A stretch of DNA of 64,000 nucleotides from a virus. Of the stretch, positions 1 to 64,000 are shown piece after piece. The position numbers and the translations under genes were made by a program. The notes beneath the pieces were generated by a model. That model worked only from the letters and a program-made list of their open reading frames with translations, made no database searches and was not told the DNA's origin. The stretch is from positions 1 to 64,000 of the IMG/VR virus record IMGVR_UViG_3300037797_000149; one strand, 5' to 3'. Numbering within the stretch: the first letter of the stretch is position 1; each line of letters starts with the position of its first letter.

Positions 1-2
1 GC

Positions 3-755
3 GCATTGTGGTATTTCAATCAGGACAGCGTCGACACCGATGTCATCGACCAGATGGGGAACGGGGCGAACCAGACCAGCCGGATCGGGACCGCAGTCAT
101 CACCGGAGACGATCCGCCCGGGTTCTCTTTCGCCACCTCGATGCCCGTGTCCGGATCGGGGGAAGGGTCCCTGTCGGCCAATCTCGCCCCGTTCGATCAG
201 CAGAACACCGGATATACCCGGGGGGATTCGACGGCACTGTCGGCGTGGATGCGTCGGGGGGAGACGCCGCTGGTGATCGCCAATCCAGGGTTTGAGATCG
301 ACACGTCGGGATGGTTCGTCGACGGAGGGACTCTTCAAAGGGCCACCGCGCAGTTCAATTCTGGTACGGCGTCCGGGCTCATCGTTCCTGACGGGGTCAC
401 CGCCACCGTGGAGTCGGGTCTGACTACCGGGGCATCCCCATCGGTGGTCGAAGGTGTTGCGTACACGGCGTCGATATGGGCTTATTCCGCGACTGGGCAT
501 CCGTTCCGGCTGGTGATTCAGTGGGAGGATGGCGGTGGTTCCGGGGTCGGCAGTGACGTCGGGGACACTGTGGACCCACTACCTGAAACATGGACCCTGA
601 TCAGCGTGTCAGGACGCGCCCCTTCAGGAGCGGCGACCGTCTCGCCCAGGATCCGGGTCACCGGTACGCCCACCGGCGATGACCTGCTGTACATTGACGA
701 TATGTCGGTGTCCACCGACGATCTCGTGCTACTGGATTCCCCGCTGATCGCCTGA
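3..755 (+). CDS. minor tail/tail-fibre protein, C-terminal part (5' end outside window) with CBM4/9-like sugar-binding module
   Basis: The frame is open to the window edge. 'NPGFEIDTSGWFVDGGTLQRA...' resembles the start of a CBM_4_9 jelly-roll. First gene of a tail-gene run. Confidence 0.55.
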   Translation, partial: ALWYFNQDSVDTDVIDQMGNGANQTSRIGTAVITGDDPPGFSFATSMPVSGSGEGSLSANLAPFDQQNTGYTRGDSTALSAWMRRGETPLVIANPGFEIDTSGWFVDGGTLQRATAQFNSGTASGLIVPDGVTATVESGLTTGASPSVVEGVAYTASIWAYSATGHPFRLVIQWEDGGGSGVGSDVGDTVDPLPETWTLISVSGRAPSGAATVSPRIRVTGTPTGDDLLYIDDMSVSTDDLVLLDSPLIA

Positions 756-767
756 AGGAGATACGTC

Positions 768-914
768 ATGACCGATCCGGCGCTCCCCGCCGACATCGTC
801 TTCGACCCGGCGAACCCTCCCGATGAGTTGCTCAGCCTGCCCCCCGGATACACCTGGGAACTGAAGATCACGGCCGAGGCCGAGGTCGTTCATCCCGACG
901 GAACGAAGAACTGA
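768..914 (+). CDS. hypothetical small protein (48 aa)
   Basis: ATG 768 is preceded by AAGGAG (755-760) and the stop is TGA 912-914. It is below the ORF-track size cut-off and fills the gap between tail genes. Confidence 0.45.
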   Translation: MTDPALPADIVFDPANPPDELLSLPPGYTWELKITAEAEVVHPDGTKN

Positions 915-927
915 CGGAAGGACGACA

Positions 928-1329
928 ATGACTGTAGGACTGTCCGCGGTCAACCTGGCCAACGCCTGGCTCAGCACGCTGCGTGGCGGCGGGAACGGCG
1001 TGAGCTTCACCGCCCCCGCCTCCACCCACGTTAAACTTCACATTGCCGATCCCGGCGCGGCAGGCGCGACCGCTCCCTCGGCCGAGACGGACCGGATGGC
1101 GCTGGAATATGCCGCCCCCTCCGGCGCTTCCATGGCGTCCAGCAACGAGCCGTCCTGGGGACCGTGGGATCAAGGCACGGAGACGATCAGCGACATCAGC
1201 GTGTGGGACGACGCGACAGCGGGGAACTTCCTATACTCGGCGGAACTGACGACGCCCCGCGAAGTGCAGGACAACGACACGCTGAATTTGACGTCCGTCA
1301 CGTTCGCTCTCACGCCGGTCGCCGCATAA
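928..1329 (+). CDS. minor tail protein (hypothetical)
   Basis: 133-aa ORF with RBS GGAAGGA upstream of ATG 928. Assigned by its position among tail-fibre genes. Confidence 0.5.
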   Translation: MTVGLSAVNLANAWLSTLRGGGNGVSFTAPASTHVKLHIADPGAAGATAPSAETDRMALEYAAPSGASMASSNEPSWGPWDQGTETISDISVWDDATAGNFLYSAELTTPREVQDNDTLNLTSVTFALTPVAA

Positions 1330-1359
1330 ATTCGACAACACGATCGGCGGGATCCCACC

Positions 1360-3381
1360 GTGGCCGTCATTCTCACCGGCAGCGAGTACATTGATCTCGA
1401 CTCGCACGGTGCTGCCCTGGACGTCCGCAGCAGGCCGCTGACCTGGTACGCCGAATTCACGTCCTCGACCACCGATCAGATTATGTTCCTGCTCGCGCAT
1501 GGCCGGAATTCGGGCGCGGGCACCCAGGAATACGCACAACTGTGGGTCAGCGCTTCCCAGATCCGGACCCGGTGGAACGGCTCCGCCCAGGGGCAAGTCG
1601 AAATCCTTGGGGCGAATACCAACGACGGCAGTTTTCACCGGTTCGCGAATGTTGTGCGTTCCAGTGTCAATACGATGGCCCAATTCCTGGACGGGTCCGC
1701 CAGCACGTCGGACTCCAACATCGGATCCGGACTGACCACCGCCGACATTAATGACACCACGGTTATCGGACGAGACTCCGGCGCCGATCAGTTTTATTTC
1801 ATTGGCCAGATCAGCAATGTCGCCGTGTGGGACGCCGAGCTCACGACGCAGCAGCTTGAAGATCTGACATCCGGGACTATTGATCCTTCAGATCTGCCGA
1901 CCGGGCTGCTCGGGTACTGGCCGCTGGATTACGACGCCAGAGACGTCTCGGGAAACGAGTTGCACGGAACCCCGGTCGGGAGCCCGGACTTCACCGAGGA
2001 ACCCCCGGGGGACGAGGTCGATGTGGTGGCCACGGCCACTGTCAGCGTCGCCGCCAGCCAGATCATCCCGGTGTCCGCGAGAGTCGGCAAAGACATCGTC
2101 TCCGACCCCCCGTTCGTCACCTCGGTGGACGCCTCCGGCAGGTTCCTGCTCGACCAGTACGGCGCGCCGATCCTGATCCGGGGCGAGTCTCCGTGGTCGA
2201 TGTTCACCGACTTGTCGCCGGTGCAGGCGGACACCTATCTGACCAACCGGGCCGGTTACGGCTGTAACACGGCTCTGGTATCCATGATCGGTTCGGTGGC
2301 GAACGGCGGCCCCTCCGATGACGGCGCCACATTCGACGACATCCTCCCGTTCACCGGCGGGGATGTCACAGTGTTCAATGAGACCTACTGGTCGCGGATG
2401 GACACGTTCATCGCCACTGCCCGCGACCTCGGGATCACATTACTGATCTACCCGATGGACGGCTGGAACACCCGTTTCGAATCGGTCGTCTTCAACCCCG
2501 GAAATGTGAGCAATGCGGATTGCCAGGCTTACGGGCAGGCCCTCGCGGAAAGATATGCGGGCGAGCCGAATATCCTGTGGGCGTTTGGCGGTGACTACGC
2601 TGAGGACAACACCGTCAACGAGCGGTTCGGAGCGTGCCTGGACGGAATCAGAGCGGCCGGCGACCAGCGGCTCGCCACGGTTCAGCTGAACTTTCGCAAA
2701 AGCCTGTCCAGTGACAGCTCGTTCTGGTCCTCACGGGTCGGATGGAACTTCGTCTACACCTATTACGTCACCTATAAGGCGATGTTCGACGGATATGGCC
2801 ACACCTGGTCGCCGTCTCCCCTGACCCGGCCCGCCCTGTTCTCAGAGGGGGCGTACGAGAATTCCGGGTCTCCGCATTTTGGCACCGACGAGGCGCTGCG
2901 CCGCCAGATCTGCTGGGCGCTCACTTCCGGATCCCCGGGCGACTTCACCGGCCAGGAGGGGGTGTGGAATTTCCAGTCGAACTGGGAGTCCCTGCTCGAC
3001 TCCACGGCGGCTGGCCAGATCCAGTCCATTCGCGACACCTTCGAAGCGCTGGCCTGGACCACGCTTGTTCCGGACACCGGCTCCGACCTGGTGACGGCGG
3101 GCCGCGGCACTGAGATCACTACGGACAGTCCCGAGGTGTTCCCGGTCGAGAATGATTACGTCACCGCGGCGCGTGCCGCCGACGGCAGCTTGGCGGTGAT
3201 CTACATGCCGGACGCGTCGGTGCAGATCACCATCGACGAAGGACAAATGTCCGGCGGCTACACCGCCACCTGGGTCGACCCGGCCAGTGGTGCCAGCATC
3301 TCCGAAACTCCCAGCGCGACGTACAGCCGCGGAAACAATTCGGCAGGCGACTCCGACTGGCTCCTGGTCTTGGAGGGCTGA
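1360..3381 (+). CDS. tail-associated glycoside hydrolase: LamG/ConA-like lectin domain + DUF4038 (GH140-like) domain + collagenase-type C-terminal beta domain
   Basis: 673 aa with a GTG start. The N-terminus is LamG-like. 'FLLDQYGAPILIRGESPWSMF' resembles the DUF4038 entry motif. 'DGSLAVIYMPDASVQITID...ATWVDPASGA' resembles the PF12904-type C-terminus. Confidence 0.65.
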   Translation: MAVILTGSEYIDLDSHGAALDVRSRPLTWYAEFTSSTTDQIMFLLAHGRNSGAGTQEYAQLWVSASQIRTRWNGSAQGQVEILGANTNDGSFHRFANVVRSSVNTMAQFLDGSASTSDSNIGSGLTTADINDTTVIGRDSGADQFYFIGQISNVAVWDAELTTQQLEDLTSGTIDPSDLPTGLLGYWPLDYDARDVSGNELHGTPVGSPDFTEEPPGDEVDVVATATVSVAASQIIPVSARVGKDIVSDPPFVTSVDASGRFLLDQYGAPILIRGESPWSMFTDLSPVQADTYLTNRAGYGCNTALVSMIGSVANGGPSDDGATFDDILPFTGGDVTVFNETYWSRMDTFIATARDLGITLLIYPMDGWNTRFESVVFNPGNVSNADCQAYGQALAERYAGEPNILWAFGGDYAEDNTVNERFGACLDGIRAAGDQRLATVQLNFRKSLSSDSSFWSSRVGWNFVYTYYVTYKAMFDGYGHTWSPSPLTRPALFSEGAYENSGSPHFGTDEALRRQICWALTSGSPGDFTGQEGVWNFQSNWESLLDSTAAGQIQSIRDTFEALAWTTLVPDTGSDLVTAGRGTEITTDSPEVFPVENDYVTAARAADGSLAVIYMPDASVQITIDEGQMSGGYTATWVDPASGASISETPSATYSRGNNSAGDSDWLLVLEG

Positions 3382-4751
3382 TGGCATTCACCGTCACCGC
3401 CCGGCATTCGGCCAACTCCGTCGCCACCGCCATCGCCGCGCAGGCCACCGACTCCGTCGCCCCGAGCGCGGACAGCCTGCTGCTGATATTCGCGGGCGCC
3501 CAGCGCGATCAGCACACCACGTCTGAGACCTGGTCGGCGTCGGGAGGGTCGCTGACGTGGACCCAGACCGCCGTGACCTCCGCATTTCCATGGGACACCA
3601 GCGCCGACTTCTCCATCAGCGCTGCCCTGCATCGGGCGGTCATCGGAGGTTCGCCTTCGGCGTTCGCCATCACCTGCGATGCCTGGGCCGACGCGTCGGA
3701 AGGCTTCTACGCGATCGTCGGTTGTGACGTTACCGGGCACAATGCGGCGTCCCCGATTGTGCAGTCCGCCACCAATGGGGCCGCCCTGACCGGCGGTGAC
3801 GCCCACTCCGGTTCGGTGACGCTCGGTACCACGCCCGTCGTGGGAAATCTGGTGGTGGTCTCGTTCTCTTCCAGCGCCGACGACGACGGTGGATTCGCCA
3901 CCCCCACATTCGGCGGACGGGCGATGACACAGTTGTTCAATCAGGCCACACTGTGGACACAGTCGAGCCTGTGGTTTCTGGTGGTGGACGGCACCGAAAC
4001 CGACGACACGATCACATGCGCCGATCTCGGACAGCAGGTCGGCAACTATGCCGCCATCGCGATCGAGATAGAGGAGGCACCTGGCGATGTCGCTGCCGAG
4101 ACCACACTGACCGCTGTTGCCGGCATCACGGCCGAACCGGTCCTGACGGCCGAATCAACAGCAACCATCGCCGCTGTTGCTGCTGTCACCGCCGAAGCCT
4201 CGATTCCAGGCGTCGTCGACGCTGAAGCCGCGATCACCGTTACCGCCGCCATCACCCCCGGCGCCACGGTGACCCCGGGGGGAACGCCGGGAGTCGCCGT
4301 CGAAGCGGACATCACCGCTGAGGCCGAAGTCCAGACCCCGCAATCGGTGGATGCGGAGGCGACTGTCACCGTCACCGCAGCGATCACCGCTGGAGCCGCC
4401 ATCACCCGCGCCGTCCAGGCGAGTGTGAGCGCTGTCGCGACCATCTCCGCAACGGTGGGATCGGGGGAAGAGGCGCTCATCATCCGCTCGATCTCCGGGA
4501 TTTTCGGAAATCCCGGACCGGTCGTGACCGGCATCGCCAAGAAGGCCACGCCGCTGTTGAACGGAACCGCGTTCTCCCACAAGGTGACCGGGGTGCGGGC
4601 CTTCTCCGTCGTGGTGACGGGTGTGGCCGCGCCCACTACAGTGGTGACAGGCGTTCGAGGTGTCCAAGATGAGCAGATGAGCGGTCCCCGAGTCGGACGG
4701 GTCGTCACCGGGCCGAAAACCAGCCGGGTCGTCACCGGGCCGAAAGTCTAG
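3381..4751 (+). CDS. minor tail protein with Ala/Thr/Val-rich internal repeats
   Basis: 456 aa; ATGA overlap with the upstream gene. Repeated 'VDAEA(A/T)(I/V)TVTAAIT(P/A)GA' and a C-terminal 'VVTG' periodicity. Confidence 0.6.
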   Translation: MAFTVTARHSANSVATAIAAQATDSVAPSADSLLLIFAGAQRDQHTTSETWSASGGSLTWTQTAVTSAFPWDTSADFSISAALHRAVIGGSPSAFAITCDAWADASEGFYAIVGCDVTGHNAASPIVQSATNGAALTGGDAHSGSVTLGTTPVVGNLVVVSFSSSADDDGGFATPTFGGRAMTQLFNQATLWTQSSLWFLVVDGTETDDTITCADLGQQVGNYAAIAIEIEEAPGDVAAETTLTAVAGITAEPVLTAESTATIAAVAAVTAEASIPGVVDAEAAITVTAAITPGATVTPGGTPGVAVEADITAEAEVQTPQSVDAEATVTVTAAITAGAAITRAVQASVSAVATISATVGSGEEALIIRSISGIFGNPGPVVTGIAKKATPLLNGTAFSHKVTGVRAFSVVVTGVAAPTTVVTGVRGVQDEQMSGPRVGRVVTGPKTSRVVTGPKV

Positions 4752-4765
4752 GAAGAGGTAAACCC

Positions 4766-5104
4766 ATGGCTCTCACCATCCAAAGAGAGACAACCGAGTT
4801 TTCTTACATGGGCGTTTCCGGAGATCCCCCGTCGGTGGGCGCCGAAGTCGCGTTCCTGGACGCCGGCGTCCGCCCCACCGATGAATGGGAGGACGGAACC
4901 CTGGTTCTGAACGACTCTGATCCGCTGTGGGCAGATGCTGTGGCCTCTGGAGCCACCGGGGACTATTTCGTCGCCAGGCTCATCGGATCCTTCGGGGGAA
5001 ATGAGCTGGTGCTGGGGCCGGGCACCTATCAGCCGTGGCTCCGGCTTACCGATACAGTGGAGCGGCCTGTTCGCATCGGCCCGGAAACCCTGATTGTGCA
5101 GTGA
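4766..5104 (+). CDS. hypothetical protein
   Basis: 112-aa ORF with RBS GGAAGAGG upstream. Confidence 0.55.
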   Translation: MALTIQRETTEFSYMGVSGDPPSVGAEVAFLDAGVRPTDEWEDGTLVLNDSDPLWADAVASGATGDYFVARLIGSFGGNELVLGPGTYQPWLRLTDTVERPVRIGPETLIVQ

Positions 5105-5108
5105 TGAC

Positions 5109-5357
5109 ATGGCCAATGTCCCCGTAAAAGTCGACTACCCGCATCGCTCCGAAGACCTGCAGACCATCTATTTGGCGGTGACCGACCAGGCCCGCCCGGC
5201 ATCCAACATCTGGCGGCCGGCGTTCCGTGACATTGATCGCACCGGGAAGAAACCCCGGCGGATCGTGTTCGCGTACTTTCCGTCGACCGGCCGGATGATG
5301 AAAGTGTGGATCCGGGATTCGGCCGGGGACCGCCCGCTGGATTCGCGAATCGTGTAG
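5109..5357 (+). CDS. hypothetical protein
   Basis: ORF 5094..5357 trimmed to the first ATG (5109), which lies just after the upstream stop. Confidence 0.45.
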   Translation: MANVPVKVDYPHRSEDLQTIYLAVTDQARPASNIWRPAFRDIDRTGKKPRRIVFAYFPSTGRMMKVWIRDSAGDRPLDSRIV

Positions 5358-5386
5358 GAGAAACTAGGTCGGATAGTATCAAAGGT

Positions 5387-5608
5387 ATGTCCGGCCTTGG
5401 AGAACCTAGCGAGCGCGCATTGCCTGCTCCCGGCGACATCGTCACCTTTCGTGACGAGAAACGCGTCGTGGTGGACATCACCGGCGAGGGTGACGCTGTT
5501 CTGCGCTACACCGATGACGATCCCCGCCGCCAGGTGAATCCCGAAGGCGGGGACATGCATTTGGAAGCGGCCGAGGCGGCCTCTCTCACAGTGGCGGGGC
5601 GGTCCTGA
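5387..5608 (+). CDS. hypothetical protein (first gene of lysis cassette?)
   Basis: Internal ATG of ORF 5306..5608. TAGTAT (5374-5379) lies 7 nt upstream, so the mRNA may be leaderless. Confidence 0.45.
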   Translation: MSGLGEPSERALPAPGDIVTFRDEKRVVVDITGEGDAVLRYTDDDPRRQVNPEGGDMHLEAAEAASLTVAGRS

Positions 5609-6837
5609 TGACCACGATCAGCGCGGAACGGTCCAAGCTGGCCAAAGTGGGTCTGTCGTTGCGCCGCCGCGAACAGTGGGGGGCCAAGCGTTCCTACACT
5701 GATGCCCGTTCGGTGACCGAGCCCGCCACGCGGGTGTTCGTGCACATCACCGTCTCCAACCCGTCCAGCTACAACGGCAACGACGCCCACGCACGAGCTA
5801 TCGAGGCCATCGGGATCAGCCGCTTCCCCAAAACTGGGATCTCCTACAACCGGCTCATCATGCCCAATGGGGCCATTTACGAAGCGCAGCCGATCGGGCG
5901 CAGAGGCGCGCACACCGTCAACGATTTCCGCCGCTCGAGTTGCTCGACACCGGGCTGCCCGGACCGGGGATCGTCCCTGACCGCCCCGAGCTGGAACCTC
6001 AACATCAACGCTCGCTCGTACGCGATCTGCCAGAACGTTGGGCATCCGGTGAGCGACAAAATGGTCGACTCGATCGCACGTGCGATCGCCGCCGACAAAC
6101 TGGCCGGATTCGTGACCAGGTCCGCCTCGATCCACGGCCACCGCTGTGTTGCGTCGAAGTCGTGCCCCGGCGACAAGATGTGGGCTCGGATGGGCGAGAT
6201 TCAGAAGCGCGTCAACCATTATCTGAAAAACGGACTGAACGGAGACGGCGAAGTGGCCAGCAACGACACCATTATCAAGAACAACAGCGTCTGGTGGGAC
6301 TCGATCTTCCAGAAGAAGTCCAACCCCAAGCAGCGGATGCGGGCTTATAGCTACCTGACCTATATCCACGCTTACGTGCTCGATGTTCGTCGCGCTCTAA
6401 CCCAGACCCTCCCGTTCAACTCCTGGATGGAGAAGCGCTGGGGCAAGGCGAATTACAGCGTGCGCACGTACATTAGAACGGCCTACGGTCACGCCCGGGC
6501 CGGCAACGAGAATTCGGCCGAAGCACTCAAAGTTTTGGCAGCGCAGGCGAAACTGCTGTCCAAGCAGGCGGGGGAGATCGCCGCCGTCAAAGAACTGGTT
6601 CGGCAGCTCATCGCACGCGAACCCATGAACGAGCAACTCGTCGAAGCCGCGGCGCAACGAGGGGCATTGGCGGGGTCTGTGGAGGCGCTGGACGACTTGG
6701 GCCTGGACTTCCAGGTCACGATCACCCCCACCGAAGAGCCCACCGAGCTCGCCGAGTCTGCCGAACCCGAAGACGAGCCCGACGAACGGATCGAATCGGT
6801 CGAGCAGCTGTCCGATGAATCGGCTGTCGACGTCTAA
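5608..6837 (+). CDS. lysA: endolysin, N-acetylmuramoyl-L-alanine amidase (Amidase_2/PGRP fold) with uncharacterised C-terminal domain
   Basis: 409 aa. 'VFVHITVSN...GISYN...GAHTVN...IHGHRCV..KSCPGDKMW' fits the Zn-amidase_2 pattern. Membrane proteins follow. Confidence 0.8.
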   Translation: MTTISAERSKLAKVGLSLRRREQWGAKRSYTDARSVTEPATRVFVHITVSNPSSYNGNDAHARAIEAIGISRFPKTGISYNRLIMPNGAIYEAQPIGRRGAHTVNDFRRSSCSTPGCPDRGSSLTAPSWNLNINARSYAICQNVGHPVSDKMVDSIARAIAADKLAGFVTRSASIHGHRCVASKSCPGDKMWARMGEIQKRVNHYLKNGLNGDGEVASNDTIIKNNSVWWDSIFQKKSNPKQRMRAYSYLTYIHAYVLDVRRALTQTLPFNSWMEKRWGKANYSVRTYIRTAYGHARAGNENSAEALKVLAAQAKLLSKQAGEIAAVKELVRQLIAREPMNEQLVEAAAQRGALAGSVEALDDLGLDFQVTITPTEEPTELAESAEPEDEPDERIESVEQLSDESAVDV

Positions 6838-6868
6838 AACGCGAAACCACCCTTACTGAGGCGGTCTG

Positions 6869-7123
6869 ATGCCAGATGAGCCGACACTCGGTGAGGCCCT
6901 GCGACGATTGGACAAGATCGAACAGCGCATCGATAGCCGTCTGGTATCGCTGGGAACTTATAGTGCCGAACGTAAGCACGATCAGGACGCCGTTACAGAA
7001 GTGTCGCGGCGTACGACCAAGCTCGAGAATCGTATCGACTGGGCTTATCGGGCGGCGGTGACAGGGATCATCATGCCGGTAGTGGTCGGGGTCATGCTTT
7101 TCCTTCTGTTGAGGGCGCGATGA
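6869..7123 (+). CDS. membrane protein, holin-like (single C-terminal TM)
   Basis: 84 aa with a coiled N-terminus and a hydrophobic 'VTGIIMPVVVGVMLFLLL' followed by RAR. Directly downstream of the endolysin. Confidence 0.5.
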   Translation: MPDEPTLGEALRRLDKIEQRIDSRLVSLGTYSAERKHDQDAVTEVSRRTTKLENRIDWAYRAAVTGIIMPVVVGVMLFLLLRAR

Positions 7124-7845
7124 TGATGATGGCGAGGGTACGGCGGCAGCGTGGCAACATCGCGTTCTATGCGGCGGTGGTCGTGTTGTCGGTCATTGTC
7201 GCGCTCGTCATCTCCGAGGTCGTCAAGCTGTCCGATCGCGCCGATACCGCCGCCAGCGCTTCGGCTGAGCGGCAGCAGACCGTGGAAGACTTGTCAGCCG
7301 ACGTCGAGGCGCTGCGTCACCAGGTGTCCGGTTTGGGCGAGGAGCCGGTGGCGCCGGACCCGGACGAGCGCACCGACGATCTGACGCCGATCCCCGGACC
7401 TGAAGGCAAACAGGGTGAACGCGGGCCGCGGGGTTTTCCGCCGACACGGCAACAAGTGATGAATGTCGTGGTTCCCGTCGTCGCTCAGTACCTGATCGAG
7501 AATCCCCCGCCGGCCGGAGCGGATGGTGAAGATTCCACGATTCCGGGTCCTCAAGGCGAGCCCGGCGCGGACTCTACGGTTCCTGGACCGGCGGGTGCCG
7601 ACGGTGAGGATTCCACGATTCCGGGTCCTCAAGGCGAACCCGGCGAAGATTCCACGGTTCCAGGTCCGCCAGGCGATGACGGCGACGATGGAGATGATGG
7701 CCGTGGCATCGCGGCTGTGACCATCGAGGGCGACGGCCGGGAGTCGTGCGAATTGGTCGTACACTACGACGACGAAGATGAAACCGAAGATCGGATAGGA
7801 ATCAACCCACTCATTTGCATCCGCTCCAACGAAGGAGAATCATGA
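7120..7845 (+). CDS. membrane-anchored protein with collagen-like G-X-Y/acidic repeats
   Basis: 241 aa. N-terminal TM 'IAFYAAVVVLSVIVALVI'. Repeats 'GADGEDSTIPGPQGEPG(A/E)DSTVPGP' at about nt 7516-7700. Confidence 0.65.
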   Translation: MMMMARVRRQRGNIAFYAAVVVLSVIVALVISEVVKLSDRADTAASASAERQQTVEDLSADVEALRHQVSGLGEEPVAPDPDERTDDLTPIPGPEGKQGERGPRGFPPTRQQVMNVVVPVVAQYLIENPPPAGADGEDSTIPGPQGEPGADSTVPGPAGADGEDSTIPGPQGEPGEDSTVPGPPGDDGDDGDDGRGIAAVTIEGDGRESCELVVHYDDEDETEDRIGINPLICIRSNEGES

Positions 7846-8186
7846 CCACATTCAAGATTTTCGGCCGCGAGCCGGCGGCCTTCATCGCACTGATCGGATC
7901 GCTTCTCACTGTCGTCGCGGCACTCAACGTGGAATTCCTGTCGGCAGGCCAGGCAGCCGCCATCACCGGTCTGGTGTCGGGTCTGGTGATGGCCTGGGCT
8001 ACACGACCTCTGGCGCCGTCACTTCTGACCGGGGCGTGGACGGCCGCTGTGGCGCTGTTCGCCGAATACGGTCTTGACCTGTCCGATCATCTGGTGGCGT
8101 CGGTGTCCGCGTCCATGCTGGCGTTGTTCAGCTTCATTACCCGGCAACAGGTTTCCCCGCAGAACACGGCGATCACCAGGTCCTAG
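7842..8186 (+). CDS. multi-pass membrane protein, holin candidate
   Basis: ATG 7842 with RBS GAAGGAG and an ATGA overlap. About 4 hydrophobic segments. Last gene before the terminator. Confidence 0.55.
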   Translation: MTTFKIFGREPAAFIALIGSLLTVVAALNVEFLSAGQAAAITGLVSGLVMAWATRPLAPSLLTGAWTAAVALFAEYGLDLSDHLVASVSASMLALFSFITRQQVSPQNTAITRS

Positions 8187-8223
8187 CCCGGCAACCTGAC
8201 TGAATTGCGCTGACGGGGAATGT

Positions 8224-8265
8224 GAAATCCCCCGATGGGAAGCCGCCTCTCCATCGGGGGATTTC
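8224..8265. terminator. bidirectional rho-independent terminator
   Basis: Perfect 15-bp inverted repeat gaaatcccccgatgg / ccatcgggggatttc with a 12-nt loop and T-rich flanks. It lies between convergent gene blocks. Confidence 0.8.
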
Positions 8266-8308
8266 TTTGCGTCTAAGAGTGCCACTGTGCCAGCACTCGG
8301 CATGTGGT

Positions 8309-8488
8309 TCAGCCCGCACCCGAGACCCGGAACGGGCGGTCGTCAGGGCCGGATTCGTCCCTAGGTGCAGGCGGTCGTTTCTGGGGGTCCGCCGGTTCTT
8401 GAACGACTCCGGAATCTTCTTGCACCTTGGCGGCGTTACCCGTCACCAGGCGTTGCTTGAGCCTATTCAGGTGGCTTTTGTCGGCCAT
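8309..8488 (-). CDS. hypothetical small protein (59 aa)
   Basis: ATG at 8488 with GGGAGAA upstream; overlaps the 3' end of the upstream gene. Just below the ORF-track cut-off. Confidence 0.35.
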   Translation of the reverse strand: MADKSHLNRLKQRLVTGNAAKVQEDSGVVQEPADPQKRPPAPRDESGPDDRPFRVSGAG

Positions 8489-8801
8489 GCGATTCGTTCT
8501 CCCAGAATTCGATTATTTTTCCCATCGAGTTCGCGAACTTGATCTCGCGTCTCACCGTTGGCGGGATACGGTCGTCGACAACGACGACGTACACACGCTG
8601 GGACTGCCTTATCTTAGCCAGCTGCGCGGTTTCTAGTATGTCCATTTGGTCCCCGGTGATGGGGGTACCCTCAGGCGGGAACACGGGTGTGTACACCACA
8701 CATCCGGCGAGCGTGAGATCCAGTTCGACTTTGGTTATCTCAGCTTGGAATCGGTGTGACCCGCAAATGGTGACAATTGCGGGGTTGTCATCAGTCGCCA
8801 T
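8463..8801 (-). CDS. nucleoside 2-deoxyribosyltransferase-like (Rossmann-like 'CGSxRF' family) protein
   Basis: ORF 8463..8837 trimmed to ATG 8801 (RBS GGAG). 'ICGSHRF...LAG..V...KI..S..V.VV' is paralogous to the C-terminus of 44821..45363. Confidence 0.45.
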   Translation of the reverse strand: MATDDNPAIVTICGSHRFQAEITKVELDLTLAGCVVYTPVFPPEGTPITGDQMDILETAQLAKIRQSQRVYVVVVDDRIPPTVRREIKFANSMGKIIEFWENESHGRQKPPE

Positions 8802-8817
8802 GGTTTTCACTCCTGTC

Positions 8818-8937
8818 TTAGTTCCAGTGGGTTGCACGTGTCTGCAGTATGAAGATCATCAGAGAGACGACGGCCGCGGCCAGGCTGAGAGCCAGGATCG
8901 CCAGAAGTGCCAGTACGATGCCCTGCTCGATCGTCAT
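8818..8937 (-). CDS. small membrane protein (39 aa)
   Basis: MTIEQGIVLALLAILALSLAAAVVSLMIFILQTRATHWN has one clear TM segment. Not in the ORF track because of its size. Confidence 0.4.
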   Translation of the reverse strand: MTIEQGIVLALLAILALSLAAAVVSLMIFILQTRATHWN

Positions 8938-9070
8938 TCGCGGGCCGTCCCGTCATATCCGAAGTCGGGGAGTATGCACACCGACAAGACGAGAGGTGGG
9001 GCCGCAACAAGCGAGGGTTTTAACCCCCTACACCCGCTGGCTGCGGCTTGGCTCCACCGGTAATAGTCCC

Positions 9071-9099
9071 AGACTAACGCGATCATGTCGGGACGTCAA
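9071..9099 (-). promoter_or_regulatory. sigma-70-like promoter candidate (TTGACG-17-TAGTCT)
   Basis: Read on the minus strand in the 180-bp gap upstream of 8818..8937. It lacks the TGn extension of the main promoter family. Confidence 0.35.
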
Positions 9100-9118
9100 C
9101 CTGTTCTTCCCAGGGCTG

Positions 9119-9394
9119 TCAAAATTCTGCCGGAGTAGACCTGTCTATTCGGAGTCCCCCGCGATTGAGGCCCGGCGGAGTGTCGAAAACGTTGACCCCA
9201 GTGGCCCCGCTGGGCGCGACGGCCCTTTCGTTCTCGGCGATCCACGTCCGGGCCGACTCCGTTGTGCGTCTCATGGCGGCCCGTATCTGTTCGGTGGTGG
9301 CGGGGTCCTCAGTGCTGAATTCTTCTGTGATGGTGACGTTTCGCTCACCACATCGGATGATGATGGTCACTTCGTTGCTCACATCATTGCTCAT
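9119..9394 (-). CDS. hypothetical protein
   Basis: ORF 9119..9403 trimmed to ATG 9394: GGAGG lies 8 nt upstream and there is an ATGA overlap with the upstream stop. Confidence 0.5.
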   Translation of the reverse strand: MSNDVSNEVTIIIRCGERNVTITEEFSTEDPATTEQIRAAMRRTTESARTWIAENERAVAPSGATGVNVFDTPPGLNRGGLRIDRSTPAEF

Positions 9395-9939
9395 GGGGTC
9401 CATCCTCCAATCTTCTCCCGGGCGAAGGCGCCCGCGTATCCCACCAGGCGGGAATCCGCGATCCCAGGGGCACCTGGTGCCTGCGCGGGCGGGGTTTCAG
9501 GCCGGCCCCTGGCAAAGTCCCGCGACCAGTCCATGAACCCTCCGGGAGCGTAAATGCGGTCCGGGTCATAGAAGACCACATTCCACCGTTCCACCTCGGC
9601 CAGGGTCAGTGTCTGGACGTCGAGCTCGGCTGTAGCGTTCGAGGTGATCTGGTGGAAGATGGACACTGAGGCGCGCTCGGTTTCACGGTCGACGATGTGG
9701 TCGATGTCCGGATGCTCAGCGACGTAGGAATGCAGGAATTCCACCGCGTCCACGGCGGAGTACAATCCCCGGGCGGCCAGGATCCGCTTGGCCTCACTGA
9801 TCGGGTCGACCACGGCTTCCACCACTGGCGCCGGATCGTCCGATTCAGCCACTGCAGGCGTTGCAGATGTCGCTTTTGCGATCGGGACCGGGGACTTTTT
9901 CGCCGGCCTCTTCTTGGCGGTTGTCTTCCGTGCGGTCAT
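9391..9939 (-). CDS. hypothetical protein (basic Ala/Lys-rich N-terminus)
   Basis: ORF 9391..10161 trimmed to ATG 9939, which forms an ATGA overlap with the stop of 9936..10661. Confidence 0.55.
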   Translation of the reverse strand: MTARKTTAKKRPAKKSPVPIAKATSATPAVAESDDPAPVVEAVVDPISEAKRILAARGLYSAVDAVEFLHSYVAEHPDIDHIVDRETERASVSIFHQITSNATAELDVQTLTLAEVERWNVVFYDPDRIYAPGGFMDWSRDFARGRPETPPAQAPGAPGIADSRLVGYAGAFAREKIGGWTP

Positions 9940-10661
9940 AGGTCGGTCACCTTCTTCTCGTTTCGTATCGGGGAACCGGAAAGCAAGGCGCCCCAGGTCG
10001 CGGTGAGGTTGGTCCGTACGATCTCGTCCAGCCGGTTTATGCCAAGATACTGGTACATGTCGATGGTCTTCTTTGAGACGTAACAGATCTGGGTCGCGGA
10101 ATCGGAGATCGTGCGTTCGGCGAACTGGTTCTCCGCTTCCGACCAGGACCTTTGCAGCCACACCACAGTGGCCGCCTGGGAGAGGTCCAGCCCGATCGGA
10201 ACCGACGAGATGTTCTGAACCAGGAATGGTAATTCGCCCGAACTGAACAAATCGGCGATTCTCTTCACCGCCTCGGGATTTTGGGTAATTCCGGGATCGA
10301 TTTGCCGGACATTGCCCCGGCTGGCCGCCAGGGAGAAGATTTTCCGGTGAATTATCGTTGTCAGCTGGCTGGACTGGGTGAAATACACGACCGGGCCGGG
10401 GCTGTACATCGAATCATTTACAGCCCGTGATCCGGACGATCGTCCCCAGGACGACGACAGCTGAACCTCTCCGGTGGTCTTCCAATGTCTGAAATCTCCG
10501 GTTGCGGAGGCGAACGCGGACAGCACCGTCAGGTAAGCGATGCCGTGTTTAGACCCGAGAATGTCAACACCGGCGTTCCGGGTCAGGGAGAGGCATAGCT
10601 TCCGGTACTCCGCTGCCTGCTTTTCCGACATGGGGGTAGTCCTGTACTCCATTGCGGTCAT
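9936..10661 (-). CDS. helicase C-terminal-domain-like protein (no Walker A/B visible)
   Basis: 'FLVQNISSVPIGLDLSQAATVVWLQRSWSEAENQFAERT' resembles SF2/SNF2 motifs V-VI. Start is ATG 10661 (ATGA overlap). Confidence 0.4.
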   Translation of the reverse strand: MTAMEYRTTPMSEKQAAEYRKLCLSLTRNAGVDILGSKHGIAYLTVLSAFASATGDFRHWKTTGEVQLSSSWGRSSGSRAVNDSMYSPGPVVYFTQSSQLTTIIHRKIFSLAASRGNVRQIDPGITQNPEAVKRIADLFSSGELPFLVQNISSVPIGLDLSQAATVVWLQRSWSEAENQFAERTISDSATQICYVSKKTIDMYQYLGINRLDEIVRTNLTATWGALLSGSPIRNEKKVTDL

Positions 10662-10885
10662 TCCCACGTCGCCAGAGATTCAATGTTCCCGCCGGCGTCG
10701 AGGAAAGTGAACGTCACCACGGGATTGCGGACTTCCAGGTCGAAATCTTCGATCAGATCTCGCAGGTCCATCTTGCCGGCAATCATCTCGTCGGCAAGAT
10801 GTGCGGCATCGACATGACGTCCCAGCTGGAATTCCCTGGCGGTGTCCTTGACCTCGATTTGGATCTTCAAGACTCGCTCACTCAT
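10658..10885 (-). CDS. hypothetical protein
   Basis: 75-aa ORF, start/stop coupled to both neighbours. Confidence 0.55.
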   Translation of the reverse strand: MSERVLKIQIEVKDTAREFQLGRHVDAAHLADEMIAGKMDLRDLIEDFDLEVRNPVVTFTFLDAGGNIESLATWE

Positions 10886-11406
10886 CAGAACGAGGCCCCC
10901 TCAATAGTCTGCTGTGGCGCGACGCCGGACAGGCCCGCTTCAACCAGCACCCGGCGGGAGATGTCGGTCATGTACTGGTACCCGGAATCGTCGATGGACC
11001 AGCAGGCCGCGACGAGCTCGGGAGCTCCGGGCGCGAAGACCACCGAGGAGCGGTCGACCTCAGCGGCGATCAGTTCCTCGTCGCTGAGTCCGGCGACTGC
11101 GGGTGGGTGACACCGCGTGCACGGATGGTCGCCTTCCTCGAGTTCTGACGCGGGCATCACGACACCGTAGCCACAGGCGCTCGTGCCCTGGTTCAGTGCG
11201 TGGTAGACGTCAGAGCATCCGACCCGCTCGAGGGCGTAACCGCCATCGTCGAGGCGGTATATCGTCATCTCGGTCCAGCGCAGGCCGTCGGCATCGCGCA
11301 GCCGCCCTCCGCGCCGGCGGCCAGAGTCGCGGGTGGAACCGTGTGCCAGCTGTTCACCGTGGATGACGATGGCTTGGTCCGAATTGTAGATCGTGAATGC
11401 GGTCAT
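10885..11406 (-). CDS. hypothetical protein
   Basis: 173-aa ORF with RBS AGGAGG upstream of ATG 11406. A promoter lies just upstream. Confidence 0.6.
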   Translation of the reverse strand: MTAFTIYNSDQAIVIHGEQLAHGSTRDSGRRRGGRLRDADGLRWTEMTIYRLDDGGYALERVGCSDVYHALNQGTSACGYGVVMPASELEEGDHPCTRCHPPAVAGLSDEELIAAEVDRSSVVFAPGAPELVAACWSIDDSGYQYMTDISRRVLVEAGLSGVAPQQTIEGASF

Positions 11407-11445
11407 GAAGGGCCTCCTGGAGGTCTGGTGTCGTTGTCGATCGTT

Positions 11446-11474
11446 ACTGTATCAGAGTCGGGGGAGTGTGTCAT
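11446..11474 (-). promoter_or_regulatory. promoter, conserved family (ATGACA-17-TGaTACAGT)
   Basis: The minus strand reads atgacacactcccccgactcTGATACAGT. Member of the tGACAC...TGnTACAGT family. Confidence 0.55.
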
Positions 11475-11697
11475 CCCGCAGCATCCTTCTCACCAGCGAA
11501 GTCAAGATCGTGACATCGGTGAATTTGATGCGATGAGTGTTGCGAACGGCGGCCGACCGCCACGACCCTGGGGACACTTCCCGGGCGTACACGGCGCCGA
11601 AAGACCCCCGGTTGGCGGTGACCTTGCACAGAACGCCATCATCGTCCCACATCACCGTGTACAGGTATTTGGTTACGAAGACCCTGAATTTCCCCAC
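11452..11697 (-). CDS. hypothetical protein
   Basis: 81-aa ORF with a GTG start that overlaps the WhiB gene's 3' end. Confidence 0.45.
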   Translation of the reverse strand: MGKFRVFVTKYLYTVMWDDDGVLCKVTANRGSFGAVYAREVSPGSWRSAAVRNTHRIKFTDVTILTSLVRRMLRDDTLPRL

Positions 11698-11990
11698 AGC
11701 AGCCCTTTCATTTCGAGAGCTTCCAGCGCGTTTTTCAGAAGATGCCGGCGTCTCTCGGAGGATTTCAGCTGCGACATCTCATAGCCCCCGAAGACTCCGA
11801 AGCGGTCATCGCGGGACAGTGACGACGCTAGGCACTGCAGCCGGACCGGGCAATGATTCCAGCACACGTTCCGGGCCTGATCTCGCTGGTCTTCAGCAAT
11901 CGCGGTGGTCCCGACGATGAAGAATTCTTCAGGATTCCGGCCGAGGCATGCGGCCTGGTCCCGCCATGACGATCTGAATTCGTCAGACAT
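11673..11990 (-). CDS. whiB: WhiB-family transcription factor
   Basis: Four Cys in a WhiB arrangement ('AACLG...CWNHCPVRLQC') and a 'FGVFGG' turn. Trimmed to ATG 11990. Confidence 0.8.
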   Translation of the reverse strand: MSDEFRSSWRDQAACLGRNPEEFFIVGTTAIAEDQRDQARNVCWNHCPVRLQCLASSLSRDDRFGVFGGYEMSQLKSSERRRHLLKNALEALEMKGLLWGNSGSS

Positions 11991-12237
11991 TGCCGTACGC
12001 ACTTTCCGCCGCGTTCTCTTCATCTTCAGCGACGGTCAGCGGGTCCAGGCCCAGCATGGAGATCAAATCTCTCGCTTCAAGCATGAAGGCCGGCCCTTTC
12101 ACGTCGTCGATTCCAGATTCGCAGTCCTGGAATCCGGAAGTGTTCTCGATCACCGTTATCCGGGCCGAGTGGATCATTTCGGGGGGCAGTGGTTTCACGA
12201 TGAAGATCACACTGCTCTTTCCGGTCTCGATTCCCAT
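11983..12237 (-). CDS. hypothetical protein
   Basis: ORF 11983..12498 trimmed to ATG 12237 (RBS GGAAGAGG). The upstream part of the ORF is the alternate frame of the methyltransferase remnant. Confidence 0.5.
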   Translation of the reverse strand: MGIETGKSSVIFIVKPLPPEMIHSARITVIENTSGFQDCESGIDDVKGPAFMLEARDLISMLGLDPLTVAEDEENAAESAYGNV

Positions 12238-12840
12238 GTATCGCCTCTTCCAGTCGCACTTCGGAGAATGTGGTAAGCCAGTAAAGGAGGAATTGCGTTT
12301 CCGACCTGGCGAAAACGTTTGGTCTTGGTGCCCTGCCACGGGAACCCCGCCGGGAAGCTCTGAAGCGCCGCCGCTTCCTCCACGGTGACCCGGATGGCCC
12401 CGGCCTGTTGCGACCCGGACGTGTGCTCGTCGTGATGGCCAGGTTTGGAGATGCGCGGGTCCCCGTTCACCGTCGTGGACGGGCGCTTGTCCGGCCACAG
12501 GGCGTCCAGCGAATGACCGACCAGGCCGCCCTTGCTCGACCGCCGAGTGGTGGTAATGGTGGTGGCAGGACGGTCATTGGCCCACTCCACGCCACTAGGG
12601 TGCGATCCGCTTCCCTCAGCCCTGATCGTGTACGAGGGGGCCTGGTCGGTAGGGCGGGGCTCGCGTGCCGCGCCTGGGCCGGAGTTGCGCCGCTGCGCGG
12701 GTGGCCACGGCGGCGTCATCGTTCTCCACGCCGATCGTGTCGACCCCCAGTTCCAGCGCCGCGACATCCCAGCCACCTGCTCCAGCGAATAAGTCGACAG
12801 CCCTCACAAGGTGGTCCTCCCGCTCACTGGCACTTGTCAT
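12207..12840 (-). pseudogene. degenerate DNA (cytosine-5) methyltransferase: frameshifted and lacking catalytic motifs IV-VIII
   Basis: Motif I 'DLFAGAGGW' is in frame A (12840..12616). Motifs IX/X 'QSFPAGF...RQVGNAIPP' are in frame B (..12207). No PCQ or ENV motif appears in any frame. Confidence 0.7.
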
Positions 12841-13142
12841 CCCGTGAACCACTCCTGCTCGCGCAAGAGGGCGGTGACCTCAGCGTAGTTCGCCGACAGC
12901 TCGGAGCCGTCGGGTTTGAATGCGTTCGTGAAGCGGGTCAGGCAACGTTCGGCGACCTCTTTCTCGGGTATGTCGAACGGCCGGGCATCGAATTCGGCCA
13001 GCACTTCACCGACCATGATGGAAGCCACCTGATTGGCCTCGACACCTGTGATGTTGCGTTCGGCGCAGTAGTCCTGCGACAGGGTCAGTGCCCCGAGGAT
13101 GAGGATTTGCCGTGTTCTGGGGATGTCGTGAGTTTCAGTCAT
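12837..13142 (-). CDS. hypothetical protein
   Basis: 101-aa ORF with RBS AAGGAG. First gene downstream of promoter 13189..13218. Confidence 0.6.
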   Translation of the reverse strand: MTETHDIPRTRQILILGALTLSQDYCAERNITGVEANQVASIMVGEVLAEFDARPFDIPEKEVAERCLTRFTNAFKPDGSELSANYAEVTALLREQEWFTG

Positions 13143-13188
13143 GTGGGGTCTCCTTGCTGGTAAGCGGTCACTGTCGGTATCGAGAGTT

Positions 13189-13218
13189 ACTGTACCAGTC
13201 CTCCGGTTTCGGTGTCTA
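13189..13218 (-). promoter_or_regulatory. promoter, conserved family (TAGACA-18-TGgTACAGT)
   Basis: The minus strand reads tagacaccgaaaccggaggacTGGTACAGT, in a divergent intergenic region. Confidence 0.55.
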
Positions 13219-13278
13219 GATCATGAGGATCTTTTACCCCGGTTGCATTGAGCTGCACCCGGCTGCAGAATTCAGACC

Positions 13279-13497
13279 ATGACGTGGATGACCAGACAAG
13301 AAGCCGCCGATCATCTGAAGGTGAGCCTTCGGACGATCGATGCCATGAAGGCGAACGGGAGGATCGGGTTCCACGAGATCGAGATGCCTGGCGGCAGGAA
13401 GCTGATCCGGTTCAGCACCGAAGATCTGGACGGTCTGGCGCAGCCCAGACGCAACGAACCCCGCCACTGGTGGCAGCGGCGGGGTTCGAAGGAGTGA
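13279..13497 (+). CDS. helix-turn-helix DNA-binding protein (MerR/excisionase-like HTH_17)
   Basis: 'TRQEAADHLKVSLRTIDAMKANGRIGFH' is a typical Xis/MerR-type HTH. Lone plus-strand gene in a leftward block. TTGCAT-17-CAGAAT plus 7 nt before the ATG suggests a leaderless mRNA. Confidence 0.65.
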   Translation: MTWMTRQEAADHLKVSLRTIDAMKANGRIGFHEIEMPGGRKLIRFSTEDLDGLAQPRRNEPRHWWQRRGSKE

Positions 13498-13503
13498 ACG
13501 CCT

Positions 13504-13983
13504 CTAGAACGGCGGCTCGTCGTCGATGTCGGCATCGGCGGTGTTGCCGAGGTCCGGCTCGTCGAATGTGGTGTCGTCCGGCGGCTCGTACTTGGCCTTG
13601 AACTGCCGGGCCGGAGAGCCCTTGCCGGTCTTCTTGTCGCCGGTGTACTTCACCTTCAGCGTGCCGCTCTTGCGGATCGACAGTGCCTTCTCGCCCTCGC
13701 CGGCGGCAGCTTTGAGAGCCTCCCGGACGGCCGCGAACAGAGCCGACGGCTTGCCCATCCAGAGATTGAGCTCGTCGCCGTCGATGTTCAGGCCGACGAC
13801 GACGTTCATCTTCGGCTGGGTCTCATTCTTGTCCCAGAATTCCAGCTCGCCCGTGCTGAAATCGCGGGACTGGACTTCGGTGGGTTCCTCGGTCACCGTT
13901 CCGGTGACCACGGTGCCGACCTTGGCACTCTTCCAAGAGACCGCCGGCTTCTTATCGGGTGTGTCGAACGGATCGTCGGACAT
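13504..13983 (-). CDS. SSB-like / ssDNA-binding or annealing protein with host-type acidic tip
   Basis: 159 aa ending '...DIDDEPPF', the actinobacterial SSB C-terminal tip. Next to the exonuclease gene. Confidence 0.5.
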   Translation of the reverse strand: MSDDPFDTPDKKPAVSWKSAKVGTVVTGTVTEEPTEVQSRDFSTGELEFWDKNETQPKMNVVVGLNIDGDELNLWMGKPSALFAAVREALKAAAGEGEKALSIRKSGTLKVKYTGDKKTGKGSPARQFKAKYEPPDDTTFDEPDLGNTADADIDDEPPF

Positions 13984-14042
13984 GTGTGTCGCCTTTCCTT
14001 CATACCTTGTGCGGGGGTGGTGGCTCTCAGGCGGTTCTCCGC

Positions 14043-14291
14043 CTAAGCGAATGGGTCGTCATCGTCGTCGTACCGGTTCTCGAAACGATCGATGGCGTGG
14101 GAGGAGATGTGCTGGTCACAGACATACCCGCCATCTTTGCCCATGGCATAGTCCCCCTCGGTGATGGAGGCGCCGCACTCATCGCAACGGCTGTAGAACG
14201 AAGCGATGAACACGGTTCCCAGATCTTCATTGGAGGCCGGGTTGCAGAAGTCGCACCACTCCTCTTCGACGCCGTGCTTGCATTCGGACAT
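14043..14291 (-). CDS. zinc-ribbon protein with acidic aromatic C-terminus
   Basis: 82 aa with Cys pairs 'CDFC...CDEC' and ending 'DDDDDPFA'. Confidence 0.55.
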   Translation of the reverse strand: MSECKHGVEEEWCDFCNPASNEDLGTVFIASFYSRCDECGASITEGDYAMGKDGGYVCDQHISSHAIDRFENRYDDDDDPFA

Positions 14292-14297
14292 TTCGGC

Positions 14298-15950
14298 CTA
14301 GTCCCAGTCGTCGTCATCGTCGATCAAGGCCACTTCGGCCGTCAGGATCTCGGCTTTGCGCGATACCGCCGCTCGAGTATGGCGGTCGGACCACAGCGTG
14401 TTCTTGTAGTCCTTCCACAGGTCGGAGAGCTTCTGTTCGGTGGCCGCTTCCAAAACGGCCGCGAGCAGGCTGGCCTTGGTCTTGATGACACCATCGACAT
14501 CGAGCGGAACCTCGGCGGGGGCGTTCTTGGCGGCCTGCGTCTCGCGCAGTTCCTCGAGGTCGCTTTGCAGCGCTTTGACATCGGGGCCAGGGGGCGGTCC
14601 TGCGGCTTCGACATCCCACTCGTCATCGGAGGGGGCGGGGGCCAGAGGTACGTCACTCCAAGGCCCTGATGCCTTGGCTTCGGCATCCCAGTCATCGTCA
14701 GATTCGGGTTCGCCATCGCGCACGGCTTCAACTTCGGCCTTGGCCTCAGGGTCCTGAAGTATGAGCTCGAGCTTGGCTTTGGCGTCGCGGCGCAGCTTGT
14801 ACGACCACCAGTCGCCCGATCCGGTATTGACCGCGAGATAGCGGGCAGTCTTGCTTTCCCCGACTTTGACCGGCTGAGTCGTCCACGACGGATCGAGCCC
14901 GGCCGCCAACCATTCCTCGGGCCATTGTTCGTCGTCGAAATCGCTGAGATGTCCAGATTCCAGATACTTGCCTGGGTCGGCGGCGTTCTTCGCTTTACCG
15001 GTAGCCGTCGTGGACTTTGTCTTCGGCTTCTTAGCCGGTTCGTCGTCCCAATCGTCGTCGCCAGAGATGGCGGGGGCCTCTTCGACGGTCTCCTCGATTG
15101 AGAAGTCGAGCGCCTGCACGTAGCCTTTGCGGCTGCGAAGTTCACGCACCTTCTTGGACGCCTGTGCGACTTCGCCTCCGAAAGCGAGGTCGATCTCGTA
15201 CAGTTTCGGATCGGCGAGCCCAACCGGGAGGTGCATCACCATGGCCTTGTCAGGGTTGATCGGGGGCATTTCGACAAGCTCTTCGGTTTCAAGATCGTAG
15301 TAGTGCGTGGCCCGGGAGTAGGCGAAGAGCTGGCAGGCGATCTCCATCCAGGCGTACTGAACACTGTGCCCAGTTTTTAGATCTGCCACAATGTGGTCCT
15401 CGCCCCATGGCGGGAAAAATCCGAGACGGTCCAGAGTTCCGGCTACGCCCAATTCGGGAACGACGACCACGGTCTCGACGAATTTCGGGTCGATTTTGAG
15501 GCCGGCTTCTTTGACGATTTCCACGTAAGCCTTGACGTCGGCGTCCCACGGCTCGGGAACGGTGACCTTCTGCTTGAGGTCGACCTTCTCGGTGAAAGTA
15601 TGCAACGCGGTGCCCAGACGGGATTTCTTCGACTTGCCGGCCGCCTCCATGGCGGTTTCGGCGATCGTGTTCAGAGCGGTCTTATCTTCCTCGTGGGTGC
15701 CCGCCGCCTCCGCATAGAGATCCGGGCGCAGGCTCATGCCTTTGGCGACCAGGCGGTTCTCGTACAGATTCAGGTTGTACGTGTCGGCCACGGCTTTGGC
15801 GAATGTGGTCACCCGGGTCCAGGCTTGGCGTTTTCCGGTGTCGGGATTGGGGAGCAGGTAGCGGCCGTACTGGTCTCGCTTGATTTGAAGCGGCGGTTCG
15901 CCGGGAGGATTCTCATCGGAGAACGGGTCGTGGACCGGTGTGTCGGGCAT
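14298..15950 (-). CDS. PD-(D/E)XK RecB-family exonuclease with long acidic C-terminal extension
   Basis: 550 aa. 'GTLDRLG...IVADLKTG...QLFAY' matches the D..(D/E)xK..Q.xY nuclease core. The C-terminal half is Asp/Glu/Lys-rich and ends 'DDDDDWD'. Confidence 0.65.
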   Translation of the reverse strand: MPDTPVHDPFSDENPPGEPPLQIKRDQYGRYLLPNPDTGKRQAWTRVTTFAKAVADTYNLNLYENRLVAKGMSLRPDLYAEAAGTHEEDKTALNTIAETAMEAAGKSKKSRLGTALHTFTEKVDLKQKVTVPEPWDADVKAYVEIVKEAGLKIDPKFVETVVVVPELGVAGTLDRLGFFPPWGEDHIVADLKTGHSVQYAWMEIACQLFAYSRATHYYDLETEELVEMPPINPDKAMVMHLPVGLADPKLYEIDLAFGGEVAQASKKVRELRSRKGYVQALDFSIEETVEEAPAISGDDDWDDEPAKKPKTKSTTATGKAKNAADPGKYLESGHLSDFDDEQWPEEWLAAGLDPSWTTQPVKVGESKTARYLAVNTGSGDWWSYKLRRDAKAKLELILQDPEAKAEVEAVRDGEPESDDDWDAEAKASGPWSDVPLAPAPSDDEWDVEAAGPPPGPDVKALQSDLEELRETQAAKNAPAEVPLDVDGVIKTKASLLAAVLEAATEQKLSDLWKDYKNTLWSDRHTRAAVSRKAEILTAEVALIDDDDDWD

Positions 15951-15981
15951 GGGTCTCCTCGTCGGGGATTTTCCAAGTCGA

Positions 15982-16010
15982 ATTGTATCAGGTCAGAGTC
16001 AGAGTGTACA
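15982..16010 (-). promoter_or_regulatory. promoter, conserved family (TGTACA-17-TGaTACAAT)
   Basis: The minus strand reads tgtacactctgactctgaccTGATACAAT, upstream of the exonuclease gene. Confidence 0.5.
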
Positions 16011-16027
16011 CGCAGCCGGCGAAAAAT

Positions 16028-17674
16028 TCAGGCCCTCACCTTGGGATCGAGCGCCCGGGACGCCATGGTGACAGAAATCTTGTCGCTCAGCTCGGCGACA
16101 TGCTCGTTTCCGGTGACGTCGACACCTTGCGACAACGCGAAATCGACCTGTTTTTTCCTCGGGCGGGATTTTTTCTTCCGCCAGGCCGCCTGCCGCCCAG
16201 AAATCGAGACATCAGAATGCTGGTCGTCGTCCTCCCGGGCGTAATTTTCCGCCCATGACATGGCGTAGGACAGCGTCAGGCCGTCATGCAGGAGGTTATA
16301 GCCACCGCGGGTGCGGTGGTAAACGTAGAAGGTCTGGCCGTCCTTTTTGGGCCACAGGAAGTACATCCCGGTGGCGGTGGGGATGAACCAGACGCCTTTC
16401 ACGGTTTGCAGCCAGGCGGATTTGGACGCCGCGAACAGGTCGACGTCGTCGTAGCTCATCGATCCGCTGGCGCCCTTGCGCTGATCGGCGTAAGCGCCGG
16501 CGATCAGTTCCTCGAGGTCGGTCTCGCCTTCGCCTTCACCGTAGATGAGCTCGATGTCCTTGTCCCGGGTGCGGTCGGACAGGTCGGACAGGTTGGCCAG
16601 GCGATGGTCCGCGCTGGCGCCTATGACGTCCAGGATGAGCGCGTCCGCCTTGCCCGGATAGGTGCGCAGGACCCGCCCACACATCTGCACATACAGCGGT
16701 GCTGACGTGGTGGGGCGGGCGATGACCGCGCATGACACGTGCGGGGCGTCCCAGCCTTCAGTAAGGAGCATGGCGTTGGAGAGCACCTGGATGTCGCCAG
16801 CAGTGAACCGCTTCAACGTCGCCCGGCGGTCTTCCAGCGGCATGTCGCCCCACACCGGTTCGCAGGTGATGCCCGCCTCGCGCATGTCCTGGGCGAACAG
16901 GTGGGCGGTGGCCACGCTGGGCGCGAAGATGACCCCGGCGCGGTCGGCGGCATACTCGGTGTACGCCTTGGCGATCACCTGTCCGGCCCCCGCGTCCGCT
17001 AGTTCGTCTCCGAGCTCGCCGACGGCGAAATCACCCCGGGTGAGGCGGATATCGGACAGATCCAGATCGCCGACCCGCACCCGCCGGCCCCGGACCGGAA
17101 CCAAGTGGCCTTCACTGATCAGCTCGAGGATGTCCTTGGTATAGGAGACCTTCTCGATGACGTCGGACAGACGTTTCTCGTCGTTTCGGGCGAGCGTGGC
17201 GGTGACGCCGATCATAGGCACTGGGTCGGCTTCGTCGAAACACCCCAGCCGGGTGAGAACACTGCGGTAGCTGTCGGAACTGATGTGGTGACATTCGTCG
17301 GTGATCACCAATCCGACGTCGGTCAGCCTTTCCGTACGTCCCGGGCGCACCAGGGTCTGCACACTGGCCACCACGACGTCGGCATCGTGTTCATCACGGT
17401 CGGCCTTCACCACCCCGACTGACAACCCCGGCGCCACCTGAGAGATCTTGTCTACGGCTTGCAGGACGAGCTCGTCACGGTGCGCCAGGACCAGCGAACG
17501 CTTGTGATGCGGATTGAACTCGTGCTGTTCGGCGATCAGGTGGCTAAAGATGACGGTCTTTCCCGACCCCGTGGCCAGGACCAGCGCGAGGCGGCTGAAT
17601 CCGTCGGCCATGTCCTTTTTGACGGCGTCGATTGCCTCGCGCTGATAATTTCGGAGTGGTAGTAGTTGGGTCAT
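16028..17674 (-). CDS. SF2 DEAH-box DNA helicase
   Basis: 'ATGSGKT' (motif I), 'DECHH' (motif II) and 'QMCGRVLR' (motif VI). Trimmed to ATG 17674 (ATGA overlap). Confidence 0.8.
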   Translation of the reverse strand: MTQLLPLRNYQREAIDAVKKDMADGFSRLALVLATGSGKTVIFSHLIAEQHEFNPHHKRSLVLAHRDELVLQAVDKISQVAPGLSVGVVKADRDEHDADVVVASVQTLVRPGRTERLTDVGLVITDECHHISSDSYRSVLTRLGCFDEADPVPMIGVTATLARNDEKRLSDVIEKVSYTKDILELISEGHLVPVRGRRVRVGDLDLSDIRLTRGDFAVGELGDELADAGAGQVIAKAYTEYAADRAGVIFAPSVATAHLFAQDMREAGITCEPVWGDMPLEDRRATLKRFTAGDIQVLSNAMLLTEGWDAPHVSCAVIARPTTSAPLYVQMCGRVLRTYPGKADALILDVIGASADHRLANLSDLSDRTRDKDIELIYGEGEGETDLEELIAGAYADQRKGASGSMSYDDVDLFAASKSAWLQTVKGVWFIPTATGMYFLWPKKDGQTFYVYHRTRGGYNLLHDGLTLSYAMSWAENYAREDDDQHSDVSISGRQAAWRKKKSRPRKKQVDFALSQGVDVTGNEHVAELSDKISVTMASRALDPKVRA

Positions 17675-18003
17675 TCGTCCGGGTCCCGCCATTCGATCTC
17701 GAACAGATGCCGCATCAGCCCGGAAGCGGTGTACCAGGTTCCGACATAAGTCAGCGTGTTCTTATCCCGAGCAGGCCCGAAGACGAGGTCTTCGTCGGTG
17801 AGATGCCCGGTTCCGACGATCAGAAATCGGCGATCCTCCTGGAACTGGGCGCCTGAAGCATCCAGTTTCACCCACATCGTGGGGACCCCGTTCTGCTCCC
17901 GGACTGTCAGGATTTGCGAGTACATCGGCATGCGGATCGTCGCCTCCGCAGGATCCGAACCAGGGTCGGGGACGATCGGGTACTTCCAGACAGTGAAGAT
18001 CAT
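17671..18003 (-). CDS. hypothetical protein
   Basis: ORF 17671..18408 trimmed to ATG 18003 (ATGA overlap with 18000..18632). Confidence 0.55.
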   Translation of the reverse strand: MIFTVWKYPIVPDPGSDPAEATIRMPMYSQILTVREQNGVPTMWVKLDASGAQFQEDRRFLIVGTGHLTDEDLVFGPARDKNTLTYVGTWYTASGLMRHLFEIEWRDPDE

Positions 18004-18632
18004 CGGGCTCTCTCGCTGTAGGGGCGGATCCACATCGACGCAGGAAACCGCATGTTCAGCTCGACACGATCGCCAGGGGTAAATTTCTGGTCGATCCGGA
18101 ACCACAGTTCCTGATCCTCGTTCATCATGTTCTCGTAGGTGAATTGGTCTTTTCCGAAGCCCGACCATATCGGGTGCTCGTCGTACCAGTGGCGATATGG
18201 CGATCCAAGCGGTGATGGACCCGATGGAGGCGATGAGGGCTTCCCGTATGGCGATCCAAGCGAAGGGAACGACGGGAGTTCCCGGTCGTCGACCATCACC
18301 TGAGACCCGAAAACAGATCTCTCCATGTCTCTGAGTTCTGCGGATTTCTCCGCAGCGGTCTTCGGTATCAGCCGGCCGACCATCGCAGAGACCCCTGCAA
18401 ACGGCCACGCAAGGTTCCAGAGCAGGATCATCCCCGAATCAGAGGTGGTGCGTTCCACCGGATTCGCATGCCAGTCTTCAAGGTTGTGCCAGTACCGGCA
18501 CCTCTCCTTGGTTTTCGCCGGGGAGATGTGGTGATTGCAGCGGGGCTGGGCCTTCTTCTCGAAATGCCGTTTGCCGGCCGAGCGCAGCGAAGCCAGGTAC
18601 CCGACCAGGTACACGGCGAGAATGATCTCCAT
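18000..18632 (-). CDS. membrane protein (hypothetical)
   Basis: 210 aa with N-terminal TM 'MEIILAVYLVGYLA' and a second hydrophobic segment. RBS GAGGAGG. Confidence 0.55.
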   Translation of the reverse strand: MEIILAVYLVGYLASLRSAGKRHFEKKAQPRCNHHISPAKTKERCRYWHNLEDWHANPVERTTSDSGMILLWNLAWPFAGVSAMVGRLIPKTAAEKSAELRDMERSVFGSQVMVDDRELPSFPSLGSPYGKPSSPPSGPSPLGSPYRHWYDEHPIWSGFGKDQFTYENMMNEDQELWFRIDQKFTPGDRVELNMRFPASMWIRPYSERAR

Positions 18633-18665
18633 GGATGGCCTCCTCGAATGTCGGTGTCACCCATG

Positions 18666-18695
18666 ACTGTACCAGGCTTCGCTAGTTGTGTCCAA
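18666..18695 (-). promoter_or_regulatory. promoter, conserved family (TTGGAC-18-TGgTACAGT)
   Basis: The minus strand reads ttggacacaactagcgaagccTGGTACAGT and overlaps the RusA 3' end. Confidence 0.55.
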
Positions 18696-19194
18696 GGATT
18701 TTCCGGACCACGATGACCGCGCCTGGCCGTGGCGAGTCGACGTCGTCTCGCACGTATGCCTTGTCCGCCACCAGCCGGACCACGTTCTTGTCATCGATCC
18801 ACACGCCGGCGTCGGTGATCGCGTCCTCGGTGGCCCGGATCAGTTTGCTCAGGTCCGGAACCGTCGCCGGGGCGATCGGAGCGTCGTCGCGCAGCACGTG
18901 GGAAAACTTCCCGGTGCGGAAGTGTTTTTTGGGGCGGAATTGGTAGAAGGTGACGGTGAGACTGAGGGGACCGTCGAACGGCATACGCATCCCGGCCTCG
19001 GACTTGGCCTGCTCAGCGGCCTGTTTGACGTAGTACCGCCAGACCTTCACGTCCGCGCTGGATTCACGCACCGACACCCGGCCGGTGAATTCCCGGGTGC
19101 CCTTCTTCACCGACCCCCGGTAGATGGGCGCGGCGTTCTTCGAACCCTGCGGCTTACCCACCCCGGTGACCCAGACGGTCAGGGAATCGGTCAT
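18682..19194 (-). CDS. rusA: RusA-family Holliday junction resolvase
   Basis: 'VPDLSKLIRATEDAITDAGVWIDDKNVVRL' is the RusA catalytic Asp motif; the size is typical. Confidence 0.75.
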   Translation of the reverse strand: MTDSLTVWVTGVGKPQGSKNAAPIYRGSVKKGTREFTGRVSVRESSADVKVWRYYVKQAAEQAKSEAGMRMPFDGPLSLTVTFYQFRPKKHFRTGKFSHVLRDDAPIAPATVPDLSKLIRATEDAITDAGVWIDDKNVVRLVADKAYVRDDVDSPRPGAVIVVRKILGHN

Positions 19195-19790
19195 CGACGA
19201 CTGCTAGCCAGAACAGCACGCTCCAAATCTGTCAAATCCCACACCGCCATCACAGCCCACAGATCTCCGCCGATGTGCTTCAACAGAGCCGGGTCACGCG
19301 GTACCACGAGTGTCCAGGATTCAACTTCGAACAAGATATGGAAGCGGTGCAGCCTGCGAGGGTTGGGGCGGTGCGGCGGGGGAATGTTCGGGACGATAGT
19401 GGAACCCCGGCGCCATGAATCTCGGGAGTTCCACTCTCGGGACGTGTGGACCCGAACGGTGTCGGCTCCGACCAGCGCGCCCCGGTTCTCCGAATCCCGG
19501 AACCGGGAAAAGACCAGGTCCACCTTCCAGCTCCCGGCCATATCCCGGGTCACGAAGCACTGGGTAGCGTCCGCCCGGACGATGGCGATCCGGGGCAGGC
19601 CGTTGTCGAAGAATCCTCCAGCGTCGATCGTCTCGCTCAGGCTCAGGATCGGCATTCCCCGTGCCGCCGCCCGGTAGCCGGCGGCGATCGCCTCGTCTTC
19701 GGAATTGCGGTTGTGGCGCAGGGACTCGCGGTATTCGGCCAGCCGGTGCTCGGCTTCGGCGACCGGCATGTCTATCGTGTTCAGCTCCAT
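19191..19790 (-). CDS. hypothetical protein
   Basis: ORF 19191..19799 trimmed to ATG 19790 (GGAGG 8 nt upstream). Confidence 0.55.
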   Translation of the reverse strand: MELNTIDMPVAEAEHRLAEYRESLRHNRNSEDEAIAAGYRAAARGMPILSLSETIDAGGFFDNGLPRIAIVRADATQCFVTRDMAGSWKVDLVFSRFRDSENRGALVGADTVRVHTSREWNSRDSWRRGSTIVPNIPPPHRPNPRRLHRFHILFEVESWTLVVPRDPALLKHIGGDLWAVMAVWDLTDLERAVLASSRR

Positions 19791-19810
19791 GGTGAACACC
19801 TCCAGCTTTT

Positions 19811-19839
19811 ACGGTATCAGTATTTTTGAACCGTGTCGG
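19811..19839 (-). promoter_or_regulatory. promoter, conserved family (CCGACA-17-TGaTACCGT)
   Basis: The minus strand reads ccgacacggttcaaaaatacTGATACCGT. Confidence 0.5.
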
Positions 19840-20296
19840 CGGGTAAGAGCTCCCCACCGCTCAATGCGTGGAACCGCACGCACGGTATCCCCCGGTCGTC
19901 GCACAGTCCGGCGGTGTGCGTAGCCCCATGCGACCAATGCGGATCCGGCCCGTGCGGGCAGCCCCGTTTGGTGCATGGCTGGATGAACGCCAGGGCGATG
20001 TCCGGCTTGAGGCCGACCATCACCTCGTTACGGGCGAAGCCGGCCCCCTTCCCATCGGGGCCGTCCCAGTCGGCCGGGTGCGGATCTTCGGAGGCGGCGG
20101 CGTGCAGCTTCGCCCATTTCTTGGCGATCGCGTCCCCGCCAGAGAGGCAATCGCCGTGGATCACCAGGATCCGTTTGTCGACCTCCGCCCGCGGCGGGGC
20201 GTACCTCAGGCAGATGGCCAGAGCACGGTAGACCAGGGTGACGTCCTCCCAGGTGCGAGACGACGTCACCAGAACTTTGATCTGCGCGTGGTTCAC
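19817..20296 (-). CDS. DUF2493/SLOG-family protein
   Basis: 'ILVIHGDCLSGGDAIAKKWA' matches the 'GDCPxGADxxAxxWA' signature. GTG start with a GTGA overlap. Confidence 0.6.
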   Translation of the reverse strand: MNHAQIKVLVTSSRTWEDVTLVYRALAICLRYAPPRAEVDKRILVIHGDCLSGGDAIAKKWAKLHAAASEDPHPADWDGPDGKGAGFARNEVMVGLKPDIALAFIQPCTKRGCPHGPDPHWSHGATHTAGLCDDRGIPCVRFHALSGGELLPADTVQKY

Positions 20297-20643
20297 AATG
20301 CTTCGACCTCACGTAGCAGGTCCATGCGGCCGGGGCAGAAATGCCCGATCCACACTTCGTGGATCTGAGGGCGGAACTGGCCGGCCCCGACCGGGTCCAT
20401 GGACACGAACATCTTGAACGACATGTCGCTGGTCTGCTCGGGGTCGCACACTTCGGTGAACGTCTTGGCCACGATGCCCCAGTCGTCCACCTCGTAGTTG
20501 TGCACCGCCAGGGCCGCCGAATAGTCGGCCCGAAAGGCGGTCTCGTCGAGTGTGTGCTCCTCGTCCGGACTGGTTCCGGAACAACCGGCTACCAGCACCG
20601 CTGTTACGGCAGCGGACAGAATCGTCGTTATCGGAAAGCGCAT
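20293..20643 (-). CDS. lipoprotein
   Basis: Signal peptide with lipobox 'LVAGC'. Trimmed to ATG 20643 (RBS GAGAGGAG). Confidence 0.65.
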   Translation of the reverse strand: MRFPITTILSAAVTAVLVAGCSGTSPDEEHTLDETAFRADYSAALAVHNYEVDDWGIVAKTFTEVCDPEQTSDMSFKMFVSMDPVGAGQFRPQIHEVWIGHFCPGRMDLLREVEAL

Positions 20644-20654
20644 TCCTGCTCCTC

Positions 20655-20930
20655 TCAATTCAGCGGAAAGTACACCACTTCCATGGCCCCGTGGGCCTTC
20701 GGGTGGGCTTCCACCAGGTGCACTTCGTGGTCTTGGGTCTCACACCATGCGGGACATTTGGGGACGGTCCTCATCCAGGACGCCTTCCCTTTGCGGGGAG
20801 TGATCTGTTTCACCGCATCTGGTTCGTTGTCCCTGAGAAACCGGGCGGCCACGTTGACGTCCAGAGTGCCCATGACGAACCATCCGTCTCCGTCAAAGTC
20901 CGCTCTCATCGGCCTGCGCGGCATCTCCAT
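20655..20930 (-). CDS. hypothetical protein
   Basis: 91-aa ORF with RBS GGAAAGGA. Confidence 0.5.
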   Translation of the reverse strand: MEMPRRPMRADFDGDGWFVMGTLDVNVAARFLRDNEPDAVKQITPRKGKASWMRTVPKCPAWCETQDHEVHLVEAHPKAHGAMEVVYFPLN

Positions 20931-21105
20931 CGTCCTTTCCGCTGAATTTGGCTTGAGACGTCACATGCCAGTCCGGGCAGTGGCGGCATTCGTAGGCGCG
21001 GTAATCCCTGTCGTCATTGGCCCAGGACAGCAGTGTGGCCAGGTTGTCCGCCAGCGACTGCGACGGCAGCGACCAGACTTTCCCCGAAGGGCAGTCCGAA
21101 GTCAT
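20893..21105 (-). CDS. hypothetical protein (CxxC..H motif)
   Basis: 70-aa ORF containing 'YECRHCPDWH'. Confidence 0.45.
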   Translation of the reverse strand: MTSDCPSGKVWSLPSQSLADNLATLLSWANDDRDYRAYECRHCPDWHVTSQAKFSGKDDGDAAQADESGL

Positions 21106-21111
21106 GACCCA

Positions 21112-21468
21112 TCACCCGCTGCGGTCCTGAGATTCCCGGGCGGCGAGTTCATGATTCAGGTACTCCAGCAGCCGTGTGACCTGGACGATCTCCTCACGTA
21201 GATCGTCGGTCCCGAATTCGGAGATCAGGTGCCTGACATGCAGGTCCCCGGCCATCAGCATCCCGAACAAGATGTGGATCCGGTTGGTCGAATTCCCGAA
21301 ATGCAGGACCGAGTCCTCGCCTTCGGTGCACTCGGCGATCAGGAACCACTCGTTGAGCTGGGCGATATGCGCGGAGTCCGACCCGTCGATCACGAATTTC
21401 TCGATGGCCTTCTCGATGTTCCTGGAACGGGGCGAGTCCGCCTCCACCGTGTCATCGGGATCTATCAC
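21112..21468 (-). CDS. hypothetical protein
   Basis: 118-aa ORF, GTG start with a GTGA overlap. Confidence 0.5.
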   Translation of the reverse strand: MIDPDDTVEADSPRSRNIEKAIEKFVIDGSDSAHIAQLNEWFLIAECTEGEDSVLHFGNSTNRIHILFGMLMAGDLHVRHLISEFGTDDLREEIVQVTRLLEYLNHELAARESQDRSG

Positions 21469-21683
21469 GAGGCCGCCCTGTTACCGGCGGATCTCTCGCC
21501 GGCCAGCTGGGCGAATTCCGCGATCGCCTCGCGCTCGTCGCTGGTCACCGCCAGAATGTGCCGGCCGCGGCGGACCACCCAGGCGTGCTCGATTGAGATG
21601 ATCCCCACACGCTTGTACCCGACCGTCTTGAACCATACGACTCCTGCGATACAAATCGCGGCCACGATCAGCATTGCTGTCAT
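21465..21683 (-). CDS. small membrane protein
   Basis: ORF 21465..21866 trimmed to ATG 21683 (RBS GGGAGG). N-terminal TM 'MLIVAAICIAGVVWF'. Confidence 0.5.
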   Translation of the reverse strand: MTAMLIVAAICIAGVVWFKTVGYKRVGIISIEHAWVVRRGRHILAVTSDEREAIAEFAQLAGERSAGNRAAS

Positions 21684-21804
21684 CACAGTCCTCCCCTCGT
21701 AGCGAAAAATGACCAGTTCTCGCACCTCACGGTACGCACGAACCTCCTGCAGGCGCACCTCACCGGATGTCGGTGCCCTCCGATACGGTCCGCGAACGCG
21801 CGTA

Positions 21805-22449
21805 TCAGAATTCCCACGTCCCAATCGGGCCACCGTCGTAATTCGGCGCATAGGCGAGCGTGCCATGCTCCATTGGCAGATCGAACACCAGCAGGCCGGA
21901 CCTGTTCTCGCCTGCGTTCAGCTCCGCATAGCCGAGCTGGTCGTCATAGTCGATCGCGTCCCACGAGTTGCCGCCGCCCTGATCGAAGCGCTTGCCGTCA
22001 TCGTCGACCACATAGAAGTCGTCCTCGTAGACATCCATGGTCGCGTCGGCGTCAAGGTCGACTGTGAATATGACGAACGTGCCGTTCTTCGGCGCATCGC
22101 CATAGGAGTCGGCTGGCTGCGTTGACGTGTCGATGTTCGACACCGTGATCGAGCCGAGGACGTCGTCGTACTCTGTCACCGTCAGCGTGTCGCCGATCTC
22201 GGCGACAGCTGGGCCAGTCTCTTCCGGCTCGGGCTCTGGTTCGGGTTCTGGCTCTTCGGTCGGTGCCTCTTCCGCGACCGGCTCCGCATCAGCCGTCACG
22301 GTCACCGTGGGTGCCGGGTCGGCGGACGGAGTCTCGTCCGTCCCGGCCTGCCCGATGCCGACACCGGCGAGCAGCGCGGCCACGATGGCGGCGATCCACG
22401 GCCAGCGGCGGGACTTGCGTGGGGGTGGGGGTACGGGGGTCTGAGTCAT
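21805..22449 (-). CDS. membrane-anchored DUF4352-like protein
   Basis: 214 aa: TM 'WPWIAAIVAALLAGVGI', a Pro/Glu linker (EPEPEPEPE), then a beta-rich domain 'GTFVIFTVDLDA...RSGLLVFDLP'. Confidence 0.55.
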   Translation of the reverse strand: MTQTPVPPPPRKSRRWPWIAAIVAALLAGVGIGQAGTDETPSADPAPTVTVTADAEPVAEEAPTEEPEPEPEPEPEETGPAVAEIGDTLTVTEYDDVLGSITVSNIDTSTQPADSYGDAPKNGTFVIFTVDLDADATMDVYEDDFYVVDDDGKRFDQGGGNSWDAIDYDDQLGYAELNAGENRSGLLVFDLPMEHGTLAYAPNYDGGPIGTWEF

Positions 22450-22471
22450 GGCTTCTCCCTATTGCTCACGT

Positions 22472-22630
22472 TCACCGGATGTCGGTTCCTGGCCCGGATC
22501 TCTCGTGACCTTCTGACATGCTGCGCCAGGCGGCCTTCTTGGCGGCCTTGCCCTTGGCTCTGGGGCTGTCCTGGCGGTAGTGGCCCTTCTTGGATTTGAC
22601 CTTGGACTTCCCTGATCTAAAAATTTTCAC
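22472..22630 (-). CDS. small Lys-rich basic protein (52 aa)
   Basis: GTG 22630 with AGGAGG upstream and a GTGA overlap. Below the ORF-track logic because it has no ATG start. Confidence 0.35.
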   Translation of the reverse strand: MKIFRSGKSKVKSKKGHYRQDSPRAKGKAAKKAAWRSMSEGHERSGPGTDIR

Positions 22631-22908
22631 GATCGCGCCTCCTTCGATGTTTGGGGGTTGGCGAATAAGCCGGCGTTCACCTTGCCACCGCGGGGCCTGA
22701 AATCGACGCCGGACTCGACGAGCAGCTTGTGGACGAAGCCATAGGACCGGCCGGTGGCCTTGCAGATCGCACGCACTGAGTCGCCCGCCTCGTACATGGT
22801 GGCCAATTCCCGGCGCAAGCTCAGCCGTTTCTCGCTGTCCTTCGGGTATCGCTCGCCCCGGTCGGGGCGGGTGACGCGGCGCAGATCCACATGATCGCTG
22901 TCGAACAT
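22627..22908 (-). CDS. helix-turn-helix DNA-binding protein
   Basis: 'ELATMYEAGDSVRAICKATGRSYGFVHKLLVESGVDFRPRGG' is a widespread actinobacterial HTH module. ATG 22908 with AGGAGG. First gene of the leftward block. Confidence 0.65.
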   Translation of the reverse strand: MFDSDHVDLRRVTRPDRGERYPKDSEKRLSLRRELATMYEAGDSVRAICKATGRSYGFVHKLLVESGVDFRPRGGKVNAGLFANPQTSKEARS

Positions 22909-22952
22909 GGTGGTACCTCCTGTGATTGGCTGTGATCTTGGCTTCGACATCG

Positions 22953-22983
22953 ACAGTATCAGGCGTGTACATTGTGTGTCCAA
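22953..22983 (-). promoter_or_regulatory. promoter, conserved family (TTGGACA-18/19-TGaTACTGT)
   Basis: The minus strand reads ttggacacacaatgtacacgccTGATACTGT, in the divergent region between the two big blocks. Confidence 0.55.
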
Positions 22984-23017
22984 TAGATCGATTTTTCCGC
23001 AGAGGACTTTAATCACC

Positions 23018-23446
23018 ATGACTTTCGAAAAGATCAGCCGATTCACCGGGCCGTTCCGCTTTCTGTCCAACTTCTACATCGAAGACGACGGCAAGTCCGT
23101 CGAGCACCGCTTCCAGGCGGTCAAGACGCTGGACGAATCCGAACGGGAATTCATTTACTCCGCCCCCACCGCAGCTGCCGCCAAGCGCCGCGGGCGGCAA
23201 GTCACGATGCGCCAGGACTGGGACGAGGTCAAAGAACAGGTGATGGAGTTCCTGCTCACCAAGAAGTTCGAGGATCCCCGGATGCGCAAACTATTGCTGC
23301 AAACCGGCGACGCACGCCTGGAAGAGGGCAACTATTGGGGGGATGAGTATTGGGGTGTGGACATGGTCACCGGTGAAGGCCTGAACCGGCTGGGCATCCT
23401 GCTGATGAAGATCCGTAAGAGAATTTCGCAGGAGGAGGACCAGTGA
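23018..23446 (+). CDS. NADAR (DUF1768/YbiA-like) family protein
   Basis: 'FTGPFRFLSNFY...HRFQA.K.........RLEEGNYWGDEYWG' is typical of NADAR. Trimmed to ATG 23018. Confidence 0.7.
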   Translation: MTFEKISRFTGPFRFLSNFYIEDDGKSVEHRFQAVKTLDESEREFIYSAPTAAAAKRRGRQVTMRQDWDEVKEQVMEFLLTKKFEDPRMRKLLLQTGDARLEEGNYWGDEYWGVDMVTGEGLNRLGILLMKIRKRISQEEDQ

Positions 23447-23700
23447 AGCTCAGACGACTCGAACTCCGCTGCCCAAAATGTGGCGACCTGGTCGACGAGG
23501 TCGAACCGGAGCATCTCAATGAGGGCGCGCAATGGCTGGTCGTTCGCAGCATTTTCACCGGCCTGCGAGTGAAAGCCCTGTTCGGGTGGCATCTGAAACC
23601 TTGTGGGCATTTCGTGTCCGCGAACCAGTACGTCCTGTACTGGAGACTGACCGAGACCGAGAGACGGGCGAGGTTCCTCCCCGTCGAGGAGGACCAATGA
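23443..23700 (+). CDS. hypothetical zinc-ribbon protein
   Basis: 85 aa with 'CPKCG...CGH'. GTG start with a GTGA overlap. Confidence 0.5.
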   Translation: MKLRRLELRCPKCGDLVDEVEPEHLNEGAQWLVVRSIFTGLRVKALFGWHLKPCGHFVSANQYVLYWRLTETERRARFLPVEEDQ

Positions 23701-23888
23701 GCGCAGAAGAGGCGATCCGACAGACAATCCTCAAAACTCTGGAGGATCATCTGGAGGAGGACGACGGAGCCACGAAAATCCACAGCATGGGGGCCCATAA
23801 CGTCGTGATCGACTACTCCTACCTCGACCGGCTCAATTTCAGGAAAGAAGTGACCTACCTGGTCAAGATTGAGGCCACCAAGTTGTGA
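23697..23888 (+). CDS. hypothetical protein
   Basis: Internal ATG 23697 (ATGA overlap) of ORF 23532..23888. Confidence 0.5.
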   Translation: MSAEEAIRQTILKTLEDHLEEDDGATKIHSMGAHNVVIDYSYLDRLNFRKEVTYLVKIEATKL

Positions 23889-25675
23889 TCAACCTCGCGT
23901 TCGACATCGAGAGCCACGATTCTGAACTTCTGTGGTCGATGGGGCCGGAGTTCTTCCGGGTCGCGGGCTACTCGACCGGCCAAGGTGTGCGCATCACCAC
24001 CGATCCGCATGAGCTCAACCGCAATCTCACATCTCCACTAGTGGACGCCATCGCCGGTAGCCACATCATGGGATTCGACCTCCCGGTGCTGCGGAAGATC
24101 TGTGGATTCGACATCGTCGAGGCCGCAGAACGCGGGCGATTGCGCGACAGCATGCTGATCGCCTTCTACCGCGACCCGCCGCCGGCGCAAATGAATACCG
24201 GGCAGATTCAGAGGTACTTCAACCTCAGCAATACCGCGAAACGGGTATTGAACGACGTCAAACACACCGACGCCTCCAAAGCCCTGGTGAAGGAGTACGG
24301 ATCGTGGGGCGCGATCCCCGTCGACGACGCGAGGTTCGCCTCCTACCTGCACACCGATGTCGAGCTGGCCGGTAACGTGACTTCCGCACTGTGCGGACCC
24401 GAATGGGACATGCCGCCATACCTGTTCCGCGAACACCGCATCGCCGCGCTCGGGGCGATCATCACGATGAACGGGTTCCGGGTCGACGACGAACTGGTGC
24501 TGAAGCGGTACGAGGCGGGCGAGCTGAAGCGCCGCACCATCCTGGAACGACTCACGCAGGACTTCGGCCTGCCCACCGTGCGCAAAGACGGCTCCCCGTC
24601 CAAGGCCCCGCAGAACACCCAGGAAGGCCGCCTGGCGGTGAAGCGGGCCTTCGAAGCCGTCGGCGCCAAGCACATGCCCAAGACCGACAAGGGCGCCTGG
24701 GGCACCGGCAAAGAAGCCATGAACAAAATGATCGAGCATTACGGGTCACCCAAGGGCGGTCTGTCCGATCGGCGCCAGCAGTCGGTGCGCGACTTGGCCG
24801 AAACCATTCAGAGCCTGAACGGCATCCGCACGGTGTACGAGACCACCAAGAAGTACATGGTCGAAGACGGCGACGGATCCTGGCGGGTGCATCCCGCCGT
24901 GGACGCACGGCAAGCCTCGGGGCGGCTGTCGTTCACCAAACCCGGCCTGACGGTGATGGGAAAGCGCGGCGGACGGCACCACGAGCGTGAGATCTTCCTG
25001 CCCGAACCGGGCCACGTCATCGTGTGCGCGGACTTGTCCCAGATCGACGCCCGGGCGGTGGCGGTGCTGAGCCAGGACCAGGGCTACATGGATCTTTTCG
25101 GGCCAGGCGCCGACCTGCACGCCGAAGTCGCCAAACGGGTGTTCGGGAATGCGGATCTCAGGGAGATGGCGAAGCCCTTAAATCACGGCTATAACTACGG
25201 GCTCGGTGCACGCAAGGTCATCGACACGATGGGCCTGGACCCGAAAGTGGTGTTCCAGTTCTACGAACAGATGCAGCGCCAGTTCCCCCGTCTGATGGAG
25301 TGGAAGGCCGAGATCGCAGAGATCGCCGCACAGGGCCATCTGCTGGATAACGGATGGGGCCGGCGGATGCGGCCGGAACCGCGCCGCGCCTACACCCAGG
25401 GGCCTGCCCTGATGGGGCAGGGCTGCGCCCGGGACCTGATGATGGAGGGAATGCTCAGACTGCCACGCGAGATCCACCCGATGCTGCGCGGGGTGATCCA
25501 CGACGAGGTGGTGTGCAGTGTGCCGATCGATATCGTGGACGATGTGGAGAAGGCGATCGTCAAGGCGTTCACCTTTGAGTGGGCGCCGCCGAAGATGCCG
25601 AACGCCAGGCCGATCCAGATCGTGGCCGACGTGGGGAACCGTGGGACGAGCTGGGGAAACGTGTACGAGAAATAG
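23885..25675 (+). CDS. DNA polymerase I (family A) with 3'-5' exonuclease domain
   Basis: ExoI 'FDIES', motif A 'DLSQIDARA', motif B 'AKPLNHGYNYG', motif C 'VIHDEV'. Confidence 0.9.
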   Translation: MINLAFDIESHDSELLWSMGPEFFRVAGYSTGQGVRITTDPHELNRNLTSPLVDAIAGSHIMGFDLPVLRKICGFDIVEAAERGRLRDSMLIAFYRDPPPAQMNTGQIQRYFNLSNTAKRVLNDVKHTDASKALVKEYGSWGAIPVDDARFASYLHTDVELAGNVTSALCGPEWDMPPYLFREHRIAALGAIITMNGFRVDDELVLKRYEAGELKRRTILERLTQDFGLPTVRKDGSPSKAPQNTQEGRLAVKRAFEAVGAKHMPKTDKGAWGTGKEAMNKMIEHYGSPKGGLSDRRQQSVRDLAETIQSLNGIRTVYETTKKYMVEDGDGSWRVHPAVDARQASGRLSFTKPGLTVMGKRGGRHHEREIFLPEPGHVIVCADLSQIDARAVAVLSQDQGYMDLFGPGADLHAEVAKRVFGNADLREMAKPLNHGYNYGLGARKVIDTMGLDPKVVFQFYEQMQRQFPRLMEWKAEIAEIAAQGHLLDNGWGRRMRPEPRRAYTQGPALMGQGCARDLMMEGMLRLPREIHPMLRGVIHDEVVCSVPIDIVDDVEKAIVKAFTFEWAPPKMPNARPIQIVADVGNRGTSWGNVYEK

Positions 25676-25679
25676 CGCC

Positions 25680-25708
25680 TGGACACGATCTCAACGCTCT
25701 GATACAGT
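25680..25708 (+). promoter_or_regulatory. promoter, conserved family (TGGACA-17-TGaTACAGT)
   Basis: The plus strand reads tggacacgatctcaacgctcTGATACAGT, immediately after the polymerase stop. Confidence 0.6.
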
Positions 25709-25755
25709 CTCGTTCTGACAGTGACGCACATCACCTTACAAATCAGGAGGCTGAC

Positions 25756-25941
25756 ATGGCACGATCCGACCGTCCCACCAGAAACGACCTCGCCACCGCC
25801 GAGATGCTCTCGCAGCAACTGGCCGCGAAGGGCGTTCCCGTCACCAGAATGAGCCGCTCACAGGCGCGCAAGGCCGTCAAAAGCGTCCGGGGACGCCCGG
25901 CCGCTCCGGGCTTTGTCGACTGGCTGCTGGGACGGAAGTGA
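25756..25941 (+). CDS. hypothetical protein
   Basis: ATG 25756 with AGGAGG upstream; internal to ORF 25579..25941. Confidence 0.55.
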   Translation: MARSDRPTRNDLATAEMLSQQLAAKGVPVTRMSRSQARKAVKSVRGRPAAPGFVDWLLGRK

Positions 25942-26498
25942 AGCGAGCGATGACCGATGGAACACTTGTTGAGGCGAGTTCTGCCGCCGGGGCCGCGTCC
26001 ATCTGGTGGGCGGCTCAGATCAAGAATCCCACATTCCGCCACACTGATCCGGGGTCCAGCGATAATCCCGCAGTCGCCATTCTGAGCATGGACCTGGCAT
26101 ACATGGTGTCCGAACAAACCATGGCCGATGATCAGTCCACGGCGAAATTCGTGAAAATCCTTCGCGAAAAAGTGCAGGGTGAACTCGACGCTTGTGTCGA
26201 TGATCTGACGTACATAAATCTCGATGTCGACTACGGTCCCGGCAGACTTCTCAAAGAAGCCGCTGACGAGGCGGGCATCCCTTACAGCCGTTTCCCATGG
26301 AAGACGATGATGTTCGTCTACCCCGACCATGTCATCGCCGCACTCGGATACGGAGCACCGAGCTCCCTGGTATGGGCCACGGACGAATGGCTGAACAACC
26401 GCCAGCCATGCGGGGCCAACAGGTGTAACAAGGATTTCGATCCTCTCGACGAGGTCTGCCCCAAACCGGTGTTTCATGAAGGCGAATGCGGGGACTAG
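25938..26498 (+). CDS. hypothetical protein
   Basis: 186-aa ORF with start coupled to the upstream stop. Confidence 0.55.
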   Translation: MKRAMTDGTLVEASSAAGAASIWWAAQIKNPTFRHTDPGSSDNPAVAILSMDLAYMVSEQTMADDQSTAKFVKILREKVQGELDACVDDLTYINLDVDYGPGRLLKEAADEAGIPYSRFPWKTMMFVYPDHVIAALGYGAPSSLVWATDEWLNNRQPCGANRCNKDFDPLDEVCPKPVFHEGECGD

Positions 26499-26627
26499 GT
26501 GGCCGACACCGCCAGATGCCTGGACTGCGGTCTGAGCTACGCCGGGCATTACAGTTCCGCCGCTATGAAACGTCTTGCAGAGACAAAGGACCTGCACCAT
26601 TACCGGACCCGTGAGGACGATTCGTGA
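26499..26627 (+). CDS. hypothetical small protein (42 aa)
   Basis: GTG 26499 lies directly after TAG 26496-26498. Contains 'CLDCG'. It fills a gap exactly and ends overlapping the next start. Confidence 0.3.
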   Translation: MADTARCLDCGLSYAGHYSSAAMKRLAETKDLHHYRTREDDS

Positions 26628-26908
26628 TGCCCAAGCAGGACCGGCAGGTCAGGATTTTCGAGAACCGCAAGCATCCCGGATTCGAGTTCACCGCTCCGGG
26701 GGTCATGATGGGCACCGAAAATCTGCAAGTCGAAATGACGGGCCGCGGGTGGCGGATCACCTGGGAGGAACCAGGATATTCGGACACGGTTCAAGAGGAG
26801 CTCTACATGGGGGCCATCTTGAAACTGGTAACCCGGCGGCTTGGTCTCGACGCAACGTTTCGCCTTAGAACGTCTCAACCTGGAAACTACGTGGAGGACG
26901 ACTCGTGA
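26627..26908 (+). CDS. hypothetical protein
   Basis: ORF 26624..26908; ATG at 26627. Confidence 0.55.
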   Translation: MPKQDRQVRIFENRKHPGFEFTAPGVMMGTENLQVEMTGRGWRITWEEPGYSDTVQEELYMGAILKLVTRRLGLDATFRLRTSQPGNYVEDDS

Positions 26909-27099
26909 TTCACATCGCGACATGCCACCTGTGCACCTGGAAGTCCTTCTGGGGCGGCGAGAAGTCGGCGGAGAACGCGTCCGCATGGCACGTGTACTAC
27001 CGGCACCGCAATCACTGGGTGAAAATCATAGGTGAAGACAGACCGCCCGACACGGGCGTAGCCCCACCGCTGCGCCAGCTCACCACGGTCACCGGTTAG
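26905..27099 (+). CDS. hypothetical protein
   Basis: 64-aa ORF with a GTGA overlap. Confidence 0.5.
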   Translation: MIHIATCHLCTWKSFWGGEKSAENASAWHVYYRHRNHWVKIIGEDRPPDTGVAPPLRQLTTVTG

Positions 27100-27108
27100 G
27101 AGAGGGCA

Positions 27109-27501
27109 ATGGCAGAGGACAAGTGCAAGACGGCCATCGACACGATCGCCAGGTACCTGGTGTACGTGTCTCCGCCGCTTCCCGGCCGGGCATGGCCATG
27201 GATGACCAACAAGATGATCAATGACATCGAGACACGCGTGCTCGAGATCTGCCGTGCGTCCAACCCTTCCGATGCCGCACTGGTGGCAGCCCTGGAATAC
27301 CTCGACGACCTCAGCGACGACGAAGGCCGGGAAGAAAAGACCGTGGCCGGCAACTGCGTCAAGATCGAAGTTCATGCCCACGGCCTGTCCGATAAAGCAT
27401 GGGACGCGTTGTTCGACCGTGTCGCGGACGCGGCGCACAAACTCGACGAAGAAGTCACATGCGGCGGCCAGGCCTGTACCGATTGCGTGGCCGCAGAATG
27501 A
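27109..27501 (+). CDS. hypothetical protein
   Basis: 130-aa ORF with RBS AGGAGAGGG. Confidence 0.55.
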   Translation: MAEDKCKTAIDTIARYLVYVSPPLPGRAWPWMTNKMINDIETRVLEICRASNPSDAALVAALEYLDDLSDDEGREEKTVAGNCVKIEVHAHGLSDKAWDALFDRVADAAHKLDEEVTCGGQACTDCVAAE

Positions 27502-27767
27502 CCACCGTCATCTTCGACGAGCTCGAAAATCTGCATGTCGTGAATGAGAACGACGATGGCGATCACATCGCCTGCGCTCATTGCGACCCCGATACGGCAT
27601 TGTGCGGCCAGGACGTTTCAGAATCCTCGTGGAACGAGACTCCGTACAAGCTCGGCGATTCGATTTGCGGCAAATGCTTCCACGTGTGGAATACCCAGAG
27701 CGCTTGTTGCAGTGATGAATGTGTGCTGTGCAATGCCATCCAAGACCAGCTGGAGGGACGATCATGA
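27498..27767 (+). CDS. Cys-rich hypothetical protein
   Basis: ATG 27498 (ATGA overlap) inside ORF 27399..27767. Multiple CxxC pairs. Confidence 0.5.
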   Translation: MTTVIFDELENLHVVNENDDGDHIACAHCDPDTALCGQDVSESSWNETPYKLGDSICGKCFHVWNTQSACCSDECVLCNAIQDQLEGRS

Positions 27768-27958
27768 ACATTGAGTACGAAGAACTGATGACGCCGGCCG
27801 AAGTGGCGCAGCTATACCGGGTCAGCCCAAAGACCGTGGCCAAATGGGACCGGGAGGGGCGGCTACCGAAGTCCATTCGCACACCTGGAGGACACCGGAG
27901 GTGGCCGGCCGCGAAGGTCCTGGCGCAGCGGGAGATGATGTCCAATGGAGACGGATAG
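27764..27958 (+). CDS. helix-turn-helix DNA-binding protein (excisionase/MerR-like)
   Basis: 'MTPAEVAQLYRVSPKTVAKWDREGRLP' is an HTH_17-type motif. ATG 27764 (ATGA overlap). Confidence 0.65.
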   Translation: MNIEYEELMTPAEVAQLYRVSPKTVAKWDREGRLPKSIRTPGGHRRWPAAKVLAQREMMSNGDG

Positions 27959-28220
27959 GGAAGCCGGAAAAGCCGTCTACGAGGGGAAACGCAATCTGAT
28001 ACGTCTTTTCAGTGACAGACCTCCACCCCCTCCGGCCTCGGAAGGCATCGACTACACAAAAGTTGAGATGGTCGAAGCCCAGCAAGGTGATCGCAGTGAT
28101 CTGCGAACGTCCAGGCAGCCCCGTACGTACCGGGTCAGATTCCTGACCGGCCTGCTGGCCGTGGTCGTGGTGATCGCATGGGATGTGTGGCTGACGCTGC
28201 GCGTCGAAGGGGTGCTGTGA
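27945..28220 (+). CDS. membrane protein
   Basis: 91 aa with C-terminal TM 'FLTGLLAVVVVIAWDVWL'. Confidence 0.5.
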   Translation: METDREAGKAVYEGKRNLIRLFSDRPPPPPASEGIDYTKVEMVEAQQGDRSDLRTSRQPRTYRVRFLTGLLAVVVVIAWDVWLTLRVEGVL

Positions 28221-28221
28221 G

Positions 28222-28437
28222 ATGTGGGTTGAGCGAAGAGAAATCGGCGGCGTGACTTGTGACGCCACGGATTGCGACGAGCGCTTCGATATTCCGTGGA
28301 CTAACCCTGTAGACGCCTATGGTCACATCAAGGAACTGGCCAGAGCGCAGGGCTGGACTTTCTGGAGAAACCGGATTTCCCGGCAGTACTGCCGTAGCCA
28401 CGGTCCGAAACGCGGTCACACGATGTGGGAGATCTAA
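28222..28437 (+). CDS. hypothetical protein
   Basis: 71-aa ORF. Confidence 0.5.
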   Translation: MWVERREIGGVTCDATDCDERFDIPWTNPVDAYGHIKELARAQGWTFWRNRISRQYCRSHGPKRGHTMWEI

Positions 28438-28438
28438 T

Positions 28439-28945
28439 ATGCGCAGAAAACCATGGCGAACCGGACGAAAGCTCGGGCGGACCCTTTACATCTGCAACGG
28501 CGAAACCCCCGGCGACGATGATCAGCTAGTCGGCATGATGGACACGCCTGAACTGGCTGATCGGGTAGTCGACGCCGTCAACCGAACGATGCCCAAGGAT
28601 GCGTCTGCGGGCGGCGCGGACGAAGTCTCCAAGACCATCTGGCGGGCCGCCAGTGTTCTCTGGAACGGTCTTGGAGATCTCGACCTTGACGACGACGATG
28701 TGAAAGTCCACGACACTCTGAGAGCCCTCTCTATGTGGATGTTCAGCATCGCTGAAACCCATATGGCCGACCCTTCTGATTACTGTGCGGGACGGGGGCA
28801 CGAGCTCCGGTGGCCTTTTGTCATGGCACATGATGACGACTTCAACGAATGCACGTCCTGGTGGTGTAAAACCGTTGGGCACGCTCTGAGCGTGTCCGAG
28901 GCTTTACTGCGCGAAACCGATGTAGAGCCCGAAAATGTCGGCTGA
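28439..28945 (+). CDS. hypothetical protein
   Basis: Internal ATG 28439 of ORF 28319..28945, directly after the upstream stop. Confidence 0.5.
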   Translation: MRRKPWRTGRKLGRTLYICNGETPGDDDQLVGMMDTPELADRVVDAVNRTMPKDASAGGADEVSKTIWRAASVLWNGLGDLDLDDDDVKVHDTLRALSMWMFSIAETHMADPSDYCAGRGHELRWPFVMAHDDDFNECTSWWCKTVGHALSVSEALLRETDVEPENVG

Positions 28946-29201
28946 ATTCCGGGTCGTCGCCGCGCTGGAAGACGGGAAGATCGCCTTCATCACCCGGGGG
29001 AAAGGCCAGCGCTACTTCTGGTGGGAGGGCGACGTGAAGAGGACGCTGGCCGACGTCGAATTCAAGGCGATGGAGAGCCTGCGCCGGCGAGGGCGGCTGG
29101 AGTTCGTGCACAACCACGGGCAATACGGAAACGGGAAAGTCCGCTTGCGCAGCCGTCAGGGAACATTGTTGAGGAGAATTGTCAATGGTCATGAGATATA
29201 A
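28935..29201 (+). CDS. hypothetical protein
   Basis: 88-aa ORF. Confidence 0.5.
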   Translation: MSAEFRVVAALEDGKIAFITRGKGQRYFWWEGDVKRTLADVEFKAMESLRRRGRLEFVHNHGQYGNGKVRLRSRQGTLLRRIVNGHEI

Positions 29202-29676
29202 GTCCCGCCCCAGCGAGATCGAGGCCGTCCGCTGGGACGGTTTCAATCTGGCAGAAGTCCAGATGTTCGGCGCCGACGTGTTCGTCGACCGCGGCGGAAC
29301 CCTGAAACTGAAGGCCGGCGCGGGTGGGTCCCAGGAGTACGTCCCGGTCCCATCCGGGCACTGGATCGCCCGGGACGCCAATGGGAAAGGCGACGACTAC
29401 TGGCCGATCCACCCGGACTATCTGGCGAGGAAGTACGCGGCGACCGGGGGTGGGGCCGCTTCGCGCGATTTGCAAGATCGTTACTACGAGTCGCTGCGTG
29501 GGCTGATAGTCCAAGTCAACCCTCCTGAACTGCGTGATCTCAGGCTGTGGCTGGGGCGCCGGATCGGGGCGCACATTGTGAACTCGAGATTGACCATCGA
29601 GGCTGTGGACAATGGCGGAATCCTCGTCCGGACGAAGCCTTACCTGAATAACGATCACCGTTCGGAGGAAGAATGA
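29185..29676 (+). CDS. hypothetical protein
   Basis: ORF 29179..29676; ATG 29185 lies 8 nt after GAGGAG. Confidence 0.5.
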   Translation: MVMRYKSRPSEIEAVRWDGFNLAEVQMFGADVFVDRGGTLKLKAGAGGSQEYVPVPSGHWIARDANGKGDDYWPIHPDYLARKYAATGGGAASRDLQDRYYESLRGLIVQVNPPELRDLRLWLGRRIGAHIVNSRLTIEAVDNGGILVRTKPYLNNDHRSEEE

Positions 29677-30035
29677 AAGACGTCCTGCTGAAGATGACCG
29701 AATCGGTCAAAGTAGCCCTAGAGGATCTAGAAGAAGACCCTAGCGTTGATCCCGCCATCGCGACCGAGCTGGAGTACCTATGGGGCGACCTCAGCTGGGC
29801 ACTGCGCGGAGCCATCAACGGTGTGTGGTCCCAGCAATGCGACAACCTCGTATGGCGGATCGTCCTGCTGACCCGGCACACCGGCCAGCCCACACCGTGG
29901 GGCGACGTCTCGATCGAGTTGCTGGAATCCGGGGTGTACCAGGCCCTGCACGACGCGATGGGCATTCCCGCCCCCGTGGACATGCAGAGGGTCGCGAAGA
30001 TCCGCGAGCATATCGACGAAGGACTGACGCCGTGA
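29673..30035 (+). CDS. hypothetical protein
   Basis: 120-aa ORF with an ATGA overlap. Confidence 0.55.
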   Translation: MKDVLLKMTESVKVALEDLEEDPSVDPAIATELEYLWGDLSWALRGAINGVWSQQCDNLVWRIVLLTRHTGQPTPWGDVSIELLESGVYQALHDAMGIPAPVDMQRVAKIREHIDEGLTP

Positions 30036-30286
30036 AAGACGTCCTGCCCTGGCTGCTGAGCATTGTCACGGTCACCATCATGTGGCTGGCCGGATCGAAG
30101 AACCCGACCGCCTGGGTACTGGGTTTGGCCGCGCAGGCGGGCTGGATCGCCTTCGCCCTGCTGTTCGAGGCGTGGGGGCTGCTGCCTCTGTCGTTCGTGC
30201 TCATCGTGGTGTACGCGAGAAACCTCCGGCGATGGCTGGAACCCACGACGGGAACAGGGTCAGACGTTGACATTCGTCAGAGCTGA
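30032..30286 (+). CDS. three-TM membrane protein
   Basis: GTG 30032 (GTGA overlap). Hydrophobic segments 'WLLSIVTVTIMWLA', 'WVLGLAAQAGWIAFALLF', 'LLPLSFVLIVVY'. Confidence 0.55.
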   Translation: MKDVLPWLLSIVTVTIMWLAGSKNPTAWVLGLAAQAGWIAFALLFEAWGLLPLSFVLIVVYARNLRRWLEPTTGTGSDVDIRQS

Positions 30287-30503
30287 CTACGACAAGCCGC
30301 ACCGCTGTTCCTGCTGCTGGAGGGTCGGCGAACGGGGACTGCTCGGCGTATACCGGTGTGGGCAATGCAGCCTGCGCTGGCACCCCGTCTGGCAGATGCG
30401 GCAAGGCTTGAAAGAACTCAGCGACTCGTGCCGGGCTTACGCAGCATGCTCCGACGGGCGAATGCACAGATACGGACCGAAATCACGGGAAGAGGGGTGC
30501 TAG
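30267..30503 (+). CDS. Cys-rich hypothetical protein
   Basis: Only a TTG start is available downstream of the membrane-protein frame. Contains 'CSCC...CGQC'. Confidence 0.3.
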   Translation: MTFVRADYDKPHRCSCCWRVGERGLLGVYRCGQCSLRWHPVWQMRQGLKELSDSCRAYAACSDGRMHRYGPKSREEGC

Positions 30504-30506
30504 ATC

Positions 30507-30776
30507 ATGCGCATCACTGAAACCTACGACCGAGTGAGGGCTACGGCCAGGCGCCGTGTCGTGTGCGATGTGTGCGGGCAGAAGCGCTACATTCAGCGCA
30601 CCTTCACCGCCACTGTCAACCCGTTCAACCGCAATGTGGACGGGACGCCTCGATCCGCCGGGCAAGTGCAGTCTGTGGTCAACGCGCAAGCCCGAGACTG
30701 GGAGCCGGACGAGAACGAACGGGTGCACGAGAAATGCTTCCAGGGGTATCCCTGGCTGGATTCTCAAACCACATAA
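30507..30776 (+). CDS. hypothetical protein
   Basis: 89-aa ORF containing 'CDVCG'. Last gene before the terminator. Confidence 0.55.
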   Translation: MRITETYDRVRATARRRVVCDVCGQKRYIQRTFTATVNPFNRNVDGTPRSAGQVQSVVNAQARDWEPDENERVHEKCFQGYPWLDSQTT

Positions 30777-30791
30777 TGAGGCAGGACTAGC

Positions 30792-30823
30792 GCAGCCCCC
30801 AGGTAGTACGACCTGGGGGCTGC
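30792..30823. terminator. bidirectional rho-independent terminator
   Basis: 13-bp perfect stem gcagcccccaggt / acctgggggctgc with a 6-nt loop, between convergent genes. Confidence 0.7.
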
Positions 30824-30907
30824 TGCCACGACGGCACGACCTGGAGAAGGTGCTTGGACAACCCCCGGAGTGCGTTCGACGCCAAGGCTATCAGTTCCGC
30901 CGGCGGT

Positions 30908-31216
30908 TTATTCGTCCTTGCCGAACGCCTGACCTCGGGCATGGCGCAGCACCCGGATTAGTTTGTTGACATAGTAACGATCGAGAGTGCAGAACAGGCC
31001 TGTGGCCAGTTCTTTCGTGTCGTCATCCCATTCCCGGACCAACTCGGCCAGCGGCAGCGTGATGTTTCCCTGTCCCGGCCGGGTCGTGGACCCGATTTGG
31101 ATGTGCCCCGTATCCCGGCCCCAGTTGACCTCAAGGATGAATTGCGCATCGGGGGTGTAGATCAGTTCTTTCGGCATCTCGCCATCTCCCATCTTGGGGG
31201 TTTGTTCATACGTCAT
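30908..31216 (-). CDS. hypothetical protein (lone leftward gene)
   Basis: ORF 30908..31300 trimmed to ATG 31216. Divergent from the helicase promoter. Confidence 0.45.
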   Translation of the reverse strand: MTYEQTPKMGDGEMPKELIYTPDAQFILEVNWGRDTGHIQIGSTTRPGQGNITLPLAELVREWDDDTKELATGLFCTLDRYYVNKLIRVLRHARGQAFGKDE

Positions 31217-31251
31217 CGAAGATACCGGCAATCTGAAACGACGCAAATCAT

Positions 31252-31281
31252 GCGACACGATCACATCGAGTCTGGTACAAT
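31252..31281 (+). promoter_or_regulatory. promoter, conserved family (GCGACA-18-TGgTACAAT)
   Basis: The plus strand reads gcgacacgatcacatcgagtcTGGTACAAT, 39 nt upstream of ATG 31320. Confidence 0.6.
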
Positions 31282-31319
31282 CGAAGTTCCCTGAAACCAC
31301 CGCCGGACGGAGGAAGCAT

Positions 31320-32648
31320 ATGGCGATGATCGCATTCGACGACCTCTCCCCACAGCAGCGTGAGGCGGTAGAGAAGGTCTCAACATGGTGGAAGAGCGCC
31401 GGGGCGCTTCGTGGCGTCGGCGAAATGCCGGGAATGCCCGGTTCTCAGACGTTCTACCTGGCAGGATTCGCCGGGACCGGCAAAACCTCGATCGCCCAGA
31501 CCATCGTGTCCTACCTAGGACTGAGTGAGCACGAGGTCATCTACTCCGCCTTCACCGGCAAGGCGTGCCACGTGCTGCGAACCAAGGGATGCCGTCCGGT
31601 CACCACCCTGCACAGCCTGATCTATACCCCGGTGGACAAGTTCAGGGCTTTCGCCGAAACCGAGACCCTCGAGGCCGAGCTCGAAAACGGTGTGACGTCA
31701 CAGCGCCAAGCGCTGATCGAGAAAAGACTGGGCGAACTGCACGAGGAGATGGACGCCCCCGGCTGGATCCTGAATCCCACCTCCGACCTGGCCCGGGCGA
31801 AACTCCTGGTGGTCGACGAAGTGTCCATGGTGAACGAGCGCCTGGCGGCCGATCTGCTCAGCTTCAAAGTCCCCGTCCTGGTGCTCGGCGATCCCGCCCA
31901 GCTCCCGCCGGTGGCCGGCAACGGATACTTCACCAGTTCCGATCCTGACATGATGCTCACCCAGATCCACCGTTACGCCCTTGAGTCCCCGATCACCTCC
32001 ATCGCCACCACCGTGCGGACCCACACCGGGGGGCTGGAGACGGTCACCGGTCTGGTGGAGTCCCCCGACGGGTCCAAACCTCCCAGCGGACGGTGGCACA
32101 AGCCGCTGACCGCCGCACAGGCGGCGCGTTTCGACGTGGTGCTGTGCTGGCGCAACGACACCCGCTGGCACCTGACGAGGAAACTGAGGGCGCAGCGCGG
32201 GTACAAAGGCGGTCTGCCAAACGTCGGGGAGAAGATCATTGTGCTGACCAACAATCGCGATCTCGCGGTGTACAACGGACAGATCTTCACCGTGCAGCGC
32301 CTGGACAGCCGGACTCGCGGTTCGGACCGGAACGGGTTCACCGCCAAAGTCAGCGACGACGAGGGAGGCGTGCGGACTCTGCCTCTGGTCACCGGGGGAT
32401 TCGCCAATAAGAAGACCCAGGAGGACACCGAGCGCAGGTCGCGGTTTCAGCGCACCGCCGCCGTGGCCACGTTCGCCCATGTGATCACCGTGCATAAATT
32501 TCAGGGTTCGGAAGAATCGAAGATCCTGGTCATCGACGAATCAGCGGGCGTGGCCCGGGCCGGCGGGGCAGATCAGGCACGGCAATGGGGGTACACCGCC
32601 ATTACAAGAGCGTCAACTCAGGCGATCATCACGTCAGGAATTGTGTGA
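31320..32648 (+). CDS. RecD/Dda/Pif1-like SF1 DNA helicase
   Basis: Walker A 'GFAGTGKTS', Walker B 'LLVVDEVSM', 'LGDPAQLPPV' and C-terminal 'VHKFQGSE'. Confidence 0.8.
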   Translation: MAMIAFDDLSPQQREAVEKVSTWWKSAGALRGVGEMPGMPGSQTFYLAGFAGTGKTSIAQTIVSYLGLSEHEVIYSAFTGKACHVLRTKGCRPVTTLHSLIYTPVDKFRAFAETETLEAELENGVTSQRQALIEKRLGELHEEMDAPGWILNPTSDLARAKLLVVDEVSMVNERLAADLLSFKVPVLVLGDPAQLPPVAGNGYFTSSDPDMMLTQIHRYALESPITSIATTVRTHTGGLETVTGLVESPDGSKPPSGRWHKPLTAAQAARFDVVLCWRNDTRWHLTRKLRAQRGYKGGLPNVGEKIIVLTNNRDLAVYNGQIFTVQRLDSRTRGSDRNGFTAKVSDDEGGVRTLPLVTGGFANKKTQEDTERRSRFQRTAAVATFAHVITVHKFQGSEESKILVIDESAGVARAGGADQARQWGYTAITRASTQAIITSGIV

Positions 32649-32659
32649 GAGGAGACGAT

Positions 32660-33079
32660 ATGAAACTCGACGACATCATCGACCGAATGGGAAATCTGCC
32701 GTCCAGTGACGCCTCGAAGATCATCCAAGACGAACTGGACGGGTCTACGACTCGGCTGGGCCGCATCGCGTTCCGGCAACATTTCGGCCGTCGCGTGGCC
32801 AATCTGCTGGAAGACGAGGGGCTTCTGATCGTCACAACATTCAGGACCCCCTCCGATCGCGACCTGCGCATGATGCGGCAACGCTGCAGGACGCTATTGC
32901 TGAAAGTCGCGCAAGGCGACCGAATCGAGAACACTGATATTGAGCGCCTCGCCACCGATCTGACAGAGGTCGTCGACGAACTTCAGCGTGAACGGCAGCG
33001 TCTGCGCACCCTGGCGATCACCGATTCTCGAGAATTTGAGCAGCTGCGCGACCGGATCGCCGAACTGGAGAAGACGTGA
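32660..33079 (+). CDS. hypothetical protein (C-terminal coiled coil)
   Basis: ATG 32660 with GAGAGGAG upstream. Confidence 0.5.
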   Translation: MKLDDIIDRMGNLPSSDASKIIQDELDGSTTRLGRIAFRQHFGRRVANLLEDEGLLIVTTFRTPSDRDLRMMRQRCRTLLLKVAQGDRIENTDIERLATDLTEVVDELQRERQRLRTLAITDSREFEQLRDRIAELEKT

Positions 33080-33252
33080 GCCAGGAGAGCGAGAAGAAAT
33101 CCCGGCTTCAGAAGATCGACGAGAAGGACATCCCGAAAGCGAAAAAACGCATGGAATCCGGACGGCAGAGTTACCGGCTCAAGCCCGGCAAGTCCCGGCG
33201 CATCCTGGGCAGGATCGTCTACAACGCCGACGAAAAGAGGAAGAAACGATGA
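33076..33252 (+). CDS. small basic protein (58 aa)
   Basis: GTG 33076 (GTGA overlap) and TGA 33250-33252, which overlaps the next ATG. Lys/Arg-rich. Confidence 0.4.
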   Translation: MSQESEKKSRLQKIDEKDIPKAKKRMESGRQSYRLKPGKSRRILGRIVYNADEKRKKR

Positions 33253-33518
33253 CCAACGACAACGATCAACTCCTTTTAAACCTCACCGACGAACTCATGG
33301 ACTGGTACGGGCGAGTCGCAGACGCCGCCTGGGCGACAGTGGTCGAGCAGGCTCCCGGAATAGCCGAGAAGATCTCCGAAGAGGAACTGGAGGTCCTGCG
33401 TAATCACGCCATCGCCACCGTGGCATTCGTCTTCGAGAACCTGCTCAAAATCGACGCCCCGGCCACCGAAGGACTGATCCGGAAAATACTGAATGTGGGT
33501 GACGACGATGTCTCCTGA
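33249..33518 (+). CDS. hypothetical protein
   Basis: ATG 33249 internal to ORF 32988..33518 (ATGA overlap). Confidence 0.5.
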   Translation: MTNDNDQLLLNLTDELMDWYGRVADAAWATVVEQAPGIAEKISEEELEVLRNHAIATVAFVFENLLKIDAPATEGLIRKILNVGDDDVS

Positions 33519-34248
33519 TAACGATCGAACCCACTCAAGGTGGGCCAGACCCCACATGACCATCGGCGGCACCGTGATCCTCGAGGGCATCGTCGGATCG
33601 CACGCCTATGGTCTGGAGCGAGAGGATAGCGACTCCGACTTCCAGGGAGTGTTCGTCGCCCCCACGCTAGAAGTGGCCGGTCTGCACTGGCGAGCCGGCC
33701 GCGAGAGCGTGCACAAGGCCACTGAGAACGAGGACTTCACCTACCACGAGGTGGGCAAGTTCCTGCGGCTCGCACTGAAGTGCAACCCGACCGTCCTGGA
33801 ACTGCTGTGGCTGGACCACTACACCACGATCACAATCCACGGCCGGAAACTGCTCTCATTGCGCGAGGCGTTCCTCTCACGTGACGCGGTGCGCAACTCC
33901 TATCTCGGGTATGCCCGATCGCAGAACCTGAAATTGCGGGCGAAGGCAGATGTCGGCCACCCGCGGCAGGCCAAGATGGGCCGCCACATGCTGCGCCTGC
34001 TGCGGCAGGGCCGCCTGCTCGCGCAGACCGGCCAGATGCACCTGAAGGTCGGGGACCCGCAAGAGTACTTCGACTTCGACGACATGTCAGTGCGCGACAT
34101 GCTCGAGATTTACTCACGGGAGATCATGCAGACGCACGAGGCGTTCGAAAAGGGCAACGCGGCCTTGCCGGACAAGCCCGATCTGGAGGAAGTGGAACTG
34201 GCGCTGGACGGTTTCCGGCGCACATTCACCAGGAGAGGTGTGGGATGA
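33508..34248 (+). CDS. nucleotidyltransferase (Pol-beta superfamily, RlaP/PF10127-like)
   Basis: 'GIVGSHAYGLEREDSDSDFQGVFV' fits GSx(n)D.D, and the helical C-terminal half is typical of this family. Confidence 0.65.
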   Translation: MSPDNDRTHSRWARPHMTIGGTVILEGIVGSHAYGLEREDSDSDFQGVFVAPTLEVAGLHWRAGRESVHKATENEDFTYHEVGKFLRLALKCNPTVLELLWLDHYTTITIHGRKLLSLREAFLSRDAVRNSYLGYARSQNLKLRAKADVGHPRQAKMGRHMLRLLRQGRLLAQTGQMHLKVGDPQEYFDFDDMSVRDMLEIYSREIMQTHEAFEKGNAALPDKPDLEEVELALDGFRRTFTRRGVG

Positions 34249-34463
34249 CCTTCCCGAGAGTCATCTTTTACGACGACACCCGAGGCCAGATCATCTTTGA
34301 GACACGGGGCCACCAAATCATCGTCCCGCCGGTAGGTTCATCGGTGCGTTGCCCCCGAGGGGAAACCTATGAGGTCAAAAGACTGGAATTCACCTATGTG
34401 GAGTGGTCCAATTTTATGCTTTCGCAAGTAACCGTCACCATACGCAACCGGAAAAAGAGGTGA
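34245..34463 (+). CDS. hypothetical protein
   Basis: 72-aa ORF with an ATGA overlap. Confidence 0.5.
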   Translation: MTFPRVIFYDDTRGQIIFETRGHQIIVPPVGSSVRCPRGETYEVKRLEFTYVEWSNFMLSQVTVTIRNRKKR

Positions 34464-34468
34464 CGAAC

Positions 34469-34696
34469 ATGACCAGTTTTCTGCGGCGCCTCCGATTCAA
34501 GAGACGCCTGCGCCTTCTGAACCGGCGCTACCTGAATCCGCAGGGCCTCGAACTGCACCTCATTGAGATCTTGGACGATGAACGCCTCTCAGTGCGCAGA
34601 GACTGTGCGTTCTGCGGTCGTGAACGCTCAACCTCGGACGACAACCACAGCGACGACTGCCCCTACTGGGACTACTTCAGAGGAACTCAACTATGA
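34469..34696 (+). CDS. hypothetical protein
   Basis: ATG 34469 with AAGAGG upstream; internal to ORF 34403..34696. Confidence 0.5.
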   Translation: MTSFLRRLRFKRRLRLLNRRYLNPQGLELHLIEILDDERLSVRRDCAFCGRERSTSDDNHSDDCPYWDYFRGTQL

Positions 34697-34878
34697 CCAT
34701 CTGGAACTGGGCCGGCATCGCGATACTACTGATCTTTTTGGCCGGGGTCACCTGGGTGGCCAAACGGGACCCTGAGATCCGGGACGTGGTCAAATTCTTC
34801 CTATTCCTTCTGGTCGGAGCGGCTATAGGTGCGGCAGTAGTCCTCGGGATCGCCCTGGCGATAGGAAGATTGCCATGA
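34693..34878 (+). CDS. small two-TM membrane protein
   Basis: 61 aa: 'WAGIAILLIFLAGVTWV' and 'FFLFLLVGAAIGAAVVLGIALAI'. Confidence 0.55.
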   Translation: MTIWNWAGIAILLIFLAGVTWVAKRDPEIRDVVKFFLFLLVGAAIGAAVVLGIALAIGRLP

Positions 34879-35045
34879 CCCAGGAACAGAGCGATCTGGC
34901 ATGCGGGGACGTGTTCACCGCCCGCCGGCACGGGATCGTGTGGACCTACACCTGCGTACTGACCGCCGGGCACGCCGGCCTGTGCCAAGACCACGCCGGC
35001 ATCCAGTGGATCGGGGCACACCGGATTAAAGAGAGGGACTCGTGA
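34875..35045 (+). CDS. hypothetical small protein (56 aa)
   Basis: ATG 34875 (ATGA overlap); the stop overlaps GTG 35042. Not in the ORF track because of its size. Confidence 0.45.
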   Translation: MTQEQSDLACGDVFTARRHGIVWTYTCVLTAGHAGLCQDHAGIQWIGAHRIKERDS

Positions 35046-35263
35046 AACGACTTCTCGACACTTTCAGAAAGCTCATCGACGTCGTCATGGCCGTCCTGCT
35101 GGTGCTCGGCATACTCACGATGATTTCCGGGATCCTCTACGACAACCGGGAGAGCGCGATGCTGGGCCTGGTCACCGTGCTCTACTGGCACGTCTACGAC
35201 CTGCGGAAATCATTGAGAAGCCTGACCGCCAGAATGGATGAAACTCGCGAGGTGCGATCGTGA
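35042..35263 (+). CDS. small membrane protein
   Basis: 73 aa: 'VVMAVLLVLGILTMISGILY' and 'LGLVTVLYWHVY'. Confidence 0.55.
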   Translation: MKRLLDTFRKLIDVVMAVLLVLGILTMISGILYDNRESAMLGLVTVLYWHVYDLRKSLRSLTARMDETREVRS

Positions 35264-35547
35264 CCCGCCGGCTCGACATGATTCGTATCGAATGCTCCGG
35301 ACACTCAGCAGTGCTGTCCACGCTTCTGCTCGAGAGCCTGCAAACGGACCTGCCCGTGCCCTGTCCGGCGGCCGGATGCCATCACACGCTCGGAACGGCT
35401 GAGAGGATCCTAGCCGCCGCCGAGAAGATGCAGCGTGAAGCGGGAGACCAGGCGAAGCGGAACCGCGAGGAACACCGGCAGAGAGACGAACTGGACGAGG
35501 CGATCCGCCTCTCCGAACGGCGACAGGCGCTGGAAGGGGAGTTGTGA
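35260..35547 (+). CDS. hypothetical protein
   Basis: 95-aa ORF with a GTGA overlap. Confidence 0.5.
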   Translation: MTRRLDMIRIECSGHSAVLSTLLLESLQTDLPVPCPAAGCHHTLGTAERILAAAEKMQREAGDQAKRNREEHRQRDELDEAIRLSERRQALEGEL

Positions 35548-36017
35548 TTGCAGCCGGCAAACCCGAAGCCGCCCTGTTCGACATGGACGGCACGCTGTGC
35601 GACGTCTCCTCGATCAGACATCACGTCATGGGCAAAAGCAAGAACTTCGACGCCTTCCACGCCGCGGCCATCGATTGCCCGCCGGTTGCTCTGACGCTCG
35701 AGCACTACCACCGGCAGGTCGAGCTCGGGCGGGAGATCGTCATCGTCACCGCCCGCAAGAAGAAGTGGCAATACCAGACGATCTGGTGGACGCTGCTCAA
35801 CGACATCGAATACGCGGGCATGTGGATGCGCGAGAATCACGACGGCCGGCCGGACTACGAAGTCAAGGCCGGCCTGCTCGCCCGTATCAGGACCGTGTTC
35901 ACTCCGGTGATCGCCTTCGACGACAATCCGAAGGTGATACGGCTGTGGGAGGAGAACGGCATCGAGACCATCGCCATCCCCGGCTGGGACCACGACTACG
36001 ACGCTCAGAAGAGGTAA
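35544..36017 (+). CDS. HAD-superfamily phosphatase (polynucleotide 3'-phosphatase / nucleotidase-like)
   Basis: 'LFDMDGTL' (DxDxT motif I), 'VIVTAR' (motif II) and 'FDDN' (motif IV). Confidence 0.7.
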   Translation: MIAAGKPEAALFDMDGTLCDVSSIRHHVMGKSKNFDAFHAAAIDCPPVALTLEHYHRQVELGREIVIVTARKKKWQYQTIWWTLLNDIEYAGMWMRENHDGRPDYEVKAGLLARIRTVFTPVIAFDDNPKVIRLWEENGIETIAIPGWDHDYDAQKR

Positions 36018-36023
36018 GGCGAC

Positions 36024-36323
36024 ATGACCGTCACCCGAGGGTTCGTCTTCATCCCCCCACACGTGCTCACCCCGCCCCGCGATGGGCTGAACTGGGTCTT
36101 CCGTGACCGGTTCTGGATGTACGCCAAAGGCAAAGGGCTGGCATTCTGGCGGAACGGAAAACACTTTGCCCCGCAGTGCAATGCGAGCAGGTCGATCGTT
36201 GAACAGTTGGTCAGTGAGATCGGGACAGAGGGCGCCACGGTCGTCTATCAGTCCTTCATCTGCGTCAAGACGGACAGCGAAGGACGCCTCTACCTTCCAG
36301 AGAAGGAATTGAGGGGCAGCTGA
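36024..36323 (+). CDS. hypothetical protein
   Basis: 99-aa ORF. Last gene of the rightward block; a terminator follows. Confidence 0.55.
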   Translation: MTVTRGFVFIPPHVLTPPRDGLNWVFRDRFWMYAKGKGLAFWRNGKHFAPQCNASRSIVEQLVSEIGTEGATVVYQSFICVKTDSEGRLYLPEKELRGS

Positions 36324-36326
36324 TCC

Positions 36327-36364
36327 GGGAGATGCGCTCGAGTCCGGACACGAGCGCATCTCCC
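36327..36364 (+). terminator. rho-independent terminator
   Basis: 14-bp perfect stem gggagatgcgctcg / cgagcgcatctccc with a 10-nt loop, 4 nt after the stop. Confidence 0.7.
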
Positions 36365-36416
36365 TAGGATTGGTTGGCAGCCCTACCGACGAACTCCCCA
36401 CAACATGGGGACGCCG

Positions 36417-36503
36417 CGGAAGATTGAGGAATCGAACCCCCGAGCTCTCACTCGTCGTTCCAGATTTCAAATCCGGTTGCCGGCCCAAGCGGCGAAATCT
36501 TCC
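36417..36503 (-). tRNA. tRNA-Ser (anticodon UGA), type II, slightly non-canonical
   Basis: Minus-strand fold: acceptor GGAAGAT/ATCTTCC; anticodon arm CCGGA-TTTGAAA-TCTGG; long variable arm CGAGT-GAGA-GCTCG; T-loop GGGGG-TTCGATT-CCTCA. There is an extra nt between acceptor and D stem, and one T-stem mismatch. Confidence 0.6.
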
Positions 36504-36517
36504 CTATTGAGAATGGT

Positions 36518-36567
36518 TCTGACGGCCCCTCCCGCCAAGGGACGGGTGGCTGGGAGGGGCCGTCAGA
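36518..36567 (-). terminator. rho-independent terminator of the LPXTG gene
   Basis: 16-bp perfect inverted repeat tctgacggcccctccc / gggaggggccgtcaga with an 18-nt loop, 9 nt beyond the stop. Confidence 0.7.
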
Positions 36568-36575
36568 CATCTTAA

Positions 36576-37838
36576 TTAGCTAATAGTGAGAAAGCGGCGC
36601 AGCAGCAGGCCCAGCCCGCCCAGGCCGATCAGCCCTGCAGCGGTCCCGGCCAGCATGGCCGACGAGCCACCCGAACCGGTGTCCGGAAGCTCACTGTCAT
36701 CATCGGGACTGCCCGGCAGATCTTCCTTGCCACAATTGACGGTGACCGACTTCCAGTCCTCACCCGCGACCCGGTATTCGACGACATGCTCGCCGCTGTT
36801 CTGGCTGAACTGAGCGCTCAGGACTTCGGACTCGCCCGGTTCAATATCCCGGGGAACGATCGAACCGTCATCCACCCGTGCCTCGCCTGTGACGGTCTCG
36901 TCAGTGTTGTTCGTGAACTCGACTTCTACAAGCTCGCACTTCTCGCTGGTGACGACTACTTCAACTCCATCATCAGAGGCATCCTTGCCGTCCTTGCCGT
37001 CCTTGCCATCTTTACCATCGGCTCCGTCGTTCCCGTCGCCGTCCTTACCGTCGCAGCCCTTTGCGGCATTGAAATCGAACGTCCAGGTCCAGTCGCCCTC
37101 TGTCAGCACGTAACCCTGATCGGCCCCTGCTGTGACTTCAAGAGTCTGTGGCAACGGAGTCACGTCAGAATCGGACTCGTGGCTGTAGGACACGCCCTCG
37201 ACCTCGGGAACGGTCAGTGTAGCGGGCTCGTCGCACACCGCCTGGGTGATTGCAGGATCTTCAGGTGCCACCTCAACACACGGTTCGACTTCCAGGGACA
37301 ACCACGTCGTGAATGGGTTCGGGTCATCCGGCCCAGCAATGGTCCATTCCCAACCGTGTTCAGCACCGTAGGCGTTGATGTCGTCCTTGAACTCATCGTT
37401 GGTCTGATCGCTGATACTTGGATGGCCGTCCCACAGCGGGACATCGTCATCACGTTCGCCGCCGCCAAACGCCCGGTAGTAGATGGTAAGTGGCTCGAAC
37501 GAGTCGGAGTAGAACGGGCCGACCTGGATGGGCTCGCCCCCCACAGGTACAGCTATAGTGCCGTCAGATCCGGCAACGACGAGGAGCGCGTTGTCAGCAG
37601 AGAAGTCCTTGGCATCCGTAGAGAGCACCGCGATTCCACAATCACCCAGCTCGTAGCTGATGGAATCAGATTCTCCGCCTTCGGTGGCGCTTGCCGGCGG
37701 GCCGGTGAAGAACACCGCCAGCACAAAGCCGAGCGTGGCCAGACCGGCCAGGAAGCGTTTCTTGAACGAGGGAACGAGGGAAACAGGTGCGCGGCGCCGC
37801 TTCGCGTGCTTCGCGGGCGCATGACGGGGTGTGTACAC
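36576..37838 (-). CDS. LPXTG cell-wall-anchored surface protein
   Basis: C-terminal 'LPDTG' plus a hydrophobic stretch plus 'RRF'. Signal peptide ending 'PPASA'. 'DGKDGKDGKDGKD' repeats. GTG 37838 is chosen because GGAGG lies 5 nt upstream and ATG 37892 lies upstream of the predicted transcription start. Confidence 0.75.
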   Translation of the reverse strand: MYTPRHAPAKHAKRRRAPVSLVPSFKKRFLAGLATLGFVLAVFFTGPPASATEGGESDSISYELGDCGIAVLSTDAKDFSADNALLVVAGSDGTIAVPVGGEPIQVGPFYSDSFEPLTIYYRAFGGGERDDDVPLWDGHPSISDQTNDEFKDDINAYGAEHGWEWTIAGPDDPNPFTTWLSLEVEPCVEVAPEDPAITQAVCDEPATLTVPEVEGVSYSHESDSDVTPLPQTLEVTAGADQGYVLTEGDWTWTFDFNAAKGCDGKDGDGNDGADGKDGKDGKDGKDASDDGVEVVVTSEKCELVEVEFTNNTDETVTGEARVDDGSIVPRDIEPGESEVLSAQFSQNSGEHVVEYRVAGEDWKSVTVNCGKEDLPGSPDDDSELPDTGSGGSSAMLAGTAAGLIGLGGLGLLLRRFLTIS

Positions 37839-37894
37839 AGGGCCTCCAAGGATTTGAGGGGGTAAGATCGATGTCTTTTCAAACGAACGCATTA

Positions 37895-37923
37895 TTTGTA
37901 TCAGGGATTAGGACTTGTGTCAA
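37895..37923 (-). promoter_or_regulatory. promoter, conserved family (TTGACA-17-TGaTACAAA)
   Basis: The minus strand reads ttgacacaagtcctaatcccTGATACAAA, with a perfect -35. It drives the LPXTG gene and overlaps the divergent phosphatase promoter. Confidence 0.6.
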
Positions 37924-37945
37924 AGATCTCGGTAGGATCAGCGGC

Positions 37946-38428
37946 ATGACACTCACAGACGACTGGGACGACATCGCAACGAAAACCATCCCCATCACCA
38001 ACCATGTCCGCGTCCCCCTGATCACCCGCGTGACCGGGAATCTCTACATGGGCGGATGCCTGGACGAGACCCGGCTGCCCAGCGACTTCGGCCTGGTGAT
38101 CGCGGCCTACCAGTCGGAGAAATACACCCTGGGTGAGAACACCCGGCGATTCGACTACGAGATGCTCGACGGACCCGACGTCCCCGCAAAGGAACAACTG
38201 GAACACGCGGCGCGAACCGTGCTGACTCACATGTCGGCAAGCCCAGACTCCAAAGTCCTCATCCACTGCCAGGCCGGCCTCAACCGCAGCGCCCTGATCA
38301 CCGTCTACACCATGTGGACCGCTGGATGGAGCATCGCCAGCGCAATCGAACTACTGCGACTCAGACGATCGGAGTGGGTCCTGTACAACAACGACTTCCA
38401 CGACTTCCTGACCGGGCTCGACGACTGA
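37946..38428 (+). CDS. dual-specificity / tyrosine protein phosphatase
   Basis: Active-site 'HCQAGLNRS' (CX5R). TAGGAT (37933-37938) lies 7 nt before the ATG, so the mRNA may be leaderless. Confidence 0.75.
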   Translation: MTLTDDWDDIATKTIPITNHVRVPLITRVTGNLYMGGCLDETRLPSDFGLVIAAYQSEKYTLGENTRRFDYEMLDGPDVPAKEQLEHAARTVLTHMSASPDSKVLIHCQAGLNRSALITVYTMWTAGWSIASAIELLRLRRSEWVLYNNDFHDFLTGLDD

Positions 38429-38701
38429 ACCACCGGCACGCTCATACTCGTTGATCTGGAGAGACAGGACATCGGCAAACGCGGAGAAATCCCGTGCCAG
38501 ACGCTGAGCCAGCACCACAGCCCGCTTGCCCGCCATCAACGTCTGGGGACGGGGGAAGGCCAGACATCGCTGATTCCAGGCCCAGATGCAATCCTCGAGC
38601 TCAGTGGAGGCGAACCTGGCCCCCTCGGGCAGGGGAGGAAGGTCTGGAAGGGTCATGTCAGTCACGCGAAACGCGGGCCGGGGGTCTCCAGAAGTCACCA
38701 T
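38351..38701 (-). CDS. hypothetical protein
   Basis: ORF 38351..38818 trimmed to ATG 38701 (GGGAGAG upstream). Its 3' end overlaps the convergent phosphatase gene. Confidence 0.45.
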   Translation of the reverse strand: MVTSGDPRPAFRVTDMTLPDLPPLPEGARFASTELEDCIWAWNQRCLAFPRPQTLMAGKRAVVLAQRLARDFSAFADVLSLQINEYERAGGSVVEPGQEVVEVVVVQDPLRSSESQ

Positions 38702-38874
38702 GATCTCTCCCACCAGGGCAGGCCCGTGAGGGAGAGTACGAGTCTGATGACGAGAAAGGCTGCGGCACAGGCCGCCCATCTCAGCAGGAAGAAAAAAACC
38801 AGGTGGCCCACATCCCACCGATTGACCGTGTCCACATTCTCAAGCAGTTCGCGGATACCCATAGTGCGTTTCAT
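38695..38874 (-). CDS. small membrane protein (59 aa)
   Basis: ATG 38874 with GGTGAGGA upstream. 'HLVFFFLLRWAACAAAFLVIRLVLSL'. Below the ORF-track cut-off. Confidence 0.45.
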   Translation of the reverse strand: MKRTMGIRELLENVDTVNRWDVGHLVFFFLLRWAACAAAFLVIRLVLSLTGLPWWERSW

Positions 38875-38884
38875 CCGTCAGTCC

Positions 38885-39268
38885 TCACCCTCCACTTGGG
38901 GGATTCGTCATCCCGCATTCGTAGCAGAAAAGCTCATCAGGGGTGTCCACGACAATCTGACCGGCCGTATTCCGCAATCGGAAACCGCCACGCATATCGG
39001 TATCGGAATGGGTGCATTCAAACTGGCGCGTCAAGCGGCCGGCCGAGACCATAGCCTCCTCCAGCTTCTGATCGCACATGTCGCAATGACCGGCGATCAG
39101 GGGTAAGCCGTTCTCATGTTGCCAGCGCAGCCTCTCAGACCATTCACTGGCGAGAATGCTGTCCAGGCACTCGATGTAGGTCTCGGTATCGCCGAACAAC
39201 CAGTCCAGACCATCGTGGTGGCAGGGGTAACGCATGCGATGCGCTGCGGGGCGGTCCGAGGTGGTCAT
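38885..39268 (-). CDS. Cys/His-rich hypothetical protein
   Basis: ORF 38885..39472 trimmed to ATG 39268 (ATGA overlap). Confidence 0.5.
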   Translation of the reverse strand: MTTSDRPAAHRMRYPCHHDGLDWLFGDTETYIECLDSILASEWSERLRWQHENGLPLIAGHCDMCDQKLEEAMVSAGRLTRQFECTHSDTDMRGGFRLRNTAGQIVVDTPDELFCYECGMTNPPSGG

Positions 39269-39462
39269 GGAATCTCCCCTGTCAGCAACGCGACTCCAAG
39301 GACGACCGACCCGAACAGCCCCAGCGTGACGATGAGCAATGCGAGGAAACTCACGACCCTGGAGATGGTCTTGACCCATCCGACGGTCTTCCCAAAGTAG
39401 ACGAACATCGAAGCGGGAAGGATACTGAGAATCGCGCCGCCGAGGAACTGCCACCCGCTCAC
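39265..39462 (-). CDS. small two-TM membrane protein
   Basis: 65-aa hydrophobic ORF with an overlap-coupled start. Confidence 0.55.
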   Translation of the reverse strand: MSGWQFLGGAILSILPASMFVYFGKTVGWVKTISRVVSFLALLIVTLGLFGSVVLGVALLTGEIP

Positions 39463-39710
39463 GAGGGATCATCCCGGCTCTCTGGCGGGAGCTGGGAAGT
39501 CTGCTCCGCGACCCAGGTGGTGTCGAAAACCACCGACGTCATCATGCCCGTGTCGCTCTTGGACGAGATGGACTTCGCCTCGAGATGACGCAGAGCGTAA
39601 TGGCGGTCCCCGAAATAGGCGCGTGCGACGGCATGCGCCTCGGCTTCGGCCAGGATGAAATTCAGGTTGCCACTAGTCTCAATGATCAGCGTGCTGACGC
39701 GTATCTTCAT
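39459..39710 (-). CDS. hypothetical protein
   Basis: ORF 39459..39776 trimmed to ATG 39710 (GGTGAGGG upstream). Confidence 0.5.
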   Translation of the reverse strand: MKIRVSTLIIETSGNLNFILAEAEAHAVARAYFGDRHYALRHLEAKSISSKSDTGMMTSVVFDTTWVAEQTSQLPPESRDDPS

Positions 39711-39715
39711 GACCC

Positions 39716-39976
39716 TCACCATCCTGCCGGTGTTGGCGGCGTGGCGTCGTCCAGGATCTGGTGATACAGCCTCCACGAAGTCTCATGAGGCCGGTCGGTG
39801 GGATTACTTCCAACCCAGTCCCGATCACTCCAAGCCACCCGGGCCCATTCGATGTCGTCGAAGCGGTCCGCCTCCTGTCTGGCCAGAAGAGGGTCAGAGA
39901 ACACGCCGAGAATCTCCCGGCCCCTCGTATGCTGGAGAATCCACACGATCCCAGGCTTTTCGTCAGTCTTCGTCAT
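39716..39976 (-). CDS. hypothetical protein
   Basis: ORF 39716..40213 trimmed to ATG 39976. Confidence 0.45.
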   Translation of the reverse strand: MTKTDEKPGIVWILQHTRGREILGVFSDPLLARQEADRFDDIEWARVAWSDRDWVGSNPTDRPHETSWRLYHQILDDATPPTPAGW

Positions 39977-40340
39977 GACTCGTTCCGCCTTCCTCGAATT
40001 CCCCTGTAGCGGTGACGACGGATAGCTTCGTGTAGTCGCCCAGCACTTCTTGAAGTACGAGGTCTGCGTTGTCCAATCCGACCTCGACGCTCTCCCTTTG
40101 TGCTCCCTGGCCTCTGTTCTGCCACTCCCCGAGGAAGAACACTTGGTGATAATCAAGGCCGATCCGATCCATACCGTGTTCCTTGCGCATGGTGTTTCGC
40201 AGGAGATCTGCATTCTGCATGGTGTGCGTGATAATGATCCGGCTCCAATACGGCCATGTGTTGATCTCGTGCCCTTGCTTCACCCACTTGATCAACTTGG
40301 TGGTCTTTCCTTCCCCCTGGTCCAGGATGATGAATTTCAT
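39963..40340 (-). CDS. small P-loop protein
   Basis: 'ILDQGEGKTTKL' is Walker-A-like. ATG 40340 lies 5 nt after AGGAGG. Confidence 0.45.
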   Translation of the reverse strand: MKFIILDQGEGKTTKLIKWVKQGHEINTWPYWSRIIITHTMQNADLLRNTMRKEHGMDRIGLDYHQVFFLGEWQNRGQGAQRESVEVGLDNADLVLQEVLGDYTKLSVVTATGEFEEGGTSHDED

Positions 40341-40351
40341 GACGTCCTCCT

Positions 40352-40624
40352 TCATCTCTGCCGGGCGGTCTTCAACTGAACCTTCAACTGCTCGATCTCA
40401 ACCATGAGGTGGGCGTTCTCTACCCCCAGTTCGAGAAGCATCTCTCGCAGCACATGACGCTCGCCGGCCAGACGCTCCAGACCTATGAATGCTTCACGGA
40501 TTTCTCTGCGAGCCTTACGCTTGGTCTCCTTCGGATCGAGATCGGCGTAGTTCGTCGCACCGAGCTGGTCGAGATACGACTCGATTTCCTGCCAGTCGTA
40601 GTCCGTGCCCGTCTCATTCGTCAT
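40352..40624 (-). CDS. hypothetical protein (coiled coil)
   Basis: 90-aa ORF with an ATGA overlap upstream. Confidence 0.5.
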   Translation of the reverse strand: MTNETGTDYDWQEIESYLDQLGATNYADLDPKETKRKARREIREAFIGLERLAGERHVLREMLLELGVENAHLMVEIEQLKVQLKTARQR

Positions 40625-40869
40625 GACTCATCACGTCCTTTCATGTTCGAAGCCTTTTCAGCCGCCCTGGCCTTCATGCGCTCCTCCAGATCCGCGGCGG
40701 CGTCGACCAGCAGATCGGTGAGCTCATCGGTCTTCACACCCAGCAGGCCCGCGCCCGAATGCTGCGAATCGACCTGAAGATGTCCGATCAGCAGACACCT
40801 GGCGCCCTCAGGGCCAAGGCGTATGTACACGGGGATGTGGAACTTCTCAGAGACCGCCATGCGTGTCAC
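40621..40869 (-). CDS. hypothetical protein
   Basis: 82-aa ORF, overlap-coupled. Confidence 0.5.
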   Translation of the reverse strand: MTRMAVSEKFHIPVYIRLGPEGARCLLIGHLQVDSQHSGAGLLGVKTDELTDLLVDAAADLEERMKARAAEKASNMKGRDES

Positions 40870-41156
40870 CAGTGTTCCGGTTTTGGAAGAGGTGAGCGGG
40901 GAAGCTCCCAGTCCACCACGAAGTCAAACATGTCCATGTTCAGCGCCTGCGCCAGAACTCCACGGGCGAGACCCACGACACCATCGAAAGCACTCCCGGT
41001 CGCCAGCAGGATCCGACGGCCGTCATCGTCTTGCGCTGCGGTTTCGAACAGCCCTCCAGTTTCCGGCGACGGGCTGGAGACCACGATCCGGTACATGGGC
41101 TTGCCCGTGATCTGGGACCGGCCGACCGGCTGAAGCGAATTATTCGTTAATGTCAT
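40866..41156 (-). CDS. hypothetical protein
   Basis: ORF 40866..41312 trimmed to ATG 41156 (GAAGGTGGTGG upstream). Confidence 0.5.
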   Translation of the reverse strand: MTLTNNSLQPVGRSQITGKPMYRIVVSSPSPETGGLFETAAQDDDGRRILLATGSAFDGVVGLARGVLAQALNMDMFDFVVDWELPRSPLPKPEHW

Positions 41157-41580
41157 CACCACCACCTTCGCTTTCGGAATTTTCGAGGATTTGGAGAATC
41201 CGTTCTGCAAGACACCCAGCGTGTATCCGGTAGCACGTTGGCCAATGCGCCTTCTTACGTTTCTCAGTAGCAGCACGCATTGAATCCCGGTGCTCATGCG
41301 TCTGGAGCACATTCACCGATAGGTCACGCACAGCATCGCACTTGGCCTGCTGCCACCCGACCTCATAGAGCAGTTTCATCGCATCGTCAGGGGCTATGGA
41401 GGACTCCGACCGCTTCCGAATGATGTTCAGCTCTTCGGCGGTCAAAGGTCTAGCCGGATCCGGGCGCATGAGCGCTTCGATCTTCTCCCGTTCGCCACAG
41501 TTACACGCATAAGTCACGCGACCGGACGATTTGTCGGGGCAGCCCTCTTCATGCCAGAACGGTCCCTGGTGTTCAATCAT
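41140..41580 (-). CDS. hypothetical protein
   Basis: ORF 41140..41595 trimmed to ATG 41580 (GGAGGTGG upstream). Confidence 0.5.
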   Translation of the reverse strand: MIEHQGPFWHEEGCPDKSSGRVTYACNCGEREKIEALMRPDPARPLTAEELNIIRKRSESSIAPDDAMKLLYEVGWQQAKCDAVRDLSVNVLQTHEHRDSMRAATEKRKKAHWPTCYRIHAGCLAERILQILENSESEGGGDDINE

Positions 41581-41875
41581 CGTCGCCACCTCCATTAACG
41601 GTCAGCCCTTCGATGGCGTGGTCGCAGGGGCGGACATCGGCTCCGGCGAAGCGGAATTTCCCGACGCCGTAGTAGGGGTAGGCGCCCACGCATCCCGAGT
41701 TCTGTTCAGAATGGTTCGGGCCAGTGCAGCAATCACACCAATGCCAATCGTCGTGTCCCCGGGGGAGGTCGCATCCGTGGCTGCCCCAGTAGACGTCACA
41801 GACGTCCGGATTCGGCGAGAGACGCCCCACAGAGCCAGGGTCCGCCGCCCACGGTTCCACCGGGCCGCCTAGCAC
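41573..41875 (-). CDS. Cys/His-rich hypothetical protein
   Basis: GTG 41875 overlaps the upstream stop. Contains 'CDVYWGSHGCD...HWCDCC'. Confidence 0.45.
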   Translation of the reverse strand: MLGGPVEPWAADPGSVGRLSPNPDVCDVYWGSHGCDLPRGHDDWHWCDCCTGPNHSEQNSGCVGAYPYYGVGKFRFAGADVRPCDHAIEGLTVNGGGDDD

Positions 41876-42060
41876 GAGATTCCCCTGCCGTGAAGGGCAC
41901 AGTCGACCACTGCATACCCGCCTTCTTCCGCCGACAACGGCGAAGCATCGCTGACCATCCGCACGATCCTGGTGAATCGCCCACACTTCGGGCACTGCGC
42001 TGAACCTTTCGGGACAGGCCGCGTGAGGAAGAGACCTCGGGCGCCATCTAGATCACTCAT
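41869..42060 (-). CDS. zinc-ribbon hypothetical protein
   Basis: ATG 42060 lies 5 nt after GGAGG. Contains 'CPKCG...C'. Confidence 0.5.
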   Translation of the reverse strand: MSDLDGARGLFLTRPVPKGSAQCPKCGRFTRIVRMVSDASPLSAEEGGYAVVDCALHGRGISC

Positions 42061-42490
42061 CGCCACCTCCGTCGAGAATGACCGCCGTCATGCATTGCGG
42101 CACGTCTTTACCATGGCGATGGCCCAGACAATCCTCAGTCTGATATCGGCTGCCCTGCATGCAGCACGACCAGCAGATCGAGTACTGATAGCCGTCGTCA
42201 CAGACCAGGCCGACCTCTTCGACCTCGCGAACGCCGTCAGGCAGACTGCCGTCGCCGTTCCATTCGTGCTCATGACCGCACTCGTCGAAGATCTTATGCG
42301 GCTGATGCAGCTCGCGTATGTCAGCGAGCTTGTTCAGCGCGGTGTCGCGTTCAATGCGCGTTTTCCGCACTTCCCAGACCAGGTGATGTCCGTCGCTACT
42401 ATCAGGCCGGCCTCGATTGGCCCGGATGGCGTACGGTCCCAGATCCAGGTCTGCGACGGTGATACGGATTGCGTCAGGCATCGTCGTCAC
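42053..42490 (-). CDS. hypothetical protein, N-terminal domain paralogous to 43403..43780
   Basis: 145 aa. 'DLDLGPYAIRANRGRPDSSDGHHLVWEVRKTRIERDTA' aligns with 'DLALEPYDLRALRGWPSSHDVHDLVREVYKTRKERDEA'. Confidence 0.55.
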   Translation of the reverse strand: MTTMPDAIRITVADLDLGPYAIRANRGRPDSSDGHHLVWEVRKTRIERDTALNKLADIRELHQPHKIFDECGHEHEWNGDGSLPDGVREVEEVGLVCDDGYQYSICWSCCMQGSRYQTEDCLGHRHGKDVPQCMTAVILDGGGDE

Positions 42491-42809
42491 CCGCTTTCGC
42501 GAGCACGTCGGCGGCGGTCATGCCGTTGATTCGGATCAGTGGTGCGTGGTGGCAGGCCGTGGCGTACGCGGTCAGGTAGTCGAACCGGGTGCGCTCAATG
42601 AAATCGTCTTCGCGAGATGACGGGATTGGTTCGTACTCCCATTCGCCGTCGCTGTTGAAGACCTTGCTGAGGAACTTGACGGCGTACTTGTCGCCGCCGC
42701 GCCACACGACCTTGACGCACCAGGGGTCACGGTTGATGTTGTCGGCAGGCAGCAGGCTGACCGTGATCTCGGTGACCAAGACATGAAGCTCACTCACCGT
42801 CGCCACCAC
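42474..42809 (-). CDS. hypothetical protein
   Basis: 111-aa ORF. The start is uncertain among GTG 42809, 42806 and 42797. Confidence 0.45.
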   Translation of the reverse strand: MVATVSELHVLVTEITVSLLPADNINRDPWCVKVVWRGGDKYAVKFLSKVFNSDGEWEYEPIPSSREDDFIERTRFDYLTAYATACHHAPLIRINGMTAADVLAKAGDDDA

Positions 42810-43413
42810 CCTTCAATGCTTTGGCCATCTCACACGTCACGCACATGCAGTTCGATCCGATGGACAGGCCCTCATGTCTGGCGTGGATCTCTAGCGCGGC
42901 GTCGATCCTGGCCTGTGTCACAGTGAGGGCATCCACGTACGCCTGAATGGCGCGCGCGGCTTCAGCACTGTCGGCTTCCGCCCTCTCGGCGCGGTCAAAA
43001 GCGGCATCACGTTCCCGGATCACACTCGCCTCGCGCGTACGGAGTTCCTCGACCAGCAAATCAAGCCGGTCAATGTTCTCGCTCCGATACGCAGCCAGCC
43101 CGTCTACGGCCTTGAACCGACGATGCGACTCTTCGATCTCATCCAGCAGCTTCGGCACCCACTCGCGAGCGGCAGCGATGAACTCGGCGTCAGCTTCGTC
43201 TAGGTCTGCGTAAGCCAGAACCTGTGGGATGCCGCCATAGACGACGCCGGTCGGGTGGAATCGAATATCGGAATCTCGCCACTCGTTCCCGTTCCGGTCG
43301 CCCTCGTGATAGTTGTGGCGAACGGACCATGGCCCAGGCGTGGCCTTGCCGACACGTTCGCGGATCTCGGCCAGCTCTTCGGCGGTCATCGGGTCAGAGG
43401 GGTCACTCATCAT
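42790..43413 (-). CDS. hypothetical protein (PGPW motif + coiled coil; Ead/Ea22-like?)
   Basis: ORF 42790..43488 trimmed to ATG 43413. Contains 'GKATPGPWSV' followed by a long Ala/Glu/Arg coiled coil. Confidence 0.45.
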   Translation of the reverse strand: MMSDPSDPMTAEELAEIRERVGKATPGPWSVRHNYHEGDRNGNEWRDSDIRFHPTGVVYGGIPQVLAYADLDEADAEFIAAAREWVPKLLDEIEESHRRFKAVDGLAAYRSENIDRLDLLVEELRTREASVIRERDAAFDRAERAEADSAEAARAIQAYVDALTVTQARIDAALEIHARHEGLSIGSNCMCVTCEMAKALKGGGDGE

Positions 43414-43780
43414 CTGCCTCACTGAAAATCGAGCCATCGGCGATGGCCTTGTTGAGTGCGGCCGCCGCTCCAGGACCGTGCACCTCATCGATGCGGTCGT
43501 CGAGTCTTTTCTCGGTTATCAGGTCGATCGAGACGCCGTCGAGAATTCGCTGCACATCTAACACGTCAACGACCTGATGGCGAAGCCCGCCGGCGTTATA
43601 CGCCTCAAACGAGAAGTGGTCGATCAGTTTGTGGACGGCGTCGAGCTTGACCTGCGCCTCGTCGCGCTCTTTGCGCGTCTTGTAGACCTCGCGAACTAGA
43701 TCGTGCACATCGTGGCTGCTTGGCCAGCCGCGCAAGGCTCGTAAGTCATACGGCTCTAGCGCGAGATCGTCAGTCGTCAT
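43403..43780 (-). CDS. hypothetical protein, paralogue of 42053..42490 N-domain
   Basis: ORF 43403..43792 trimmed to ATG 43780 ('MTTDD...'). Confidence 0.5.
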   Translation of the reverse strand: MTTDDLALEPYDLRALRGWPSSHDVHDLVREVYKTRKERDEAQVKLDAVHKLIDHFSFEAYNAGGLRHQVVDVLDVQRILDGVSIDLITEKRLDDRIDEVHGPGAAAALNKAIADGSIFSEADDE

Positions 43781-44168
43781 TTCGTATCTCACTGTCCTTG
43801 ATCCGCTGATCAGTCCACGGCAGCGCCAGACCGTCGTTCTCGCGGCGTGGCACTACGTGTAGATGGAGATGGAACACGCTCTGAGTGGCCGGTCTGCCGA
43901 CGCTGGTAATGATGTTCACGCTCTTGTACCGCTCGTCGCCCTGTTCGGCCATGGAAGCGGCCCACGTAGCTGCGTCCCGCATCGCAAGGGCAGACGTCTG
44001 CGGATCTTCGCAGGCGTCGGTGACATGCTTGACCGGGATGACCAGGAAATGGCCGTCAACGACCGGCTTGAGCGGTGTGATCGCGAAGCACACGCTGTTG
44101 GCGTGGAACACGTGCGCCGGCTCGAATCCCAACACGATCCGGCAGAACACGCAGAACTCACTAGTCAT
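43770..44168 (-). CDS. HIT (histidine triad) family nucleotide hydrolase/transferase
   Basis: 'HLHLHVVP' histidine triad and N-terminal 'CVFC'. The start sits in the GAGGTGCGCGATGAC module. Confidence 0.75.
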   Translation of the reverse strand: MTSEFCVFCRIVLGFEPAHVFHANSVCFAITPLKPVVDGHFLVIPVKHVTDACEDPQTSALAMRDAATWAASMAEQGDERYKSVNIITSVGRPATQSVFHLHLHVVPRRENDGLALPWTDQRIKDSEIRNDD

Positions 44169-44577
44169 CGCGCACCTCGCTGTTCTGAATTTTCACTCGC
44201 TGATGTCTACGGCACCTATCGTCATGCGATCCGAATGCTCCACCGTGTACTGGACAATCGACGCACTCAAATTCAGGCCACTCCTGACTCTTTACGCGCT
44301 TGCCACGATTTCCTATGGCAGCACCCCACATACAGCAGCACTCACTCTTTGTGTCAGATTTGCCTGAACATCCGCATGTCGCGGTATGGCGATTGTCATG
44401 CTTTCCGTCAGTACCCAGCGGGCGATGCCGATCGCACTCATCGATCAACCGCCCGATCAGATCGGAATCACGCTGGATTTGTGCAACATCCCAATCGCGA
44501 TGGCTCACGGCACTTTGCGCGCGGCAGAGGGTCTCGCGAATCTGCTTCGGAAGATCGGGAACGCTCAGCTCAGTCAT
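44161..44577 (-). CDS. Cys-rich hypothetical protein
   Basis: ORF 44161..44811 trimmed to ATG 44577 inside GGGTGCGCGATGAC (ATGA overlap). Confidence 0.5.
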   Translation of the reverse strand: MTELSVPDLPKQIRETLCRAQSAVSHRDWDVAQIQRDSDLIGRLIDECDRHRPLGTDGKHDNRHTATCGCSGKSDTKSECCCMWGAAIGNRGKRVKSQEWPEFECVDCPVHGGAFGSHDDRCRRHQRVKIQNSEVRDD

Positions 44578-44849
44578 CGCGCACCCGACTTCATGCAGCG
44601 CAAGCACTTCGGCAATCTGGCTAGGCGCTCGTACTCGTCCTGAGTTCCGGTACCGCGCCAATGTGACGGAAGTGCGACAGCGAGTCCGCACAGGCTGAAC
44701 CGGGACGAGTCGAAGATATTGAGGCTGGTCATGTGGCGAACGCCACCGCGAGCCAGGTAGCGCCAGCCCTCGCCGACAAGTAGCGCACCACGTTCGCCGA
44801 GGGTTTCCCATTGACGCCCGTCAAATCGCGTCGGGATCTGAGTGGTCAT
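44574..44849 (-). CDS. hypothetical protein
   Basis: ORF 44574..44963 trimmed to ATG 44849 inside GAGGTGCGCGATGAC. Confidence 0.5.
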   Translation of the reverse strand: MTTQIPTRFDGRQWETLGERGALLVGEGWRYLARGGVRHMTSLNIFDSSRFSLCGLAVALPSHWRGTGTQDEYERLARLPKCLRCMKSGAR

Positions 44850-45363
44850 CGCGCACCTCACTGTCCGTGTCCTCGACCGGCTGTAGATAGCTGACCGGTC
44901 GGCCGATCTTCTTGGCGTAGTCGATCTCCGAACGGGTCGATTCGCCGATGTAGCCACCGACATTGAGCACGAGCACCTTGTCAGCCAGGTCGATCTTGCG
45001 CTTGTGCAGCTCGTCGAGCCGCGCCTTGAGACCGTGGTCTACGTGCTGTGGGTCCTCATCGAGCGCCTGCGTGGTGACGATCTCGATTGACAAAACGATC
45101 GCCCCGGCATGAGTGAGCCGCACGCGCTGGCGGTTGAACTCGTCAACGAAGCGCGTCGAACCGCAAAGGCAGACGATTTCTGGTTTTGAGCCACCCCACT
45201 CAACGGTGGTCTCCGTGTCGTCGCCGGGGATAAGTCCCGCATCAGCGAGGATGTCCAGTGCGGCCTCCAGAGGTGCGTTGATCCAGTGGCCAGGCTTGTT
45301 CTTGTTCAACGCACCCTTACGACTGAAGGCCTCGGCGGCGCGTTCGATATTGCTCAGCATCAT
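44821..45363 (-). CDS. fusion: MMxSNIE N-module + nucleoside 2-deoxyribosyltransferase-like 'CGSxRF' domain
   Basis: 180 aa. The N-terminus 'MMLSNIERAAE...LADAGLIPGDD' is shared with three downstream paralogues. The C-terminus 'CLCGSTRF...YIGESTRSEIDYA' is paralogous to 8463..8801. Confidence 0.5.
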   Translation of the reverse strand: MMLSNIERAAEAFSRKGALNKNKPGHWINAPLEAALDILADAGLIPGDDTETTVEWGGSKPEIVCLCGSTRFVDEFNRQRVRLTHAGAIVLSIEIVTTQALDEDPQHVDHGLKARLDELHKRKIDLADKVLVLNVGGYIGESTRSEIDYAKKIGRPVSYLQPVEDTDSEVRDDHSDPDAI

Positions 45364-45647
45364 TTGACCTTTTCCTGATTGTCCATATCCTCGACCGGGT
45401 CGCCTTCCTCATCGAGCTTGTGCTCACTGCTGAGGAAAAGGCGCTGAGCCCTGACGAACGCCTCCGTGAAATTCACGAGAACCGATGTGGCTGTCACGGT
45501 TCTGTGCTCACACCTAATGCGGCAGCGCACCCACTGATCAAAAGCGAATTCGATCCGAATGATGGTCGGGCAGGCATTTTCTAATTTTCGGTTCAGGAAT
45601 GCCCCGAGGACGTCGGAATCGTTGGGCATCAGCCAGTTAGCTGTCAT
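45360..45647 (-). CDS. hypothetical protein
   Basis: ORF 45360..45812 trimmed to ATG 45647 inside GAGGTGCGCGATGAC. Confidence 0.5.
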   Translation of the reverse strand: MTANWLMPNDSDVLGAFLNRKLENACPTIIRIEFAFDQWVRCRIRCEHRTVTATSVLVNFTEAFVRAQRLFLSSEHKLDEEGDPVEDMDNQEKVK

Positions 45648-45900
45648 CGCGCACCTCGCTGTCCGTGTCCTCGACATGATCTTTGTGTGGATAGCCGTCA
45701 CAACGACATCCATCCACCGGCCCCCAAGACGGGCATGTGCTGTTGATAGCGGCATCATGCCGACACGGTTCATTCCAGTACCCCATGTCACAGCCGCACT
45801 TTTCCGGGTCATGCCAGCGGGGAACCGACTCGTGGCATTGAGTGCATGCCAGGTTCGGGTTGGCGAACGTGATGTAGACGTGTGTTCGAGTGAAGGTCAC
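45637..45900 (-). CDS. Cys-rich hypothetical protein
   Basis: GTG 45900 with AGGAGGTGAG upstream and a GTGA overlap. Ends 'VEDTDSEVRDDS'. Confidence 0.45.
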   Translation of the reverse strand: MTFTRTHVYITFANPNLACTQCHESVPRWHDPEKCGCDMGYWNEPCRHDAAINSTCPSWGPVDGCRCDGYPHKDHVEDTDSEVRDDS

Positions 45901-46283
45901 GACTCGCTCACCTCCTGATTGTCCGTGTCCTCGACCGGCTGCCACAGCGTGCGGTGCGTGGTCACGGTGCGATTGACGACAGCAGTGAGCGTGTACCCGT
46001 GATTCGCGAACTGATTGGGGTACTTGCGGAGTTTTCGCGCCTCATGTTCAGAGCCGACAATAATGTCTGCGCCATCGCTCGTGCGCACGCCCCATTGGAC
46101 TCCAGTCTTTGCGTCGTCGCCAGGGATGAGACCCGCGTCGGCGAGAGCCTGAGCCAGCTCCAGGGCAGACATGCCGCCAAAGTGGCCGATCTGGCCCTCC
46201 CACGGTTTGGGTGGCGGGAGGGTGCGCGTTTTGAGCGTATGCTCGATCACCTCGGCTGCTTTCTCAACGTTGCTCGGCATCAT
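45897..46283 (-). CDS. MMPSNVE-family paralogue
   Basis: Trimmed to ATG 46283 (ATGA overlap). 'MMPSNVEKAAE...LADAGLIPGDDAKTGVQWGV'. Confidence 0.55.
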   Translation of the reverse strand: MMPSNVEKAAEVIEHTLKTRTLPPPKPWEGQIGHFGGMSALELAQALADAGLIPGDDAKTGVQWGVRTSDGADIIVGSEHEARKLRKYPNQFANHGYTLTAVVNRTVTTHRTLWQPVEDTDNQEVSES

Positions 46284-46648
46284 TCGCCTCCTTTCTGATA
46301 CGGCACCCACGGTGTGTGAATTGCGCTTCGGTGGACCGCCCAGCCTGCAGGGGGATGGACGCCTGCGGATTCCTGGTCGATCTCAAACCCAAATGCTTCA
46401 GTCGCGTCCCGAACCTTCTCGACCCGCCCGTTGTTCCATTGAACGCCGTACTGGGCAGTGGTCTCAGCGTTGTCGGGAATGAGAAGGCCCTCCTCGGCCA
46501 GAGCCTGGGCCTGATGCGTATCCGGATCGACGTAGGCGTCTTCGCACGCTGCGCACCGCCACGAGATGAAGCCGCCCACCACCCTGCGGAAGATGGGTTT
46601 GTGTGCAACGACGATCTCAGATGCTTTTTCGACGTTGGACGGCATCAT
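46280..46648 (-). CDS. MMPSNVE-family paralogue
   Basis: 122 aa. 'MMPSNVEKASE...LAEEGLLIPDNAETTAQYGV'. Confidence 0.55.
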   Translation of the reverse strand: MMPSNVEKASEIVVAHKPIFRRVVGGFISWRCAACEDAYVDPDTHQAQALAEEGLLIPDNAETTAQYGVQWNNGRVEKVRDATEAFGFEIDQESAGVHPPAGWAVHRSAIHTPWVPYQKGGE

Positions 46649-47031
46649 TCACCCCCTTCCTGATCGATCTTCCATGGACCGCGATGGGTGGTCACAGTGC
46701 TGTATACGACCGCTTCCACATACCCGGACTCGGCCTCGTCAGGACCACCTTTAGGGAGATCCTTCGCCTGAGCCCATGCCATCCTCCGAGGCGGACCCCA
46801 GTCAGCGGGGTCATGATCACTGCCGAAACTGTCGATCTCACCATCGTCGTAACGCACAGCCCACTCAGTGACCTGTGACGAATCACCTTCGGGGATGAGT
46901 CCCGCGTCGGCGAGATCGCGAGCCAACTGGCGGCAGAAGTCTCGGGGTCCTGCTACAACGCCTTCCTCCGCCCACATCAACCAGCGGTCATGCATCACCC
47001 CGGCGGCACGTTCGATATTGTCAGGCATCAT
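46645..47031 (-). CDS. MMPSNVE-family paralogue
   Basis: 128 aa. 'MMPDNIERAAG...LADAGLIPEGDSSQVTEWAV'. Confidence 0.55.
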   Translation of the reverse strand: MMPDNIERAAGVMHDRWLMWAEEGVVAGPRDFCRQLARDLADAGLIPEGDSSQVTEWAVRYDDGEIDSFGSDHDPADWGPPRRMAWAQAKDLPKGGPDEAESGYVEAVVYSTVTTHRGPWKIDQEGGE

Positions 47032-47034
47032 CGA

Positions 47035-47259
47035 TCACCTCCGGCGGAGCGCACTCTGTTGAGCAGTACCAATACCCGAGGCTGGTCCAGATCCCGCGCT
47101 CTCCGGTCTTTCTCGCCGCAAGACCCAGGAAGCACGCCCCGCACAAGGCGCAGCGCCGCGTGAACTCAGAGGCCGGTTCAGGTTTCCCCCAAGCGGATTT
47201 GACACGGATCGGCCAGTTGGGTCAAAAGAGCCGGCGGGCCAATCGGCGCTGGACGGCAT
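47035..47259 (-). CDS. uncertain small gene; ATG frame looks non-coding downstream, alternate frame encodes a zinc ribbon
   Basis: ATG 47259 is start-coupled (TGATG). The Arg/Ser/Pro/Gly-rich product looks like an off-frame translation. The -1 frame (47021..47221) reads '..RRCALCGACF...YWYCSTEC..' but has no canonical start. Confidence 0.3.
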   Translation of the reverse strand: MPSSADWPAGSFDPTGRSVSNPLGGNLNRPLSSRGAAPCAGRASWVLRRERPESAGSGPASGIGTAQQSALRRR

Positions 47260-47549
47260 CAGTGATCACCACCTTTGCGGACGACAAGCGTGGCCATTCC
47301 CAGACCGTGCCGGATCGCCAGCTCCGAACAACCGTCCCCGGCGTCGTCCACGGAGTCGCCCGCACGTTCGATGTCCGTCGCGATCTGCTCACGTTGCGCC
47401 TTGAGCGCCCTTTGAACCTCCGCCTGTACGTACGTGTCGATGTGTGGCATCAGTGCGTCAGTGACCGCCTCCGCATGCGCATTCGTCACGATCGGGTCGT
47501 CGGGCAACGCGTCCTGCAATTCGCCGATCAGTTCGTCCCGTGTCGTCAC
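47259..47549 (-). CDS. hypothetical protein
   Basis: 96-aa ORF with an ATGA overlap upstream. Confidence 0.55.
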   Translation of the reverse strand: MTTRDELIGELQDALPDDPIVTNAHAEAVTDALMPHIDTYVQAEVQRALKAQREQIATDIERAGDSVDDAGDGCSELAIRHGLGMATLVVRKGGDH

Positions 47550-47875
47550 GACGAATCACCCTTCCATTCCCATATACGGTCCTTCTGACGCTCGACCGAC
47601 TTGGCCTCGGATTCGTGGATCTGCACAACGAAGAAGCTGGTGGGACTCTCAGTGAAATCGAGCTCGTCCGCGAAATCGCGCAGATCCACTGGCCCCAACG
47701 GATCGCCCTGACGTAATACTGCGCCATACGGCAGCAGAATCCAGCCGCCTTCGGAGTCAGGGATCAGGTTCAGCTTCAGGCAGATGGCGATCGCGACCGT
47801 CGCCTCGTCGATTCCGATTTTCTCGGGCAGATGCACCACCCGCGGTTCAGCCCGAGGCTGGGAGTGGGAGGTCAT
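47546..47875 (-). CDS. hypothetical protein (first gene of the ~9.5-kb leftward operon)
   Basis: 109-aa ORF directly downstream of promoter 47942..47970. Confidence 0.55.
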   Translation of the reverse strand: MTSHSQPRAEPRVVHLPEKIGIDEATVAIAICLKLNLIPDSEGGWILLPYGAVLRQGDPLGPVDLRDFADELDFTESPTSFFVVQIHESEAKSVERQKDRIWEWKGDSS

Positions 47876-47941
47876 TCACATCACCTCTCTTGATTCGTAA
47901 GGAATGTAGGCATGGGCCAAGCGTCGTTGTCAGAAATCCTG

Positions 47942-47970
47942 ACTGTATCAGGTAGATCGGATCGTGTCGA
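47942..47970 (-). promoter_or_regulatory. promoter, conserved family (TCGACA-17-TGaTACAGT)
   Basis: The minus strand reads tcgacacgatccgatctaccTGATACAGT. The -10 is embedded in the near-palindrome cctgactgtatcagg. Confidence 0.6.
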
Positions 47971-48085
47971 GACGTGACGTCCGCACGGTCTCCAGCGTGG
48001 GGTGATAGGTTGTCACGACCACACCCGCCACCTGATCATCAGGTTATGAGGCGGGCGTATGTGAATAACAGAGAGGAACGCCCCA

Positions 48086-48358
48086 ATGACGACCACCACA
48101 ATCCCAGCGAGCGTGAACGCGGACATGACTGTCGCCATCGACCGCCCCGAGGGCCAGACCAGTGACCCGATCACCGCCAAAGCCATGCTGGGGGTCGCCG
48201 TCAGGCGGCACGGAAAAGACTCGTTTCAGGCGTACAGCGCCCGCCAGGACCTGGCTGAAGCCGTCATCGCCGTCGCCATCGAAAGACGCCTGAACTCCGG
48301 TCCTCCACTGAAAGACGAGGCCAAACGGCGGCTTGCGCTGCAGCTGCTGGACGTCTGA
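48086..48358 (+). CDS. hypothetical protein
   Basis: 90-aa ORF with RBS GAGAGGA. Confidence 0.55.
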   Translation: MTTTTIPASVNADMTVAIDRPEGQTSDPITAKAMLGVAVRRHGKDSFQAYSARQDLAEAVIAVAIERRLNSGPPLKDEAKRRLALQLLDV

Positions 48359-48473
48359 GACCGCTCGAAACGAGTGGACGTATGAAAACTGACGCCGGAC
48401 ATCCGGCCATCAACTATCCCGCCCGCCCCGCACAGGTTGCACGGGCATCGAGCACGAAAGAGAAGGGGCGGTC

Positions 48474-51260
48474 ATGACAGACGTCACACACCGCAATCCA
48501 TTCGCCGCCGCACCCGCCTATCGCGAAAAAGGCTGGGAAGGGACGGTCCCGGTGGCCTATGAGGGCAAGACGCTGCTGGTGAAATCGTTCACCGGCAGGC
48601 AGGGGAAATGGCCCAGCGACGAACAGGTGAGTAGAAGGATCGCGAAGGGGGAGGCGAACGGGGGAAAGCTTGAGAACATCGCGCTGCGGCTGCCCGCCGG
48701 GGTCGTCGGGGTGGACGTGGACGATTATGGAGGCAAGAACGGAGCCCGATCGCTGCGCGAGCTCGAAGCCGAATACGGGGAACTGCCGGAAACGGCCCGG
48801 TCGAGCGCCCGCGGATTCGACGGGGCCGGGGGAATCAGGCTGTTCCGGTTGCCCGCGGAGCACGCGGGGGCAGAACTGGCCGGCGCGCCCGCCGACGGGA
48901 TCGAGATCATCCAATTCCACCATCGCTACGCCATCGTCTGGCCGTCGGTGCACCCGAAGACCAAGACCCGGTATGAGTGGGAGAGCGGGGAAATCCCGGC
49001 GGTGGATGAGTTGGCCGAACTGCCTTCGGGGTGGGTTCTCGGGCTGAGCGCCACCAGCACTGGGGGGCGCAAGGAAGCCGGCGCCATCGAGGCCGGCGAG
49101 AAGGACGTTGCGGCGTATTTCGAGGCGATACGGGACGGCTCAGGGCAGATGTGCCGGGCTGTGGAGCGGATGGCGGACAGGCTGATCGAAGGGGCGTCAC
49201 GGGAACGCGGGAACGCCCACGACGCCGTCAACCGCGACATCCTCGCACTCATCGAGATGGGCTACCAGGGCCATCGCGGCGTGGCGTCGGCACTGGGGAA
49301 AGGCCGGCGGATATTCATCGAGACCGCCTCGGACCGGTCGACCAAGGCCGAACTGGCCGCCGAATGGCGGCGGATGGCCGCTGGGGCGCTAGCGATCAAG
49401 CAGGCGGAGAAGGACGGGCGGGGACGGGAGATGGAGCACGTCTGCGCCTGTGACCATCCTGGGAAACTGGGGCCGTTCGGTGAGGTCGTCGACGATGTGG
49501 TTCCCGGGGCTGCGGCGGCCGGCGACGGAGCGGGCAGCAACGGCGAGAGCGGCCCACCGGGGGCGCTGTACGACCTGGTGAGCGATGAAAGCGGTGATGA
49601 GGCGGCACGGGCCGCGCTGGTGGCCGCCGGAGTCACACGGGCCGAATTGGACGGTCTGGCGAAGGTGGACGCCAGCGAATGGGACCGGGGAGGGTTCACC
49701 GACCGGTGGATTGCGGAGAGTTTCGCCTACAACGTGTGCGCACCGCGGTTCTGCTGGGTGGCTGCGTTCGGGTGGCTGCGCTTCGACGGGAAGAAATGGT
49801 CGAGATGTTCGGACGAGCGCGTCATGGAGATGGCCGGCCGCTGGGCGCGGACCAAGCTCGCGGAGCGGGTCAAAGCCGGCGACCTGGATTCCTCGAAATT
49901 CAAGGGCTGGAAGACGATGCTCTCGGAGAAACGGCAGCGCGACGTGGTCAAGCTGGCCCGTGGGCTGACGGAAGTCGACGGGGCGCTGTTCGACGCCGAC
50001 CCGGACCTTTTGAACTGCCAGAACGGGGTTGTGGATCTGCGGACCGGGAGGATCATGGAGCACGCGCCGGACTTCTACATGCGCAAGATCACGAAATGTG
50101 CGTACGTGGAGGGGGCCGAACACGAGGACTGGAACAAAGCCTTGACCGCACTACCGCCCGACGTCGCGATGTGGATGAAAGCGCGTTACGGGCAGGCGAT
50201 CACGGGTCATATGACGCCAGACGATTTGCTGATCGTGCAGAACGGGACCGGGTCCAACGGGAAGAGTTCGGTGTTCGCCGGGATGCAGTCTCTCGGGGGT
50301 TATATCGGGTTGCTGTCGGACCGGGTCATCTTCGCCGACCCGAGAGATCATCCGACCGAACTCATGGATCTGCAAGGACTGCGGATGGCGCTGATCGAAG
50401 AGACGCTGGAAACGCGGCGACTCAACGTACAGCGACTGAAGAAACTAATCGGGACCACCCAAGTGACCGCCCGGCACATCCGGAAAGACTCGGTCACCTT
50501 CGATGCCACGCATTCAATTTTCCTGTCCACGAACTACCGTCCGGCCGTCGAGGAGACCGATGACGGCACATGGCGCCGGCTGGCGCTGGTGACGTTCCCG
50601 TACACGTTCATCAAGCCGGGCGAGACACTGAGCACCGGCCTCGGCGTGGGGATGGACGAAGCGGGGGACTACAGCGACTCCCGGGACGAATGGCGGCCGG
50701 GGGACGCGGGGCTGCGGGAACGACTACATCACGGTGACAGTGGCAGGCATGAGGCCGCTCTTGCCTGGATGGTGGCCGGCGCACGGCAGTGGTACGACGC
50801 CGACAAACAGATGCCTGAAATGCCGATCACGGTGGCCATGGACACCCGGGAATGGCGGGCGGAGTCAGACGTGGTGATGGCCTACTGCGACGAACGGCTG
50901 GAATTCGAGCCGGGGTACCACGTGGCCAGCGGTGATCTGTTGCTGGACTTGAACGGGTGGCTGGAGAACCACGGGCACAAACCCTGGTCGGCCAAATTGA
51001 TGGCAACCCGGTTCGAGAATAGTAGCGAGGTACGCAAAAACCGGGTACGGCAAGAGCGCGTAAGGAAAGATCAGAAGACCGGTGGAGGGGTCTTGTCACG
51101 GCCCGACATGGGCTTTGAATCCAAAACTCTGTACATCCACCTATCGGATCTCGGAAAACAGTACCGGGCGTGGTCAGGAGTGCGCTTCGCCAACGATACC
51201 GTCTCTACACCGGACAAGATTTCACCGGAAACACACGATGATGACCCAAACCCCTTCTGA
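48474..51260 (+). CDS. bifunctional DNA primase-polymerase / D5-type SF3 helicase
   Basis: 928 aa. N-terminal prim-pol ('VGVDVDDYGG', 'HHRYAIVWPSVHP'). Central D5_N-like region. Walker A 'GTGSNGKS'. Confidence 0.8.
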   Translation: MTDVTHRNPFAAAPAYREKGWEGTVPVAYEGKTLLVKSFTGRQGKWPSDEQVSRRIAKGEANGGKLENIALRLPAGVVGVDVDDYGGKNGARSLRELEAEYGELPETARSSARGFDGAGGIRLFRLPAEHAGAELAGAPADGIEIIQFHHRYAIVWPSVHPKTKTRYEWESGEIPAVDELAELPSGWVLGLSATSTGGRKEAGAIEAGEKDVAAYFEAIRDGSGQMCRAVERMADRLIEGASRERGNAHDAVNRDILALIEMGYQGHRGVASALGKGRRIFIETASDRSTKAELAAEWRRMAAGALAIKQAEKDGRGREMEHVCACDHPGKLGPFGEVVDDVVPGAAAAGDGAGSNGESGPPGALYDLVSDESGDEAARAALVAAGVTRAELDGLAKVDASEWDRGGFTDRWIAESFAYNVCAPRFCWVAAFGWLRFDGKKWSRCSDERVMEMAGRWARTKLAERVKAGDLDSSKFKGWKTMLSEKRQRDVVKLARGLTEVDGALFDADPDLLNCQNGVVDLRTGRIMEHAPDFYMRKITKCAYVEGAEHEDWNKALTALPPDVAMWMKARYGQAITGHMTPDDLLIVQNGTGSNGKSSVFAGMQSLGGYIGLLSDRVIFADPRDHPTELMDLQGLRMALIEETLETRRLNVQRLKKLIGTTQVTARHIRKDSVTFDATHSIFLSTNYRPAVEETDDGTWRRLALVTFPYTFIKPGETLSTGLGVGMDEAGDYSDSRDEWRPGDAGLRERLHHGDSGRHEAALAWMVAGARQWYDADKQMPEMPITVAMDTREWRAESDVVMAYCDERLEFEPGYHVASGDLLLDLNGWLENHGHKPWSAKLMATRFENSSEVRKNRVRQERVRKDQKTGGGVLSRPDMGFESKTLYIHLSDLGKQYRAWSGVRFANDTVSTPDKISPETHDDDPNPF

Positions 51261-51280
51261 CCTGCATAAATGCAAAAGTG

Positions 51281-51366
51281 TGGGACGCTTGGGACGGCAG
51301 TTCCTATGTACCCTTACGCGTACGCGATGTAAGGGGGTACCGAAAAATGCCGTCCCAAGCGTCCCA
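51281..51366. terminator. compound hairpin / bidirectional terminator candidate
   Basis: 19-bp perfect inverted repeat tgggacgcttgggacggca / tgccgtcccaagcgtccca encloses a second hairpin (gtacccttac...gtaagggggtac). T-runs on both sides; between convergent genes. Confidence 0.6.
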
Positions 51367-51471
51367 AGAATTTTCGATCAAGATCTTTTAGAGGGCGGAA
51401 TGTGGATCTTGAAAACGGCCTCGGACGAGACCGTTTCCGAAGGGGGTAGCGCCGGGTGAGCGAAGGCGGGC

Positions 51472-51891
51472 TCACTCGATCGCGTCGATGTCCCAATACC
51501 ATCGTTGCGGAGTTGCCATTTGCTCATCGGCGTTGGTCCAGACCTTGGCGTGGAACAGCGCGCTGGTTTTGCACGGGTGCGGGGGTCCACGGTCGATGTA
51601 GCGGTAATCGGCCCTGGTTTCGGTGCCGCCGGGGTCGTCCGGACTGGTGTGGCGGACGATCTCGGTCATGTCGCAGACGAACCAGGGTGATTCGGTTCGC
51701 CGCGGATCGTAAGCCGCGAACCGGTAGAGGGTCAGGGTCTCGAATTCGCCAGACTCCAGTCGCCGTGTCCAGTACAGCGAATGGGCGGGACCGGCCTGGA
51801 TGTCGCCGCCCACGTCGCCGGCATCGTCGAAGCGGACGACCTCAGACCAGTTCGCTTCGCTCGTACGGTCTTCGGCGTTGGTGTGAGTCAT
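51472..51891 (-). CDS. hypothetical protein
   Basis: 139-aa ORF. Confidence 0.55.
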   Translation of the reverse strand: MTHTNAEDRTSEANWSEVVRFDDAGDVGGDIQAGPAHSLYWTRRLESGEFETLTLYRFAAYDPRRTESPWFVCDMTEIVRHTSPDDPGGTETRADYRYIDRGPPHPCKTSALFHAKVWTNADEQMATPQRWYWDIDAIE

Positions 51892-52055
51892 GATGAAACA
51901 CCGTCCTGTCGGAGAGTCTTTGAAAGGTTTTGGCGATGGGAGCTTTCCCCGCTTGTCGAGAATCCGCTAAATTGGGTTCCGGGCGTTCGGGTGCCCGGCA
52001 AGCCTGTAAGGCCGTCTGTGGCCGATGGAGAAGTTAATGAGGTAGGGTTCTGGCC

Positions 52056-52310
52056 ATGCAATGGACTCACACATGCGGCAGGGTCGTGCATGGCCGGAAT
52101 ACGCAACACTGCCCTGTCTGCCACCAAGATTTTCGATCTACCAAGGCCGGTGATGCGCACCGGGTCGGGCCTTACGAAATTCCGGGTGCCCGGCGGTGCG
52201 TCAGCGGAGCCGAGATGCGCGACCGCGGTTTCATCCAAGACGAACGCGGGCGGTGGCACGAGCCGATGACTGATGAACGAAAGGCGCAGATTGCGGCATT
52301 GCGCGAGTAA
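52056..52310 (+). CDS. FDxHR-type zinc-binding protein
   Basis: 'HCPVCHQDFRSTKAGDAHR' fits CxxCHxxF...DxHR. Lone plus-strand gene; the overlapping minus ORF 51888..52361 looks like off-frame junk. Confidence 0.5.
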   Translation: MQWTHTCGRVVHGRNTQHCPVCHQDFRSTKAGDAHRVGPYEIPGARRCVSGAEMRDRGFIQDERGRWHEPMTDERKAQIAALRE

Positions 52311-52317
52311 TGGCATT

Positions 52318-52461
52318 TCAGCGGTGCAGGTCGTCGTGCAGCAGGTTCCGGCCCGTCGCAACGGCGAGGGTGATCAGGCCACGGGCCACGATCAGCACTA
52401 GGCAGGCGGCCACCGTCAGGCAGGCCAGTGCCCCGCCGGCGAAGATCGCAGTGGTGATCAT
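52318..52461 (-). CDS. small membrane protein (47 aa)
   Basis: ATG 52461 (ATGA overlap). 'ITTAIFAGGALACLTVAACLVLIVA'. Confidence 0.45.
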   Translation of the reverse strand: MITTAIFAGGALACLTVAACLVLIVARGLITLAVATGRNLLHDDLHR

Positions 52462-52970
52462 TCGGCGTCGCCGAGACCGTGACGGGCGATCGCGGCGCGG
52501 GCCTGGTGCCGCCACTGGTCGGTCAGCGGGCTCATACGGGCTTTGAATTCGGCCTCGGTGGTCACGCCGCCGAAGTATCCGGGAGCGGCGCGCAAGTAGC
52601 GTTCTGCCCGTTGTGCGGGGGTCATGGAGAACATGGGTTCGTGGACTGGCTCAAGGTGCGTGCCGTCGCCGTTGCCGTCGCTGAACCAGAACCAGCCGTT
52701 CTCAAGGGCGTGCATCGGCCGGCCGTCGATATCACAGAGGTGGAGGGCGATCAGGTCGCGCAATTCCGGGAACACCCCGGCGATCATCTCGTGTATGCAG
52801 CCGTGCGCATCGGGGTTGCGGCGGCGGGAGCTCTTTTCCCATGCTTCGCCTGTCACGCTGAAATACGATGGTTGGTCACCGAGTTTGCGGAGACCGTATT
52901 CGGCGTGGATCAACCGGTATTCGGTGCCTAGTACTGTGACGTTCTTGAGTTCCTTCGTCTTCATGGTCAT
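52458..52970 (-). CDS. hypothetical protein
   Basis: 170-aa ORF with an ATGA overlap upstream. Confidence 0.55.
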   Translation of the reverse strand: MTMKTKELKNVTVLGTEYRLIHAEYGLRKLGDQPSYFSVTGEAWEKSSRRRNPDAHGCIHEMIAGVFPELRDLIALHLCDIDGRPMHALENGWFWFSDGNGDGTHLEPVHEPMFSMTPAQRAERYLRAAPGYFGGVTTEAEFKARMSPLTDQWRHQARAAIARHGLGDAE

Positions 52971-53212
52971 GGTGATGCCTCCTCGGTTTCGGGTGTGCGG
53001 TCGTACAGCGGCGGAACAGGGCGTTCCAGACGCCGTAAGAATTTGTCCGCGTAGGTGGAATCACCGAAGTTTCCATCGCCGGGATGTGGTCTCATCTGCC
53101 CGACGACGTCCGCGATGTCTTCCAATGTGTCGGCCGACCAGTCGGGCGAGGTGCCCAATAGCGTGGCGATGGCGTCGAGCGCCCTTTCGTCTGTCCATCC
53201 GGCAGTGGTCAC
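52967..53212 (-). CDS. hypothetical protein
   Basis: 81-aa ORF, GTG start with GAGGAGG upstream. Confidence 0.5.
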   Translation of the reverse strand: MTTAGWTDERALDAIATLLGTSPDWSADTLEDIADVVGQMRPHPGDGNFGDSTYADKFLRRLERPVPPLYDRTPETEEASP

Positions 53213-53244
53213 GTGTGCCTCCTCGTGGTGGTGTGCGGTTTGTA

Positions 53245-53448
53245 TTACAGATGGCTTTCCGTCATTTTCCCTAGGGCGATAGTGAAGTCGTACCCCATCG
53301 TGTTACCGGCGATGATGTCGCCGTGCCCATTCAGAATCACAACCGCTCTATGGTTCTTGGTATGACCGTCTATCTTTTCCCATAGGGACGTTAGGTTTCT
53401 TTTGTACTCGATGGGTCTTCCAGTGAGTGCGTTCACCAGTTTGTACAT
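53245..53448 (-). CDS. hypothetical protein (AT-richer gene)
   Basis: ORF 53245..53517 trimmed to ATG 53448 (GAAAGGA upstream). Visibly lower GC than its neighbours. Confidence 0.45.
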   Translation of the reverse strand: MYKLVNALTGRPIEYKRNLTSLWEKIDGHTKNHRAVVILNGHGDIIAGNTMGYDFTIALGKMTESHL

Positions 53449-53543
53449 AATCTGAATTCCTTTCACAGTGGTGCGCGGTGCATTTTCGAGTGGCTTCAGT
53501 GCCGATCGAACGGCCACGGCTTAACCGCTGGAGCCGAAGTGGT

Positions 53544-53972
53544 TCAGTACCGCTTTATCGCGCCGCAACCCTTGGCGCATCGCACGACATGAACGGGACC
53601 GATGGTTTGAACCACCTCCCATTTGTGTTGGTCGCATGGGGTGAAATCGGCGGTGTCGAATCGTTCGCCGGTTCTGAAACGGAAGTCGGCGAGACCGTCG
53701 TAGTTGTCCGAGGCGGCGTTTGGGTCGATCGTGAACAGGTGGTTTAAAAATATTCCCCATTCATCCCATGTCGCGGCGGCGTCATAAGTCGCTCCACGAT
53801 TGCCTGAATTGCGGAACCGGCGACCTTTACGGGGTTCCGCCGTAAGCGTGACATTGAAAGCGTGATCACGCTTACGGCTCCCGTGCAAGGTGTATTCGAC
53901 GTATACGTTCTCAATTTCCCGGGCCGCGTCGTACAGGTCTTGGAACGAGAGTTTGTCAGTGTGAATTCTCAT
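53544..53972 (-). CDS. hypothetical protein
   Basis: ORF 53544..54434 trimmed to ATG 53972 (GAGGAGG upstream, ATGA overlap). Confidence 0.55.
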   Translation of the reverse strand: MRIHTDKLSFQDLYDAAREIENVYVEYTLHGSRKRDHAFNVTLTAEPRKGRRFRNSGNRGATYDAAATWDEWGIFLNHLFTIDPNAASDNYDGLADFRFRTGERFDTADFTPCDQHKWEVVQTIGPVHVVRCAKGCGAIKRY

Positions 53973-54406
53973 GTCGTTTCCTCCTCGTTCTGGGTTTCGA
54001 TGTAGTGGAATATCGTCGTGTGTTCGTCCATGTCGGAATCGCAGAAATCGACGGAGACTTCGCGAAGGGCTTTGCGGACGATCGCCAGTCGTGCGGCTTC
54101 GGGGGTGTGGGGTGCGAGATCGCTGTTGGCGTCGGTCACACTCACGTAGGCGTGCCATCTGCCGTCGTCGTCTTCGGCCAGGTCCACGTTTAGGACGCTG
54201 GCCGGGTCCAGGAACCGGGCCAGGACATGGGCGATGTCGTGGGCGTCGTCGTCGGCGATGGTCCAGTGATCCTCGGCGGTCGCCTGGTCGTTTTCGTCGG
54301 AGGCGTCGTTCCCGGCTTGGAGTCCGGCCAGACGGGACGTGTTCAACTCGCGGAACCGGCTCACCGTGTCGGCGGGGATCATCACGCCGGGCGTTGTTTC
54401 GGTCAT
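53969..54406 (-). CDS. acidic hypothetical protein
   Basis: 145-aa ORF with RBS AGGAGAGAG. Confidence 0.55.
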   Translation of the reverse strand: MTETTPGVMIPADTVSRFRELNTSRLAGLQAGNDASDENDQATAEDHWTIADDDAHDIAHVLARFLDPASVLNVDLAEDDDGRWHAYVSVTDANSDLAPHTPEAARLAIVRKALREVSVDFCDSDMDEHTTIFHYIETQNEEETT

Positions 54407-54466
54407 CGGTCTCTCTCCTGTTCCGGCCCGGCACTTCCGGGCCTCGTGGGTCTCGCGGATGACGCT

Positions 54467-55063
54467 TTAGATCAATTTCGCTAATTCGTTCTCGGCTTCA
54501 CTGAGTTCTTGCTGCCGGGTCGTGAGTGCCTGTTCGGCCTCGCGGACCGCTTTTTCAGCGTTGGCGATCTGCCGGCGTTTTCCGGCGAGGGTGGTTTCAG
54601 AGATCCGTTCGGGGGTCATGAACGCTTCGGCCACCGGGCCGGTCACCAGATCACGCAGTGCGCGGCTGGCCGCCGGGCTCATGGACCCGTGAACGGTGAT
54701 GGTTCCGACCCGGTCGATGGATGAGTACTCAACGCGCCATTGCCCGTCGACGGTGGGTGCGAGGTGAACGGTGCCGCGATAGGCCACGCCGTTGATCCGG
54801 ACGGGGTTTCGTATCACGGCCTGGCCGGTATTGATTTCGTCGGCTTCGGGGTCGGCGGAACGGTAGACGGTTCGGCCGTTGTCGCCGGTAAGTGTCGGAG
54901 AGAGCTCGATGAAAAATCCCGGGACGGGCTCACCGCTTCGCGGCATGGTCGTCATCGCGGCGCGGATGTGGGCTCGTCCGGTGATTTTCGGTGTGTGGAA
55001 CGTCAGTTCGTGGCGGCCCACGTGGTCGGGGCTGCCGGCGATGGTAAAGGGCGCATCGGTCAT
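54467..55063 (-). CDS. hypothetical protein (C-terminal coiled coil)
   Basis: ORF 54467..55123 trimmed to ATG 55063 (GGAGGAGG upstream). Confidence 0.55.
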   Translation of the reverse strand: MTDAPFTIAGSPDHVGRHELTFHTPKITGRAHIRAAMTTMPRSGEPVPGFFIELSPTLTGDNGRTVYRSADPEADEINTGQAVIRNPVRINGVAYRGTVHLAPTVDGQWRVEYSSIDRVGTITVHGSMSPAASRALRDLVTGPVAEAFMTPERISETTLAGKRRQIANAEKAVREAEQALTTRQQELSEAENELAKLI

Positions 55064-55087
55064 GAGGGTATTACCTCCTCCGGGAGG

Positions 55088-55100
55088 CCGGGACGTCCGG
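55088..55100 (-). promoter_or_regulatory. start-associated element, variant copy (CCGGACGTCCCGG)
   Basis: Lies in the 5' UTR between promoter 55114..55142 and ATG 55063, 24 nt from the start codon. Confidence 0.4.
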
Positions 55101-55113
55101 CCTGATGAATGGA

Positions 55114-55142
55114 ACAGTACCATACTTGGCTTGGTGTGTCGA
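55114..55142 (-). promoter_or_regulatory. promoter, conserved family (TCGACA-17-TGgTACTGT)
   Basis: The minus strand reads tcgacacaccaagccaagtaTGGTACTGT. Confidence 0.55.
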
Positions 55143-55155
55143 TGGCTTCGGGCTG

Positions 55156-55181
55156 CTTGACATAACTACTTGACATAACTA
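55156..55181. repeat. 13-bp tandem direct repeat x2 (cttgacataacta)
   Basis: Two exact adjacent copies, each containing TTGACA, 14 bp upstream of the -35 of promoter 55114..55142. Confidence 0.85.
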
Positions 55182-55253
55182 GTGCCGTGATAATGGTCTA
55201 GACCGGTTTTCTGGTGATTGGTGCCGTGGTCTAGACCGGTTTTCTGGTGATTG
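55182..55253. repeat. 33/39-bp tandem direct repeat x2, each with palindrome GGTCTAGACC
   Basis: gtgccgtg(ataatg)gtctagaccggttttctggtgattg occurs twice and is followed by a partial third 'gtgccg'. The region is non-coding. Confidence 0.85.
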
Positions 55254-55361
55254 GTGCCGATCCCATGTGTGATCGTTTCCGCCGTGCCGTAAAAATCTGC
55301 CGACTGAGAGCCGAGACGCGAAGGTAATTTTCCCACGGGGAAAAGCCGGCGCGCCGGTGAA

Positions 55362-55397
55362 TTTCCCCCGGGCGAAAAATTTCTCGCCCGGGGGAAA
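55362..55397 (-). terminator. rho-independent terminator (one of 2-3 stacked hairpins)
   Basis: 14-bp perfect stem tttcccccgggcga / tcgcccgggggaaa, 5 nt after the stop of 55402..55809. Further hairpins lie at 55328-55344 and 55345-55358. Confidence 0.65.
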
Positions 55398-55401
55398 ATT
55401 T

Positions 55402-55809
55402 TCATGAGTCGTCGTCGCCGAGAAGTGAAAAAAGCCGCTCGATCAATTTTTCCGCTACGGCCAAGTTGAGTTTGTTGGCCAAGTCGACGGCGTCCGTGGC
55501 CAAACGGAAGATCGCCCGTATGTCACCTTCCGACCACGTTTCACCGGTTCGGTAATCCTTGAGACCGGCGAAAACCGTGTAGGTGCCGTTGAGCTCACGG
55601 CCCACGGTGTAGTGAGTCCGGAATTCCACGGGGATCGTCGCTCTTGGATCTCTGTCGGAATCGTCAGAGAGCACGCGGGCAATTTCGGTTAGCTGCCCTG
55701 GCGTGATGTTGGTCCATTTTGAGCTGTACTCGCGATTGCCGGACTCACCACGGGGTGAGATCTTGATCGCGTAGGTCTCGGCTTCGCCGAGCTGGTCGCG
55801 AATGTCCAT
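55402..55809 (-). CDS. hypothetical protein
   Basis: 135-aa ORF with RBS GAGGAGG. Confidence 0.55.
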   Translation of the reverse strand: MDIRDQLGEAETYAIKISPRGESGNREYSSKWTNITPGQLTEIARVLSDDSDRDPRATIPVEFRTHYTVGRELNGTYTVFAGLKDYRTGETWSEGDIRAIFRLATDAVDLANKLNLAVAEKLIERLFSLLGDDDS

Positions 55810-55814
55810 GTCTC

Positions 55815-55973
55815 TCAGACCTCCTCGGTGTTGCGCATGCGGCGCCGCATGGTGCCCGACGACGGCATGTCGTCGAACTTCGCGGTGGCGAGCTGCCGGC
55901 GGGCGCTCAGGCGGTCGGTGCGTCGGGTGACGCGCTTGGTGTTGCGGACTGCGATAGCGGTCTTCGTTGCCAT
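55815..55973 (-). CDS. small basic protein (52 aa)
   Basis: ATG 55973 is preceded by the conserved element plus GAGAGGA. Internal to ORF 55815..56336. Confidence 0.45.
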   Translation of the reverse strand: MATKTAIAVRNTKRVTRRTDRLSARRQLATAKFDDMPSSGTMRRRMRNTEEV

Positions 55974-55981
55974 GATGGCGA

Positions 55982-56013
55982 TCCTCTCAATGCGGGTATC
56001 CGGTACGTCCGGA
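55982..56013 (-). promoter_or_regulatory. start-associated conserved element, copy 1
   Basis: The minus strand reads TCCGGACGTACCGGATACCCGCATTGAGAGGA, identical to copy 2. The core CCGGACGTACCGG ends 26 nt before the ATG. Confidence 0.6.
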
Positions 56014-56028
56014 ACTAGAAACCCATAA

Positions 56029-56053
56029 GGCATATCGTGCGAGACGATATGCC
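56029..56053 (-). terminator. hairpin / terminator candidate
   Basis: 10-bp perfect stem ggcatatcgt / acgatatgcc with a 5-nt loop, just beyond the stop of 56065..56499. Confidence 0.5.
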
Positions 56054-56064
56054 GTGATGAGCCG

Positions 56065-56499
56065 CTAGGCAATGAGTTCACTGCAGATTCTTCGTACCTC
56101 GTTTTCGGCTGCTTCATTGAATGCATTATCGTATGCGTCGCATAATGATTCATCGTTGCATGAGAGTTCTTCGTCGTCGCTATCGAACGGTAATAGCCCG
56201 CAAACTGTACATGTTTTAGTACTGGTAAATCTTGCGTACTGCCATTCGTGATCAGCGTCGATTTCGTCGTATAGGTCTTGGGAGCTATAACCGTCCGACC
56301 ATTGCCCGGACAGGTCGGGAGTGGGGAGATCGTCAAGGATTTGCGGATCCCCGTCGTCGATTCCCGCTAGAACGCGTTTGGCAGTTTCCTGCATGTCTCC
56401 CGTGGCGCGTGATCCTACGGCGCTCTGTGCCCACCATTCCGCCGCGTTCACGCCGTGCTCACGTCCGATGCGTTCCGCGTGCTCTGTCGCCTTGCTCAT
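56065..56499 (-). CDS. acidic hypothetical protein ('MSKATEH' N-terminus)
   Basis: ORF 56065..56643 trimmed to ATG 56499, downstream of element copy 2. The 3' half is AT-richer. Confidence 0.5.
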   Translation of the reverse strand: MSKATEHAERIGREHGVNAAEWWAQSAVGSRATGDMQETAKRVLAGIDDGDPQILDDLPTPDLSGQWSDGYSSQDLYDEIDADHEWQYARFTSTKTCTVCGLLPFDSDDEELSCNDESLCDAYDNAFNEAAENEVRRICSELIA

Positions 56500-56507
56500 G
56501 ATCTCTA

Positions 56508-56539
56508 TCCTCTCAATGCGGGTATCCGGTACGTCCGGA
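56508..56539 (-). promoter_or_regulatory. start-associated conserved element, copy 2
   Basis: Same 32-nt sequence as copy 1, at the same distance from the ATG. Confidence 0.6.
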
Positions 56540-56554
56540 CCAAGTGACCCGAGA

Positions 56555-56580
56555 GCGTGCACGTGACGAGACGTGCACGC
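56555..56580 (-). terminator. hairpin / terminator candidate
   Basis: 10-bp stem gcgtgcacgt / acgtgcacgc with a 6-nt loop, after the stop of 56591..56788. Confidence 0.5.
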
Positions 56581-56590
56581 GACTGGACAC

Positions 56591-56788
56591 CTAGCGAACG
56601 GGAGTGACGCCCGGCAATTTGTGGCCAGCAAATGACGGATCATGTGCGATGTGGACGACGTTGTGAGTGTTGAGTTTCGACATGGGCTCTGTCACGTCGG
56701 CCTTAAGTGGGAATGACGCGCCTATCTTCTCTGCATTGATTTTGCATATAGGGCAACCGCACGAGATTCTGACGATTTTGTGAGCCAT
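56591..56788 (-). CDS. hypothetical protein (CxC..C motif)
   Basis: ORF 56591..56890 trimmed to ATG 56788 (GGAAGGGA upstream). Confidence 0.45.
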   Translation of the reverse strand: MAHKIVRISCGCPICKINAEKIGASFPLKADVTEPMSKLNTHNVVHIAHDPSFAGHKLPGVTPVR

Positions 56789-56804
56789 CGTTCCCAGTCC
56801 CTTC

Positions 56805-56921
56805 CTAGGCGAGTGTGACGCGAATTGCGGCAATGATAATGGTGCTGATAATGGCGAGAAATGCCAGTGTCGATAGTCCCTCACGGACATGTTGCGGAAT
56901 GCGTACAGTCTTAGATCTCAT
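56805..56921 (-). CDS. small membrane protein (38 aa)
   Basis: Internal ATG 56921 of ORF 56805..57044. 'LSTLAFLAIISTIIIAAI'. Confidence 0.3.
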   Translation of the reverse strand: MRSKTVRIPQHVREGLSTLAFLAIISTIIIAAIRVTLA

Positions 56922-57165
56922 CGTCGGTAACCCACTTTTCAAAAGCACCCTGAATGCTGTGCATATGGAGTCGTTTCTCAGCGCGAAAATCCATGTAGGC
57001 ATCTGCGTAAGCGTTCGCGAATTCTTCCGAGTCGATGGCGTCATGTCCCTGGTCTACGCGACCCCATGCGTACCCGATAGCCCACGTTTTTAGTTGCTCC
57101 CACGTGTCCGCCTGCCACGGGATGCGGCTACGTTTCCAGTCCGGGTGCTCTGTCGCCTTGTCCAT
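56911..57165 (-). CDS. hypothetical protein ('MDKATEH' N-terminus)
   Basis: ORF 56911..57282 trimmed to ATG 57165, downstream of element copy 3. Its first codons are shared with 56065..56499. Confidence 0.5.
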   Translation of the reverse strand: MDKATEHPDWKRSRIPWQADTWEQLKTWAIGYAWGRVDQGHDAIDSEEFANAYADAYMDFRAEKRLHMHSIQGAFEKWVTDDEI

Positions 57166-57173
57166 TGTTCTCA

Positions 57174-57205
57174 TCCTCTCTGATGCGGGTATCCGGTACG
57201 TCCGG
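57174..57205 (-). promoter_or_regulatory. start-associated conserved element, copy 3
   Basis: The minus strand reads CCGGACGTACCGGATACCCGCATCAGAGAGGA. The core ends 27 nt before the ATG. Confidence 0.55.
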
Positions 57206-57278
57206 GCGAGGTGTCCCGTGATGAGACTCCCACAGTGGCCACCCTGTGTATCCCCGGTGAGTGGCCACCATGGCAACC

Positions 57279-57512
57279 TCACCTAAGGGTCACGTGGTCG
57301 GCGTACCCGTCGCCGTCAGGGTCCGTCAAGGTGAACGAACGGCCCTGCCCATTGCCCTGCCGCTCTGCATCCCACTGGCACGGGTAGCTGCTCTCGGCCT
57401 CGTCCGTCAGGCACGGGGGCAGCTCGGGGCGTGGCAGTGATTGGCCGAGCGGCACCATGGAAGCTGCCCACAGAGTGCTTCCTACGAGCACCGCGATAGC
57501 TGTACGTATCAT
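57279..57512 (-). CDS. secreted small protein
   Basis: 77 aa with signal-peptide-like 'MIRTAIAVLVGSTLWAASMVPLG'. Confidence 0.55.
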   Translation of the reverse strand: MIRTAIAVLVGSTLWAASMVPLGQSLPRPELPPCLTDEAESSYPCQWDAERQGNGQGRSFTLTDPDGDGYADHVTLR

Positions 57513-57535
57513 CGTGCTTCACCTCACATGCGCAG

Positions 57536-57548
57536 CCGGTACGTCCGG
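57536..57548 (-). promoter_or_regulatory. start-associated element, copy 4 (core only)
   Basis: CCGGACGTACCGG in the 5' UTR between promoter 57570..57598 and ATG 57512, 23 nt from the start. Confidence 0.45.
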
Positions 57549-57569
57549 AACTTCGCGCGTCATGACATG

Positions 57570-57598
57570 ACAGTATCAGACGTGCCACACCGTGTCTA
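57570..57598 (-). promoter_or_regulatory. promoter, conserved family (TAGACA-17-TGaTACTGT)
   Basis: The minus strand reads tagacacggtgtggcacgtcTGATACTGT. First promoter of the 57.5-51.5 kb leftward block. Confidence 0.6.
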
Positions 57599-57806
57599 CA
57601 CGCATGGCGCAGTGATCGAGCGCGGTTCTGAGCTCGTTGCGCGACACGCGTTGCCCACGTCGCCACCCGACCCCCTTCCGCCGCTCTCGCAACCCCCCCG
57701 GTACCCGTCGGGAAATGAAGCCGGCCGGCCGGCAGGGTGGCGGAGCGTAGGTCGCCGACAGAAGTCGTGTGCTGCAAGATCAAGACCGTTTTCCGGAATG
57801 GGAAGG

Positions 57807-57984
57807 CGAAAAATCCACCACGCGTGAAAGCGAAAAATCCTCGAGGCTAGCGACGAAAAATCCACCACGCGTGAAAGCGAAAAATCCTCGAGGCTAGCGA
57901 CGAAAAATCCACCACGCGTGAAAGCGAAAAATCCTCGAAGCTAGCGACGAAAAATCCACCACGCGTGGAGGCGAAAAATCTCCC
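57807..57984. repeat. 47-bp tandem array (3.7 units) = 8 phased copies of (G)CGAAAAATC
   Basis: 'cgaaaaatc' starts at 57807, 57831, 57854, 57878, 57901, 57925, 57948 and 57972 (spacing 24/23 bp). Each unit carries the palindromes ACGCGT, CTCGAG and GCTAGC. Non-coding divergent region upstream of the packaging genes. Confidence 0.9.
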
Positions 57985-58068
57985 ATGCGCGTGAACCGTG
58001 TGACGTCAGGTGCGTGTGTGACCCCTTCTCGCTTACCCTATGTGCAATGCGTTCGAAGAGGTGAGGAT

Positions 58069-58659
58069 ATGGATGAGATGAAGTTTTCGCCACAACTGGT
58101 GCGGTCGGGCAACAGGAGTCTGGGTTTCGACGGATGCCTTCTGGCGTCGGTGTCGTCTAAACGCCCTCTGGCGGCCCGGTGGACGGATCTGGAGTTGTAC
58201 CGGATCGGATTGGACGGCCTGCCCTCACATGACCCGTCGTACGTGTTCTGCCGCACTGGACTGTCCCGGGTCTACCACACCGCGGATTGCCCCCAGGTTC
58301 CGCCTCGCCTGCCGTTCGGGCATGAGATGGCCGAGCAGGTGGAGTTCTCCGAACTCGTCGCTTGCCACGTGTGCGCCCCTGTGAGACCTCCCGAGCCGGG
58401 TGGGTCGGGGGTTTTCGCCACCGATTTCGCCACGTCGCATCGTTTCGAGGTGACCCGGCGCCGGGCCTGGTTGTTCGCCGGTGCTCCCGAGTTGCTGGAT
58501 TTCCTGTCCACGTCCCGCTCGCAGGACGATCGGAAGGTGCCTATGGGTGCCGCGGGCTTGCCCAGGTTGTCTTCGGAGTTGCTGTTCACCGCGGCCCGTC
58601 TCGATCCCGGCCTGGCCGGCGCTCTCTCACCTTCGACTGGGGTGACCGGCCGTGTCTGA
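58069..58659 (+). CDS. hypothetical protein (first gene of packaging/structural block)
   Basis: ORF 57985..58659 trimmed to ATG 58069 (GAGGTGAGGA upstream). Confidence 0.5.
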   Translation: MDEMKFSPQLVRSGNRSLGFDGCLLASVSSKRPLAARWTDLELYRIGLDGLPSHDPSYVFCRTGLSRVYHTADCPQVPPRLPFGHEMAEQVEFSELVACHVCAPVRPPEPGGSGVFATDFATSHRFEVTRRRAWLFAGAPELLDFLSTSRSQDDRKVPMGAAGLPRLSSELLFTAARLDPGLAGALSPSTGVTGRV

Positions 58660-59629
58660 TGATATTTTCGAGACCGCGACGTCTTCCCGGCTGCCGTTCC
58701 CGCACTGGCTGGCGCTGCACCATGATCCGTCCAGCCGGTTCTGGGAAATCGCCCATCTGGTGCTGTCCGGGGGTCCGGAGTCGATGTGGGCGGGCCGTTT
58801 CGATTTGACGCCTGAGATCATCGCCGGTGACGTGAAACTCCTGTACGCCTCTGGGAATCCGGCGGTGACTTCCGATCACATGGAGCAGTGCGCCGCTGCG
58901 ATGGCCGAATATCACGACAACGCCCCCACGGTGGCCCAGATGGTGCGGATGCGCGCCGGGGCAGAGAAGGATTTCGGCGCTGACGAATCCCCCCAGGGAG
59001 CGGCCGGCCGGGTGCGCTCGGCCATGCGTGAATCGTTCACATCCCGGGGTTTGACGGTGAGCAGCGGCATCGACGAGCCGGTCTCGGAAGCGGACGGCTC
59101 GGATGTGGCCGAGTTCACCGGGCCTTCCCTGGTGTTGCGCACCAAGTGCAGGCACGTGTCGGCCAAGACCGGTGTCATGTGCCGGAGCATCGTGCCGGCC
59201 GGATCGGATTTGTGCACTCGGCATGGTGGCCGGATCTACACCGTGGAAGAACTGGCCAACATTCACCGGGCCACCCGGGAGAAGATCGTGGCGGCCAGTG
59301 AGGCGGCGGTGGACACTCTGGTGGACCTGCTGAACTCCCCCAACGACATGGTGCGGCTGCGAGCGTCGGAGGCGGTGCTGAACCGGGCGGGCCTGCCCGA
59401 GGGTGTGGAGATCACGGTGGTGTCATCGACGTCCGGCGGGTCTACCCCGTCCCAGTTGGTGGCCGAGAAGCTGGAGCGCCTCGCCGAGGGCACGCGGGCG
59501 ATCCGGTCTCCCGCTTCGGAATTCGATGATGACTCGTCCCCCGCTTCACAGCCCGGCCGGTCATCAGATTCTGATTCTGATCCTGATTCGGATGTGGTGG
59601 ACGCCGAAGTGGTCGAGGACGGGAGGTAG
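58652..59629 (+). CDS. terS: putative terminase small subunit
   Basis: Lies immediately upstream of TerL. 'LLNSPNDMVRLRASEAVLNRAG' resembles a motif seen in actinophage small terminases. Acidic Ser/Asp tail. The call rests mostly on position. Confidence 0.45.
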   Translation: MSDDIFETATSSRLPFPHWLALHHDPSSRFWEIAHLVLSGGPESMWAGRFDLTPEIIAGDVKLLYASGNPAVTSDHMEQCAAAMAEYHDNAPTVAQMVRMRAGAEKDFGADESPQGAAGRVRSAMRESFTSRGLTVSSGIDEPVSEADGSDVAEFTGPSLVLRTKCRHVSAKTGVMCRSIVPAGSDLCTRHGGRIYTVEELANIHRATREKIVAASEAAVDTLVDLLNSPNDMVRLRASEAVLNRAGLPEGVEITVVSSTSGGSTPSQLVAEKLERLAEGTRAIRSPASEFDDDSSPASQPGRSSDSDSDPDSDVVDAEVVEDGR

Positions 59630-59634
59630 CGCAC

Positions 59635-62343
59635 GTGGCTGGGACACTGGTCCTCCCCAAGCTGGTCGCCCCGGCCGATGCCGGGCGGTGGTTCCCGGCG
59701 AATGCGGATCTGGCACTGGCCGACCGGGTGGCCATGCTGGACCCGGACACCCGGGTCAAGACGTTGACCACGGGTGACGGGAAGCCGATCGACCCGGACA
59801 CGCTGCTTTACGATTTCAGATTCTGGGGGCGCCCGAGCCAGCTTTGCGTCTACGATTCCAGCGCGCACATCACCGCCATGATCTCCGGAAGGGGTGGAGG
59901 CAAGACAAGATCATTGTCCGAGGTGGCGCACCATCTGGCCGAGATGATGCCGGGCAGCCGAGGGGCGCTGATCGCCCGCACCGCCGCCGACGTGCGTGAC
60001 ACTTTGATCAGGGGTGACAGTGGGATCATCGAGACCGCCCATCCCGACGCCCGGCCCAGGTATGTGGCCAACAACCGCTCTCTGACCTGGCCTAACGGGA
60101 CGACGGCGACGTCGTTTTCGGCGCAGCAGCCTGATGGTCTGAGGGGTCCACAGTTTAATTGGGCACTGTGCATCGCCGCAGGCCAGAAGGTGAGAGTGGA
60201 ACGAGGGTTCGTACCAATCGAGGATGTGACCAGTGACGACAAGGTACTGGTGCGCGACGGGCGGTACGTCCCGCTTCGGCAAGGTGCGCGACTGACTCGC
60301 CGCCGGACTGAGGTTATCAGGATCGCTACTGCGACTCGCACACTGGACCTGACGCCGGACCATAGAGTCGCTACGCCTGAAGGTTGGGTCGAGGCTCGTG
60401 AACTCCGGCCCGGTGATACTATCCTGACATGTCAAATTCCGACCCAATACCCAGTGCCGCACCAGGCTGGTTCACCTTCGATGACCAGCGATGGTACCTC
60501 AGGAAAAAGTTCAATCACTACGCCAATCGAAAAGGTGAACTCCTTCATCGAGAAGTCTGGAAATCGGTCAATGGGCCGATTCCAGAAGGCATGGTCATTC
60601 ATCACAAAGACCATGATCCGACGAACAACCGGCTCGGCAATCTGGAACTCCGAACCGATGACGATCACAGACGGCATCACACGTCAGTACGAGAAGACGA
60701 AGCTTGGGTCGAGCAGTACAAGGCTGAAACCAGATCGGCCAACGCCAGGAAGCTCTGGGATGCGCGTCGAGAAGATCCGGATGAGCGCATCTGCCAGCAC
60801 TGCGGGGAAGTTTATACATCGGTTGGCATGGTCTCGCTTTTCTGTTCTGCTCGATGCCGGAATCTGGCTGGACCTGCGACACGTCGCGGTGAGTATGCCA
60901 AGACGGTCGCATCGGAATGCCTTGGTTGCGGCGAAAAGTTCGCTTCGACGAGCACGCGAGCCAAATACTGCTCCAATCGATGCAAACGGCGTCTCCAGAA
61001 CCGGCAACGATCTGAACTTCGGAAGTCTGAAGACAATCGCATCTGCCCGGTCTGCGGCTCCGGCAATTTCGGCAATCGCCGGTCCGATGCCGTCTTCTGT
61101 TCAACCCATTGTCAAGCACGAGACGCTCGTATCCGTCGATTCCGCGCCAAGGCAGGACGTGTATGACCTGACCACGTCCGATCCAGATTTTCCGGAGTTC
61201 TTCGCCAGCGGCATACTCGTCCACAATTGTGACGAGGTAGCGGCCTGGCCGACCCGCCCGCCATCTGGCTCGATCGCCAATGCCTGGGACAACGTGAAGC
61301 TGGCCACCCGGCTGGGGAACAACCCGCAGATCTTCGTGGCGACCACGCCGCGCCGGGTGCCGGTGGTGATCGAGCTGCTGAACGCCACCCACGCCGATCC
61401 GTCCAAGTGCCTGGTGGTGCGGGGGTCGACGATGGCGAACCGGCATCTGGCGCAGGTGTACCGCGACACCGTGGTGGCCATGTACGCCGGGACGACGCTG
61501 GCCCAGCAGGAGCTAGAGGGCGAACTGCTGGGGGACATCGACGGCGCGCTGCTGACGATGGACAAGATTTCCAGGGTGAGCGATCCGGACGAGATCGCCC
61601 GGTTGCAGGATATGAACTATCTGCGCAGCAAGTATCCGGTGCGCATCGTGGGGGTGGACCCGTCGACCAGCGACAAGCCGCGAGACGAGTGCGGGATCGT
61701 GGTGGTGGCCGCGACGGCGGAGCGCAATCCGCACAAGCGCAAATGTGTGGTGCTGGCGGATGAGTCGCTGCACGGGTCGCCGGGTGTGTGGGCGGCCAGG
61801 GTGGCGGAGGTGGCCCGCGAATACGAGGCGTTCGTGGTGGTGGAGGACAACCAGGGCGGCGAGATGGTGCGCATGGTGATCCGGGCGCACGATGAGCATG
61901 TGCCGGTGGTGCTGGCGCGCAGCGACGAGTCGAAGGTGGTGCGGGCCGAGCCGGTCGTTTTGGCTTTTGAGAAGTCGAATGTGCGTCATCTGGATTTTTT
62001 CGGAGAACTCGAAACTCAGTGGACGTCCTGGGTGCCCGACGAGAGCCTGTACTCCCCCGATCGCCTGGACGCGTCGGTGATCGCGATTTCGGCGTCACTG
62101 GTGGCGCAGCCCAGCGGAATGGGCGGGCGGATCCGGGTGGGCAGCCGGCAGCGCGGAGCGGCTGGCAAGCGGAAGGTCCGCGGGCTGAAGCAGCACGAGA
62201 AGTCGATTGCGTCCACGCCGGCGGCCAACGCTTTCGCCGCGGCGCCCAGGATCAGGTACGTGAAGCAGTCGCCGGCCGAAAAACGACGTGCCCGAAAATC
62301 CGCTTCGAGGCGGCTGGACGGATTCGGTTCGCCGTATCCGTGA
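59635..62343 (+). CDS. terL: terminase large subunit, interrupted by an intein (60169-61227)
   Basis: Walker A 'GRGGGKT'. Exteins rejoin as '..FNWAL/CDEVAAWP' (Walker B). The nuclease half contains 'IVGVDPSTS..ECGIVVV'. GTG start 8 nt after GGGAGG. Confidence 0.85.
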   Translation: MAGTLVLPKLVAPADAGRWFPANADLALADRVAMLDPDTRVKTLTTGDGKPIDPDTLLYDFRFWGRPSQLCVYDSSAHITAMISGRGGGKTRSLSEVAHHLAEMMPGSRGALIARTAADVRDTLIRGDSGIIETAHPDARPRYVANNRSLTWPNGTTATSFSAQQPDGLRGPQFNWALCIAAGQKVRVERGFVPIEDVTSDDKVLVRDGRYVPLRQGARLTRRRTEVIRIATATRTLDLTPDHRVATPEGWVEARELRPGDTILTCQIPTQYPVPHQAGSPSMTSDGTSGKSSITTPIEKVNSFIEKSGNRSMGRFQKAWSFITKTMIRRTTGSAIWNSEPMTITDGITRQYEKTKLGSSSTRLKPDRPTPGSSGMRVEKIRMSASASTAGKFIHRLAWSRFSVLLDAGIWLDLRHVAVSMPRRSHRNALVAAKSSLRRAREPNTAPIDANGVSRTGNDLNFGSLKTIASARSAAPAISAIAGPMPSSVQPIVKHETLVSVDSAPRQDVYDLTTSDPDFPEFFASGILVHNCDEVAAWPTRPPSGSIANAWDNVKLATRLGNNPQIFVATTPRRVPVVIELLNATHADPSKCLVVRGSTMANRHLAQVYRDTVVAMYAGTTLAQQELEGELLGDIDGALLTMDKISRVSDPDEIARLQDMNYLRSKYPVRIVGVDPSTSDKPRDECGIVVVAATAERNPHKRKCVVLADESLHGSPGVWAARVAEVAREYEAFVVVEDNQGGEMVRMVIRAHDEHVPVVLARSDESKVVRAEPVVLAFEKSNVRHLDFFGELETQWTSWVPDESLYSPDRLDASVIAISASLVAQPSGMGGRIRVGSRQRGAAGKRKVRGLKQHEKSIASTPAANAFAAAPRIRYVKQSPAEKRRARKSASRRLDGFGSPYP
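60169..61227 (+). mobile_element. intein (Hint domain split by a ~230-codon linker)
   Basis: Cys1 (TGC 60169-71), block B 'LTPDH', blocks F/G 'VYDLTT...FFASGILVHN' (His-Asn 61222-27) and +1 Cys (TGT 61228-30). Confidence 0.8.
60429..61166 (+). CDS. HNH (HNH_3-type) endonuclease with three zinc-ribbon repeats, nested out of frame inside the TerL intein
   Basis: 245-aa ORF in the -1 frame relative to TerL. 'HREVW...GPIPEGMVIHHKDHDPTNNRLGNLEL' plus 3x CxxCG..(F/Y)CSxxC. An in-frame TGA lies 4 codons upstream of the ATG. Confidence 0.8.
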   Translation: MSNSDPIPSAAPGWFTFDDQRWYLRKKFNHYANRKGELLHREVWKSVNGPIPEGMVIHHKDHDPTNNRLGNLELRTDDDHRRHHTSVREDEAWVEQYKAETRSANARKLWDARREDPDERICQHCGEVYTSVGMVSLFCSARCRNLAGPATRRGEYAKTVASECLGCGEKFASTSTRAKYCSNRCKRRLQNRQRSELRKSEDNRICPVCGSGNFGNRRSDAVFCSTHCQARDARIRRFRAKAGRV

Positions 62344-62350
62344 TCCCCGC

Positions 62351-62392
62351 CCACTTTCACCCCCACCTCGTCCACTTTCACCCCCACCTCGT
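62351..62392. repeat. 21-bp tandem direct repeat x2 (ccactttcacccccacctcgt)
   Basis: Two exact adjacent copies starting 8 nt after the TerL stop, just upstream of promoter 62417..62445. Confidence 0.85.
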
Positions 62393-62416
62393 CCTATCCC
62401 TGTCCTTTCGCACATT

Positions 62417-62445
62417 ATGACACTGATCTTCGTCCTTGATACTAT
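62417..62445 (+). promoter_or_regulatory. promoter, conserved family (ATGACA-17-TGaTACTAT)
   Basis: The plus strand reads atgacactgatcttcgtcctTGATACTAT. The ATG lies 8 nt after the -10, so the mRNA is (near-)leaderless. Confidence 0.55.
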
Positions 62446-62453
62446 GAGGCATC

Positions 62454-63497
62454 ATGACGACATCGCGCACGCTCGAGCAACAGATAGCCGCGGAATACGA
62501 CTACCTGCGGTTATTGATCAAAACCGGGCGTGAGGCCGAGGCCGGATACCGGATCGGGGTGCTGCGCGACCATGGGTGGGAGATCCGGTCCACTGCGCAG
62601 GCTCTCGGGGTGTCCCGGCAGGGGATGTACTATCTGATGGATTCTGCCGCTCGTAAAGAGATCACCGCCCCGGCCGACTCCCCTCCGGTGCTGGATTTGA
62701 GACCGCCTCCGGTGAGTCTGGTGATGCGTTCCGACGCCGCCGACGTGCCGCCGCCACTGTGCAAGCCGCTGCGGGCCATGTGGGCGCACGTGTTCCGGGA
62801 CAAGTCGGCAGGCCGGTCAGACCTGTCGGCGGCGCTGGACGTGCTGCTGCACCTGTTGTTGCGCCGCGGTGTGCCCAACATCCGGATCGGGGATTGCGGA
62901 AATGTGACCCACCGGGCGGTCAGCGAGCGGATGCGCAGGGCCGTTTCCCGGGGGACGCTGCCGTCTGAGGCGGGCAGTTCTTTTCTGCCGCATCCCGCTG
63001 AAGACCTTCCCGCCGCACGGATCATGTCGCAGGCTTTGCACCCGGCCCGGATGTCGGCGGTGGTGCAGGTGGTGTCGGCTAGTTTTCCCAGGTTCTACAC
63101 CGCGCAGTACGGTAATGCGCCCGAACGCGATCGGTCGCGGTTGTTCATGTTTGATCCGTCCAAACCGGTCCCGGCCAGTGTGTCCGATATCGGTCTGGAC
63201 GAGTCCACCCGGGTGGATGTGACCAGTGAGGAACAGTGGGTCGATGTGATCGCCGACGCCGATCCGAACGAGTCCCCGCTGTACGTGGTGCCGGTGCAGT
63301 GGCTGTACGTTTTCAGTGTGTTCGATGCCCGCGTGTTCGCACCGCAGAATTTCGACCTGATTCCGGGTGTCTATCCCCAAGCGCTGCGGCCGCCTGGAAA
63401 TCTCATGAAATTCTTCACTAAAACCGATGGCATGCTGCGGCAGGCCAGGCCGATCGCCTGGTCCGGATCGAAAGGTATGGGCAATGACGACGCCTGA
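62454..63497 (+). CDS. HTH-containing protein inserted between terminase and the next structural gene
   Basis: 347 aa with HTH-like 'IRSTAQALGVSRQGMYYLM' near the N-terminus. It has its own promoter. Confidence 0.55.
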   Translation: MTTSRTLEQQIAAEYDYLRLLIKTGREAEAGYRIGVLRDHGWEIRSTAQALGVSRQGMYYLMDSAARKEITAPADSPPVLDLRPPPVSLVMRSDAADVPPPLCKPLRAMWAHVFRDKSAGRSDLSAALDVLLHLLLRRGVPNIRIGDCGNVTHRAVSERMRRAVSRGTLPSEAGSSFLPHPAEDLPAARIMSQALHPARMSAVVQVVSASFPRFYTAQYGNAPERDRSRLFMFDPSKPVPASVSDIGLDESTRVDVTSEEQWVDVIADADPNESPLYVVPVQWLYVFSVFDARVFAPQNFDLIPGVYPQALRPPGNLMKFFTKTDGMLRQARPIAWSGSKGMGNDDA

Positions 63498-64000
63498 GCA
63501 GGACTACACCACGTACAGCCCCGCCGAGTTGCGCAAGCTGATAACCGAGCGGGACCTCGATTCGAACGGTGCGGACCTGCGCAAGAAGACCGAACTCGTC
63601 GAAGTCTTGAGAGCCGGCGACGAGGGCCGGGATCCGATGTTCGCCGTGGACGAATCCGCGCCTCCGCCGCGCCGCGCCGCTGCGGACACTGTCGTGGAGA
63701 TCGGGGCTGCCGCTGATGTGATGGCTGCGGCGTATGCGGGCACCGTCATTGATGATGCTCATGGTGCGGTGAAGCAGGCTCAGGGGACTTTGAGCGGAAC
63801 CCTCGGTCCGGCCGAGCCACTGTCCGGCGTCCTCCACGACCCGCTGGAGCCGCTGACCCCCGACGACCTGGTGTTCGTGGACCGCAACCGGGTGCGGGTG
63901 CACATGAATTCGTTCCCGGTGACGGTGGACGGGAAGAGGGAATGCCGCTTGGTCATCGCCCAGGTGCCGGGGGAGCCCGGCGTGATGGCGGCGGGCTGGT
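63484..64000 (+). CDS. structural-module protein with N-terminal SAP/HeH motif (portal by position?); 3' end outside window
   Basis: ATG 63484; the frame is open to the window end. 'YSPAELRKLITERDLDSNGADLRKKTELVEVL' is SAP/Rho-N-like. Not in the ORF track because it has no stop in the window. Confidence 0.5.
   Translation, partial: MTTPEQDYTTYSPAELRKLITERDLDSNGADLRKKTELVEVLRAGDEGRDPMFAVDESAPPPRRAAADTVVEIGAAADVMAAAYAGTVIDDAHGAVKQAQGTLSGTLGPAEPLSGVLHDPLEPLTPDDLVFVDRNRVRVHMNSFPVTVDGKRECRLVIAQVPGEPGVMAAGW

Follow-up and report, generated by a model that had tools for sequence, protein, structure and literature searches.

A hairpin-forming start-associated repeat in the leftward gene block of an uncultivated actinobacterial phage

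Six copies of a short hairpin-forming element precede gene starts within 3.1 kb (54.4-57.5 kb) of the 64-kb stretch of DNA analysed here (the window), and none is found elsewhere in it. The window comes from a metagenomic, uncultivated actinobacterial phage that is kin to the large Gordonia phages. The element is a new example among the start-associated repeats of actinobacteriophages and matches no published motif consensus. With moderate confidence, it can be read as a hairpin in the RNA leader of a modular cassette for translation initiation, which would serve in 5'-end protection or processing and would probably bind a specific factor. The comparative sequence data, in particular a covarying stem, flanks that extend it and a different hairpin in a third phage, argue more for a folded hairpin than for a classical double-stranded DNA operator.

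Copies of the element and the genes behind them

The hairpin-bearing block consists of small leftward genes of unknown function, which are divergent from the terminase module and are probably early genes. An earlier note on this DNA had reported five minus-strand copies of the element between 55088 and 57548, located 23-27 nt before the ATG codons at 57512, 57165, 56499, 55973 and 55063, and both the copies and the start codons were recovered. Exact CCGGACGTMCCGG occurs five times in the 64-kb window, always on the minus strand (55088, 56000, 56526, 57193 and 57536), against an expectation of 0.02, and 0 of 100 dinucleotide shuffles reached five. With up to two mismatches there are 16 matches, which is at chance level, so the signal resides in the exact copies. 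In addition, a sixth, diverged copy, CCGGAAGTGCCGG, which is absent from the earlier note, lies at 54428-54440 on the minus strand. The block with its promoters and hairpins reads as follows, in the direction of transcription.

57570..57598, minus strand: predicted sigma-A-type promoter P1, TAGACA-N17-(TGa)TACTGT
57536..57548, minus strand: hairpin copy 1, CCGG-ACGTA-CCGG, 4-bp stem within a longer predicted helix, 23 nt before ATG 57512
57279..57512, minus strand: gene after copy 1, 77 aa, matches phrog_19904, start ATG 57512
57229..57273, minus strand: long hairpin of about 15 bp, after gene 57279-57512 and upstream of copy 2
57193..57205, minus strand: hairpin copy 2, CCGG-ACGTA-CCGG, then ATACCCGCATCAGAGAGGA (ribosome-binding site), 27 nt before ATG 57165
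56911..57165, minus strand: gene after copy 2, 84 aa, start ATG 57165
56555..56580, minus strand: upstream hairpin, GCGTGCACGT-ctcgtc-ACGTGCACGC, between gene 56591-56788 and copy 3
56524..56540, minus strand: hairpin copy 3, GTCCGG-ACGTA-CCGGAT, 6-bp stem, 13-mer at 56526-56538, 26 nt before ATG 56499
56065..56499, minus strand: gene after copy 3, 144 aa, start ATG 56499, stop codon 56065-56067
56029..56053, minus strand: upstream hairpin, GGCATATCGT-ctcgc-ACGATATGCC, separated from copy 4 by a linker that is U-rich in part
55999..56013, minus strand: hairpin copy 4, TCCGG-ACGTA-CCGGA, 5-bp stem, 13-mer at 56000-56012, 26 nt before ATG 55973
55815..55973, minus strand: gene after copy 4, 52 aa, start ATG 55973
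55362..55397, no strand given: strong terminator-like hairpin with a 14-bp stem, flanked by T runs on each side
55114..55142, minus strand: predicted sigma-A-type promoter P2, TCGACA-N17-(TGg)TACTGT
55085..55103, minus strand: hairpin copy 5, AGGCCGG-ACGTC-CCGGCCT, 7-bp stem, 13-mer at 55088-55100, 24 nt before ATG 55063
54467..55063, minus strand: gene after copy 5, 198 aa, start ATG 55063
54425..54443, minus strand: hairpin copy 6, GGCCCGG-AAGTG-CCGGGCC, 7-bp stem, 13-mer at 54428-54440, 21 nt before ATG 54406
53969..54406, minus strand: gene after copy 6, 145 aa, start ATG 54406

The earlier note had proposed a genome-wide scan for restriction of the motif to this block, and the exact matches and a covariance model bear the restriction out. 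The six copies score 24-29.5 bits with the model, and the next-best match on both strands (128 kb) scores 13 bits. A relaxed pattern, NCGG-A.GT.-CCGN, gives one extra match, which is at 50471 in coding sequence, antisense within the primase gene. Among Rfam families there was no match at gathering score in the window, and the block gave only chance-level matches (E up to 5).

Two copies had been placed downstream of predicted promoters and three behind terminator-like hairpins, and strong sigma-A-type promoters (P1 and P2) and stable hairpins (57229..57273, 56555..56580 and 56029..56053) are found at these places. Copy 1 sits 21 nt past the -10 hexamer of P1, and the stem base of copy 5 is 10 nt past that of P2. 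The hairpin at 55362..55397 divides the P1 unit from the P2 unit. A U tract is missing from most of the upstream hairpins, and the lower stem of the hairpin at 56029..56053 begins at the stop codon of the gene at 56065-56499. An automatic call that starts the 55815..55973 gene at ATG 56033, across both hairpins, is probably wrong.

The likeness between copies extends beyond the hairpin. Copies 56538 and 56012 are identical across 33 nt (TCCGGACGTACCGGATACCCGCATTGAGAGGAT), while copy 57205 differs from these by a 1-nt indel and two substitutions; the extended element described earlier is thus real, though its consensus was slightly off. The shared unit is laid out as follows.

56474..56554, minus strand: shared cassette of hairpin, ATACCCGCAT, GAGAGGA and ATG plus seven codons
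57140-57221, minus strand: repeat of the shared cassette
55971-56028, minus strand: repeat of the shared cassette, without the coding part

The coding likeness, which the earlier note had given as M(S/D)KATEH, is also real (MDKATEH/MSKATEH). It stops after codon 7, and the rest of the two proteins is unrelated. From hairpin to codon 7, the likeness covers about the size of a ribosome footprint. Within the favoured reading, the cassette may be a modular translation-initiation leader that stands ahead of whichever gene comes first after each intergenic gap of the leftward block.

Stem covariation and predicted RNA 5' ends

The search of related phages that had been proposed turned up a relative, L005 (TerL 64% identical), with eight variants of the element in its homologous block. 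One pair of hairpin-bearing genes is orthologous (54467-55063 and L005 2935-3585, 36% identity), and both members have a promoter-plus-hairpin leader; the remaining hairpin-bearing genes are non-homologous between the two phages. The comparative set therefore comprises 14 instances from two phages only, some of which are recent duplicates. All 14 are in sense orientation, 19-27 nt before an ATG with a Shine-Dalgarno sequence.

Across this set (n=14), pair 8-20 is CG in seven instances, UA in four and UG in three, and no instance leaves it unpaired. Pair 7-21 is GC in seven, UA in three and CG in two, while pair 6-22 is GC in eight, GU in two and AU in one. The covariation score is 0.304 as against 0.181 in shuffles, with 1 of 500 shuffles as high, and it is at most 0.109 when partner columns are slid. 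Stems range from 4 to 8 bp and are lengthened by flanks that are unrelated in sequence yet complementary. In the loop, A-N-G-U-R, positions A1, G3 and U4 are invariant, as is the inner stem, CGG/CCG. Outer arms that differ yet remain complementary are expected of intramolecular pairing and not of base-specific protein contacts. In addition, the core and its position are kept at 64% TerL identity despite differing flanks and genes, with compensatory changes in the stem, suggesting selection on the hairpin itself.

In a third relative, L019, the place of the element is taken by another hairpin, (N)CGUC-AGAGU-GACG(N), which lies 14-17 nt ahead of ATGs and whose basal pair also covaries (AU in two, UA in two, CG in one and UG in one). 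In this phage an intergenic cassette of about 90 nt is repeated.

Several observations count against an RNA reading. The asymmetry between G-U and A-C is weak, at 5 versus 1 at well-paired positions and about 6 versus 5 with peripheral positions included, so that the case for sense-strand RNA falls short of proof. The hairpin is present in the minimum-energy fold of five of the six window leaders and missing from that of copy 57205, and in two window copies the stem is only 4 bp.

A complete sigma-A-type promoter lies directly upstream in 6 of the 14 instances, in both phages. In five of these six promoter-proximal copies, the stem base is 8-10 nt after the -10 hexamer of the predicted promoter, and one copy begins 4 nt past the 3' end of a tRNA-like gene. 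As placed by the predicted sigma-A promoters and, once, by the tRNA, the hairpin would lie 2-4 nt from RNA 5' ends. In the same genome, a second class of promoters has the non-palindromic YGAC(A/C)NNGAC at the promoter-relative position of the hairpin.

Possible functions of the element

In the favoured reading, the element would be a sense-strand RNA stem-loop with a 4-8 bp stem, a CGG/CCG core and the pentaloop A-N-G-U-R, in a leader ordered as hairpin, 6-14 nt, Shine-Dalgarno sequence and ATG. At P1-type promoters, primary transcripts would have the hairpin 2-4 nt in from their 5' end, and other copies would lie just downstream of processing points, which may be the 3' end of a tRNA or hairpins at the 3' end of the cistron before, so that every message would open with a base-paired 5' end. 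Such an end could guard against 5'-end-dependent decay (RNase E/J, RppH) and could stop upstream sequence from pairing with the ribosome-binding site. 5'-terminal stem-loops stabilise mRNA, and RppH needs at least 2-3 unpaired 5' nucleotides (review PMC3997798). The conserved loop and inner stem may be recognised by a specific trans-acting factor, phage- or host-encoded, that would coordinate translation or processing of the whole gene set; the related phage with a different hairpin presumably has a different partner. Transcription starts, RNA as the active form, 5'-end protection and the binding factor are all presumed in this model. The conserved loop would be superfluous in a purely structural 5' hairpin and no RNA-binding protein was identified among the proteins scanned, both of which weigh against the RNA reading.

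Among the functions that the earlier note had offered, the RNA-level options (translational control or RNA processing) gain support from the stem covariation, the stem-extending flanks and the L019 hairpin. It had also offered an operator. As a double-stranded DNA operator or stoperator-like roadblock, the near-palindrome would be bound by a phage regulator that keeps RNA polymerase from initiating at or escaping from P1 and P2 and halts elongation at the internal copies, in the way that the Cluster A repressor acts at stoperators. The near-palindromic core and the single orientation of all copies relative to transcription fit this account. So does the location at about +2 to +20 of six predicted promoters in two phages, a classical operator position, as well as YGAC(A/C)NNGAC at the same position of the second promoter class, which would suit DNA-binding regulators and suggests class-specific ones near +10; these last two points also count against RNA. 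Likewise, the inverted repeats of the Cluster K extended start-associated sequences (ESAS) are now read as promoter-plus-operator elements (PMC11373665). However, conservation amounts to only 3-4 bp per arm, the arms farther out differ yet remain complementary, and the central 5 nt are asymmetric but conserved. An operator explains neither the covarying flanks nor the fixed spacing to the start (19-27 nt in 14 of 14), nor the likeness reaching into the coding region. The block yielded no helix-turn-helix or repressor gene, and the copies lie within one 3-kb stretch, unlike the spread of stoperators. An operator is less probable than the RNA leader. An antitermination site is less likely still: a nascent-RNA hairpin would recruit an N-like protein and permit read-through of the intergenic hairpin terminators. 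In lambda nut sites, boxB has a 5-bp stem and a GNRA-like pentaloop, with an upstream boxA and an arginine-rich N-like protein. The sizes of stem (about 5 bp) and loop fit this shape, the hairpin occurs just downstream of early-type promoters, and every copy precedes the next terminator-like hairpin of the block, but the loop is A-N-G-U-R rather than G-N-R-N-A, most upstream hairpins have no U tract, and antitermination does not call for copies that recur ahead of nearly all cistrons with constant spacing to the start codon.

The earlier suggestion of a promoter for a modified polymerase is disfavoured, and it is the least probable of the explanations weighed here. A phage-specific polymerase or sigma factor would start transcripts a few nucleotides downstream of the hairpin, and N4 early promoters are indeed small DNA hairpins with variable stems, of 5-7 bp with a 3-nt loop, read by a giant virion RNA polymerase. 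A conserved, oriented element of 13-32 nt ahead of genes with no recognisable sigma-70 promoter would suit such a role, and a start about 5 nt past the hairpin would keep the Shine-Dalgarno sequence in the leader. Such a promoter would nevertheless be redundant in the 6 of 14 copies that already have a complete sigma-A promoter immediately upstream, with fixed spacing. Moreover, the loop here is 5 nt and not 3, the window has no ORF longer than the primase (928 aa), followed in size by TerL (902 aa), and no RNA polymerase gene or domain was seen in the window, where the 10 largest proteins scanned gave no polymerase-subunit match. Finally, it is very unlikely that the repeat has no function of its own and is the footprint of duplication or recombination of gene-start cassettes, or a linker for module shuffling. 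The near-identity of copies 2-4 across 32-54 nt, including seven codons grafted onto unrelated proteins, and the repeated L019 cassette agree with this, yet the core and its position persist at 64% TerL identity while flanks and downstream genes differ, and the stem changes are compensatory.

A more tentative extension of the RNA leader reading is that the hairpin might be the RNA address of a post-transcriptional regulon. A phage protein would read the A-N-G-U-R loop and CGG/CCG stem on every early cistron and would cut or gate polycistronic RNA into uniformly led messages; it could repress or activate translation, or be a hairpin-specific endoribonuclease of the Cas6/Csy4 kind. L019-type phages may have swapped the hairpin-protein pair, and start-associated repeats may generally be RNA operators with co-evolving readers.

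Relation to known repeats and leaders

Start-associated repeats of actinobacteriophages were described in 2011 and later in several clusters, and their function was still listed as unknown in 2024 and 2025. The present element gives a concrete RNA-level hypothesis, owing to its compensatory stem changes, conserved asymmetric loop and defined position relative to predicted RNA 5' ends. If true, at least some of these repeats would be post-transcriptional control points of early phage genes in high-GC hosts, and the cassette could serve expression engineering in Actinobacteria as a compact leader module. The analogy that the earlier note had drawn with such repeats applies to organisation (multiple copies, orientation, fixed distance, a non-structural block) and not to sequence, which belongs to no published family.

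The start-proximal inverted repeats of Microbacterium phage Cluster EG (GATCAACCNNGGTTGATC) and mycobacteriophage Cluster O (TGTTCGGNNNCCGAACA) are of unknown function (PMC7302621, PMC4351075). They share with the element a short inverted repeat in short intergenic gaps, in 8-10 or more copies, that is kept among relatives whose flanking genes differ; the EG repeats also lie in leftward non-structural genes near the genome end, 14-22 bp before starts as compared with 19-27 nt here. However, their spacer is 2-3 nt instead of a conserved asymmetric 5-nt loop, their arms are invariant over 7-8 bp where the element has a 3-bp core with covarying extensions, and one third of the Cluster O sites are intragenic, without orientation bias. 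In the window, GATCAACCNNGGTTGATC has no match at up to three mismatches and TGTTCGGNNNCCGAACA none at up to two. Cluster EC Microbacterium phages have an 18-bp asymmetric motif, TAGaCTATaGGTgTaAgC, 21-30 bp before starts (PMC7302621). Its distance window, place upstream of the ribosome-binding site, single orientation and small intergenic regions resemble those of the element, but it is not an inverted repeat, is spread over structural and non-structural regions and is unrelated in sequence.

Cluster A mycobacteriophage stoperators (mentioned in PMC3203893 and PMC4351075) are likewise 13-bp sites oriented with transcription, at the promoter and in intergenic gaps. They are asymmetric, number 20-30 or more genome-wide, serve as binding sites of the immunity repressor and keep no set distance from starts, whereas the present sites are hairpin-forming and confined to 54.4-57.5 kb; neither a repressor nor an integrase turned up among the window proteins that were scanned. 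The 5'-terminal stabiliser stem-loops of the ompA, papA, aprE and T7 gene 10 leaders (review PMC3997798) are single and gene-specific, without shared sequence. The element, in contrast, forms a family whose loop and inner stem do not vary, implying specific recognition. Stabiliser stem-loops lie within about 0-4 unpaired nucleotides of the RNA 5' end; here, where the starts are predicted, the stem base is 8-10 nt after the -10 hexamer in five of six promoter-proximal copies and, in one copy, 4 nt after the tRNA 3' end.

There is an organisational parallel with the start-associated sequences (SAS) and ESAS, which are also multi-copy, oriented, linked to start codons (mostly ATG), found after larger intergenic gaps and limited to non-structural genes. 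The six window and eight L005 copies have the same arrangement, in one orientation and before mostly non-homologous genes. ESAS are imperfect 15-17 bp inverted repeats 4-14 bp apart that enclose a SigA-like promoter, while the arms here are 4-8 bp around a 5-nt loop, with the promoter upstream of the hairpin. In ESAS, the best-studied case, RNA pairing was explicitly rejected and DNA binding preferred; departures from the repeat there do not support RNA pairing, whereas those observed here are compensatory. The 13-bp SAS consensus is GGGATAGGAGCCC in Cluster K and GGGAAAGGACCCC in Cluster EF. The Cluster K form has two matches at two mismatches in the window as against 1.8 expected, neither near the block. 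Like the element, SAS are carried by unrelated gene families, and their consensus varies between related subclusters. SAS are non-palindromic, lie 3-9 bp from the start and overlap the ribosome-binding site; here 19-27 nt separate the hairpin from the ATG, with a distinct GGAGG/GAGAGG site in the interval.

Copies of the element and their surroundings

The exact 13-mer CCGGACGTMCCGG occurs five times in the 64-kb window, always on the minus strand, against an expectation of 0.02 copies from dinucleotide shuffles. Allowing two mismatches brings the count to chance level, so the signal resides in the exact copies. All five end 23-27 nt before an ATG, with a GGAGG- or GAGAGG-type ribosome-binding site in between, which agrees with the near-constant distance from five start codons described in an earlier note. 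A search with a relaxed loop added a sixth copy, CCGGAAGTGCCGG, and only one further match, at 50471, antisense within the primase gene.

Copies of the element and associated features of the window
57598-57570, minus: predicted sigma-A-type promoter P1, TAGACA-N17-TGaTACTGT, extended -10, just 5' of copy 1
57536, minus: copy 1, exact match, ATG at 57512
57193, minus: copy 2, exact match, ATG at 57165
56526, minus: copy 3, exact match, ATG at 56499
56000, minus: copy 4, exact match, ATG at 55973
55362-55397: strong terminator-like hairpin dividing the P1 unit from the P2 unit
55142-55114, minus: predicted sigma-A-type promoter P2, TCGACA-N17-TGgTACTGT, extended -10, just 5' of copy 5
55088, minus: copy 5, exact match, ATG at 55063
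54428-54440, minus: copy 6, relaxed loop, 21 nt 5' of the next gene's ATG at 54406
59635-62343: large terminase (TerL), 902 aa, intein at about residues 179-531 (Hint_2 and Intein_splicing domains)

In a covariance model scan of both strands of the window, the six copies score 24-29.5 bits and the next best site 13 bits, confirming the proposed restriction of the motif to this block. The earlier note had also described an extended element shared by three copies. Two of these, at 56538 and 56012, match at every position for 33 nt, but the third, at 57205, departs from them by one indel and two substitutions. Similarly, the reported likeness between coding sequences holds for the first seven codons behind 57205 and 56538 (MDKATEH/MSKATEH) and ends there, the proteins being otherwise unrelated. 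The placement of two copies behind predicted promoters was recovered as the strong promoters P1 and P2, and that of three copies after hairpins as stable 10-15 bp hairpins preceding copies 2, 3 and 4. The hairpin ahead of copy 4 has a lower stem that starts where the gene before it ends, at its stop codon.

The window, a phage genome from JGI metagenomes with identical fragments in four samples, has genes for a primase-polymerase/D5 helicase, a DNA polymerase of family A, several helicases and an amidase. Its large terminase carries an intein that the closest TerL homologues (P0002-P0005, 508-543 aa) lack, and the nearest cultured relatives by TerL are large Gordonia phages (GMA2, 54%; GodonK/Phendrix, 52%). 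The block itself consists of small leftward genes, divergent from the module leading into the terminase, and none of its proteins matched an informative family in Pfam or PHROGs.

Several further features surround these genes. A tandem repeat (57807-57980; 47 bp, 3.7 copies, 97% identity) takes up the intergenic region from which P1 and the first plus-strand gene (57985) diverge; it has a 23/24-bp sub-period containing GCGAAAAATCC and may be bound in packaging, replication or regulation. Directly 5' of P2 (55156-55259) lie two copies of an exact 33-bp direct repeat (55194-55259) and two of a 13-bp direct repeat (55156-55181), which resemble reiterated binding sites. In the source contigs, automatic annotation places some ORFs across regulatory elements at 55166-55405, 57128-57271 and 55974-56033: a 79-aa ORF traverses the terminator, repeats and promoter, a 47-aa ORF traverses a hairpin, and a 20-codon extension of a 52-aa gene does the same; these are probably not genes. 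Elsewhere, several minus-strand genes at 44160-47270 have conserved segments in common at their 5' and 3' ends (repeat families D3, D4, D9, D11 and D14), indicating a family of tandem paralogues. At 36416-36503 on the minus strand, ARAGORN reports a tRNA-Ser(tga), while an Rfam scan of the window at the gathering score returned no family, tRNA included.

Variant copies in a relative and evidence for base pairing

Looking for the motif in related phages, as the earlier note had suggested, yielded variant copies in one phage, L005 (also L006/L017; JGI contig Ga0395774_0000004, 127.5 kb), whose TerL is 64% identical and whose architecture is the same. Its leftward block holds eight NCGG-A.GT.-CCGN sites, all followed by an ATG at a distance of 19-27 nt: TCGGACGTACCGA and TCGGACGTGCCGG twice each, and TCGGAGGTACCGA, TCGGATGTACCGA, TCGGAAGTGCCGG and CCGGACGTACCGG. 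Promoters of the form TTGACA/TTGACG/TAGACA-N17-TACTGT or TACGCT precede four of these sites, and one hairpin begins 4 nt past a tRNA-like gene (L005 2825-2899, minus strand, within the leftward block), for which a four-base anticodon (gaac) is called. In L005, seven tRNAs are also clustered beyond the terminase module, on its downstream side. The copy-5 gene (198 aa) is orthologous to L005 2935-3585 (36% identity), both with a promoter-plus-hairpin leader, and the remaining hairpin-bearing genes show no homology between the two phages. An AlphaFold2 model of the sole block protein conserved in both was unusable (pLDDT 44).

When the 14 distinct instances from the window and L005 are aligned without gaps, CGG, A, GT and CCG are invariant, and the variable flanking positions mostly remain paired.

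Base pairs flanking the invariant core in 14 instances (numbered by alignment column)
Pair 8-20: CG 7, UA 4, UG 3; unpaired 0
Pair 7-21: GC 7, UA 3, CG 2; unpaired 2
Pair 6-22: GC 8, GU 2, AU 1; unpaired 3

The covariation score is 0.304, against 0.181 in shuffles (1 of 500 as high) and at most 0.109 when partner columns are slid. Contiguous stems reach 4-8 bp and are lengthened by unrelated flanks (GGC/GCC, AGG/CCU, GAG/CUC, UAGU/ACUA), and the minimum-energy fold contains the hairpin in five of six window leaders. Since complementarity is kept while the bases change, unlike what a base-reading DNA-binding dimer would maintain, the stem pattern in these alignments points to intramolecular pairing. 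G-U exceeds A-C by 5 to 1 at well-paired positions and is about even with it once peripheral positions are included, so the strand asymmetry, which would decide between RNA and DNA, is weak. Two additional interactions were considered and rejected: loop-loop kissing through the ACGU palindrome is broken by the variant loops AAGUG, AUGUA and AGGUA, and an outer GGGU/ACCC helix around copies 2-4 competes with the upstream hairpin in predicted folds, with too few sequences to judge it by.

A candidate leader cassette and competing explanations

We consider the chances about even that the element is an RNA stem-loop which opens, on the 5' side, a modular leader cassette (hairpin, spacer, Shine-Dalgarno sequence, ATG) belonging to whichever cistron comes first after a gap in a block of early type. 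The hairpin would give each message a base-paired 5' end and insulate the ribosome-binding site. In addition, loop and inner stem are constant across two diverged phages, which a purely structural role would not need, suggesting that a specific factor reads the hairpin and coordinates the gene set, whether by repressing, activating or cutting.

The geometry at the promoters is consistent with such a leader. In five of six promoter-proximal copies, the extended stem base lies 8-10 nt after the -10 hexamer; the sixth, copy 1 of the window, lies 21 nt downstream, within a longer predicted helix. As transcription usually starts at the 7th or 8th nucleotide after the -10, these predicted starts would leave 2-4 unpaired 5' nucleotides, and the tRNA-adjacent copy in L005 would gain a comparable overhang after tRNA 3' processing. 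Stabilization of mRNA by 5'-terminal stem-loops is established, and RppH requires at least 2-3 unpaired nucleotides (review PMC3997798). Leaderless starts were rejected, given a clear Shine-Dalgarno sequence and no TANNNT at the proper distance, as were GGAAC-like strings as an ECF-sigma -35, whose spacing does not fit.

A double-stranded DNA operator or stoperator-like roadblock would suit the position from +2 to +20. It would also suit a second promoter class: among seven strong promoters outside the block (TNGACA-N17/18-TGnTAC(A/T)GT type), five show YGAC(A/C)NNGAC, a motif unlike the hairpin, 7-13 nt downstream of the -10 (-10 ends at 25708(+), 47942(-), 18666(-), 13189(-) and 11446(-)), and both block promoters have the hairpin in its place; this motif occurs 57 times in 128 kb (both strands of the window). 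However, an operator leaves unexplained why the flanks covary, why the distance to start codons is fixed and why similarity reaches codon 7, and it is unlikely. A boxB-like antitermination signal matches in shape and promoter-proximal position, but neither its loop consensus nor repetition at each cistron fits, and we give it a slim chance. Slimmer still is that of a functionless duplication footprint, against which stand conservation and compensatory change across phages. The earlier note had raised a promoter for a modified RNA polymerase; a phage-polymerase promoter, including an N4-type DNA hairpin promoter, is disfavoured and appears the most improbable of all, given sigma-A promoters directly upstream and no RNA polymerase gene found in the window.

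Relation to known start-proximal repeats and other phages

In organisation, the element resembles the start-proximal repeats of actinobacteriophages, as the earlier note had proposed for mycobacteriophage clusters. These include an 18-bp inverted repeat 14-22 bp 5' of leftward gene starts near the genome end in Cluster EG, an 18-bp motif 21-30 bp 5' of starts in Cluster EC, a 17-bp inverted repeat in Cluster O, and the start-associated sequence (SAS) and extended SAS (ESAS) of Clusters K and EF (PMC7302621, PMC4351075, PMC3203893), all still functionally undefined in the literature (PMC11373665, PMC12699233). By sequence the element lies outside these families: the three published consensuses searched for (K SAS, EG and O) do not occur above chance in the window, and Rfam gave no match. 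Moreover, departures from the ESAS consensus do not support RNA pairing, as its authors found, whereas those in the window and L005 do. Shared organisation without sequence membership suggests a new form of a known repeat type.

Among 50,697 phage records, megablast found no match to the block, and IMG/VR had none to an exact 23-mer or, in single-protein scans, to the 325-aa and 198-aa proteins; a homologue search with the latter returned itself only. A JGI metagenome profile scan with the conserved 325-aa neighbour found four short contigs only, without the upstream block. The promoter-plus-hairpin pattern matched 38 IMG/VR loci, with strong or multiple matches only on the L005 contig. A TerL profile scan of IMG/VR gave 58 loci, and the covariance model found no member besides the L005 phage over 824 kb of more distant relatives.

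A third relative, L019 (IMG/VR 3300037761_000240; TerL 63% identical to that of L005), has zero copies of the window element and six of CACCGTGCGGGA-(N)CGTC-AGAGT-GACG(N)-CCAGAGAGGCAG-ATG, whose basal pair is AU, UA, CG or UG and always paired. This hairpin may be a counterpart with another specificity. At about 1965-6930 on the minus strand, the whole intergenic cassette of about 90 nt is repeated. RNAalifold predicts a long hairpin upstream (CUGACG...CGUCAG; its apical helix covaries) that runs from the stop codon of the gene before it and overlaps the small hairpin in its 5' arm, which in these models suggests alternative pairings coupled to upstream translation. Direct inspection of Gordonia phage GMA2 revealed no such hairpin; its leftward right-end genes carry their own promoter-proximal motif. 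In GMA2 (record positions 88000-103424), TTTACAT...TGTGATAnnnT promoters are followed by a common ATCAACGAAA-like leader motif, a further case in this phage group of conserved sequence next to promoters.

What the first reader, a model, noticed from the sequence alone, without database searches (positions are those of the whole stretch)
57807..57984. 47-bp tandem array with eight phased GCGAAAAATC boxes in the 470-bp gap upstream of the packaging genes
There are 3.7 near-identical 47-bp units. Each contains two A-tract boxes (cgaaaaatc) at alternating 24/23-bp spacing. Each also carries three different 6-bp palindromes: ACGCGT, CTCGAG and GCTAGC. The array lies between the leftward promoter at 57570-57598 and the first rightward packaging-block gene (58069). 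That position is the seam between the 'right arm' and the terminase module, where a linear phage genome would normally begin or end. Candidate roles are a terminase small-subunit recognition array (cosB/pac-like), a replication origin with iterons, or a binding array for an architectural protein. The ORFs crossing it (57441..57827, 57596..57868) look like artefacts of the repeat.
Basis: partly seen in the sequence, partly recalled or inferred. Interest (0 to 1): 0.68.

Follow-up and report, generated by a model that had tools for sequence, protein, structure and literature searches.

The report
Repeat array beside phage packaging genes
A real 47-bp tandem repeat upstream of a phage's DNA-packaging genes is an amplified set of a short DNA site that related phages keep at the same spot; it is most likely the landing pad where the small terminase starts genome packaging, a known kind of element in a new, unstudied phage group.

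Summary
Window 57807-57980 is a 47-bp x 3.7 tandem array (97% matches). It carries eight CGAAAAATC boxes at alternating 24/23-bp spacing, and these are the only eight copies in the 64 kb (0.42 expected).

The new point is comparative. Four other lineages, with flanking proteins only 34-47% identical, keep the same layout in the same gap: a ~95-bp conserved non-coding module (C-run, GAAATG, GGCCGGCC, then TCGTGYG..GCAAGATC) followed by lineage-specific repeats of a bipartite site, CGYGYG-N2-5-GC[AG]A[AG]A*ATC, always in direct orientation. The window has five such sites, four of them inside the array.

The gene at 58652-59629 is a small terminase: its C-domain profile hits solved TerS structures at E = 8e-9, and it sits directly upstream of TerL in about eight lineages. 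The closest TerL relatives are fixed-end phages with terminal repeats, and in two of three such groups the repeat boundary lies just upstream of the TerS homologue.

The gap has no AT-rich unwinding element, no initiator, partition or regulator gene nearby, and no conserved RNA structure.

Best reading (about 0.45): a TerS recognition array of the pac/cosB type, possibly at a terminal-repeat boundary. Binding and genome ends remain untested. It is a new member of a known kind, of moderate interest.

The parts
57513..58068 (.). Divergent non-coding gap between the leftward small-gene block and the rightward operon that contains the terminase genes
   Evidence: JGI gene calls on the identical contig L022 and the ORF list. 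The same divergent gap exists in relatives L024/L025 and L030.
57693..57790 (+). Conserved non-coding module: C-run 57693-57699, GAAATG 57712-57717, GCCGGCCGGCCGGC 57720-57733, core site TCGTGTGCTGCAAGATC 57765-57781
   Evidence: It aligns across four lineages whose flanking proteins are about 40-47% identical (A1/A3). The distance from C-run to core is 70-73 bp in all four. There is no conserved RNA structure and no Rfam match.
57763..57806 (+). Degenerate 'unit 0', ancestral-type repeat unit homologous to the 45-bp unit of relative L024
   Evidence: Pairwise alignment with L024 9175-9216; it contains the first bipartite site.
57807..57980 (+). 47-bp x 3.7 tandem array with eight CGAAAAATC boxes; four of them are preceded by CACGCGTG and so form full bipartite sites (57821-57839, 57868-57886, 57915-57933, 57962-57980)
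   Evidence: TRF, the repeat finder, box uniqueness. The bipartite pattern gives 6 hits in the window, 5 of them in the gap, against 0.235 expected.
57978..57991 (+). Conserved right-edge motif ATCTCCCATGCGCG that closes the array
   Evidence: The same motif, ATCTCCCACGCGCG, closes the 33-bp array of L030 at 722. L031 reads CGATCCTCCCCGCGCGTG at about 303-320.
58069..58659 (+). Conserved 196-aa protein of unknown function, always upstream of TerS; candidate packaging accessory or DNA binder
   Evidence: Alignment A5 covers five lineages at 34-47% identity, with invariant SRxYH, LPxGH and CxxC residues. Homologues occur in Gordonia, Microbacterium and Arthrobacter phages. There are no Pfam, NCBIfam or PDB hits, and the AF2 model failed (pLDDT 33).
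58652..59629 (+). Small terminase (TerS), 325 aa: novel helical N-domain (about 11-130), Cys3His zinc ribbon (C166, C177, C188, H191), and a TerS-type helical core
   Evidence: The C-domain profile (A4) hits PDB 7joq at E = 7.7e-9 and 6w7t at E = 9.6e-7, the NV1/PaP3 TerS nonamers. PHROG 2538 'terminase small subunit' matches 10 of 26 family members. The gene is directly upstream of TerL in the window, L024/25, L030, L031, L032, L039, L040 and L044/45. In the AF2 model the N-domain has pLDDT 83-94, with no PDB fold match.
59635..62343 (+). Large terminase (TerL) interrupted by an intein
   Evidence: Pfam Terminase_6N/6C plus Hint_2/Intein_splicing. It is 46-49% identical to the TerL of Gordonia phages GodonK, Phendrix, Forza, Sixama and GMA2.
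57279..57512 (-). First leftward gene: small protein with a signal-peptide-like N-terminus, not a DNA-binding regulator
   Evidence: Translations of the window, L024 and L030 genes all begin with a hydrophobic or lipobox-like segment. The only family hits are PHROGs of unknown function.

Best explanation
The array is the amplified part of a packaging-recognition region for the phage terminase.

A bipartite site, CGYGYG-N2-5-GC[AG]A[AG]A*ATC, is conserved in this phage clade immediately upstream of the operon 196-aa gene, TerS, TerL. In this phage the site has been multiplied by tandem duplication. There are now five full sites plus four half-sites, all pointing toward the terminase genes.

Inferred mechanism: the oligomeric small terminase, alone or with the 196-aa partner, binds these repeated sites through its zinc-ribbon or N-terminal domains. 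The sites advance by about 86 degrees of helical phase each, so roughly four boxes (about 95-100 bp) make one superhelical turn, which would let the DNA wrap around the TerS ring. The bound TerS then positions TerL to cut nearby. The cut site is probably in or next to the adjacent conserved module, and it may define the left boundary of a direct terminal repeat.

As in SPP1, occupancy of this region may also throttle transcription of the terminase operon.

What is shown: the repeat, its specificity, its conservation and its position, the identity of TerS, and the terminal-repeat ends of the nearest isolated relatives. What is inferred: binding, wrapping, cleavage, and the location of the genome end.
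For: 1. Specificity. All 8 boxes in the window are in the array. The bipartite site is found at 5 places in the gap, with 0.235 expected per 64 kb. All 3 copies in the 21-kb locus L024 are in its gap.

2. Conservation of position and orientation despite sequence turnover. The module spacing is 70-73 bp in four lineages. Repeats follow the core site in each lineage: 47 bp x 3.7 in the window, 45 bp x 3 in L024/25, 33 bp x 2.8 in L030, and dispersed second copies in L031 and L038. Independent amplification of the same site argues that multiplicity is selected.

3. The site lies at the head of the operon that encodes TerS and TerL, the usual place for cosB and pac sites.

4. TerL's nearest relatives have fixed ends with terminal repeats that I verified: GodonK 7.58 kb, Sixama 1.70 kb, Talia1610 19.9 kb. 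In GodonK the boundary lies in an equivalent divergent gap 1.06 kb upstream of the TerS homologue. In Talia1610 it lies 65 bp upstream, flanked by short direct GRTAAC boxes.

5. Literature precedent. The SPP1 pac site has three sets of direct repeats spanning the TerS promoter and gene start. Runs of 5-7 A/T pairs interspersed with GC are proposed to favour ~100-bp helicoidal DNA that wraps a TerS ring (PMC4737164).

6. Alternatives lack their required parts.
Against: - No binding data, and no read-level mapping of termini; every functional step is inferred.
- The more distant relative L039 (TerS 34% identical, N-domain residues still invariant) keeps the operon but has only a 169-bp gap, with no array and no core motif. 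The element is therefore not obligatory for this TerS family.
- In Sixama and GMA2 the TerS and 196-aa homologues lie in a replication/nucleotide-metabolism module, far from both TerL and the genome ends.
- GodonK's boundary gap has no tandem array and no shared motif.
- Spacing differs between lineages (47, 45, 33, about 130 bp), which argues against a rigid protein-DNA architecture.
- Near-identity of the units (100/100/96%) shows the amplification is recent, so the extra copies might be neutral.
- Assemblies read straight through the gap (window, L022, L024, L025, L030), so there is no assembly evidence for an end there.
Confidence: 0.45

Rival explanations
1. Transcriptional switch region. 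The repeated sites are operators or activator sites for an unidentified phage or host regulator. That regulator would control the divergent promoters of the leftward small-gene block and the rightward terminase operon, analogous to the p4/p6 nucleoprotein complex between the early and late promoters of phi29.
For: The array lies in a divergent intergenic gap. The sites are direct repeats of a conserved motif. The fifth lineage, L038, has a perfect palindrome containing TTGACA between its boxes and the first gene. In SPP1, TerS binding at pac also represses its own promoter (PMC4737164), so regulation and packaging need not be exclusive.
Against: No sigma-70-like promoter was found in 57200-58300. 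None of the 14 flanking genes tested shows an HTH, RHH or other regulator domain, and the first leftward genes encode signal-peptide proteins. Operators for dimeric regulators are usually inverted repeats; here the conserved element is a direct bipartite site.
Confidence: 0.2
2. Largely neutral tandem duplication. Only the single ancestral site (57765-57781) and its module are functional. The 47-bp array is a recent slippage or unequal-recombination product that happens to include a copy of the site and is tolerated in a long intergenic gap.
For: The units are 96-100% identical, so the amplification is recent. Unit length and sequence differ in every lineage. L031 and L039 do without a tandem array. 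The only other assembly that spans the array has the same copy number, so there is no evidence either way on polymorphism.
Against: At least three lineages independently carry tandem repeats at exactly this position, and every lineage with the module has at least 2 copies of the site in direct orientation. L024's units have diverged to 90% and 64% yet keep the bipartite site, which indicates long-term retention under constraint.
Confidence: 0.17
3. Iteron-type replication origin. The repeated sites bind a replication initiator that opens adjacent DNA.
For: There are direct repeats of 16-19 bp with A-tracts, as in lambda-type and plasmid iterons. Unrelated IMG/VR contigs carry CGAAAAATC-box arrays followed by AT-rich tracts that look like classical origins. 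In Sixama and GMA2 the homologues of the two downstream genes sit among replication genes.
Against: There is no AT-rich unwinding element: the longest A/T-only run in the gap is 6 nt, the lowest 40-bp GC is 45%, and the array is 51% GC. The nearest replication gene (Prim-Pol/D5 primase-helicase, 48474-51260) is 6.5 kb away. The flanking genes are TerS/TerL and secreted proteins. The ATCCACC segment matches a DnaA box (TTATCCACA) at only 6 of 9 positions (read directly from the sequence).
Confidence: 0.08
4. Centromere-like partition site (parC/parS-type array) of a plasmid-prophage.
For: Tandem direct repeats upstream of an operon resemble parC-type centromeres.
Against: No ParA, ParM, TubZ, ParB or ParR-like domain was found in any neighbouring gene. 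No relative was found in 185,579 bacterial and archaeal genomes, so there is no sign of a prophage or plasmid lifestyle. The downstream genes are terminase genes.
Confidence: 0.03

Closest known systems
Bacillus phage SPP1/SF6 pac site (pacL-pacC-pacR with boxA/boxB/boxC direct repeats)
   Same: Both have sets of direct repeats at the promoter and start of the TerS gene. Both have A/T runs interspersed with GC that are proposed to give helicoidal DNA able to wrap the TerS ring. Repeat sequences are only moderately conserved between related phages, yet function is retained (PMC4737164).
   Different: SPP1 is a headful packager with an HTH-type TerS. Here the TerS has a zinc ribbon and a novel N-domain, and the nearest TerL relatives are fixed-end terminal-repeat phages. 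The repeats here form a near-perfect tandem array outside the coding region, with an extra conserved gene between the site and TerS. There is no sequence similarity.
Phage lambda cos (cosN followed by cosB with R3-I1-R2-R1 sites, then the Nu1 TerS gene)
   Same: The order is the same: a GC-rich symmetric element, then repeated TerS-binding sites, then the TerS gene, then TerL, with all elements polar toward the terminase genes (established lambda knowledge; the cos subsite description is in PMC4669245, listed).
   Different: Lambda's R sites are three 16-bp sites in mixed orientation with an IHF bend. Here there are 5 full and 4 half sites, all direct. No cohesive-end evidence exists, and TerL belongs to a different clade (Terminase_6N/6C).
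Terminal-repeat boundaries of Gordonia phage GodonK and Arthrobacter phage Talia1610 (isolated relatives with determined ends)
   Same: They share homologous TerS-family and 196-aa genes and a related TerL. The physical left end lies just upstream of the TerS-family gene: in a divergent gap in GodonK, and flanked by short direct boxes in Talia1610.
   Different: They have no tandem array, no shared motif, and an AT-rich gap in GodonK. In those phages TerS is 20-140 kb from TerL. Protein identity is only 23-34%.
Iteron origins (lambda ori, plasmid iterons)
   Same: Phased direct repeats of about 17-20 bp with A-tracts.
   Different: No AT-rich unwinding element and no adjacent or enclosing initiator gene.

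Membership tests
Terminase recognition site (pac / cosB type) | Lies next to the terminase genes, at the head of the TerS-TerL operon | tested here: met
   The array ends 88 bp before the first operon gene and 672 bp before TerS. TerS and TerL are identified. The same placement is seen in L024/25, L030, L031 and L038.
Terminase recognition site (pac / cosB type) | Multiple copies of a specific sequence element, concentrated at this locus | tested here: met
   8 of 8 boxes and 5 of 6 bipartite sites in the window lie in the gap, against 0.42 and 0.235 expected.
Terminase recognition site (pac / cosB type) | Bound sequence-specifically or conformation-specifically by the small terminase | not testable with these tools
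   Needs EMSA or footprinting. The AF2 model shows only a confident but unclassifiable N-domain and a zinc ribbon.
Terminase recognition site (pac / cosB type) | A terminase cut site or physical genome end adjacent to the repeats | not testable with these tools
   No reads are available. The indirect evidence is that relatives' terminal-repeat boundaries lie upstream of the TerS homologue in 2 of 3 groups. Contigs L023 and L037 break at or in the array, but a repeat explains that.
Terminase recognition site (pac / cosB type) | Intrinsic bend or wrapping-prone DNA | tested here: inconclusive
   A5 tracts every 23.5 bp give about 86 degrees of phase advance per box, which predicts a superhelical rather than planar path with about 4.2 boxes per turn. 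L024's 44.5-bp spacing gives the same remainder, but L030's 33 bp does not. This is arithmetic only; no curvature model or gel data.
Iteron replication origin | Adjacent AT-rich DNA unwinding element | tested here: not met
   The longest A/T-only run in the gap is 6 nt, and the 40-bp GC never falls below 45%.
Iteron replication origin | Located within or beside the initiator or replication genes | tested here: not met
   The nearest replication gene is 6.5 kb away. The neighbours are terminase genes and small secreted proteins.
Partition centromere (parC/parS array) | Adjacent partition NTPase and centromere-binding adaptor genes | tested here: not met
   No such Pfam or PHROG domains in the flanking genes.
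Structured RNA / riboregulator | Conserved secondary structure with covariation, or a match to a known family | tested here: not met
   The RNAalifold consensus is -5.0 and -3.2 kcal/mol with negligible covariation, and there is no Rfam hit in the gap. The single-sequence z-score of about -2.9 is explained by the repeated palindromes.
Small terminase family (for the 325-aa protein) | Sequence-profile similarity to solved TerS oligomerisation cores, and a position directly upstream of TerL | tested here: met
   7joq E = 7.7e-9 and 6w7t E = 9.6e-7. PHROG 2538 matches 10 of 26 members. Synteny with TerL holds in about 8 lineages, including the distant P0008.

The most novel reading that the evidence does not exclude
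The ~95-bp conserved module plus the expandable array may be the end-defining signal of a previously uncharacterised three-part packaging system. That system would consist of a zinc-ribbon TerS with a novel N-domain, a conserved 196-aa partner, and TerL, in large actinobacterial phages with terminal repeats. The number of TerS landing sites would evolve rapidly by tandem amplification and concerted evolution. It would give a defined, sequence-readable recognition signal for fixed-end terminal-repeat packaging, which is poorly understood outside T7-like phages.
Probability: 0.2. Interest if true: 0.6.

Novelty: new member of a known kind. Interest (0 to 1): 0.4.

Why it matters
Recognition sites for terminases are known in detail for only a handful of model phages. 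For large actinobacterial phages with terminal repeats, nothing is known about how the ends are chosen.

Here the sequence alone gives three things. There is a precise candidate site: a bipartite motif, its orientation and its copy number. There is the likely binder, encoded next to it. And there is a small set of natural variants with 2-5 copies and spacings of 33-130 bp that would make the question directly testable by EMSA and read-end mapping.

If the reading is right, it also shows packaging signals evolving by tandem amplification, as iterons do. If it is wrong, the element is still a conserved, protein-targeted non-coding region in an otherwise unannotated phage lineage. Either way it is an incremental addition to a known class, not a new principle.

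Tried and rejected
- **Megablast and blastn of the region against 50,697 phage records:** no match.
- **IMG/VR scan for three phased CGAAAAATC boxes:** 20 hits, all unrelated arrays in other elements, several with a classical iteron plus AT-rich layout. Useful only as a contrast.
- **IMG/VR scan for the core motif:** over 119 single chance hits; only the already known 127.5-kb contig has two copies.
- **Relatives by protein:** few exist. The metagenome scan gave 4 short loci, the GTDB genome scan none, and IMG/VR only the known contig plus a fragment that starts at TerS.
- **AF2 of the 196-aa protein:** failed (pLDDT 33). Profile searches of it against PDB, Pfam and NCBIfam were empty.
- **Foldseek of the TerS model:** no PDB match for the N-domain. 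In BFVD only the Gordonia phage homologues matched.
- **RNA readings:** rejected.
- **Promoter scan:** found nothing. A weak terminator-like hairpin on the minus strand at 57720-57733 has no gene to terminate.
- **CRISPR-like reading:** rejected by inspection, because the 'spacers' between boxes are themselves repeated and no cas genes are present.
- **Synthetic polylinker (MluI/XhoI/NheI/KpnI/SacI sites):** considered and rejected. The locus recurs in independent environmental assemblies, and its GAGCTC and GGTACC elements are conserved in diverged relatives.
- **Contig ends as evidence for a physical terminus:** rejected. L023 and L037 break at or in the perfect repeat, as assemblers do, while five contigs read through.

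Full report
**1. The observation**

The region 57807-57980 is a genuine tandem array. Tandem Repeats Finder gives period 47, 3.7 copies, 97% matches and no indels. In register, units 1 and 2 are identical and unit 3 is 96% identical.

The 9-mer CGAAAAATC occurs eight times in the 64-kb window. All eight are on the + strand and all are inside the array, at 57807, 57831, 57854, 57878, 57901, 57925, 57948 and 57972. That gives alternating 24/23-bp spacing. Chance expectation is 0.42, and 0 of 100 shuffles reach 8. Five boxes read GCGAAAAATC and three read ACGAAAAATC.

The three palindromes are present. Two of them are really 8-bp palindromes (CACGCGTG, CCTCGAGG). This load is unusual for a 47-mer of that composition (p = 0.009 for three 6-mers, p = 0.003 for two 8-mers).

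The non-coding gap runs 57513-58068. An identical contig from another sample (L022) carries the same 3.7 copies, and JGI called no gene across it. Two further assemblies of the same phage break at the array's edge (L023) or inside it (L037). That is what assemblers do at perfect repeats, so I do not read it as a physical end.

**2. The genomic setting**

The window is part of a ~61% GC tailed-phage genome with no close DNA relative among 50,697 phage records. Its layout:

| Coordinates | Content |
|---|---|
| 1-7000 | Tail-fibre and lysin genes |
| ~14-51 kb | Replication genes: exonuclease, helicases, PolA, Prim-Pol/D5 primase at 48474-51260 |
| 51.5-57.5 kb | Block of small leftward genes |
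| 57513-58068 | The gap |
| 58069 onward | Rightward operon: 196-aa gene, 325-aa gene, TerL with an intein (59635-62343), 347-aa gene |

TerL is 46-49% identical to the TerL of the large Gordonia phages GodonK, Phendrix, Forza, Sixama and GMA2. It is 38-42% identical to Arthrobacter and Microbacterium jumbo-like phages.

**3. The 325-aa protein is the small terminase**

- A profile of its family finds 874 relatives among 1.8 billion representatives. Most share only the C-terminal ~150 residues, a Cys3His zinc ribbon plus a helical hairpin, and many are stand-alone proteins of 130-250 aa.
- A profile of that domain hits the solved small terminases 7joq (E = 7.7e-9) and 6w7t (E = 9.6e-7). These are the nonameric NV1/PaP3 TerS of Niazi et al. 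2020 (PMC7672466).
- Ten of 26 members hit PHROG 2538, 'terminase small subunit'.
- The gene is immediately upstream of TerL, often overlapping it, in about eight lineages, including a distant one that shares only the C-domain.
- AlphaFold gives a confident all-helical N-domain (residues 11-100, pLDDT 83-94). It has no fold match in the PDB.

The 196-aa protein is conserved at 34-47% identity in five lineages, with invariant His and Cys residues. It always sits upstream of TerS but has no detectable family, and its model failed.

**4. The key result: the array is the amplified part of a conserved element**

Relatives with TerS only 40-44% identical (L024/L025 on a 127.5-kb contig, L030, L031), and a fifth lineage found through the 196-aa protein (L038), have the same gap in front of the same operon.

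Alignment shows a ~95-bp conserved non-coding module: a C-run, GAAATG, GGCCGGCC, and then TCGTGYG(N1-2)KGCAAGATC. The distance from C-run to core is 70-73 bp in all four lineages that include it.

Directly after the core, each lineage has its own repeats:

| Lineage | Repeats after the core site |
|---|---|
| Window | 47 bp x 3.7 |
| L024/25 | 45 bp x 3; the core site itself is the unit; copies 100/90/64% |
| L030 | 33 bp x 2.8 |
| L031 | Second core copy 130 bp downstream |
| L038 | Second and third boxes about 150-175 bp downstream |

Window 57763-57806 is a degenerate 'unit 0' homologous to L024's unit. The right edge of the array, ATCTCCCATGCGCG at 57978, is shared with L030.

A single bipartite pattern, CGYGYG-N2-5-GC[AG]A[AG]A*ATC, describes the sites. 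The window has six matches, five of them in the gap (57766, 57821, 57868, 57915, 57962), against 0.235 expected. L024 has three, all in its gap.

So CACGCGTG + GCGAAAAATC is this lineage's version of the conserved site, and the other four boxes are half-sites. All copies in all lineages point the same way, toward the terminase genes.

**5. What it is not**

- *RNA element.* The module has no conserved secondary structure (-5.0 and -3.2 kcal/mol, essentially no covariation) and no Rfam match. The array's single-sequence z-score of about -2.9 on both strands is what tandem palindromes produce.
- *Replication origin.* The gap has no AT-rich unwinding element. The longest A/T-only run is 6 nt, the minimum 40-bp GC is 45%, and the unit GC is 51%. 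The nearest replication gene is 6.5 kb away.
- *Regulator- or partition-bound array.* No flanking gene has a regulator or partition domain. The first leftward genes encode small signal-peptide proteins.
- *Recognisable promoter region.* No sigma-70-type promoter was detected.
- *Prophage or plasmid element.* No relative exists in 185,579 prokaryotic genomes.

**6. Packaging mode of the relatives**

I verified terminal repeats in the isolated relatives:

| Phage | Terminal repeat | Boundary relative to the TerS homologue |
|---|---|---|
| GodonK | 7.58 kb, boundary at 114983 | In a 637-bp divergent gap (leftward genes, gap, rightward genes), 1.06 kb upstream, with a homing GIY-YIG gene in between |
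| Talia1610 | 19,886 bp | 65 bp upstream, flanked by short direct GRTAAC boxes |
| Sixama | 1,702 bp | Not near it; the TerS and 196-aa homologues sit in the replication/nucleotide-metabolism module |

Fixed-end, terminal-repeat packaging is therefore the best guess for this phage, and a terminus near the TerS gene is plausible but not a rule. GodonK's gap has no array and no shared motif. The more distant metagenomic relative L039 keeps the operon with only a 169-bp gap and no motif. The module and array are therefore clade-specific.

**7. Mechanism proposed**

The best-supported reading is a terminase recognition region of the pac/cosB kind. Repeated, polar, specific sites at the head of the TerS-TerL operon would be bound by the oligomeric TerS, possibly with the 196-aa partner. 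The bound complex would position TerL to cut nearby.

The published SPP1/SF6 model is the nearest analogue. Its pac site has three sets of direct repeats across the TerS promoter and gene start. It has A/T runs of 5-7 bp between GC steps that favour ~100-bp helicoidal DNA wrapping a TerS ring, and TerS occupancy also represses transcription (PMC4737164).

Here the boxes recur every 23.5 bp, about 86 degrees of helical phase at 10.5 bp per turn. About 4.2 boxes (roughly 99 bp) therefore make one superhelical turn. L024's 44.5-bp spacing leaves the same remainder, but L030's 33 bp does not. This is arithmetic, not a test.

Binding, wrapping, cleavage and the position of the end are all inferred. 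I put this reading at about 0.45. The rivals are:

| Reading | Confidence |
|---|---|
| Purely transcriptional switch | about 0.20 |
| Neutral recent amplification around one functional site | about 0.17 |
| Replication origin | about 0.08 |
| Partition centromere | about 0.03 |

**8. Verdict**

The element is a new member of a known kind: repeat-based terminase recognition or regulatory sites. It lies in an unstudied phage lineage with an unusual TerS. Interest is moderate (0.4). What it offers is a well-defined, testable candidate site with natural variants, and it does not amount to a new principle.

Noticed in passing
window 59635-62343: TerL (902 aa) is interrupted by an intein (Hint_2 / Intein_splicing, about residues 179-531). 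Relatives L024, L032 and L039 have intein-free TerL of 508-543 aa.
   Followed up: partly
window 62351-62394: Perfect 21-bp x 2.1 tandem repeat (CCACTTTCACCCCCACCTCGT) in the 110-bp gap between the TerL stop and the 347-aa gene.
   Followed up: no
window 55156-55259: A 13-bp x 2 repeat, CTTGACATAACTA (contains TTGACA), is followed by a perfect 33-bp x 2 repeat in an intergenic gap of the leftward gene block. It may be a promoter or operator. The same repeats are present in L022.
   Followed up: no
window 29462-29479: A lone extra copy of the bipartite site (CGCGCGATTTGCAAGATC, + strand) lies inside a coding region. It may be chance or a secondary site.
   Followed up: partly
window 58069-58659 and 58652-59629; Sixama MN484601 99735-105369; GMA2 KR063281 71367-76553: Homologues of the 196-aa protein and of TerS travel together. 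In Sixama and GMA2 they are about 4 kb apart on the same strand, within the nucleotide-metabolism/replication module and far from TerL. This suggests a functional pair whose role may not be limited to packaging.
   Followed up: partly
window 7510-7701: Nested 78/39/9-bp repeats lie in the tail-fibre region, probably a repetitive (collagen-like) coding segment.
   Followed up: no
window 36416-36503 (-): A single tRNA-Ser (anticodon TGA) gene.
   Followed up: no
L038 215-242: A perfect palindrome, TATTGACAATA-tgtccg-TATTGTCAATA, containing TTGACA lies between the repeated boxes and the 196-aa homologue in the fifth lineage. It is a candidate operator overlapping a promoter.
   Followed up: no
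L031 22-70: A separate 18-bp x 2.7 tandem array (GCGTGTGAGACGTTGCGA) lies about 40 bp upstream of the conserved module, at the very start of that contig.
   Followed up: no
L002-L021 (IMG/VR): Unrelated viral contigs carry 3-5 phased CGAAAAATC-containing repeats followed by AT-rich tracts (for example TATCCCGAAAAATCGGGAGA x 3, then TATAAGTAATAATATAA). These look like classical iteron origins. A giant-virus MAG carries many GGCGAAAAATCTTCGATTTTTCCT tandem arrays.
   Followed up: no
window 57720-57733 (- strand): The conserved GCCGGCCGGCCGGC hairpin followed by TTCATTTCC scores as a weak terminator-like site on the minus strand, although no leftward gene lies upstream of it.
   Followed up: partly
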